Positions 1 to 32,000 are shown, counted from the stretch's first letter. The stretch is DNA of 32,000 bases from Candidatus Saccharimonadota bacterium (GCA_016699205.1 CP064964.1:360001-392000), one strand, 5' to 3'. Program-made: numbers and translations. The notes: generated by a model from the letters alone, not told the origin.

Positions 1-58
1 CCGGCTCAGCGTTCCGGCGTCATGATAACACCGATAACGAAAAAGCCGGTTTAACTAC

Positions 59-346
59 CTAAGCCTTGCTCGCCTTTTTGGCAGCCTTGGTAGCGGCACG
101 CTTGGCCGTCTTGATCTTCTTGGAACCGACGCCTGCGCGGTCTTCCTTGGCCTTGGCGAGGCGGGCGAACTTGTCGATACGGCCTGCGGTGTCGACGAGG
201 TTCTGCTTGCCCGTGTAGAACGGGTGGCAAGCGGAACAAAGTTCTACGCTGATCTCAGGAACGGTAGAACCGACCGTGACAACATTGCCACAGACACACG
301 AGATTTTTGCATCAGCGGTGTACGCTGGGTGGATTTCAGCCTTCAT
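59..346 (-). CDS. rpmE: 50S ribosomal protein L31 (Zn-ribbon type)
   Basis: Track ORF 59..388 starts at TTG; canonical L31 N-terminus MKAEIHP begins at ATG 346; CVCG and [12 protein letters not shown] motifs; Lys/Ala tail; TAG stop. Confidence 0.9.
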
Positions 347-392
347 AGGATTGAGCCGTAGGTTAGCAGAAACCTTGGTAAATGGCAAGAGT

Positions 393-421
393 TTGACTCT
401 GCAGCACTTTTTGGCTTAGAT
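393..421 (+). promoter_or_regulatory. sigma70-like promoter for 449..886
   Basis: TTGACT (393-398), 17 nt spacer, TTAGAT (416-421); downstream AGGAGG at 439-444, 4 nt before ATG 449. Confidence 0.35.
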
Positions 422-448
422 AAGCTGGTTCTTTTATCAGGAGGCTCA

Positions 449-886
449 ATGACCAAAGAAGTGGAAGAGTCGACGTTCATCGAGTTCAGCCGGACGCTGA
501 CCGACGCAAAGGCAGGGTTCACGATCGCCGTCTTCATCAAGCTGGGCGAGGATGGCGTGACCATCGGGCACGACTTTGGGACAAGCGACGGGATGACCAA
601 TGCTACAGCTCAGGGGCAGATCAGTATCAAGAGTCTCAAGAATCTCCTCGAATTGTGCCGCGATACGAATACTGACGGAGTCGGTGTCGAGACCATGATG
701 CGTGCGTACAACCAGGACACGCGCAGTATGGAGAGCGAGGTGGAGAGCCTCCAGATCTCGTTCGAAGAGCCGTTGAACTTCCGGCCGTTCCTCCTTCAAT
801 TTCTACCGATCATCATCAAGGCGGCAGAACTGCTCGACAAGAGCGTTCTTCCCCAGGCGACAAATCCATCGATCGCCAAGTGCTGA
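449..886 (+). CDS. hypothetical protein (145 aa, no recognised domain)
   Basis: ORF with strong SD AGGAGG, TGA stop followed by hairpin terminator; preferred over antisense ORF 446..799, which has no signals. GC3-rich, AAG/GAG codon preference. Confidence 0.6.
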   Translation: MTKEVEESTFIEFSRTLTDAKAGFTIAVFIKLGEDGVTIGHDFGTSDGMTNATAQGQISIKSLKNLLELCRDTNTDGVGVETMMRAYNQDTRSMESEVESLQISFEEPLNFRPFLLQFLPIIIKAAELLDKSVLPQATNPSIAKC

Positions 887-892
887 CTGAAA

Positions 893-920
893 ACGCCCCG
901 CCGATTCTCGTGCGGGGCGT
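893..920. terminator. hairpin terminator between convergent genes
   Basis: ACGCCCCGC (893-901) pairs with GCGGGGCGT (912-920), 10-nt loop, followed by TTTCTG; sits between stop 886 (+) and stop 926 (-). Confidence 0.6.
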
Positions 921-925
921 TTCTG

Positions 926-2020
926 TTAGATGACGAGGCGCTTAATCACGAACCAATAGACACGCATCAAGGGATTGCCGATGTAGTCGAGTACGGGATT
1001 GCGGACGGCTTCTTCTTGGAATCGGATATCTGCGACAGCGAGCCGGAGTAATTCACGATCGCCAATGGAACGCGTCGCGCGAATTACCTTGCGACGAGCC
1101 CTGATCCAGCGCCAGAATTTTGGATCAAACCATTCTCGAATTTGTTTCCATTTCATGTCAGACCAACCGTTTTTGATCGAGAACGCCGTGAGCGCGAGGT
1201 CCATAACGAATGCCATTGGAGCGATCAGAAGAAGGGTCCAGAATCGATAATAGGAAAGAACGATCGCCCAGCGATTACGCTCCATCCAGTAGTAATTGAT
1301 TTTGGCTTTTGCGAATTGATAGTGATGCCAGACAATAGAACGCGGCTCAAGCATGATTTTGTAGCCGCGTGATCGAAGACGCAGAGAAATATCCGTGTCC
1401 TCGTGATAGGAAAAGAATTTTTCGTCGAAGAGCGGCTCGCCGCTTAATGCGGAGATACGGACGAGCATGGCGGCACCGGAAGCGTAACCGATTTCTTCAC
1501 GTGTCACGCGGCACGCTTCACGCGTCATACGGTAATCATTCGAATATCCGAACCCAAGAAAATGGTAGGCGTTTCCTGATGAGTTAATTCGATCACGATC
1601 TTGTCCGAGCAGCATGAGCGATTGCACGATGCCGATTTTTTCATCCGACTGTATGCGTTCTACGGCTGTTTTCAAGAACTCGGGATCGACATCGGTATCT
1701 TCATTCAAAAGGTAGATGAATTCACAGCCAAGTTCACGAGCTTTCTCGAGGCCGAGATTATTGTTGCCGGAGAAACCGATTTCTTGATCTCGAAAAATAT
1801 AGGAAATGCGCGGGAGACTTGTTCCGGATTTTGGAAGCCATGTTTGATCAAACCAAGGTTTGATCGGTTCGCGGCTGCCTTTGGACTCGACACAAATAAG
1901 CTCTACGGATTCACGCGGATAATCGAGCTTCTCGAGCGAAGACAAGCATCGATCAATGTCCTCGCGGCCATTGCTCGTTGGAAATGTCAGATAGATAATG
2001 CCGACTTTTGGGAGACTCAT
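926..2020 (-). CDS. family 2 glycosyltransferase with C-terminal membrane segments
   Basis: 364-aa ORF; GT-A N-terminus (VGIIYLTFPT..., LLNEDTDVD DxD-like motif), hydrophobic C-terminal third; ATGA overlap with upstream GT2. Confidence 0.8.
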   Translation of the reverse strand: MSLPKVGIIYLTFPTSNGREDIDRCLSSLEKLDYPRESVELICVESKGSREPIKPWFDQTWLPKSGTSLPRISYIFRDQEIGFSGNNNLGLEKARELGCEFIYLLNEDTDVDPEFLKTAVERIQSDEKIGIVQSLMLLGQDRDRINSSGNAYHFLGFGYSNDYRMTREACRVTREEIGYASGAAMLVRISALSGEPLFDEKFFSYHEDTDISLRLRSRGYKIMLEPRSIVWHHYQFAKAKINYYWMERNRWAIVLSYYRFWTLLLIAPMAFVMDLALTAFSIKNGWSDMKWKQIREWFDPKFWRWIRARRKVIRATRSIGDRELLRLAVADIRFQEEAVRNPVLDYIGNPLMRVYWFVIKRLVI

Positions 2021-2892
2021 ACGAGCATGCGGCTATGCGGAAGACCGAGCTTTTCCAGCTCTTTGCGTCGCTTCCACATGCGAGGAAATGATTTGGCGAG
2101 AGAGAATACGGCGCTCACCCAAACGATTGGCGAGGTAATAAATACAAGGAGTGTTCGAGCCAACTCTTGCGTGAGCGATTTCCAAAAATCTGAAAAACCA
2201 AGAGAAAGCGCTGCGTGCAGGGTGTAGAGATGATGCTGGTTGATGTAGGCGTGACGACGCAGTAGCGCTGGGCGTTTTCTCTCTGCGATAAAGCGCGCGA
2301 CAAAACCACTTCCCTCTTCTTTGATTCCGCGTTTGTGCCAGGCGATGGCGAGCGGCTCAAACCAAGCCATGAAACCGGCGCGCTTTAATCTGATCGCGAG
2401 ATCGACGTCTTCCTTATACATGAACCAGACCGGATCAAAGAGACCGCCGGCTTTCTCGATCGCGGAACGGCGATATATACCGACAGCACCGGAGACACCA
2501 AAGACTTCCCCGGATTCTGGATTGGTTTGGCGGTCAACGACGCGCGCAAGACAACGATACTCGAGACCGGTTGTGTCGATCGTTACTCCGTCCATACGAT
2601 AGACAAGTCCCGTGACGCTTGCGATGCGCTCGTCTGACTCGATGCGCCGCATCGCATGCTCGAGGTATTGCGCATCAAGCTTGGCATCATCGTTTAACAG
2701 CATCACAAATGGCGCGTCATGCTGGCGGTAAAGCGCTGCGTGTCCTCCGGCAAACCCGATATTTTCTTCTACGGCATTATCCCGATACCAAACCTCAAAA
2801 TCACGAAATGTCTGTGCCTCGAGCGAGGCTTTGAGCGCATCAATCGTGTCTTTGCTGTGATACAAAATCACCTGTACGGCAAGTCTCGCCAT
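2017..2892 (-). CDS. family 2 glycosyltransferase
   Basis: 291-aa ORF; LLNDDAKLD DxD-like motif, GT2-type core, C-terminal hydrophobic helix; stop overlaps next start (ATGA). Confidence 0.8.
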   Translation of the reverse strand: MARLAVQVILYHSKDTIDALKASLEAQTFRDFEVWYRDNAVEENIGFAGGHAALYRQHDAPFVMLLNDDAKLDAQYLEHAMRRIESDERIASVTGLVYRMDGVTIDTTGLEYRCLARVVDRQTNPESGEVFGVSGAVGIYRRSAIEKAGGLFDPVWFMYKEDVDLAIRLKRAGFMAWFEPLAIAWHKRGIKEEGSGFVARFIAERKRPALLRRHAYINQHHLYTLHAALSLGFSDFWKSLTQELARTLLVFITSPIVWVSAVFSLAKSFPRMWKRRKELEKLGLPHSRMLV

Positions 2893-2893
2893 A

Positions 2894-3752
2894 TCAATAC
2901 ATCACCATGTCAGCGACTTGCGCCGCAATAAGAACAGCGGGACGAGCGGCGCGAATGACCCACACGCGCCAGCCAGGATGCCACTTCTCAAAGTACGAAA
3001 GCATCGAACGCATGAAATGCGTTTGCTTCCAAAAGAGATGACGCTGCTTGAAACTCTCCCCGACCAAGTCATGCGCGACAATCGATGGCACGTACATGAC
3101 TTTCATATTGTGGAAATGCGCACGCTTGCAATAGTCGACTTCTTCAAACCAAATATAGTAACGCTCATCGAGTGTGCCGAGCTTGTCGAGAGCGGTGCGG
3201 TTGATCGCGAAGTAGGAACCGCGAACGGTGTCAACGGATTGTTCGTGGTCGGGATTTAGATCGAGAGCGTGGTACTTGTCGAGTAAGCGCGGGAACAGTT
3301 TACCGAGCTTGAACATGACAACGAGCTGGTCGCCGATGGTCGGGAAACGTCGGAAATGATGAATTGGTTTTCCGTGTTTGTTGAGAAGTTTGCCGGACAC
3401 GACGGCGACATCAGGATGTGAATCGAGGTACGCGACCGTTTTGGCGAGCGCATCGGCCTCGACGAGCATGTCGGGATTAAGAAGCAGAATGTGTCGCGAG
3501 TTGGAAGCTTCTATTCCTTGGTTGCATGCCTTGGAGAAACCATGATTTTCCGTGTTGGCGATGACGGTGACGTCCGGATAGGAAGCGCGAAGGGCATCGA
3601 CCGTGCCGTCCTTGGAGTGATTATCGACCACGATGATCTCAATATTGACTCCGACTGCTTTTGCGCAGTGAATCGATATTTTTGAGCAAGACATCGCGCA
3701 CGTTCCAAGAAACGATGATGACCGCAAGATCTTTTTGGCTTATTTGGGCCAT
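2894..3752 (-). pseudogene. family 2 glycosyltransferase, frameshifted near N-terminus
   Basis: True GT2 N-terminus MAQISQKDLAVIIVSWNVRDVLLKNIDSLRK is in frame A (ATG 3752, stops at TGA 3639-3641). The rest (AVGVNIEIIVVDNHSKDGT...LLLNPDMLVE...) is in the frame of track ORF 2894..3727. Removing one A from the A4 run (3659-3662) fuses them. Confidence 0.7.
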
Positions 3753-3814
3753 AAATCGTCAATAACCGTAGCATGCTTGGACAAGCCGTCAATCTTGATG
3801 AAAAATGCGGACAT

Positions 3815-4786
3815 ATGCACTTGCTTGTGACGGGAGGCGCTGGATTTATCGGCTCGAACTTTGTTCGATATTGGTTAGCGAATCATCCGGAAGACAAGGT
3901 CACTAATTTGGATGCGCTTACCTATGCAGGTAATCCGCGGAATCTTGATGGGATCGATGGGACCCGCCATACCTTTATTCATGGCGATATACGCGATGTC
4001 GCGACCGTTGAGCGAGCGATGGATGGCGTTGAGATGGTGGTGCATTTTGCCGCCGAGTCGCATGTTGACCGATCGATTGATGGTGCGCGCATCTTTTTGG
4101 AAACAAATGTACTGGGAACGCATACGCTTCTCGAAGAAGTTCGGCGACGCGGCGAACAGATCAAGCGTTTCCATCATATTTCTACCGATGAAGTTTTTGG
4201 GACATTGAATATCAACTCGACGGAAAAGTTTCACGAAGACACGCCTTACGATCCGCGTTCTCCGTATAGCGCATCGAAGGCAGCGAGCGATCATATTGTG
4301 CGGTCGTATTTCCATACGCATGGATTGCCCGTGACGATCTCGAACTGTTCGAACAATTACGGCCCGTATCATTTTCCAGAAAAACTGATTCCGCTCATGA
4401 TCGTGAATGCGATGCGTGATATTCCCCTCCCCGTTTATGGCGATGGCATGAACATTCGCGACTGGATTCATGTTGAAGATCACTGTGCTGGAATCGAGGC
4501 GGTGTTATCGAATGGAAAAGTTGGTGAGACGTATTGTCTTGGTGGAAATGCGGAACGACACAATATTGATGTGGTGAAACAGATTCTTGAGCTGACGGGG
4601 AAACCGGAGTCGTTGATCAAATATGTGGAGGATCGAAAGGGACATGATCGACGGTATGCGATTGATTCAAGTAAAGCGAAGAAGGAATTGGGGTGGGTGC
4701 CGAAGAAGACGTTCGAACAAGGTTTGAAAGAGACGGTTGAGTGGTACAAGAATAATGAGAATTGGTGGAGGCCGTTGGTGAAATAA
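3815..4786 (+). CDS. rfbB: dTDP-glucose 4,6-dehydratase
   Basis: Track ORF 3773..4786; conserved start MHLLVTGGAGFIGSNFV at ATG 3815; YSASKAASD (YxxxK) and the rest typical of RmlB. Confidence 0.9.
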   Translation: MHLLVTGGAGFIGSNFVRYWLANHPEDKVTNLDALTYAGNPRNLDGIDGTRHTFIHGDIRDVATVERAMDGVEMVVHFAAESHVDRSIDGARIFLETNVLGTHTLLEEVRRRGEQIKRFHHISTDEVFGTLNINSTEKFHEDTPYDPRSPYSASKAASDHIVRSYFHTHGLPVTISNCSNNYGPYHFPEKLIPLMIVNAMRDIPLPVYGDGMNIRDWIHVEDHCAGIEAVLSNGKVGETYCLGGNAERHNIDVVKQILELTGKPESLIKYVEDRKGHDRRYAIDSSKAKKELGWVPKKTFEQGLKETVEWYKNNENWWRPLVK

Positions 4787-5280
4787 AATTCAGAACGCCC
4801 GCACGGAGTTATCCATGCGGGCGTTGTAGTTGTGGTCAGGGGACTGATCTCGCGGAAGGCGACGAAGCCACCGTCGAAATCACTCATGCCAGCGTAAAAC
4901 AATGTACGTCTGACCACGATATTTCTGTAGTAGGCCACAAACGTATCTTCTCTGGCGGCTCTGCCATGCAGCTCGAGTGTTGGGTGCATGCGGTGGATTG
5001 AAACCCAAACACCCAAAGGCTGCTTTTGCAACAGCCACATGATGAAGGCCGCCGTATTACCCTGGAAGCCGAAGGTACGGAAGTACTCTTGGATCTCATC
5101 TTGGTCCACATAGCAACCCGGTGACCAAGTCATTGCCTCGTATCGCTTCCCGGGCTCGTCCCTCATGAAATCACACTGTCTCGTAAGGTCCTCAGGACTG
5201 GTGAGCTTGAGCTCTCGCTCAGCGAGCTTTGCCATGTCCTTGGCCGTGACATTCGTCGGAATCTGCACAAAATCCATCAC
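4480..5280 (-). CDS. hypothetical protein; 3' third runs through a terminator and antisense into rfbB
   Basis: SD AAGGAG (5285-5290) 4 nt before ATG 5280; the first ~165 codons look coding (GC3-rich); no in-frame stop until 4480. Confidence 0.45.
   Translation of the reverse strand: MMDFVQIPTNVTAKDMAKLAERELKLTSPEDLTRQCDFMRDEPGKRYEAMTWSPGCYVDQDEIQEYFRTFGFQGNTAAFIMWLLQKQPLGVWVSIHRMHPTLELHGRAAREDTFVAYYRNIVVRRTLFYAGMSDFDGGFVAFREISPLTTTTTPAWITPCGRSEFYFTNGLHQFSLFLYHSTVSFKPCSNVFFGTHPNSFFALLESIAYRRSCPFRSSTYLINDSGFPVSSRICFTTSILCRSAFPPRQYVSPTFPFDNTASIPAQ
4794..4825. terminator. 10-bp hairpin after rfbB, with a U-tract on the minus-strand side
   Basis: AACGCCCGCA (4794-4803) pairs with TGCGGGCGTT (4816-4825). 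On the minus strand it is followed by CTGAATTTTATTT. Confidence 0.55.
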
Positions 5281-5315
5281 GACTCTCCTTTTCTTCCCTA
5301 AATTAGGGACTTGAT

Positions 5316-5344
5316 AAAATAGCTTATTTTTATCGCTTTGTCAA
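5316..5344 (-). promoter_or_regulatory. sigma70-like promoter for 4480..5280
   Basis: Minus strand TTGACA (5339-5344), 17 nt spacer, TATTTT (5316-5321). A second TTGACA on the plus strand (5348-5353) forms the inverted repeat TGTCAA-CCG-TTGACA. Confidence 0.4.
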
Positions 5345-5402
5345 CCGTTGACACCTGCTCGAAATGTCGGTGCTTTTGGTGTAAGACAAAGGCTGAAATC
5401 GT

Positions 5403-7028
5403 ATGAAAATCCTTGTTTTTGGATCAAAAGGCTTTATCGGCGGGCGCATGCTCGAGACATGGCCGGAAGCCGTAGGGACGGATGCGCGTATCGATGATAA
5501 GGCGGCTGTTTTGAAAGCCATCGACGAGCATAAGCCGGATGCCGTCGTGAATGCCGCTGGTCGCACGGGACGGCCGAATGTGGATTGGTGCGAGACGCAT
5601 CAGGTCGAGACGATGCATGACAACGTGATCGGTGCGTTGATTTTGGCGGAGGCGTGTCAGGAACGCGGAATCTACATGCTGCATCTTTCAAGCGGCTGTG
5701 TGTTTTATGGCGACTCCCCTGATCCACGCGGCTGGAAGGAAGATGATCATGCCAATCCGAGCGCGACGTATTCTCGCGCCAAGTACGCAGCCGAGCTTCC
5801 GCTCATGACGTATCCAAATGTTTCGATTGTGCGTTTGCGCATGCCGATCGATGAGCGTCCGGGTGAGCGCAATCTCATCGACAAGCTCGCGAAGTACAAA
5901 CAAGTGATCGACGTGACAAATAGCGTGACCGTTATCAAAGATTTGGTCGATGTTTGCTATCAGCTCATTCAGCGCAAAGCGACGGGTATTTTCCACGCCG
6001 TGAATCCGGGCATCATGCGTCATCGTGATTTGATGAGCTTGTACCGAGAACTTGTCGACCCAAATCACCAGACCGAGTGGATTACGGAACAAGATTTGGT
6101 TGCGAAAGGATTGGCTACAAAGAAACGTTCCAACAACATCATGCAGAGCGATCGCTTGAAGGCGCTCGGGATTGAGATGCGTCCGATTGATATCGCTTTG
6201 CGCGATACGATGATGAAGTATGCGGCTACGAAACGCGCGAGTGAGAGACCGGCTGTGCCGAGTTTTCTCGCAAGTCCTCAACAGAATATGGATCGGAACA
6301 ATGCACCATCAACAACGAAGCGGATGAAGGGCGTTATTCTTGCAGGCGGAAAAGGTACGCGACTCGCGCCGCTTACAAATATTACGAACAAGCATCTGCT
6401 CCCCGTTGCTGATAAGCAGATGGTGCTCTATCCCCTTCAGACGCTGCTTGATGCCGGGATTCGCGAGATCCTGATTGTAACCGGACCTGACCATGCAGGA
6501 CATTTCATGAACTTGCTCGGAAGCGGTTCCAAACTTGGATGCCGACTTACGTATCGTGTTCAAGATGAGGCTGGAGGCATTCCACATGCACTCGCCTTGG
6601 CTGAAGACTTTGTCGGTGATGACCATGTGACCGTCATCCTTGGCGACAATATCTTTGAAGATAATTTCTCGGCTCCGATCAGCTCATTCCAGAGCGGCGC
6701 GGTTACTTTCTACAAAGCTGTACCTGATGCACACCGTTTTGGCGTGGTTGAAATCGATGCATACGGACATGTGATCTCGATCGAAGAAAAACCACAAAAT
6801 CCTAAAACGAACTTCGCGCAGGCTGGCCTCTACATCTATGACAGCGGCGTCTTTGACATCATCCGCCATCTCCGACCATCGGGACGCGGCGAGCTTGAAA
6901 TTGTCGATGTGAACAATGCGTATTTACAGAAGCGACAGCTCGTCGCTAAGCCGGTCCGTGGATTCTGGACGGATGCGGGAACGTTTGAGAGTCTCCAGCG
7001 CGCCAACGAGTATTTCTCAAAAAAGTAG
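5403..7028 (+). CDS. fusion protein: NRS/ER-type dTDP-4-keto-6-deoxyhexose 3,5-epimerase/4-reductase (N-terminal) plus glucose-1-phosphate thymidylyltransferase RmlA (C-terminal)
   Basis: Single 541-aa frame. N-terminal domain: GSKGFIGG, NAAGRTGRPNVDWCETHQVET, YSRAKY, VRLRMPI. C-terminal domain from ATG 6324: MKGVILAGGKGTRLAPLT...ILGDNIF...GLYIYD. TAG stop. Confidence 0.85.
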   Translation: MKILVFGSKGFIGGRMLETWPEAVGTDARIDDKAAVLKAIDEHKPDAVVNAAGRTGRPNVDWCETHQVETMHDNVIGALILAEACQERGIYMLHLSSGCVFYGDSPDPRGWKEDDHANPSATYSRAKYAAELPLMTYPNVSIVRLRMPIDERPGERNLIDKLAKYKQVIDVTNSVTVIKDLVDVCYQLIQRKATGIFHAVNPGIMRHRDLMSLYRELVDPNHQTEWITEQDLVAKGLATKKRSNNIMQSDRLKALGIEMRPIDIALRDTMMKYAATKRASERPAVPSFLASPQQNMDRNNAPSTTKRMKGVILAGGKGTRLAPLTNITNKHLLPVADKQMVLYPLQTLLDAGIREILIVTGPDHAGHFMNLLGSGSKLGCRLTYRVQDEAGGIPHALALAEDFVGDDHVTVILGDNIFEDNFSAPISSFQSGAVTFYKAVPDAHRFGVVEIDAYGHVISIEEKPQNPKTNFAQAGLYIYDSGVFDIIRHLRPSGRGELEIVDVNNAYLQKRQLVAKPVRGFWTDAGTFESLQRANEYFSKK

Positions 7029-7032
7029 TCTT

Positions 7033-7059
7033 GTCATTCCAGCGAAGGCTGGAATCCAG
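7033..7059 (+). repeat. 27-nt palindromic repeat element (GTCATTCC...GGAATCCAG family)
   Basis: GTCATTCCAGCGAAGGCTGGAATCCAG; internal hairpin TTCCAGC-GAAG-GCTGGAA. Related copies at 7096, 28668 and 28716. Confidence 0.65.
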
Positions 7060-7095
7060 TCCAGCTCATCAGAACATTTATTCGATCTAGCTCAG

Positions 7096-7122
7096 CTGGA
7101 TTCCCGTTTTCACGGGAATGAC
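7096..7122 (-). repeat. 27-nt palindromic repeat element, inverted copy
   Basis: Plus strand CTGGATTCCCGTTTTCACGGGAATGAC, reverse complement GTCATTCCCGTGAAAACGGGAATCCAG. Same termini as 7033 but a different, self-complementary core. Confidence 0.65.
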
Positions 7123-7130
7123 ATAAGAGC

Positions 7131-7139
7131 TGATATACT
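7131..7139 (+). promoter_or_regulatory. extended -10 promoter (TGaTATACT), 6 nt before ATG 7146
   Basis: TGATATACT then CTCCCC then ATG; no SD. Confidence 0.4.
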
Positions 7140-7145
7140 CTCCCC

Positions 7146-8279
7146 ATGTCCAAACGTATTGTCATTATCGGAGGCGGTTTTGCTGGATTACGTGCCGCGG
7201 GCTTGCTCGCTAAACGCGGTAACGATTTCAAGGTCATCTTGATTGACATGCGCCACGAGTTTACATTCTCGCCTTGGCTTATCGACGCATTAGCGGGTGA
7301 AAAATCAGCCAAAGAATACACGATCGACCTTGAAACGATTTCAAAACGCGATGGCTTTACCTTTATTCAGGGTGTTGCGAACCGTATCGATCGAGAGGCA
7401 AAAACGGTCGATGTCCAGGATGAGAAAGAGATGCGCAGCATCGGTTATGATTGCCTGATTAATTGCCCTGGCGCAAAGACGGCCTACTATAATATTCCAG
7501 GCGCTAAAGAGCATTCATTGCCGCTTAAAACGACTGATGATGTCAGTGTCATTCATCAGCGCATCGAGGATTTGGTTGCCAAAGGAACGGCTCTCAATAT
7601 CGCTGTTGTAGGAGCGGGTCCAAGCGGCGTTGAAAGCCTGTTTGCGTTGCGATCCTTTGTGGATCAAGCCTGTGCAAAAGCCGGAAAGCCAGAAATAGCC
7701 AAGGCTTCCGCCTTTAGTCTCGTGCAGGGAGCTCCGCAAATCTTGCCCGGATTCCCAAATACGATTGTCGATGGATCGATGCGCGAGCTGGGCGCCAAGG
7801 GTTTTCGCGTGTATCTCGGTGAACCCGTGTCGGAAGTAACCAGTGAAGTTGTCAAAACGAGCAAGGGCTCCGTTATTCCAGCGAATCTTGTCTTGTGGTG
7901 TGCCGGCATTGAAGCGAATCTCGTTCCTGTTGAGCCGACCGTGATCGCGGATCGGGCTGGGTATGCCATCGATAGAAACTTAGCGATTGAACCAATGGTC
8001 TTTTCCGGCGGTGATGCCGCGAATTACAAGGAAACGAATGTCGTTATCCCCAAGAATGCACAGACCGCTATGCCGATGGGTCTGTGTTTGGCAGAAAATG
8101 CCGCTCGAGCTTGCCAGGATTTGCCACCCATCAACTTTACGTATGCCAATCGAGGTAACTTGATTCGTTTGGGTGAAACAGGTTTCTTGGATTTTCGCTT
8201 ATTTTGCGTAAAAACATCACTTGCACCACGCATTCGTAATTGGTTTTATAAGATACGCTTCACACAAATGGATAGCTAA
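7146..8279 (+). CDS. ndh: NDH-2-like FAD-dependent pyridine nucleotide-disulfide oxidoreductase
   Basis: 377 aa; two dinucleotide folds (IVIIGGGFAGL, IAVVGAGPSGVE); GGDAA motif near the C-terminus; overall NDH-2 layout. Confidence 0.7.
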   Translation: MSKRIVIIGGGFAGLRAAGLLAKRGNDFKVILIDMRHEFTFSPWLIDALAGEKSAKEYTIDLETISKRDGFTFIQGVANRIDREAKTVDVQDEKEMRSIGYDCLINCPGAKTAYYNIPGAKEHSLPLKTTDDVSVIHQRIEDLVAKGTALNIAVVGAGPSGVESLFALRSFVDQACAKAGKPEIAKASAFSLVQGAPQILPGFPNTIVDGSMRELGAKGFRVYLGEPVSEVTSEVVKTSKGSVIPANLVLWCAGIEANLVPVEPTVIADRAGYAIDRNLAIEPMVFSGGDAANYKETNVVIPKNAQTAMPMGLCLAENAARACQDLPPINFTYANRGNLIRLGETGFLDFRLFCVKTSLAPRIRNWFYKIRFTQMDS

Positions 8280-8321
8280 ACTATCCACAGGGAAAAATTT
8301 ATAGAATTTTTATGCTCGGCA

Positions 8322-8330
8322 TGCTATTTT
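8322..8330 (+). promoter_or_regulatory. extended -10 promoter (TGcTATTTT), 6 nt before ATG 8337
   Basis: TGCTATTTT then ATCTGC then ATG; no SD. Confidence 0.35.
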
Positions 8331-8336
8331 ATCTGC

Positions 8337-10487
8337 ATGAAATCGATCTTCTTAAGGTTGCTCTTGGTATTAGGTTCCCTCGTTTCTTGGCTAGCATTTC
8401 CACTACTCGCTTGGGCCATGTCAGCGACGAATGTCCAGCCGGCAAACCTTGTAAAAAGCAACCGTACGACGGTGACACTCACCTTCACGATTGCTGCATC
8501 TCTTCCGGCTGACGGAAAGGTAAAGACCATCTTCCCAGCAGGCTTTTCCGTTGCTTCGGCATCAAATGGAACATGCTCAACGATGAACGGCGGATTCTTC
8601 ACATCTGTTTCCGGTCAAACCGTTACCATTACACGTGATGGGAGCGGAACATTGGAACCGGTAGGTGCGCAGACCTGCACAATCAGCAATATCTCCAATC
8701 CTTCATCAACGGGGAGTGCTGGGCTATACACCATCCAAATCACAAACTCCTCCGATACCGTGCTCGACCAGGATACCGCTGTCACCGCAGACACGATCGT
8801 TGCGACTGGAACAATCTCCGTTACAAACGTTATTCCGGAAAATCAAGTCGCGAATACCGTTAGCCGCTACACAGCAAACTTCACCACCGTTAACAATCTG
8901 AGCGCCGATGGGCGGATTAAACTCACATTTCCCCCTGGTTTTGATGTTTCCGGTGCTCATAGCCCTCACTGTTCCACAATGGATGGTGCTTTTTCAGTTT
9001 CAACATCCGGGCAAGACGTCTTGATTTCTCGTAGTGCGACGGGGACCTCGCAGCCTGGAGCCGCTGAATCGTGCTTTGTTCGCGGTATTAAAGCGCCAGC
9101 AGACCCCACAACGAACGCTGGCGCGTACGCCATCGAGACGCAAGACGGTTTAGGTAATCCGACCGACTCTACATCCACCATTCTTGGCGATTCCTTTTTT
9201 GCTTCAACAACGCTTACAACCACCAATGTTGCCCCTGCCTCACTTATCGCCGGCGCCGTTACCCTCAATACCATCACATTTACAACGGTAACAACGACGC
9301 CGATTGGCGCCAAAATTCGTATCACCTACCCGAGCGGCTTCACTCTTCAGTCCACATCAACAGCCGACTGTACAACGATCGCCGGAACGGAAACCACGAG
9401 CATTACTGGCAATATCATCACGATACAGACAAATATCACAGCCGGTGAAGCCGCTGGCGCCGAAAGCTGTACGCTCACTGGCGTCATGAATCCCACGGTA
9501 AGCGGTTCAACCGGCGTTTACTCAATCGAAGTACTCGATGAATCAACGGATAATAATGTTGTTGCAAGCAATCTTGCGGTAACAGCGGACACGATCACGC
9601 CGGGCACGCTTACCGCGACGGACATCGCACCGGAAAATCTTGTCACGAGCTCAACGCAGTTACATACGGTTCTTTTTACGACCGTAAACCCGATCCCAGC
9701 AGACGGAAAAATCATCATCTCGTATAACGCCGGATTCTCCACTACCTCATCCAATAGCGCTACTTGTTCCGGCCTCGATGGATCGATTACGACGACAACG
9801 AGCACAAACCAAATTATTCTTACACGATCCGGCGGAACAACGTCGACTGCTGGCGGCTCTGTGGAATGTCTGATTCGCGATGTCAGAAATCGACAAACGG
9901 CCGGCGCGAGCGGTTTTTACAATGTAACAACGACGAATGCAGCGATGACAGCGATTGATTGGGCGCCCGTAGCCGCCGATACCTATATCGCTCCGGTAGC
10001 GCTTACCGCTGGCAATGTTCAGCCTGTCAGCCTTGTACAAAGCGTGATCAATGACCACGATATCGAGTTCACTTCAAGCGTAAACATCCCGCAGGAAGCC
10101 GTGATCCGTATTACGTATGGCGCTGGTTTTAACCTTACAGGAGCCGCGAGCAGCTCCTGCGCCGGAATTGATGGCGACTTGAGTATGAGTACAAGCGGCC
10201 AAACACTTATTCTCACACGAAACGCCTCTGGAACAACTATTGGTGCGTCCGCGAGAACTTGCCGCGTGCTTGGTATTAGGAATCCGACTACAGCAGGTTC
10301 AACCGGCACTTATACCATCACCGTCTTTGATAAAAGCGGTGTCGTGATGGGTACGGTTGCGGCTACCGCAGATACCATCACTGTTCCAGGCACGCTCACC
10401 GCTCCCGATGTCAGTCCGGCGAGCCTTGTTTCGGCAACATTGATCCTGACACACTTCTTGTTGGTGCAACGGGGACAGCCAGCCTAA
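8337..10487 (+). CDS. secreted tandem-repeat surface protein, N-terminal part (signal peptide plus repeats 1-5 and start of 6)
   Basis: Signal peptide MKSIFLRLLLVLGSLVSWLAFPLLAWA; ~131-aa repeats start at about 8421, 8814, 9213, 9609, 10002 and 10395; the frame is lost after DVSPASLV and ends at TAA 10485. Confidence 0.8.
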   Translation: MKSIFLRLLLVLGSLVSWLAFPLLAWAMSATNVQPANLVKSNRTTVTLTFTIAASLPADGKVKTIFPAGFSVASASNGTCSTMNGGFFTSVSGQTVTITRDGSGTLEPVGAQTCTISNISNPSSTGSAGLYTIQITNSSDTVLDQDTAVTADTIVATGTISVTNVIPENQVANTVSRYTANFTTVNNLSADGRIKLTFPPGFDVSGAHSPHCSTMDGAFSVSTSGQDVLISRSATGTSQPGAAESCFVRGIKAPADPTTNAGAYAIETQDGLGNPTDSTSTILGDSFFASTTLTTTNVAPASLIAGAVTLNTITFTTVTTTPIGAKIRITYPSGFTLQSTSTADCTTIAGTETTSITGNIITIQTNITAGEAAGAESCTLTGVMNPTVSGSTGVYSIEVLDESTDNNVVASNLAVTADTITPGTLTATDIAPENLVTSSTQLHTVLFTTVNPIPADGKIIISYNAGFSTTSSNSATCSGLDGSITTTTSTNQIILTRSGGTTSTAGGSVECLIRDVRNRQTAGASGFYNVTTTNAAMTAIDWAPVAADTYIAPVALTAGNVQPVSLVQSVINDHDIEFTSSVNIPQEAVIRITYGAGFNLTGAASSSCAGIDGDLSMSTSGQTLILTRNASGTTIGASARTCRVLGIRNPTTAGSTGTYTITVFDKSGVVMGTVAATADTITVPGTLTAPDVSPASLVSATLILTHFLLVQRGQPA

Positions 10488-11218
10488 CCTTGAGTGCAAC
10501 GAACCGTATTCCGCAAGATGGAAAATTTGATATATCATTCCCTGCCGGCTACTACATCGGCGCCGTTGCAACGAGCACGATCTCTTGTAGCGGCTTAACT
10601 GGCACACTCACCTATTCTGTCTCGGGACAGACCATAACAGCGCTACGCGTTGGCGGCACCACATCGACGGAGAGCCCTTCCATCTCCTGCTTGATCCCAG
10701 ATGTCCGAAACCCATTAATCAGCGGTTCTGCTGGAACTTACTCATTGCGCACCAAGTCTTTTGGCGATATCACCATCGACGAGAACACCGCCATCTCCGC
10801 GGACAGCTTCTCTTCTTCCGGGACACTTACTTCCACGAACGTTCAGCCGACAAGCCTTGCTGTTAACGCAACAACTAACAACACGATTAGCTTTACTCAA
10901 GCGCTTGGTATTCCAGCGAGCGGCACCATTCAAGTCACCTATCCTGCAAGCTTTGTATTGTCCTCCGTTTCAGGCGCCTCATGCTCAAGCTTGGACGGCA
11001 CTATTACAGCCAGTGTAAGCAGCACAACTGTTATTCTCACCCGTTCCGGAGGCACAGCTGAACCTGCCGGACCCCAAACCTGTACGATCACGGGCGTGAA
11101 AAATCCATCAGGCGCAGGGTCTGCTGGTACTTACGGAATTGCTACCTATACATCTGACGACCTGCTGATCGAGCAAGATGCGTCCGTGTCAGCAGATACC
11201 TTTACTAGCGGCTCGACG
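8421..11218 (+). repeat. seven tandem coding repeats, period ~393-399 nt (~131-133 aa)
   Basis: Each unit: (L)T.TNV.P..L...(16 aa)..(I/L)P.DG.I.I.(F/Y)P.GF...C(S/T)..(D/N)G....SGQ...(I/L).R.....C.(I/V)..(I/V).NP...G(S/T).G.Y.(I/L)....AD(T/S). Diverged at nucleotide level. Confidence 0.85.
10425..10456 (+). other. 32-nt insertion or local duplication bounded by CTTGTT direct repeats, splitting the surface-protein gene
   Basis: CTTGTT at 10425-10430 and 10457-10462. Deleting 10425..10456 gives ...PASLVGATGTASLTLSATNRIP..., in frame and at almost the spacing seen in the other repeats (15 residues between the SLV motif and IP, against 16-17). Confidence 0.6.
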
Positions 11219-12154
11219 AGCGGCGGTGGAGGCGGAGGCGGAGGTTATAGCGGCCCGATTACCACCACCTTCCAGACATCAGGCGATACGACTGCTATTC
11301 GCGCTCAAATCGAGGCGCGCCTCAAAACACTACCAGTTGCCGTACATACACTGATCAAGCTGCCAGACGACAAGAACCCTAAGACGCAAGAAGACAGCGC
11401 CGTCTACTACGTGGGCGCTGATGGACTTCGTCACGCCTTCTCAAATAGCAAAACGTATTTTTCTTGGTACTGCGACTTTGGGGGCGTGCAGGTCGTCAAC
11501 GCCTCGACCATGGCCTCTATCGGACTGGGCAAGAATGTCCCCTATCGACCTGGCATGCGCTTGGTAAAATTTACGACTGACTCCAAGGTCTACATCGTAA
11601 CCAAGGGAGGTATTCTCCGAGCGATTCCAAGCGAAGCCTTTGCTAAACAACTCCTTGGAGACACGTGGAACAAGCAGATCGATGATATCTCCGATGCCTT
11701 CTACACGGATTACATTTTTGGAGCAGAAGCGGTCACGGTGAGTGAATTTACGCCTTCTGCGCTAGCAAAAACCGTTACCTATCCAAGCGATAGTTTGCGT
11801 ATCATCGGAAATACGGAGAGCGGGGTTCTTACGAGCTTACCGGTCTGCTCGACCAACTCCCCCGCCGCTTCCCAGCCGAGTACCTCAGCATTCAAGCGTC
11901 CGACCACCATTCCATCCGGCTTCACCTTCACGACAAATCTCTCAACCGCTTCACCCTCATCAACAGAGATCCGCTATCTCCAATACGTTCTTATCGCTCT
12001 GGGTAGCACGATCTATCCCGAGCAGCGGTCAACCGGGAACTTTGGTCCAGCTACGGAAGCTGCCCTCAAAAACTTCCAGCGAGCAAATGGGATTGAAGCT
12101 AGTGGTCAAACAGATGCGGCGACACGCAACAAACTCAATGCATTAATCAAATAA
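10490..12154 (+). CDS. same surface protein, C-terminal part (rest of repeat 6, repeat 7, Gly8 linker, middle domain, PG_binding_1 domain)
   Basis: Frame is open from 10334 and continues the repeat (LTLSATNRIPQDGKFDISFPAGY). It has no signal peptide of its own and only a TTG start. Gly8 at 11222-11245. C-terminal EIRYLQYVLIALG...GNFGPATEAALKNFQRANGIEASGQTDAATRNKL resembles PG_binding_1. Confidence 0.75.
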   Translation: MSATNRIPQDGKFDISFPAGYYIGAVATSTISCSGLTGTLTYSVSGQTITALRVGGTTSTESPSISCLIPDVRNPLISGSAGTYSLRTKSFGDITIDENTAISADSFSSSGTLTSTNVQPTSLAVNATTNNTISFTQALGIPASGTIQVTYPASFVLSSVSGASCSSLDGTITASVSSTTVILTRSGGTAEPAGPQTCTITGVKNPSGAGSAGTYGIATYTSDDLLIEQDASVSADTFTSGSTSGGGGGGGGYSGPITTTFQTSGDTTAIRAQIEARLKTLPVAVHTLIKLPDDKNPKTQEDSAVYYVGADGLRHAFSNSKTYFSWYCDFGGVQVVNASTMASIGLGKNVPYRPGMRLVKFTTDSKVYIVTKGGILRAIPSEAFAKQLLGDTWNKQIDDISDAFYTDYIFGAEAVTVSEFTPSALAKTVTYPSDSLRIIGNTESGVLTSLPVCSTNSPAASQPSTSAFKRPTTIPSGFTFTTNLSTASPSSTEIRYLQYVLIALGSTIYPEQRSTGNFGPATEAALKNFQRANGIEASGQTDAATRNKLNALIK

Positions 12155-12155
12155 C

Positions 12156-12183
12156 AAAAACTCCCGCCTAGGCGGGAGTTTTT
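12156..12183. terminator. bidirectional rho-independent terminator
   Basis: AAAAA-CTCCCGCC-TA-GGCGGGAG-TTTTT between convergent genes; the nadR TAG stop (12168-12170) spans the end of the left stem arm and the 2-nt loop. Confidence 0.7.
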
Positions 12184-13205
12184 GTTTGCAGGAGACGATC
12201 GACGGCTTTGCAGGCTTGATCAAATCGCTGCTGCCAGTTGCCAGAAATTTTTACGAATGGGCGGCCTCGGCGGATCAATTCCATTTCCAGCCACTTATGA
12301 TGCGCTTCGCGCTTTTCTTGCTCGGGCATCGCGCGTTGATGATCATCGACCCAAGGCGTGTCGGGCGATAAGAGGATGTAGAGATCATATTTGCGGCGCT
12401 CGGCTTCTGTCGCAATCCAGTCAGGGCATTTACCGAAGAAGAAATCGGACCAGTAAACCGTTGTAATGAGATCGGTGTCGCAGAATAGGAGACGGTTGGC
12501 TCGGCGGGCCATCGCGTCTTCCGTAACGATTTGCCCGCGGGCAATGGTTGCGATGTCTTCTTCACGAACTTCACCTGGTTTATATCCGCGATTTGCTACA
12601 TATTCATCGAGGAGACGGCGGGCGTATTCATCGACAAAAGGCGTTTCGTATTTCTCTGCCAAGAGTTTGGCCATGGTTGATTTTCCGACCGATTCCGGAC
12701 CAACGAGACAGACACGTTTTACAAAGTAAGGCCGAACAACGGAAGGAATATATTTCCAGTTCTCCATCGGATCGGTGCGTACGGCGGTTCCGGAAACAGG
12801 TACCAGGTCGCGCAAGCGGTTTACCGGGATATATTGGATTCCCATTTTTTCTGCCATCTTCCAGCCGTAGTCCTCGGAACCAAAGAGGGCGTCGAATTCT
12901 TCATCGGGGCAATGGCGCTTGATGCTGCCGTTCCAAATCGACCAAAAGTTTGGGTCCTCGGAAGGATCTTGCGGAATATCGATGTAGTGGTGGACGACAT
13001 TGGCCGCGGGAAACATTTCTTTCACCCATTGGAAGCGCACCTCGCCCGGGATCGGCTCTGTCGGGAGCGAGCAGACGAGGATCGTAAGACGCTGGCACGA
13101 TTGCTGTGCAAAACGAAGGAGATGGATGTGGCCGTCATGCAACGGCATGAATTTTCCAAAGACGAGGCCGGAGCCAAGCTTTTTTCCCGGGATCATTTTT
13201 TCCAT
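12168..13205 (-). CDS. nadR: NadR-type NMN adenylyltransferase / ribosylnicotinamide kinase (no HTH domain)
   Basis: Track ORF 12168..13313; likely start ATG 13205, 1 nt after the pnuC stop. GKFMPLHDGH nucleotidyltransferase motif; Walker A GPESVGKST in the C-terminal kinase half. Confidence 0.8.
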   Translation of the reverse strand: MEKMIPGKKLGSGLVFGKFMPLHDGHIHLLRFAQQSCQRLTILVCSLPTEPIPGEVRFQWVKEMFPAANVVHHYIDIPQDPSEDPNFWSIWNGSIKRHCPDEEFDALFGSEDYGWKMAEKMGIQYIPVNRLRDLVPVSGTAVRTDPMENWKYIPSVVRPYFVKRVCLVGPESVGKSTMAKLLAEKYETPFVDEYARRLLDEYVANRGYKPGEVREEDIATIARGQIVTEDAMARRANRLLFCDTDLITTVYWSDFFFGKCPDWIATEAERRKYDLYILLSPDTPWVDDHQRAMPEQEKREAHHKWLEMELIRRGRPFVKISGNWQQRFDQACKAVDRLLQTKTPA

Positions 13206-13206
13206 A

Positions 13207-13887
13207 TTAGGTGGTAGGATAGGCGACTTCAGGAGCTTTGGCGTGACGATCGAGGGCGCGTTTCCAGGCGATAAGGCCCGAGACAGCCAAAACGAGGAAA
13301 ACAACGTATTCAAGGGCGATAAACTTCACATCTTTCACGTAATAGAGCCCGATGCCGATGATGTCGACGAGGATCCAGAGATACCAGCATTCAAGTTTTT
13401 TCTGAGCCATCAATATGGTAGCTGCAAAGCTCATGACGGTTGTGAAGGAATCGAGGTATGGGTAATCCGCTGGGACTGTGAAAAGCGAAGGGAGGAGCGT
13501 ATGGATCTGAGCCATCAATGAGCCGAGGACCAAGGTTCCAATCGCGATAGCCGCAACATAGATTACGTTCTCGCGAGTTGAAGCTCGTAGCACCTTTAAG
13601 CCCTTGCCCGTCTCCCCTGCTTTTACCTGCGTCCACGCCCACCAGCCGTAGAATCCAGTAACGAAGAAGTACGCTTGTTCCACCATGTCTGAGTAGAGCT
13701 GGATTTGATAGAACAAGATGAAAAAGAGAATTACGGCGACGATGCCGACTGGCCAGCTGAGCACCTTGCGCTTGGCTGTCAGATAGACCGACCAAATATT
13801 GAGGATGGTTCCGAAGAACTCCAGATAGCTCATCGGGTAGCCCATGAAGGTGAAGAGCGTGGTGTCGATCGAGAAAAGATTTATCAT
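13207..13887 (-). CDS. pnuC: nicotinamide riboside transporter PnuC
   Basis: 226-aa polytopic ORF with a PnuC-like N-terminus (YLEFFGTILNIWSVYLTAKRKVLSWPVGI...GFYGWWAW). Confidence 0.85.
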   Translation of the reverse strand: MINLFSIDTTLFTFMGYPMSYLEFFGTILNIWSVYLTAKRKVLSWPVGIVAVILFFILFYQIQLYSDMVEQAYFFVTGFYGWWAWTQVKAGETGKGLKVLRASTRENVIYVAAIAIGTLVLGSLMAQIHTLLPSLFTVPADYPYLDSFTTVMSFAATILMAQKKLECWYLWILVDIIGIGLYYVKDVKFIALEYVVFLVLAVSGLIAWKRALDRHAKAPEVAYPTT

Positions 13888-13895
13888 ATGTGTAT

Positions 13896-13924
13896 AAATT
13901 ACACTAAGTATATTTCCATGTCAA
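13896..13924 (-). promoter_or_regulatory. sigma70-like promoter for pnuC-nadR
   Basis: Minus strand TTGACA (13919-13924), 17 nt spacer, TAATTT (13896-13901); only 8 nt to ATG 13887; no SD. Confidence 0.45.
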
Positions 13925-13939
13925 ACACTCTCCCTTGGG

Positions 13940-13968
13940 TTGACTCCCCGACCGCTTTTCCGTATCAT
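13940..13968 (+). promoter_or_regulatory. sigma70-like promoter for tRNA-Gln
   Basis: TTGACT (13940-13945), 17 nt spacer, TATCAT (13963-13968), 11 nt before the tRNA 5' end. Confidence 0.5.
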
Positions 13969-13979
13969 CTTGGCACCGT

Positions 13980-14053
13980 TCCGAGATCGTCTAACGGTAG
14001 GACTAATGCCTCTGGAGCATTGTATCTTGGTTCGAATCCAAGTCTCGGAGCCA
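13980..14053 (+). tRNA. tRNA-Gln (anticodon CUG), CCA encoded
   Basis: Hand-folded cloverleaf: acceptor TCCGAGA/TCTCGGA (U1-A72, G73), D stem GTCT/GGAC, anticodon stem AATGC/GCATT with loop CTCTGGA, T arm CTTGG-TTCGAAT-CCAAG. Confidence 0.85.
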
Positions 14054-14055
14054 TC

Positions 14056-14083
14056 AAAAACCCCGCCTAATGGCGGGGTTTTT
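14056..14083. terminator. bidirectional rho-independent terminator
   Basis: AAAAA-CCCCGCC-TAAT-GGCGGGG-TTTTT between tRNA-Gln (+) and stop 14096 (-). Confidence 0.7.
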
Positions 14084-14095
14084 GATTGTAGGTTT

Positions 14096-14569
14096 TTAGT
14101 TGCTAGGAAGTGTGTTGGTCGGAATGGCGGAACCTTCTACTGGCATGATCTTTTTCATCATCGCTTCAGCGGAAGGAGATTCTTGGGAGCCAAGTACTTT
14201 GTCGAGCTTGCCGTCGATGCGGCGCATGAGCTCTTTGAGCTCGGCGACGTCAGCGCGGGTGGCGTTCTGTCTGGACAAGGCTTCTGCCTGAGCGCTTTGC
14301 TGCGCTTCCACGGACTGGAACGCTACGGCACCCGTCACAACAAGGGCAAGCGAGGTGATGAGCGCAGCGGCCCACATGTGGGTAGAGCCGCGGGAAGCGA
14401 TGAATGCGTGATGGTCGCCGAGGCTCGAGACCGGACCAACGTATTTTACGCGGCAGGTCGGACCAGAGCAGCCTTCATGACTGCAGGTAGAGCCGGGTCC
14501 ACAAGGAGCCGGAGAGGCGGCGGCCTTCATAGAGCGGCGGCGGGGCTTGGTAACAGGAGCGTCGGACAT
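14096..14569 (-). CDS. hypothetical single-pass membrane protein with N-terminal Cys4 cluster
   Basis: 157 aa; CGPGSTCSHEGCSGPTC, one hydrophobic helix (MWAAALITSLALVVTGAVAF), predicted coiled-coil tail. Preferred over plus-strand ORF 13940..14602, which crosses the tRNA and terminator. Confidence 0.5.
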   Translation of the reverse strand: MSDAPVTKPRRRSMKAAASPAPCGPGSTCSHEGCSGPTCRVKYVGPVSSLGDHHAFIASRGSTHMWAAALITSLALVVTGAVAFQSVEAQQSAQAEALSRQNATRADVAELKELMRRIDGKLDKVLGSQESPSAEAMMKKIMPVEGSAIPTNTLPSN

Positions 14570-14612
14570 ACACGCGAAAGGACTTTGATTTTGATGATTT
14601 AGTTATGGCTGT

Positions 14613-14641
14613 ATTATACCATTCCAAACTTCCCCATGCAA
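14613..14641 (-). promoter_or_regulatory. promoter with extended -10 for 14096..14569
   Basis: Minus strand TTGCAT (14636-14641), 17 nt spacer, TATAAT (14613-18) preceded by TGG (TGgTATAAT). Confidence 0.45.
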
Positions 14642-14662
14642 AAACCCGCCTTATGGGCGGGT
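14639..14662 (-). terminator. rho-independent terminator after tRNA-Val
   Basis: Minus strand ACCCGCC-CATAA-GGCGGGT followed by TTTTT. Confidence 0.7.
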
Positions 14663-14669
14663 TCAAGCA

Positions 14670-14746
14670 TGGTGCGCGCACGTAGATTCGAACTACGGAC
14701 CTTCACAATGTCAATGTGACGCTCTAACCAACTGAGCTATGCGCGC
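14670..14746 (-). tRNA. tRNA-Val (anticodon GAC), CCA encoded
   Basis: Reverse complement GCGCGCA-TA-GCTC-AGTTGGTT-AGAGC-G-TCACA-TTGACAT-TGTGA-AGGTC-CGTAG-TTCGAAT-CTACG-TGCGCGC-A-CCA. Confidence 0.9.
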
Positions 14747-14794
14747 AAAACAACGTGCCGAGATATTAGCGAACGGCTGCAATATCGTCAACGG

Positions 14795-14831
14795 AAAAGA
14801 CAAACCCCGGTCCAATGCACTCGGGCCGGGG
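14795..14831 (-). terminator. terminator after the receiver gene
   Basis: 9-bp stem CCCCGGTCC / GGGCCGGGG (one G-U pair), 9-nt loop; on the minus strand followed by TTTGTCTTTTCC. Confidence 0.5.
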
Positions 14832-14843
14832 TGTCAGGAGCCT

Positions 14844-15254
14844 CTAGGCGAGGCTGGTGATGAAGGTGTAGAGGTAGGACTCGAGGTCCTTCTTGTGGAC
14901 GGGCTTCTCGTCGACGAAGGCCTGTTTGGCCTCGATCTCAGCCTTGCGAGCATCGTCGAGCGCTCCGGTGAGGACGAGGCGCCAGATGAGCTTGGTTCCG
15001 AGCCTCTCGTCGAGCCTGTCGATGAGCACGGCGCCGGTCATGAGGGGCATGTCGTAGTCGGTGAGCAATCCCCACTCGGCCTCTGGCTCGATAGCCAAGA
15101 TGAGCTCGACGCTCTTGATGGCTTCCGGACCACTGTGCACGACGATCGTCTCGATGCTGCGGCCGCACTCGAGGAAATATCTACCGACGATGCGCATGTA
15201 GCTCCTGGTTACGAGCGCGTCATCATCCACGATCAGAAAGTACGCTTTTCCCAT
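14844..15254 (-). CDS. stand-alone response-regulator receiver (CheY-like)
   Basis: Track ORF 14844..15332; start ATG 15254 preceded by GGAGG (15263-15267, 8-nt spacer). LIVDDD, DYDMPLMTG, LVLTG and EKP match the REC Asp/Asp/Asp/Thr/Lys pattern; no output domain; strongly GC3-rich. Confidence 0.8.
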   Translation of the reverse strand: MGKAYFLIVDDDALVTRSYMRIVGRYFLECGRSIETIVVHSGPEAIKSVELILAIEPEAEWGLLTDYDMPLMTGAVLIDRLDERLGTKLIWRLVLTGALDDARKAEIEAKQAFVDEKPVHKKDLESYLYTFITSLA

Positions 15255-15285
15255 TTCTAGAACCTCCAGGTTTGCGGGACGTGTT

Positions 15286-15314
15286 TGTTTACCACTTCTT
15301 GAAGCTTTTGTCAA
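15286..15314 (-). promoter_or_regulatory. sigma70-like promoter for the receiver gene
   Basis: Minus strand TTGACA (15309-15314), 17 nt spacer, TAAACA (15286-15291). Confidence 0.4.
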
Positions 15315-15330
15315 TCGGACGATGCAACGC

Positions 15331-15349
15331 AAAAACCGCCCGGAGGCGG
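15331..15349 (-). terminator. rho-independent terminator ~160 nt downstream of the 16S 3' end
   Basis: Minus strand CCGCC-TCCG-GGCGG followed by TTTTTTG. Confidence 0.55.
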
Positions 15350-15368
15350 CTTCTTACTGCGGCTTAGG

Positions 15369-15399
15369 CAATAGAAGAGTGATTGGAGGATACTGGTCT
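15369..15399 (-). other. 3' half of the pre-16S processing stem
   Basis: 15369-15386 is the perfect reverse complement of 17048-17065 (18 bp); 15393-15399 pairs with 17035-17041 (7 bp) across an internal loop. Confidence 0.7.
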
Positions 15400-15507
15400 C
15401 TGTAATTGAATCTACTTATTCATGACACCTTCGAGGATGTCACGAATAGTTTAGAATCGACCTTCGGTTGTTGAAGTCAGCACATGGCTGAACTTAAAAC
15501 TCCCTAG

Positions 15508-16995
<1,488 letters not shown>

Positions 16996-17034
16996 ACCCA
17001 CAACGTCCCTGGCGGAACGTTGGGATCAAAGGAT

Positions 17035-17065
17035 AGACCAGATCTTTCCAATCACTCTTCTATTG
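17035..17065 (-). other. 5' half of the pre-16S processing stem (leader)
   Basis: Complement of 15369-15399, as described for that feature. Confidence 0.7.
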
Positions 17066-17122
17066 TCAAAGCGTCGCAGGAGAGTCCACAGGTTATCCGC
17101 GGAGTTCTCAAGATGTGCGGGA

Positions 17123-17151
17123 AGTTTAGAGAAATGCGCCGTAGCTGTCAA
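17123..17151 (-). promoter_or_regulatory. 16S rRNA promoter
   Basis: Minus strand TTGACA (17146-17151), 17 nt spacer, TAAACT (17123-17128), preceded by an A-rich UP-like stretch (GGAAAAATAAAGAGATTTCAAA). Confidence 0.5.
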
Positions 17152-17166
17152 GGGTTTGAAATCTCT

Positions 17167-17982
17167 TTATTTTTCCGCTTGGCTTAGGGCCAAAGTTAGA
17201 TCACGCCATTGGTCTGGGGAAAGGTCCTCTGCGCGAATCTTGGCGGAAATGCCTAATTCCTCTAGCTGATTGCCCTTGATTCCCAGGTTGGAAGCCAAGA
17301 GTTTGCGAGGATGGGCAAAGCCTTTCTTGGCCAGAGCCATGATGTACTCAGGGTCGATGCCCCAAATCGCCACGCGCTCCTCAATGGACATAGGACTTAC
17401 TCTTAGGACGGCTGACTCGACTTTAGGTGGCGGAAAAAATGCTCCTTGCGCAACACGTCTTACAAGACGCGTTTCATGCGATGCATACGCGACCATCAGC
17501 GAGAGCAGCGACTGTTTTTTATTCCGTGCAACAATTCTCTCCGCGACTTCACGCTGGATTAATACTACTAAATTATTAGGCGGATTTTTTGCGTAGAGTG
17601 CTTTGCGGATCGCGAGTGATGTTATCGAGTACGGAAGGTTGGAAACAAATTTCCACTCCCCTTCTCCGACTACAGCATCCCAATCGAGTTTTTCGGCATC
17701 GCCTTGCGTGATGTTCAAGTGTGCCGGGCATTTGTTTTCAAGATAGCCGATGAAGCGGCGGTCGCGTTCAATCGCCCTTACCTCTGCACCGACCTCAATT
17801 AAGGCACCTGTCAGTACACCGAGTCCTGGGCCGATCTCAAGCACCTGATCTCCTGGCTCGATTTCTGCCTCCTCGACGATCGAGGCGAGCGTGGTTTTAT
17901 CGATCAAAAAATGCTGGCCGAGACCTTTATTGGCCCCGCCGCCGAATTGGGCTAGAACAGCCTTGATTTCCGTAGGATTCAT
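17167..17982 (-). CDS. rsmA: 16S rRNA (adenine1518/1519-N6)-dimethyltransferase
   Basis: 271 aa; KGLGQHFL, VLEIGPGLGVLT SAM motif, SNLPY; typical KsgA length. Confidence 0.9.
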   Translation of the reverse strand: MNPTEIKAVLAQFGGGANKGLGQHFLIDKTTLASIVEEAEIEPGDQVLEIGPGLGVLTGALIEVGAEVRAIERDRRFIGYLENKCPAHLNITQGDAEKLDWDAVVGEGEWKFVSNLPYSITSLAIRKALYAKNPPNNLVVLIQREVAERIVARNKKQSLLSLMVAYASHETRLVRRVAQGAFFPPPKVESAVLRVSPMSIEERVAIWGIDPEYIMALAKKGFAHPRKLLASNLGIKGNQLEELGISAKIRAEDLSPDQWRDLTLALSQAEK

Positions 17983-17983
17983 T

Positions 17984-19636
17984 CTAAAATCGGGAGAGTG
18001 CCTCTAAGGCTCGGGCATTGCTCATGGTCCATTGGCGGGCATCGGATAAAGCACTCTTCAATCCCGCCTGATAAAATACACGGATTCCGGAATTTAAATC
18101 CGTTAAATAGCATTCCGTGGGAGCTGGTCTGAACCAATCCGTCATATACTCAGCCGTCTCATTGTTGTATTCGTCGTACTGGGCTGGGCTGACAGAAAGC
18201 TTGTAACGATTTCTGGTGGCTTCGTTGAATGCATCGAGTTGTGTTTTTGCCTGTTCGTATTTTTTGGCCGAAGCTCTCAGGAACAGAATTAGCTGCGTAT
18301 TCATGCGACCGCAATCGATTTTCTCATCCGCCGACTGACTTTTCAACCAGGCGAGATAGGCGGGCATCGCGTCCGACGAGAGCGTAGCTGGGTAGAAGTA
18401 GTCAGCCTGGACAAGCTCGGTAGCTGAGCGATTCGCATTCCAATTGACGACCACGGATTCATAGTTGAGCAACAACATGGCTGAAAACGCATACAGACAG
18501 CCGAGGGCAAGGAATTTTAAAACCGATTCAAATGAAGCTTTGGCCGCAATCCAAGCACCAAAAACAAGCAAGCCAACTGCCGCAAGAATCAATCCTGTGA
18601 ATGCCCAGAAACGGAGAACGCTCATGCCGTAGGCGTCGATGTAGAGCGTGAAGCGCTTCATCGCAGAAGCGATTACGATCAAGGATTGGAGGATGAGTCC
18701 AAGGGAGAGCAGACGGACCGCGAGAGATTTAAATCGGGTGAGATGGCCAATTCCGCAAATAATCGCAAAGACAAATACTGAGACGGTGAAGAGCTGGAAG
18801 AATCCTTCGCGTGCATAACTTGCATACGTGATTCCGTACGACTCAATTATTTCTTTTCCTCCAAAGAAATAGACAAACTGGAAGGCGATGAATCCAAGAA
18901 AAAGCAGGTTCAAAGCCGAGAGAAAAGACGTGCTTGCAATCGAATAGCCTTCCGGTTTTTGCTCCAACCATCGAGGTTCTCGTTTATGCTCGATGCGAGT
19001 GATGTTACTCCAGAGAAATCTAAGTAGATAGTAACCGATGATGATATCGGCCATGACTTGAACGTAAAGTTTTGCCGGATTCTGAATATCGATGATTTCA
19101 CGCAATACTTTGCCCAGTAACGCGTCAGCCGAGATAAACAGGGCCAGGAAGATCAGCAGGAACGGGACAGCGATTGCCGCCCCGATCAACACTTGGCGCC
19201 CCTGCGTAGAGAAAGACAGCTTGGAGGCAGGACCTGCTCCTTCAATCGGAACGAGCGTCTCCATAAATAAACGACTCGGCCAAAACGATGGCAGCGTTTT
19301 TAGAGATGTCTTGGGCGCAAATAGCCAATAGGAAAAGAGAGCCAGGCTTACAACCGTAAGCAGCTGGCCAAGCGACTGAACAACGTCATTTGAGTAGAGC
19401 AGGTCCGAGATCAGCCCGAGCACCAACGGACCGAGAAAGGCGTAGGCCCAGAGATTCTGCGACTCTGCATGCACTTGCCTGACGATAATAAGCAGGAGCG
19501 TGATCAATGTGATAAAAAGCGCAAAAGGCCATCCAAACGGATACTCATAGACGAGCGCATGAAAGACGCCCGTTAATACGATCGCAGAGGCAATCACGAG
19601 ATAAGCGAACCGCATTTCTCTGTTCATATATTCCAT
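17984..19636 (-). CDS. polytopic membrane protein with C-terminal soluble domain (DUF4153/DUF4173-like, tentative)
   Basis: Track ORF to 19639 (TTG); first ATG at 19636; at least 10 hydrophobic helices followed by a ~150-aa hydrophilic tail; stop is 1 nt before the rsmA ATG. Confidence 0.7.
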   Translation of the reverse strand: MEYMNREMRFAYLVIASAIVLTGVFHALVYEYPFGWPFALFITLITLLLIIVRQVHAESQNLWAYAFLGPLVLGLISDLLYSNDVVQSLGQLLTVVSLALFSYWLFAPKTSLKTLPSFWPSRLFMETLVPIEGAGPASKLSFSTQGRQVLIGAAIAVPFLLIFLALFISADALLGKVLREIIDIQNPAKLYVQVMADIIIGYYLLRFLWSNITRIEHKREPRWLEQKPEGYSIASTSFLSALNLLFLGFIAFQFVYFFGGKEIIESYGITYASYAREGFFQLFTVSVFVFAIICGIGHLTRFKSLAVRLLSLGLILQSLIVIASAMKRFTLYIDAYGMSVLRFWAFTGLILAAVGLLVFGAWIAAKASFESVLKFLALGCLYAFSAMLLLNYESVVVNWNANRSATELVQADYFYPATLSSDAMPAYLAWLKSQSADEKIDCGRMNTQLILFLRASAKKYEQAKTQLDAFNEATRNRYKLSVSPAQYDEYNNETAEYMTDWFRPAPTECYLTDLNSGIRVFYQAGLKSALSDARQWTMSNARALEALSRF

Positions 19637-19668
19637 CAATATCCCACTGTCGCTACATTGGCAACATT

Positions 19669-20802
19669 TTATTCCTCCTCATTCAATTCCGCACGCAAAT
19701 CTCTCCCCTCTGCCTGCGCGCGAAGATAGCCTTCCACAAAGCGGTCGAGATCACCGCCAAGCACGGCATCGGTATCAGCCGTTTCAACGCCTGTGCGATG
19801 GTCTTTCACCATATGATACGGGTGAATGACATAGGAACGGATCTGGCTCCCCCACTCAGCGCTTTGATATTCTCCGCGAAGCTTGAGTTTTTCTTTCTGT
19901 AATTCTTCTTCTTTGAGTTTCAGGAGCTTGGACTTCAAGATCTTCATCGCGGTTTCGCGATTTTGGGTTTGGGAACGCTCGTTCTGGCATGTAACCGTGA
20001 TCTTGGTCGGGATATGGACAATACGGACGGCGGAATAGGTCGTGTTTACCGACTGACCGCCTTTGCCGCCGCTCATAAAGGTATCGATGCGGAGATCTTT
20101 AGGATCAATCTCGATATCAATGCTTTCGTCGATTTCCGGAACGACTTCGACAAGCGCGAAAGAGGTCTGACGGAGAGCATCGGAGTTAAAGGGCGATTGG
20201 CGGACGAGGCGATGAACGCCGTGCTCCGACTTCAAGTGGCCGTAGGCGTAGCGACCGGTAATTTCAAACGTAGCCGATTTGATACCGGCTTCTCCGCCGC
20301 GGGATTCATCAAGCAGACGGACATGCCAGCCTTTGTTCTCGGCGTATCGGAAGAACATGCGCATGAGCATCTCGGCCCAGTCCTGAGCATCGGTACCGCC
20401 GGCGCCAGCGTGGATCGAAAGGATGGCGTTTTTCTCGTCGTAATTACCAGAGAAAAGCAGGGTGAATTCCAGATCGATGTAATGCTTCTCAAGTTCACCG
20501 AGACGCTTCTCGACATCTGCAGAGACAGACTCATCCTTATCGGCGATCGCCATGCCGAGCAATTCCTGATTATCCATGATCGCCATCCGGATATTGTTCC
20601 AAGAATCGTATTCCTTTTTGAGCTCAGCAAGCTCTTGGGATTCGCGCTTGGCGCGGTCCTGGTCGCTCCAAAAATCCGGAGCATTACTCTCGGCTTCCAG
20701 GGCAGCCATTTCTTTCTTTACGGCATCCAATTGCAAGATGCGCCAAGCCTCGTCAATCTTGGAGCGCAGTGCGTCGGCACGGGCAAGCAAATCACCTAAC
20801 AT
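19669..20802 (-). CDS. prfB: peptide chain release factor 2, no programmed frameshift
   Basis: SPF tripeptide, GGQ motif (SGGKGGQSVN), RF2-type domain order. Track ORF starts at TTG 20838; ATG 20802 gives the N-terminal length expected for RF2. The frame is continuous through the region where E. coli has CUU UGA C. Confidence 0.9.
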   Translation of the reverse strand: MLGDLLARADALRSKIDEAWRILQLDAVKKEMAALEAESNAPDFWSDQDRAKRESQELAELKKEYDSWNNIRMAIMDNQELLGMAIADKDESVSADVEKRLGELEKHYIDLEFTLLFSGNYDEKNAILSIHAGAGGTDAQDWAEMLMRMFFRYAENKGWHVRLLDESRGGEAGIKSATFEITGRYAYGHLKSEHGVHRLVRQSPFNSDALRQTSFALVEVVPEIDESIDIEIDPKDLRIDTFMSGGKGGQSVNTTYSAVRIVHIPTKITVTCQNERSQTQNRETAMKILKSKLLKLKEEELQKEKLKLRGEYQSAEWGSQIRSYVIHPYHMVKDHRTGVETADTDAVLGGDLDRFVEGYLRAQAEGRDLRAELNEEE

Positions 20803-20914
20803 GGGGCTTACTATCGCAAAAAACCGGTCTTTCGACAACCCTTGACAAAACGCGTATTTTGTTATTAGCTACTCTCTCGTCCAAGCGGCGAGCTGCCCTT
20901 TCAAGGAGACTACC

Positions 20915-21169
20915 GTGTCAGAACGCCTGGTGCGTGAACTCTTGAGTGCGACCTACCCGCGGATTCGTCAGGCGGGCAAGGGATGGGCGCTTGAGAGCGC
21001 GCCCGATGTTCTTACGCCGGTACCCAATCCGGAGGACAAGCTCGCTTACGTGCTCCTACAGGCGGGTATGAGCAAGGAGCAGATCCGGAACGTGCAGATC
21101 GCGCTGCAGAAGCTCGTGCCGGTTCCGCCGGATCCGGCGACGATCTTCTACCTCGAGCATCTTCTCTGA
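20915..21169 (+). CDS. hypothetical small protein (84 aa)
   Basis: GTG start 6 nt after AAGGAG (20903-20908); GC3-rich; TGA stop followed by a strong hairpin. Confidence 0.5.
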   Translation: MSERLVRELLSATYPRIRQAGKGWALESAPDVLTPVPNPEDKLAYVLLQAGMSKEQIRNVQIALQKLVPVPPDPATIFYLEHLL

Positions 21170-21174
21170 AACAA

Positions 21175-21203
21175 AGGCCCCGAACGTCTGACGTTCGGGG
21201 CCT
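21175..21203. terminator. bidirectional hairpin terminator
   Basis: AGGCCCCGAACGT / ACGTTCGGGGCCT 13-bp stem followed by TTCTTGTTTT; between convergent stops 21169 and 21219. Confidence 0.7.
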
Positions 21204-21218
21204 TTCTTGTTTTGGTGA

Positions 21219-22295
21219 TTACTCGGCAGCTTCAGCGCCCATATCATCTTGCAATTGGATGAAGTCTTGTGTGAGGCGGGTTTTATCGACCATGGCTTGT
21301 TCAGAACGTGTAAGCGGTTGATTGGCCCAAGCGGCCCAAATCGTCGGCAGGACTTCCGATAAGGCTTTGGCGGCGTAAGTCCGATCGTTCATCTCAGGAG
21401 AACCGGATTTCATCAGTCGATTCAGCTCGTGAAGCACCTGGCTGCGCGTTGGGCGGTTCACGGTGGAGCGGATGCCGCCGGCGCGATCAAGACGGACGCC
21501 GCCCGTAAGCAGCAACGCTTCAAGCTCAAGCTGCCAACGCTGCTGGTCGATAGCCATCGCTCCGACGCGCTTCAAGGCCTCGCCAGCTTTTCTTGAGTCA
21601 GATGAGGGAGAAACAAAGGCGTCGGCGAGTTCACCTGGAACGTAGACCGTGGTGTTAAGCGCGCGCACTTTCCCCTCGCCTGGCGCATCAAAGGCTTCTC
21701 CAGCTTCTTCCGCACGCGTGTCATACCAATACAATCGGGAAAGGTTGAGATTGTCGCCAACGAGACGCTGCATGTCGCGCATCTGTTTTACTTTGGCTTC
21801 ATCCGGATTCAGGGTTACGTCGACAGCAACGGGATAGACGATGCGCTCATTCTCTTCATCAAGACCCGTGTACATCACGAGCGCGTCGGTACCGCGGAGA
21901 ATGTCGTCGAGATCTGAAGGTTCATACGCAAAGGCGCGACCTTCCGTGACAGAGTTTTTGCCACCGAGCACGCCGTCGGCGTCCAAGGTCTCCAAGACCA
22001 TGTACTCGGCAAAGGCGGCGCCTTCCGAGCCATACATGCCTGCGCCCTGATGGCCGCGGCGGCGCTTCAAATACTCCTCAACATCGTTCTTGTCCGGTCG
22101 TAAGCGATTCCCATTGTCATTTGGGTTCCAAAGAACCTGATGTTTGCGCCATCGACGAACCAGCTCAAGTTGCTCCGTGCGCAGCTCGCTCTCTGTTTTC
22201 AGTTTTTTGACGTTAAACTTCTTGGCGACCGCGCCCCCTCCCATTCCGCCATCAGCTGGAGCCATCAGCGGGCCGCGTTCGAAGGGATTTTTCAT
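21219..22295 (-). CDS. hypothetical protein (358 aa, no recognised domain)
   Basis: Long ORF with native-like codon usage, flanked by terminators; ATG 22295. Confidence 0.6.
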   Translation of the reverse strand: MKNPFERGPLMAPADGGMGGGAVAKKFNVKKLKTESELRTEQLELVRRWRKHQVLWNPNDNGNRLRPDKNDVEEYLKRRRGHQGAGMYGSEGAAFAEYMVLETLDADGVLGGKNSVTEGRAFAYEPSDLDDILRGTDALVMYTGLDEENERIVYPVAVDVTLNPDEAKVKQMRDMQRLVGDNLNLSRLYWYDTRAEEAGEAFDAPGEGKVRALNTTVYVPGELADAFVSPSSDSRKAGEALKRVGAMAIDQQRWQLELEALLLTGGVRLDRAGGIRSTVNRPTRSQVLHELNRLMKSGSPEMNDRTYAAKALSEVLPTIWAAWANQPLTRSEQAMVDKTRLTQDFIQLQDDMGAEAAE

Positions 22296-22307
22296 AGCAA
22301 TATCTTA

Positions 22308-22316
22308 ATAATAACA
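22308..22316 (-). promoter_or_regulatory. extended -10 element (TGtTATTAT) upstream of 21219..22295
   Basis: Minus strand TGTTATTAT, 12 nt before ATG 22295; no SD. Confidence 0.3.
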
Positions 22317-22348
22317 AAAAATCCGCCAGTTGTCCAGCGGATCTTTTT
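22316..22348. terminator. rho-independent terminator (A-run and T-run on both sides)
   Basis: AAAAAA-ATCCGC-(10-nt loop)-GCGGAT-CTTTTT; downstream of stop 22363 on the minus strand. Confidence 0.65.
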
Positions 22349-22362
22349 CTCTAAAGACGGAA

Positions 22363-22737
22363 TTAGATGTTGATGTTCTTGCGGAGCGCGCCAAGAACCG
22401 GCACTTCCCAGAATTCACCCATCAAACACTTGATGATGGCGATGAGGTTCAAGATCACGAGGACGAGCCAAGCCAACCAACCAATCAACGGAATCCAGAA
22501 GATAAACATTCCTACCAAGCCGATGATGAACATGACCAAGCCTTGCTTGGCGTGTTCCTGGGCAAACTTGGAATCCTTTTTAAGGAAAAGCGGAATGAAA
22601 ACGAGAATCCAGAGATAGGACAAAGCGGCAAGCACTTTGTTGTCATCAATGTCCTTTTTGTCGAAGTGCGGCATAGCGGTAGCGGGTTTCGGAGCTTCGC
22701 TGTGAGCGTGCTCGGAACCAGGCGTGTTGTTTTCCAT
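22363..22737 (-). CDS. DUF4870-like small membrane protein
   Basis: 124 aa; AALSYLWILVFIPLFLKKDSKFAQEHAKQGLV... pattern and three hydrophobic helices. Confidence 0.65.
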   Translation of the reverse strand: MENNTPGSEHAHSEAPKPATAMPHFDKKDIDDNKVLAALSYLWILVFIPLFLKKDSKFAQEHAKQGLVMFIIGLVGMFIFWIPLIGWLAWLVLVILNLIAIIKCLMGEFWEVPVLGALRKNINI

Positions 22738-22745
22738 ACGGCAGT

Positions 22746-22774
22746 AGTATACAGGAAATCAAAGTCTCGATCAA
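22746..22774 (-). promoter_or_regulatory. sigma70-like promoter for 22363..22737
   Basis: Minus strand TTGATC (22769-22774), 17 nt spacer, TATACT (22746-22751), 8 nt before the ATG; no SD. Confidence 0.4.
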
Positions 22775-22775
22775 G

Positions 22776-22801
22776 TAAAAACGGGCTATTAGCCCGTTTT
22801 T
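22776..22801. terminator. rho-independent terminator after groEL
   Basis: AAAAACGGGCT-ATT-AGCCCGTTTTT perfect palindrome, 3 nt from the groEL stop. Confidence 0.7.
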
Positions 22802-22804
22802 AGC

Positions 22805-24304
22805 CTAAAACCCCATCCCTCCGCCCATGCCTCCCATGCCACCGCCGTGGTCATGTCCAACCTCTTCCTTCTTTGGCTTATCCGCAATCACGCATTCCGT
22901 TGTGAGGAATAATGCGGCTACGGAAGTAGCGTTCTGAAGGGCAAAGCGCGTGACTTTGGCCGGGTCGATGATGCCAGCTTCCACCATGTCTTCGTAACGA
23001 TCCGCATCGGCATTATAGCCCATGTTGCCGGAAAGCTTTTTTACCTCCTCGACGACCACGGAGCCGTCTTTACCGGCGTTATTAGCGATCGTCTTCAATG
23101 GTTCCTCGATGGCGCGGCGCAAAATGCCGACACCGATCTTTTCTTCACCTTCAACTTGAAGCGTGTCGAGTACCTTGATGGCGCGGATCAATGCGACACC
23201 GCCACCTGGAACAATCCCTTCTTCAATCGCGGCTTTGGTGGCAGCAATTGCGTCCTCGATGCGATGCTTCTTTTCTTTCATTTCAACTTCCGTTGCAGCA
23301 CCCACTTTGATCACACCAACGCCGCCCATGAGCTTGGCTTGGCGCTCGACCAACTTTTCTTTGTCGAACGATGAGTCCGTATTTTCGATTTGATTGCGGA
23401 TAGCGGAAGCGCGGGCTTCAATGGCGGTTTTATCGCCTTTGCCATCGACAAGCGTGGTTGAATCTTTTGTCGAAATAACTTTGCGTGCAGAACCAAGATC
23501 CTCAACTTCAACCGAGTCGAGCTTGCGGCCGACATCTTCCGTGATAAACGTGGCGCCTGTGACAATCGCGATATCCTGAAGCATTTCCTTGCGGCGATCG
23601 CCAAAGCCCGGAGCCTTGATGACGAGCGCATTAAACATTCCACGGAGCTTGTTCAAGACAAGAGCGGCAAGAGCTTCATTATCGATATCATCGGAAATAA
23701 TGACGAGTTCTTTGCGTCCCAACTTGAGAAGCTTTTCCAAGAGCGGAAGAAGATCATTGAAAGAAACAATTTTCTTATCCGTCACGAGAACGTAAGGATC
23801 AGCGTACTCTGCTTCCATGCGGTCCTGATTGGTGACCATGTAATGTGAAGCGTAGCCGCGGTCGATGCGCATGCCTTTTACAACTTCTTTGGTGATGCCA
23901 AACGCCTGACCTTCCTCGACCGTGATCACGCCCTCCTCCCCCATCTCAGCCACAATCTCGGCGATGGTTTTGCCGATTTCCTTGTCGTTGGCAGAGATCG
24001 AGGCGACATTCTCGATCATATCACCCTTAACCGGCTGTGCGACTTTGTCGCGGAGCTCGGTGACGAGCGCTTCAACGGCTTTTTCCATGCCGCGCTTTAC
24101 TGCCAATGGCGAGGCGCCGGCCGTGATGTTCTTGATACCTTCCGCGATCATCGCCTGAGCGAGAACGGTGGCTGTGGTTGTACCGTCGCCAGCGACATCG
24201 TTGGTTTTGGAAGCGACTTCTTTTACGAGTTCCGCGCCCATGTTTTCAAGCTCGTCCTCAAGCTCGATTTCTTTTGCGACAGTTACGCCGTCTTTGGTAA
24301 TCAT
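22805..24304 (-). CDS. groEL: chaperonin GroEL, residues 47 to end (longest uninterrupted ORF)
   Basis: [17 protein letters not shown]...[14 protein letters not shown]...C-terminal GGM repeats ([13 protein letters not shown]); TAG stop. Confidence 0.9.
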
Positions 24305-24313
24305 CGGCGATCC

Positions 24314-24740
<427 letters not shown>

Positions 24741-24754
24741 ATAAGTAACGTAGT

Positions 24755-24782
24755 TTTATACTAAAAAATGGCTAACGGTCAA
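24755..24782 (-). promoter_or_regulatory. sigma70-like promoter for groES-groEL (no CIRCE)
   Basis: Minus strand TTGACC (24777-24782), 16 nt spacer, TATAAA (24755-24760), 14 nt before the ATG. Confidence 0.45.
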
Positions 24783-24790
24783 GATTTCGA

Positions 24791-24819
24791 AAGCCCCGCA
24801 CCAGATGGGTGCGGGGCTT
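24791..24819 (-). terminator. 12-bp hairpin after the PAS-GGDEF gene
   Basis: AAGCCCCGCACC / GGTGCGGGGCTT, 5-nt loop; weak U-tract on the minus strand. Confidence 0.5.
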
Positions 24820-24826
24820 CAGATAG

Positions 24827-25849
24827 CTACTCTTCGTCGTCGATGCAGAAGAGCCGGGGCTCTCCGCGCTTAGCCGACTGTTTGCAGGCGTACATGCGGC
24901 GGTCGGCCTGCTCGAGTAGTGCCTTGGCGTCGGGAATGTCGCCACCCCTGCGCCAGCAGATGCCGATATCTGCGCGGATGGTGATCACCTCCATCTCGCC
25001 AGTCTTGGGATCGACGAGGTCGATCTTGAAGGTCATGGCCTCGGCCAGCCGATTGGCGGGCTTGAGTACCTTGGTGCGGTCGATATCGCGAAGAAGGATG
25101 GCGAATTCATCGCCGTGGAGCCTCGAGAGGAAGTCGGTCTTGAAGGCCGTTTCGTCGAGGATCTTGCCGACCTTCTTGAGCACGCGATCGCCCTCGGCGT
25201 GACCAAAGCGGTCGTTGACCGGCTTGAAGTCACGGAGGTCAAAATAGACCATGGCGATCGGAAGGTCCTTCTTGCGCGCGAAGCGGATCTGCTCCTCGAC
25301 ACGCTGCAGGAAGGCACGCTCGTTCAAGAGGCCCGTCTTCTCGTCGATCTGCACGAGCTGCTCGAGCTCGGTTCTATCGCGGAAGATGCCGAAGGCGCGG
25401 ACGATGGTTCCATTCTCGATGAGCGGTCTCGCGCACAGCGTGCACGAGCGGCGCGTACCATCGGGGCGCTTCACATAGACGTGACGTCCGTTCACGTATT
25501 TGAAGCGCGAAATCTCGCGGCCGATGAGCTCGTCGAGATGCATGCCGTACTCGTCCTCGAGATACATGAAGATCGGCTGACCTTCCAGTTCCTCGGCCGA
25601 GCGGCCAAAGATCTCGAGTGCGGCCGGATTGGCCTCGGTGATGATGCCCGACGGGTCCGTGCCGACGACGCCGTCCGGCACATGCTCGAAGAGCATGCGG
25701 AGCAGCTGGAGCTGCCCCTGCTCGTACATCGGTACGAGGCTCGGGTCCGACGGCCGTCGGCTGGGAAAGCGTGCAAGCACCTCGGGATCCGCCTTGGGCG
25801 GATAAGAAGAACCGAACGTTTCTTGTCTGTTTCGTTTGGGATCTTCCAA
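24827..25849 (-). CDS. PAS domain / GGDEF-family protein with HGDEF active-site variant
   Basis: TTG start 7 nt after AGGAGG (25857-25862). PAS (LFEHVPDGVVGTDPSGIITEANPAALEIFG). GGDEF domain (DLRDFKPVNDRFGHAEGDRVL...SRLHGDEFAILL). Very GC3-rich. Confidence 0.85.
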   Translation of the reverse strand: MEDPKRNRQETFGSSYPPKADPEVLARFPSRRPSDPSLVPMYEQGQLQLLRMLFEHVPDGVVGTDPSGIITEANPAALEIFGRSAEELEGQPIFMYLEDEYGMHLDELIGREISRFKYVNGRHVYVKRPDGTRRSCTLCARPLIENGTIVRAFGIFRDRTELEQLVQIDEKTGLLNERAFLQRVEEQIRFARKKDLPIAMVYFDLRDFKPVNDRFGHAEGDRVLKKVGKILDETAFKTDFLSRLHGDEFAILLRDIDRTKVLKPANRLAEAMTFKIDLVDPKTGEMEVITIRADIGICWRRGGDIPDAKALLEQADRRMYACKQSAKRGEPRLFCIDDEE

Positions 25850-25892
25850 GCAGACACCTCCTGAAAAGGGGTAAAAGAGCTCAACAGCTTTA

Positions 25893-27170
25893 TCAGGATT
25901 TTAACACCTTGTCAATGTCCTGACCCTCTAATGCATACCAAATAACGCAGAATGAAGCCAAGACCTGACCCGACCAATAGGACCAAAGATAATGGTCTAG
26001 CAAAGCGATCATTACGATGGGTGTAGCGATAAGCAAAAACCGGCGTTTATCGAATGGGATAGCTCGGAAAACAAAGACGAGTAGCAGCACGATTCCAGAA
26101 ATCCCGATCAAGCCTGTTTCCGCGAGAATCAGGAGCGGAATCTGATGCGGGATCGGTCCCTGATTATCGACTCCGATAAACGCGTTGTGACCGATTCCAA
26201 AAAGCGGATGATTTTTGAAAGCCGCTATGCCTGCCTCTATTCCGGAAACACGCTCGGTGATGGATCGCGCTTCCAATCTCCCCTCTCCGGTGACGCGCGT
26301 CGTCAACATCGGCCATTGCCAAGTGAGAGCAAAAACCAGCGCAATGACAGAGAGGATCGCCGGAATTTTTAATCGATACAACGATTGCGTTTTATAAAGA
26401 TGATAGCCTAGCAAGACAATTATTAAGACGATCGCGAGCCATGCAGAACGGGAATGCGATAAGACGAGCGCGACGATAAAGAGCGCCGCCACGCAAGACC
26501 AAATGATATTTTTCTGACGATGTTTGGCCGTGACAGCGAGCCAAATAGCTGCGGGAAATCCAAATGCAAGCCAGCCGCCGAGAATGTTTGGATACGGTAG
26601 GCCACCGTATGCACGGAGATGGCGAATGCCATTTACATCGACGACAGCGACGCCGCGCGTTTCCGGAAGTTGAGGCGAAATACCTAACCACTTACTTCCA
26701 ATCACTTCCTGCGTCATCCCCTGCTGAACCGCGAGCAATGCATGCGGGATGATCGCCATCACGCTCCAGACGAAAAATTCGCGTGCATCAACTTTTGAAA
26801 TAATGAGCGACCAGACAAAGAATCCAAGCAATAAAACCTGAACCCACCATTGCCAGGTTCCGGCCGGGAATATCGTAAATACCGATGCGAGGATTAGAGC
26901 GAAAACCGTTACTCCAATCCAAGTGCCATATCGATGCTTGTTTGATGGAGCTGCGCGATGAACTTGGAATGCGAGCCCGATCGATAGAATCATTAAGAAC
27001 CAGGTGGCGTAGATTGAGCCATCGGAAAACATGAAACGCGTCTGCCAGGGTAGAGCGAGAATCGTCAGGCGCCATGACCAATTACGAAACCACTCCATAC
27101 TTGCGAGAAGTTTCTTGCGCTTTGGATCGGAAGCGTTCGCGGGCGTCGTCGGCGTGGAATTTGAGGACAT
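25893..27170 (-). CDS. O-antigen ligase family (Wzy_C domain) membrane protein
   Basis: 425 aa polytopic; SHSRSAWLAIVLI and GIGHNAFIGV...LILAETGLIG motifs. Start uncertain (ATG 27170 or 27098); overlaps the upstream gene. Confidence 0.75.
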   Translation of the reverse strand: MSSNSTPTTPANASDPKRKKLLASMEWFRNWSWRLTILALPWQTRFMFSDGSIYATWFLMILSIGLAFQVHRAAPSNKHRYGTWIGVTVFALILASVFTIFPAGTWQWWVQVLLLGFFVWSLIISKVDAREFFVWSVMAIIPHALLAVQQGMTQEVIGSKWLGISPQLPETRGVAVVDVNGIRHLRAYGGLPYPNILGGWLAFGFPAAIWLAVTAKHRQKNIIWSCVAALFIVALVLSHSRSAWLAIVLIIVLLGYHLYKTQSLYRLKIPAILSVIALVFALTWQWPMLTTRVTGEGRLEARSITERVSGIEAGIAAFKNHPLFGIGHNAFIGVDNQGPIPHQIPLLILAETGLIGISGIVLLLVFVFRAIPFDKRRFLLIATPIVMIALLDHYLWSYWSGQVLASFCVIWYALEGQDIDKVLKS

Positions 27171-27960
27171 GCTCGTTGATGATGACGCGCGTATCGAGAT
27201 TGCGCATGCTCTTTAGTTTAGGCGAGATCAGAAATTCGTGCAGGCGTGCGGCGAGCGCATCGAGAGCCGGAATAGTCGGCAAGCGCCACCAGGGACGCGT
27301 AACACGCAGGTCCTCCGAAACAATCCAGGGACGGGCATTCGGATGCTGCGAAAGAATTGCGGTATTAGCTTTCCAAAGCTCAGCCGAGACGCCGTCATCA
27401 TAGAGCGGCAGCAGCGAGAGGAACCAGAATCGGAAATATGGATCGTCGTGGGCAGTCTTCAGTTGCCCGTTGTCAGGTTTCAGTTGATGAGGGGACAAAT
27501 CCAAGGCGGAGTCGTCGACAAAATAGGAAAGGCAGACGGCGTCACGGTCAGAGGCGCGGGTACCTGGGCGGGAGAATGCGAAGCGGAGCGTGGACCAGCC
27601 GCGCGTCTGCATAATCGTGTTTTTATGAGTGATCACGAAAAAATCGAGATCGCCATCCTCGCTTGCGTGGGCGAGCGCCGTTGTATTGCAAAGCGCGACA
27701 AATCGAACGCCGGATAAGCCTGCAAGGAATTTTGCAACTTGGCGTGCACGTTTTACTTTTGCCGGAAACAAGGCTTCACGACGCTCGTGCTCTTCAATTA
27801 ACGCTTCACGACCTTCAAAAACAACGCGACCGCGAATGAGCTTGAAAGGTGCTTCAATCGCCGCTGGGGCAGATGCGGCGTCGAGTTCGGGGACGGTTGG
27901 CGGATAAGCCATGGCGTCGTAGAGAGCCATGGCTTTGATCCGCAAAGCGCGCGCGTCCAT
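27082..27960 (-). CDS. hypothetical protein, possible nucleotidyltransferase fold
   Basis: 292 aa; the SEDGDLDFFVIT segment resembles an NTase G..D.D motif; the functional call is weak. Confidence 0.55.
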   Translation of the reverse strand: MDARALRIKAMALYDAMAYPPTVPELDAASAPAAIEAPFKLIRGRVVFEGREALIEEHERREALFPAKVKRARQVAKFLAGLSGVRFVALCNTTALAHASEDGDLDFFVITHKNTIMQTRGWSTLRFAFSRPGTRASDRDAVCLSYFVDDSALDLSPHQLKPDNGQLKTAHDDPYFRFWFLSLLPLYDDGVSAELWKANTAILSQHPNARPWIVSEDLRVTRPWWRLPTIPALDALAARLHEFLISPKLKSMRNLDTRVIINEHVLKFHADDARERFRSKAQETSRKYGVVS

Positions 27961-27961
27961 A

Positions 27962-28222
27962 TCAAGCGGTGGCAGCTACGGAGCTACCCTCAGGTACGAC
28001 AGCGTCGGCAACAATGATCTTTTCAGCCGTCACCTCGATCACTTCTTTCCATGAAACGAGAAGCTCGCTTGAAAGAAGATCCTTCATGAGACCAGAGCTG
28101 ACATGCAGAGAAACAAGATGACCGGTTGCTGCATCAAAATCCAAACTTGCGAGCTTGCCGAGCATGCGGCCTGAACGCGTGTAGATAGGTACTCCTACAG
28201 ACTGCTTGGAATTGAGATTCAT
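27962..28222 (-). CDS. PRC-barrel domain protein
   Basis: Track ORF to 28249; ATG 28222 lies 1 nt after the dnaX stop; VGVPIYTRSGRMLGKLASLDFDAATGHLVSLHV pattern. Confidence 0.65.
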   Translation of the reverse strand: MNLNSKQSVGVPIYTRSGRMLGKLASLDFDAATGHLVSLHVSSGLMKDLLSSELLVSWKEVIEVTAEKIIVADAVVPEGSSVAATA

Positions 28223-28223
28223 A

Positions 28224-29870
28224 TTATGACTCGACCACGCTTCCACCAAACGCCTTCAAGATGTTTCCAACAATATCCTGACTACGTTCCTCTGCTACAG
28301 CTGCATCCTCGCCGACAACGCCGTCCAAAAGCAGCGTGTCATTAGCCATAACGCTACGGATCGCCTCCTCAACGATCTTTCGATTGCGCGGATCGGTGAT
28401 AATTTTGTCGCGATGGAATCCGTATTGGAATCGGATGACGACGGTATTGCCTTGAATGGCTTCCGGGCGACTGATTTTGAGAATAAAGGGCAAGGAATGG
28501 TTGATTTCATCGACAGCACGGACAATGGCTGCCCATTTCATACGGACTTGGTTGAGCTCGATAGCAGCAGGCGCCGAAGATTCAACGGGAAGGGGCGGAT
28601 TTGTTTCAGTTTCCTCTTTTGGGACAGGTGCGGGTTCTGGTTTTGATTCAGGTATTTCTTCTTTCGGCTGGATTCCTGCCTTCGCTGGAATGACAGGCGT
28701 AGGGGCTGGACTCAAGATTGCTTCGCTTCTGCTCGCAATGACAGGCGGTGATGAAGCGTGATGCGTGTCGCGTGACGCGTGACGTAACAATCCTCCGGCG
28801 GCGATGGTTCCGGCGAGTTGGAGCGCAAAGAGGGCGTCGATGCCGGACTTGGCGTCTTTACGGCGCTCGAACAATAAAAGCGCCATGTCATTTAATTCTC
28901 CGGGTTCAAATTTACCGATGAGCGGGACCATGGCGCGCTCGTCTTCTGTTCCTTTGGACCATTTTTCTGCAAGCGACGCGTCAGCTGACGCGACGAGGAG
29001 CTTGCGGACGATCGTAATGAGGTCGTCGAACAATGGAAGAAGCGGCAAGCCTTCGTCGGCGAGGCGTTGAGCTTCATTGATGGCACCGACGTGGTCACGA
29101 CGGGACCAGAAACCGACGAGACCAGCGGCAGCGGGAAGATGGCCGGGAGGAATGACGAGCTGGGCGACGTCGAGCGTTAAATTCTTTTCTCCGAGACCGC
29201 CGAGTTGACCGAGAAGCGTCTCTGCATCGCGCACACAGCCGTCAGCACGCGAGACGATGAGCTTGGCGACTTCTTCATCGATCTTCCAGCCTTCTTGTTT
29301 GGCAATAAATTCTACGCGGTCACGCATCACATCGTCCTGAACACGCTTGAACTCAAAGCGCTGGCAGCGGGAAACGATGGTGGCGGGAACCTTGTGCCAT
29401 TCTGTCGTCGCGAGGATGAAGAAGGCGTAAGCGGGTGGCTCTTCCAATGTTTTCAAAAGCGCATTCCATGAAGCTGATGAAAGCATGTGCGCTTCATCGA
29501 GAACGTAGACCTTACGAGCGCCGCCCATCGGAGCAAATCGGACATGCTCGATTATAGATTCGCGGACGGTTTCAACACCGGTATGGGTGGCGGCGTCCAT
29601 TTCAATCAGATCGATTTGGCGACCTTCATTGGCAGCAACGCATCGCTCGCAAGAATTGTCGGGTTCCCCGTCCTTTGGATTCAAACAGTTAAGGGCTTTG
29701 GCAAAAATGCGAGCGGTCGTGGTTTTACCTACGCCGCGAGGACCGCAAAAAAGAAAGGCGTGGCCAAGTTTACCGGTAGCGACCTCTTTGGCGAGGGTGT
29801 CCGTAACATGCGCTTGGCCGGTGACGTCGGCAAAGGTTTGGGGACGGTATTTTTGGGACAGCGAGGGCAT
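28224..29870 (-). CDS. dnaX: DNA polymerase III subunit gamma/tau
   Basis: Track ORF to 29894 (TTG); ATG 29870 gives MPSLSQKYRPQTF. Walker A GPRGVGKTT, Zn module CLNP...CERC, VYVLDEAHML, SRCQRF. Pro/Glu-rich linker, then the C-terminal domain. Confidence 0.9.
   Translation of the reverse strand: MPSLSQKYRPQTFADVTGQAHVTDTLAKEVATGKLGHAFLFCGPRGVGKTTTARIFAKALNCLNPKDGEPDNSCERCVAANEGRQIDLIEMDAATHTGVETVRESIIEHVRFAPMGGARKVYVLDEAHMLSSASWNALLKTLEEPPAYAFFILATTEWHKVPATIVSRCQRFEFKRVQDDVMRDRVEFIAKQEGWKIDEEVAKLIVSRADGCVRDAETLLGQLGGLGEKNLTLDVAQLVIPPGHLPAAAGLVGFWSRRDHVGAINEAQRLADEGLPLLPLFDDLITIVRKLLVASADASLAEKWSKGTEDERAMVPLIGKFEPGELNDMALLLFERRKDAKSGIDALFALQLAGTIAAGGLLRHASRDTHHASSPPVIASRSEAILSPAPTPVIPAKAGIQPKEEIPESKPEPAPVPKEETETNPPLPVESSAPAAIELNQVRMKWAAIVRAVDEINHSLPFILKISRPEAIQGNTVVIRFQYGFHRDKIITDPRNRKIVEEAIRSVMANDTLLLDGVVGEDAAVAEERSQDIVGNILKAFGGSVVES
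28668..28694 (-). repeat. palindromic repeat element inside the dnaX linker (encodes VIPAKAGIQ)
   Basis: Reverse complement GTCATTCCAGCGAAGGCAGGAATCCAG; 26 of 27 nt identical to the intergenic copy at 7033. Confidence 0.65.
28716..28742 (-). repeat. related 27-nt palindromic element inside the dnaX linker (encodes VIASRSEAI)
   Basis: Reverse complement GTCATTGCGAGCAGAAGCGAAGCAATC; shares the GTCATT terminus and the flanking CCTGTCATT context with 28668. Confidence 0.55.
28757..28784 (-). repeat. CGTGACG-type short repeat inside the dnaX linker (encodes RHASRDTHHAS)
   Basis: CGTGATGCGTGTCGCGTGACGCGTGACG; tandem CGTGACG units around an ACGCGT palindrome. Confidence 0.4.
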
Positions 29871-29914
29871 AGAATCGATCACATCTAAACACAAAGGCGC
29901 CCCTTACGGAACGC

Positions 29915-30529
29915 CTACCACTCGGACCCGTCTTTCTTGATCATGTTCTCGACCGCTGCCCAGCGAGAAGGAGCGTTTTTTGGTACCAGAATCACGACTT
30001 CATCGCCCACATCGCCCTTATGGAAAGAGATGGCTGCAGCGAGCACACGATAACCATTGCCTCCGGCGACCACCTTCCAATCCCCACTTAATTCATCCTG
30101 TACAAGCGAGCCAACGAGACGCTGACGCTCGATCGGACCTTTTTGCTTAAAGAGGAAGCGGCCGTTCTCGCTGATGGTCAGACGGAGAAGATCGCCTTCT
30201 ACGAGTTTGGATTTAGAAGCGTAGTTTGGTGGAACAGAATACTGGCGGCCGTCTTCACCAACCATGTGCTCGCCGTCGAATACGCCCTCGATGGAACGGC
30301 CTTCAAAAGAACCAAAGGAGGTGTCATCAACCGAGGACATGATGTAGGCCTCAGGGTCGGCTGTTTCCGAGCGGCTTTCAAGCAAACGCTCCAGGTTATC
30401 CAAACGAGACTTTAAATCTCGAACGACGCGCAAAGCGAGCGCAAGCTTGGTCTCGGCCCCCGATAATGCGGGAGCCTCCCCTTCTTCTATAACAGCCTCT
30501 TCATCGAGGATGTCATTTTGTTCGTCCAT
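29915..30529 (-). CDS. hypothetical protein (acidic N-terminus, predicted coiled coil, beta-rich C-terminal domain)
   Basis: 204-aa ORF; ATG 30529 preceded by an A-rich leader; TAG stop. Confidence 0.6.
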   Translation of the reverse strand: MDEQNDILDEEAVIEEGEAPALSGAETKLALALRVVRDLKSRLDNLERLLESRSETADPEAYIMSSVDDTSFGSFEGRSIEGVFDGEHMVGEDGRQYSVPPNYASKSKLVEGDLLRLTISENGRFLFKQKGPIERQRLVGSLVQDELSGDWKVVAGGNGYRVLAAAISFHKGDVGDEVVILVPKNAPSRWAAVENMIKKDGSEW

Positions 30530-30582
30530 AGATTGTTTTTTTGTTTTTTATCGCCCACCTGTATCACCTATAGGATACCACA

Positions 30583-32000
30583 TTATATTTTAAAGTCATC
30601 CACATCCGAGACTTCTGCCATGGCATCGCGGCGCTCAAGAATTTCTGCCTCGACCAATTCACGTTTGCGGCCAAATTTGTAACGCGAAAGTTCTTTGATC
30701 ATGCGCGAGAGCTCCTTGTCTTGCGGGCGCTTAGGCATGACCGGCTTCATGTTGAAGGGGCGTGAAGCCGTGTTGTCGATCAACATCTTAATATTGCAGG
30801 TGAATGCCTCGACGTTCACGAGATCGTACTCGCTGAAGACCGGTGCAAATTCTTTCGCGAGGAATTCTGCGTCTTCTACACCGATACGGAAGGCGACCAT
30901 GGTACCGACGTTTCCAAAGATGGCGTCGCGGATAACGGTGTCCCCTCCTTTGCCTTCCAATTGACCAATAAACTGGTGCGCGATGATGAGGTTTAGACCG
31001 TATTTACGGGCTTCGGACAAAATGGCGGAAATGGAATCAGTGAGGAAGTTTTGGAATTCGTCGATGTAGAGATAGAAATCTTTACGCTCGGAAGCTTCCA
31101 TGTCGCCGCGAGCGAGTGCAGCCATCAAGATTTTACCGACAAGCACCATACCGATGAGGTAGGCATTAAGATCTCCAATTTTTCCCTTGGACAACTTGAG
31201 CAAAAGAATTTTTCTGCCATCCATCACATCACGCAGATTGAAGGCGCTCTTTTGTTGGCCGATAATCGGCCGCATGTAGTCGTTATAGATGAAGTGCGTC
31301 AGCTTGGAAGTAATGTACGGAACCATGTTGGCGAGCGAGGCTTCACCGCCGGCTTTGAGCGCTTCTTTTTGCCAGAAATCTTTTACGTCTTGCGACTTAC
31401 ACTTGCTCAATTTGTAGTTGCGATACTCTTCATCGGCCAGAACTTTTGGAATTTCCATCAAAGTCGATCCGGACTCGACATCTTCCATGAGCAGCAAGAT
31501 GGCGTTGCGCATGTAGAGCTCAAACATCGGGCCGCCCGTGGATTTGAGATCGTAGAGCTTGTCGAATATCTTGAGCATCTCGTTGATGACGAAGGTTTTT
31601 TGCTGCGGTTGCGTCTCATCAAACTCGAGCATGTTCAAACCCATCGGACGGGTGTAGTCGGCGGGGTCAAAGAAGATGACGTCGTCGGCGCGTTCTTTTG
31701 GAACGTATTCGAGAACTTCATCGCACAAATCTCCGTGCGGATCGATAACACAGACGCCGTGACCAGCCTCGATATCCTGCTTGATCAAAGAAGCCTGATA
31801 GACCGATTTACCGGAACCGGATTTACCAATCACATACATGTGACGGCGGCGATCCGGCTGCTTCATGCGGATCTGATAGGAATGACCGCGATACTCGGAG
31901 ACGCCAAGCTGAATACCTTCACTTGGAAGATTGGATGGCGGGAGCGCGCGGCGAGACAAGAGCCAGTTGATTTTTGGTGTTTCCGTTGATGGGAGCGGAA
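30583..32000 (-). CDS. VirD4/TraG/TraD-like (FtsK-HerA superfamily) P-loop ATPase, 5'-partial at window edge
   Basis: Walker A YVIGKSGSGKS, Walker B YLYIDEFQNF, ARKYGLNLIIAHQ. The frame stays open upstream of the track start (TTG 31959) to position 32000, so the N-terminus lies outside the window. Confidence 0.65.
   Translation of the reverse strand, partial: PLPSTETPKINWLLSRRALPPSNLPSEGIQLGVSEYRGHSYQIRMKQPDRRRHMYVIGKSGSGKSVYQASLIKQDIEAGHGVCVIDPHGDLCDEVLEYVPKERADDVIFFDPADYTRPMGLNMLEFDETQPQQKTFVINEMLKIFDKLYDLKSTGGPMFELYMRNAILLLMEDVESGSTLMEIPKVLADEEYRNYKLSKCKSQDVKDFWQKEALKAGGEASLANMVPYITSKLTHFIYNDYMRPIIGQQKSAFNLRDVMDGRKILLLKLSKGKIGDLNAYLIGMVLVGKILMAALARGDMEASERKDFYLYIDEFQNFLTDSISAILSEARKYGLNLIIAHQFIGQLEGKGGDTVIRDAIFGNVGTMVAFRIGVEDAEFLAKEFAPVFSEYDLVNVEAFTCNIKMLIDNTASRPFNMKPVMPKRPQDKELSRMIKELSRYKFGRKRELVEAEILERRDAMAEVSDVDDFKI

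What the first reader, a model, noticed from the sequence alone, without database searches (positions are those of the whole stretch)
8337..12154. Large secreted protein of seven ~131-aa two-cysteine repeats with a peptidoglycan-binding anchor (S-layer/adhesin candidate)
Seen in sequence:
- A clear signal peptide ending AWA.
- Seven tandem units, each with NV.P..L, an (I/L)P.DG.I.I.FP.GF strand motif, a first Cys in C(S/T)..(D/N)G, SGQ..(I/L).R, a second Cys ~30 residues later, then NP..(S/A)G..G.Y and AD(T/S).
- The units are well diverged at DNA level, so they are not an assembly artefact.
- Then follow a Gly8 run with mixed GGN codons, a ~230-aa domain (VYYVGADGLRHAFSNSKTYFSWY...), and a C-terminal module resembling PG_binding_1.
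- Composition is extremely Thr/Ser/Ala/Gly-rich.

I cannot place the repeat in a named domain family from memory. The architecture (secretion signal, beta-rich repeats, wall anchor) suggests an abundant surface-layer or attachment protein.
Basis: partly seen in the sequence, partly recalled or inferred. Interest (0 to 1): 0.65.

Follow-up and report, generated by a model that had tools for sequence, protein, structure and literature searches.

The report
Broken wall-anchored Ig-repeat surface protein gene
This is the gene for a large cell-surface protein of a tiny candidate-phylum bacterium (Uhrbacteria), normally built from eight antibody-like domains plus a cell-wall anchor, but in this genome a 361-base deletion has removed one domain and broken the reading frame.

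Summary
But 8337-12154 is not one ORF. It splits at 10431-10434 into ORF-A (8337-10487, 716 aa) and ORF-B (10490-12154, 554 aa). Four independent assemblies of near-identical strains carry an intact 1392-aa gene with EIGHT repeats. The window lacks 361 nt (3x120+1): most of repeat 6, cut out of register with 3 nt of microhomology. One strain's gene is otherwise 100% identical.

The repeat has no Pfam or NCBIfam model. AlphaFold gives a confident Ig-like beta-sandwich (pLDDT 97), and its best PDB matches are only generic (TM 0.5-0.64). The two Cys are all-or-none across 371 repeats, which implies a disulfide. The family is large (4,601 clusters) and combines with PG_binding_1, SLH or LysM anchors. 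Orthologues always have eight repeats in 1:1 correspondence.

Best reading: a Sec-exported, non-covalently wall-anchored rod-like surface protein of a Candidatus Uhrbacteria bacterium, present here as a loss-of-function allele or, less likely, an assembly error. An S-layer role is untested. This is a new member of a known kind, of moderate interest.

The parts
8337..8417 (+). Sec-type signal peptide (27 aa, ...AWA|MSATN)
   Evidence: Sequence shows a K/R n-region, a hydrophobic core and an AxA site. It is conserved in orthologues. No predictor was run.
8418..8813 (+). Repeat 1 (the distal, N-terminal domain, and the most conserved one among orthologues)
   Evidence: HMM i-E 1.1e-51. Identity to the same-numbered repeat in orthologues is 61-69%.
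8814..9212 (+). Repeat 2
   Evidence: HMM i-E 8.4e-40.
9213..9608 (+). Repeat 3
   Evidence: HMM i-E 7.4e-38.
9609..10001 (+). Repeat 4
   Evidence: HMM i-E 2.4e-41.
10002..10394 (+). Repeat 5 (the unit that was modelled)
   Evidence: HMM i-E 7.7e-41. AlphaFold2 gives pLDDT 97.3 and pTM 0.89, with about 10 beta strands.
10395..10433 (+). 13-aa stub of native repeat 6 (LTAPDVSPASLVS)
   Evidence: Alignment to P0001 and L002.
10431..10434 (+). Deletion junction. 361 nt present in L001, L002, L014 and L015 are missing. There is 3 nt of microhomology (CGG), and T10431 matches neither flank.
   Evidence: blastn and manual alignment.
10434..10487 (+). Out-of-frame tail of ORF-A (17 aa) and its TAA stop codon (10485-10487)
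   Evidence: Translations.
10436..10825 (+). Native repeat 7, in frame 2 and no longer joined to the signal peptide
   Evidence: HMM i-E 3.2e-38. Frame shown.
10826..11218 (+). Native repeat 8
   Evidence: HMM i-E 7.2e-48.
11222..11245 (+). Gly8 linker with mixed GGN codons
11384..11734 (+). Uncharacterised ~120-aa alpha/beta module (AVYYVGADGLRHAF...DYIFG). It also occurs as the C-terminal module of other repeat-bearing proteins.
   Evidence: HMM 1.3e-55. Recurs in 11 paralogous architectures that lack PG_binding_1. No Pfam or PDB sequence hit. Only weak fold hits to EccB1 and a Rhodococcus phage protein.
11735..11959 (+). Linker region, partly helical and then Ser/Thr/Pro-rich and disordered
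   Evidence: pLDDT below 50 for residues 202-214 of the C-terminal model.
11960..12136 (+). PG_binding_1 peptidoglycan-binding domain
   Evidence: Pfam PF01471, E 1.6e-12, 47.8 bits against a cut-off of 23. Superimposes on 5tv7, 6tci, 4c2h and 1lbu at 1.5-2.4 A over about 70-78 residues.
12153..12186 (.). Bidirectional intrinsic terminator hairpin (15-bp stem), shared with the convergent downstream gene

Best explanation
The locus is the gene for a large surface protein of a Candidatus Uhrbacteria (Patescibacteria/CPR) bacterium.

Intact form: 1392 aa, and the mature protein is about 138 kDa with pI 4.8. The proposed mechanism is:
- It is exported by Sec and cleaved after AWA27.
- Outside the cell it folds into eight consecutive ~131-aa Ig-like beta-sandwich domains. 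Each is stapled by one disulfide (strand 4 to strand 7).
- A Gly8 hinge follows, then an uncharacterised ~120-aa alpha/beta module, a disordered Ser/Thr/Pro linker and a C-terminal PG_binding_1 domain.
- PG_binding_1 holds the protein non-covalently on the cell's own peptidoglycan.
- The eight domains project from the wall as a rod tens of nm long. Repeat 1, the most conserved, sits at the distal tip. The most likely role is adhesion or surface-coat formation.

In this window: a 361-nt (3x120+1) out-of-register deletion removed repeat 6 and shifted the frame.
- Only a 716-aa product can be exported: signal peptide, repeats 1-5, a 13-aa stub and 17 junk residues. It has no anchor.
- The 3' half (repeats 7-8 plus anchor) has no signal peptide.
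- This copy is therefore a very recent loss-of-function allele, or less likely an assembly error.

Shown: the gene structure, the deletion, the domain family, the fold class, Cys co-occurrence, PG_binding_1 and the fixed eight-repeat orthology.
Inferred: export, disulfide formation, wall binding, rod geometry and the adhesive or coat function.
For: Split ORFs and frames.

Intact allele in other assemblies:
- The 8-repeat, 1392-aa allele occurs in JGI 3300056827 and 3300056825 (L001, L002), and in NCBI GCA_963851785.1 (L015).
- NCBI GCA_020051655.1 (L014) is a partial gene that spans the deletion site.

The deletion:
- It is exactly 361 nt, with CGG microhomology.
- The L015 gene is identical to the window's except for the deletion and one junction base.
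- Repeats share no exact word longer than 12 nt, so this is not a k-mer collapse.
- There is no slippery heptamer or homopolymer in the frame-overlap region, so recoding is not supported.

The repeat domain:
- AlphaFold2 gives pLDDT 97.3 and an all-beta model.
- Foldseek matches Ig-like sandwiches: YcnI, BslA, cohesins, the pilins BcpA/EbpB/SpaD, and the adhesins Sgo0707/SpaP/Als. E is 5e-5 to 1e-3 and TM is about 0.4-0.64.
- The Cys pair is present in 208 repeats, absent in 160, and single in 3.

Anchor and architecture:
- PG_binding_1 is confirmed by Pfam and by structure.
- The same repeat is combined with PG_binding_1, SLH, LysM and other extracellular domains in relatives.
- Twelve proteins, P0001-P0012, all have 8 repeats. 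P0001-P0010 share this protein's C-terminal region.
- Repeats correspond 1:1 with the three orthologues tested, and R1 is the best conserved.
- A terminator lies right after the stop codon.

Taxonomy: orthologues carry Uhrbacteria or Patescibacteria record titles.
Against: - There is no expression, localisation or binding data.
- Fold matches are generic (about 12% identity, TM <= 0.64), so no specific function can be transferred.
- There is no distinct N-terminal 'adhesive' domain as in classical fibrillar adhesins.
- The deletion is seen in only one assembly, and no reads were available, so an artefact is not excluded.
Confidence: 0.72

Rival explanations
1. The intact protein is the S-layer (glyco)protein of the cell. 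It would be an abundant, lattice-forming coat protein anchored by PG_binding_1, possibly O-glycosylated by the neighbouring rhamnose and glycosyltransferase genes.
For: - The protein is acidic (pI 4.8) and 28% Ser+Thr.
- Three GT2 genes, an epimerase and an RmlD-RmlA fusion lie immediately upstream, and this arrangement is conserved in the closer orthologous loci L003-L005.
- Relatives with the same repeat carry SLH domains, and one is named 'S-layer homology domain-containing protein'.
- From memory: CPR cells show S-layers in cryo-EM, and S-layer glycosylation clusters with rml genes sit next to S-layer genes in some Firmicutes.
Against: - The mature protein has 18 Cys. From memory, classical S-layer proteins are Cys-poor.
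- The architecture is a linear array of eight individualised Ig-like domains, typical of fibrillar surface proteins.
- Synteny with the sugar genes is lost in more distant orthologues L006 and L007.
- A null allele appears to be tolerated in one strain.
- No abundance data exist.
Confidence: 0.2
2. The 361-nt deletion and frameshift are an assembly or consensus artefact. The organism actually carries the intact eight-repeat gene.
For: - The allele is otherwise 100% identical to the intact L015 gene.
- The deletion is seen only in this assembly, while four other assemblies are intact.
- The junction carries a base that matches neither flank.
Against: - Repeats are only 50-59% identical at DNA level and share no word longer than 12 nt, so de Bruijn or overlap collapse between repeats is not expected.
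- 3-nt microhomology plus one untemplated base is what real illegitimate recombination looks like.
- The record is a 1.08-Mb contig on which both halves were annotated as separate proteins.
Confidence: 0.3
3. The array is a cohesin-like scaffold (an anchoring scaffoldin) that docks other secreted proteins onto the wall, rather than an adhesin or coat protein.
For: Cohesin modules are among the Foldseek hits (2xdh, 6kgf, 2jh2, 5n5p, 2w1n; E 9e-5 to 2e-3). Tandem modules plus SLH or PG-binding anchors resemble the architecture of anchoring scaffoldins (knowledge of cellulosomes is from memory).
Against: - There is no hit to the Pfam Cohesin family, even at E<=10, in the two window repeats scanned individually. 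There is also none at E<=0.1 in any of the 87 scanned repeats.
- TM scores to cohesins (0.39-0.57) are no better than to pilins, BslA or YcnI.
- No dockerin partners were identified.
Confidence: 0.05
4. The two frames are joined in vivo by programmed -1 frameshifting or transcriptional slippage, or the locus acts as a phase-variation switch.
For: The frames overlap by about 150 nt (10334-10487), so a -1 shift anywhere in that stretch would give a 1272-aa product. The ORF-B TTG start lies 2 nt after the ORF-A stop codon.
Against: - There is no X XXY YYZ heptamer and no homopolymer of 5 or more in the overlap.
- The shift coincides exactly with a deletion relative to otherwise identical intact alleles.
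- Reinitiation at the TTG would give a product without a signal peptide.
Confidence: 0.02

Closest known systems
Gram-positive fibrillar adhesins and pilins built of tandem Ig-like domains (e.g. BcpA 3rkp/3kpt, SpaD 4hsq, EbpB 9lr7, Sgo0707 4igb, SpaP/SspB 3opu/2wza)
   Same: Both have a signal peptide, a linear array of ~100-150-aa beta-sandwich domains projecting from the wall, and a C-terminal wall attachment. These proteins gave Foldseek hits with E 1e-4 to 2e-3.
   Different: - There is no LPXTG sortase motif or hydrophobic tail. Anchoring is non-covalent through PG_binding_1.
- Domains are stabilised by a disulfide, not an isopeptide bond. The candidate Lys is absent from 4 of the 8 repeats.
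- There is no distinct tip adhesin domain.
- There is no Cna_B or SpaA Pfam match.
- Sequence identity is about 12%.
Cell-wall-anchored S-layer proteins (SLH-, CWB2- or PG-binding-anchored)
   Same: Both are acidic, Ser/Thr-rich, secreted and non-covalently wall-bound. Paralogous architectures use SLH anchors. Sugar-biosynthesis genes lie adjacent.
   Different: This protein has 18 Cys and is a beads-on-a-string Ig array. It has no SLH domain itself. Lattice formation and abundance are unknown.
BslA (4bhu) and YcnI/DUF1775 (7me6): single-domain Ig-like extracellular proteins
   Same: These are the best Foldseek matches, with TM 0.55-0.64 and E 5e-5 to 2e-4.
   Different: - They are single-domain proteins with specific functions: a hydrophobin cap, and a Cu-binding His brace.
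- No column in the repeat family has His above 5%.
- Identity is 12-16%.
- They do not form tandem arrays.
PG_binding_1-containing proteins (SleB 6tci, CtpB 4c2h, Zn DD-peptidase 1lbu, C. difficile PG-binding protein 5tv7, phage endolysins)
   Same: The C-terminal ~60-70 aa is a bona fide PG_binding_1 three-helix module.
   Different: In those proteins the module targets an enzyme to peptidoglycan. Here it anchors a non-enzymatic repeat array.
Cohesin-bearing anchoring scaffoldins
   Same: Both have tandem ~130-140-aa beta-sandwich modules plus a wall anchor. Cohesins are among the fold hits.
   Different: There is no Cohesin Pfam match. No dockerin partners are known. TM is only about 0.4-0.57.

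Membership tests
PG_binding_1 (PF01471) | Sequence match above the Pfam gathering threshold | tested here: met
   47.8 bits against a cut-off of 23, E 1.6e-12, covering profile positions 2-57 of 57.
PG_binding_1 (PF01471) | Three-helix-bundle fold that superimposes on solved PG-binding domains | tested here: met
   RMSD 1.5-2.4 A over about 70-78 residues to 5tv7, 4c2h, 6tci and 1lbu. Helices lie at residues 240-301 of the model.
PG_binding_1 (PF01471) | Actual binding to peptidoglycan | not testable with these tools
   Requires a sacculus pull-down.
Any curated repeat/Ig-like domain family (Pfam Big_x, Cna_B, Cohesin, DUF11, CARDB, fn3; NCBIfam) | Repeat units score above a family's threshold | tested here: not met
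   There were no hits for the whole ORFs or for single repeats. Of 87 diverse repeat instances, at most 2 touch any one model, all with E>0.002.
Ig-like beta-sandwich fold class | All-beta two-sheet sandwich with significant structural matches to Ig-like domains | tested here: met
   pLDDT 97.3 with 10 strands. 35 PDB hits at E<=1e-3, all Ig-like sandwiches, with TM up to 0.64.
Sortase-anchored (LPXTG) MSCRAMM/pilin adhesins | C-terminal LPXTG motif followed by a hydrophobic segment and a positively charged tail | tested here: not met
   The only [LI]Px[TSA][GAN] match is the internal IPASG at aa 979. The C-terminus is the PG_binding_1 helix ...NKLNALIK.
Sortase-anchored (LPXTG) MSCRAMM/pilin adhesins | Conserved Lys/Asn(Asp)/Glu triad for an intramolecular isopeptide bond | tested here: inconclusive
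   The best Lys column is 70% conserved family-wide, but that Lys is missing in 4 of this protein's 8 repeats. The geometry could not be measured.
SLH-anchored S-layer proteins | SLH domains (PF00395) | tested here: not met
   No SLH hit in this protein. SLH is present only in other proteins that share the repeat.
S-layer proteins (functional class) | Self-assembly into a 2-D lattice and very high abundance | not testable with these tools
   Needs cryo-ET, proteomics or in-vitro assembly.
Cohesin / scaffoldin | Cohesin (PF00963) sequence signature and dockerin-bearing partners | tested here: not met
   No Cohesin hit at E<=10 in the two window repeats scanned, or at E<=0.1 in any of the 87 repeats. 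Partners were not searched for.
YcnI/DUF1775 copper-binding domain | Conserved N-terminal His brace | tested here: not met
   No alignment column has more than 5% His across 371 repeats.
Disulfide-stabilised domain | The two Cys co-vary (both present or both absent) | tested here: met
   208 repeats have both, 160 have neither and 3 have one. Fisher p is about 1e-103. Mixed states occur within single proteins.

The most novel reading that the evidence does not exclude
The protein could be the principal host-contact (or phage-receptor) determinant of these presumably episymbiotic Uhrbacteria.
- One allele has recently swept by recombination through strains whose flanking genes differ by 1-6%.
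- The low-divergence tract matches the gene cassette from promoter to terminator.
- Fresh loss-of-function deletions such as the one in this window would then arise under counter-selection, for example from phage or from a host switch.

The ~131-aa disulfide-stapled domain would then define a large, uncurated adhesion-module family of CPR bacteria. The family also occurs in some stramenopile eukaryotes.
Probability: 0.15. Interest if true: 0.65.

Novelty: new member of a known kind. Interest (0 to 1): 0.38.

Why it matters
How CPR/Patescibacteria build their envelope and attach to hosts is poorly understood, and almost none of their surface proteins are characterised.

- **An uncurated domain family.** This locus defines a confidently foldable, disulfide-stapled Ig-like domain. 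The family has thousands of members but no Pfam or NCBIfam model. That is useful for annotation and gives a concrete candidate for envelope or attachment studies.
- **A natural knockout.** Otherwise identical intact and broken alleles coexist among near-identical strains, which provides a natural knockout contrast.
- **A population-genetic signal.** The gene-sized trough of divergence hints at recombination-driven spread of a surface-protein allele.
- **An annotation correction.** The two 'proteins' deposited for this genome (716 and 554 aa) are fragments of one disrupted gene.

Tried and rejected
- **Programmed frameshift or slippage.** The frame-overlap region has no slippery heptamer and no homopolymer. 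The shift coincides with a deletion.
- **In-register repeat recombination or assembly collapse.** The breakpoints are 9 aa plus 1 nt out of register, with only 3 nt of microhomology. Repeats share no word longer than 12 nt.
- **Curated-family assignment of the repeat.** Pfam and NCBIfam were negative on whole ORFs, on single repeats and on 87 diverse instances. The PDB sequence profile gave a best E of 0.07.
- **Middle module identity.**
  - Pfam and the PDB profile were negative.
  - Foldseek gave only weak matches: EccB1 at E 2e-3, and an uncharacterised Rhodococcus phage protein at TMt 0.69.
  - The word-indexed homologue search returned only short unannotated fragments.
- **Independent confirmation of the deletion junction.** The metagenome-contig scan found 0 hits. 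The positive control (the intact junction) also found 0, so the collection lacks these samples and the test is uninformative.
- **Exact look-up of ORF-A in the contig index.** Nothing was found, although the sequence is in the protein collection.
- **Literature.** The paper search failed five times and paper reading failed once, all on time-outs. No paper could be consulted, so statements about CPR envelopes, S-layer composition and cellulosomes rest on my own knowledge.
- **ABC-ATPase 'deletion' at 19647-19669.** It first looked like a second lesion, but the intact-gene strain L015 lacks the gene too, so it is lineage variation.

Full report
**1. Observation**

The interval 8337-12154 does not hold one ORF. 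The ORF listing gives ORF-A at 8337..10487 (716 aa) and ORF-B at 10490..12154 (554 aa), in a different frame. Three-frame translation of 10341-10582 shows frame 0 running into TAA at 10485-10487. The repeat sequence continues in frame 2, which is open from 10334.

Joining the frames at 10433 gives a 1272-aa model. It has repeat starts at aa 32, 164, 297, 429, 560, 691/701 and 835. The Cys pairs are about 34 residues apart, and T+S+A+G make up 47% of residues.

These reader observations are confirmed:
- the signal peptide (MKSIFLRLLLVLGSLVSWLAFPLLAWA|MSATN);
- the Gly8 run at 11222-11245, which uses mixed GGN codons;
- PG_binding_1 at E 1.6e-12;
- the DNA-level divergence of the repeats, at 50-59% identity with no TRF array.

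The single-ORF claim and the count of seven native repeats are not confirmed.

**2. The frameshift is a 361-nt deletion**

The best homologue, P0001 (1392 aa), is nearly identical to the window's product. It contains a complete extra repeat exactly where the window changes frame.

DNA from two JGI metagenomes (L001, L002; the latter on a 1.11-Mb contig) aligns to the window at about 98.4%. Window 1-10434 matches L 1665-12098, and window 10432 onward matches L 12457 onward. So 361 nt (3x120+1) are missing.

The junction reads GTT-T-CGG-CAAC. There are three bases of microhomology, and T10431 matches neither flank. The breakpoints lie 13 aa into repeat 6 and about 3 aa into repeat 7, so they are out of register.

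Two further independent assemblies are intact at this site: NCBI GCA_020051655.1 (L014) and GCA_963851785.1 (L015, a 1.07-Mb contig). The L015 gene is identical to the window's over all 3.8 kb except for the deletion and the junction base.

The window's two ORFs are deposited in nr as separate proteins on a 1.08-Mb contig.

Three points bear on how the break arose and what it does:
- Repeats share no exact word longer than 12 nt, so k-mer collapse is unlikely.
- The overlap region has no slippery heptamer or homopolymer, so recoding is unsupported.
- ORF-B's TTG start lies 2 nt after ORF-A's stop codon. Even if translation reinitiated there, the product would lack a signal peptide.

I conclude that this is a very recent loss-of-function allele (about 0.7) or an assembly error (about 0.3). 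I tried to find the junction in the metagenome collection, but the test was uninformative because the positive control also failed.

**3. The repeat domain**

An HMM built from the eight P0001 units finds 492 instances in the 90 homologues, at 1-15 copies per protein. An exhaustive profile search of 1.84 billion representatives finds the following:
- 4,601 proteins at E<=1e-3;
- 1,874 at E<=1e-10;
- 525 at E<=1e-30;
- among them, giant proteins with 30-40 copies.

No curated family covers the repeat. Pfam and NCBIfam are negative on the ORFs, on single repeats and on 87 diverse instances. The PDB sequence profile gives nothing below E 0.07.

AlphaFold2 on repeat 5 with an 87-sequence alignment gives pLDDT 97.3 and pTM 0.89, with about ten strands. 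Foldseek against the PDB returns only Ig-like sandwiches, at E 5e-5 to 1e-3, TM about 0.4-0.64 and roughly 12% identity. The hits are:
- YcnI and BslA;
- cohesins;
- a CLIPPER domain;
- the pilins BcpA, EbpB and SpaD;
- the adhesins Sgo0707, SpaP and Als.

This places the repeat in a known fold class, with no close solved relative.

The two Cys are all-or-none. Of 371 repeats, 208 have both, 160 have neither and 3 have one, and both states occur within single proteins. This is strong evolutionary evidence for a disulfide. No column is His-rich, and the best Lys column is unoccupied in half of this protein's repeats. That argues against a YcnI-like copper site and against obligatory isopeptide bonds.

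**4. Array organisation**

The 12 closest homologues (P0001-P0012) all have exactly eight repeats. P0001-P0010 also share this protein's C-terminal region.

Same-numbered repeats are 37-69% identical across the three orthologues tested (43-69% in all but one comparison). Different-numbered repeats are 23-48% identical. The array is therefore ancient and individualised, not a homogenised stalk of variable length. Repeat 1, the distal one, is the most conserved at 61-69%.

**5. C-terminal region**

A model of the last 302 aa has pLDDT 81.
- *PG_binding_1.* The final ~70 aa superimpose on solved PG-binding domains (5tv7, 6tci, 4c2h, 1lbu) at 1.5-2.4 A. They also match many phage endolysin wall-binding modules.
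- *Middle module.* The ~120-aa module at 11384-11734 recurs as the C-terminal module of 11 other repeat-bearing proteins that lack PG_binding_1. It has no Pfam or PDB sequence relative. Its only fold matches are weak or uninformative: EccB1 (E 2e-3), and a Rhodococcus phage protein of unknown function (TMt 0.69).
- *Its role.* The position suggests, but does not show, a second wall-association module.

**6. Context and organism**

Orthologous loci carry record titles of Candidatus Uhrbacteria or the Patescibacteria group. The lineage is Patescibacteria > Parcubacteria > Ca. Uhriibacteriota.

Upstream lie three GT2 genes, an epimerase, an RmlD-RmlA fusion and a Pyr_redox_2 gene. Downstream and convergent lie NadR-like and PnuC genes. 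The upstream synteny is kept in L003-L005 but not in the more distant L006 and L007. A perfect 15-bp terminator hairpin follows the stop codon.

**7. Mechanism and rivals**

The shown and inferred steps of the mechanism are listed under Best explanation.

The S-layer reading (about 0.2) draws on the acidic pI, the Ser/Thr richness, the adjacent sugar genes and SLH-bearing relatives. It is weakened by the 18 Cys, the beads-on-a-string architecture, the limited synteny and the apparently tolerated null allele.

A cohesin-like scaffold (about 0.05) and recoding (about 0.02) have little support.

**8. Comparison and novelty**

In working principle the protein resembles the tandem-Ig fibrillar surface proteins of Gram-positive bacteria. 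It differs in three ways:
- it has a non-covalent PG_binding_1 anchor instead of LPXTG;
- its domains are stabilised by disulfides instead of isopeptide bonds;
- it has no separate tip domain.

It fails the sequence membership tests for every curated Ig-like family. It is best filed as a new member of a known kind, built from a domain family that has not yet been curated.

Interest is moderate (0.38). The find is valuable for annotation and as a candidate CPR envelope or attachment protein, but the architecture is not surprising, and in this window the gene is broken.

**9. Limits**

The paper tools timed out on all six attempts, so I could not check for prior descriptions. Model coordinates, sequencing reads and expression data were not available.

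Noticed in passing
window ~8249-12336 (L002 9913-14361): There is a gene-sized trough of strain divergence. The surface-protein cassette, from about 90 nt upstream of the ATG to about 180 nt past the stop codon, differs by 0.16% from L002 and 0.03% from L015. That is as low as the 16S rRNA (0.13-0.27%). Adjacent genes differ by 1.2-6.2% (RmlD/A 3.1% and 6.2%, Pyr_redox 1.3% and 4.1%, NadR 4.4% and 1.2%). This suggests recent recombination or a gene-specific sweep.
   Followed up: partly
window 19647-19669 versus L002 21672-23639: About 23 nt in the window replace about 1.97 kb that in L002 encodes a 610-aa ABC_tran ATPase. L001 has two smaller genes there. L015 lacks the gene, like the window. 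This is a presence/absence polymorphism among strains.
   Followed up: partly
window 15508-16994 (-), 14670-14746 (-), 13980-14053 (+): There is a complete 16S rRNA gene with no 23S rRNA anywhere in the 32-kb window. tRNA-Val(GAC) lies downstream of it and tRNA-Gln(CTG) is nearby. This looks like an unlinked rRNA arrangement.
   Followed up: no
L001 ~17620-19000 versus L002: L001 and L002 are identical over the first 17.6 kb but differ by 30-35 sites per kb, plus indels, inside the 16S rRNA region. This may be a chimeric 16S assembly in one of the two JGI contigs.
   Followed up: no
window 5403-7028 (+): A single 541-aa ORF fuses RmlD-like (dTDP-4-dehydrorhamnose reductase) and RmlA-like (nucleotidyltransferase) domains. 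It is the most strain-divergent gene of the neighbourhood, at 6.2% against L015, and one segment (5337-6238) is only 92.9% identical.
   Followed up: no
proteins P0035, P0039, P0061, P0089; P0091-P0104: The same ~131-aa repeat occurs in proteins attributed to stramenopile eukaryotes. These are Triparma, Tetraparma, and a Pythium oligandrum beta-galactosidase fusion on a 2.7-Mb contig with 8-9 repeats (profile E 1.6e-89). It also occurs in giant proteins of 5,400-6,700 aa with 30-40 copies. GTDB hits also include Dehalococcoidia and KSB1/Deferribacteres MAGs. The family is therefore not CPR-specific.
   Followed up: partly
L003, L005, L012: Three TPA MAGs titled 'uncultured Gammaproteobacteria bacterium' carry loci related to this protein. 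L003 and L005 hold clear orthologues with Uhrbacteria-like synteny (rml, GT and Pyr_redox genes), so their taxonomic labels look wrong. L012 holds only a short partial match.
   Followed up: no
window 10485-10492: ORF-A's TAA stop codon and ORF-B's annotated TTG start are separated by only 2 nt (TAA CC TTG). Termination-reinitiation is conceivable, but the product would lack a signal peptide.
   Followed up: partly
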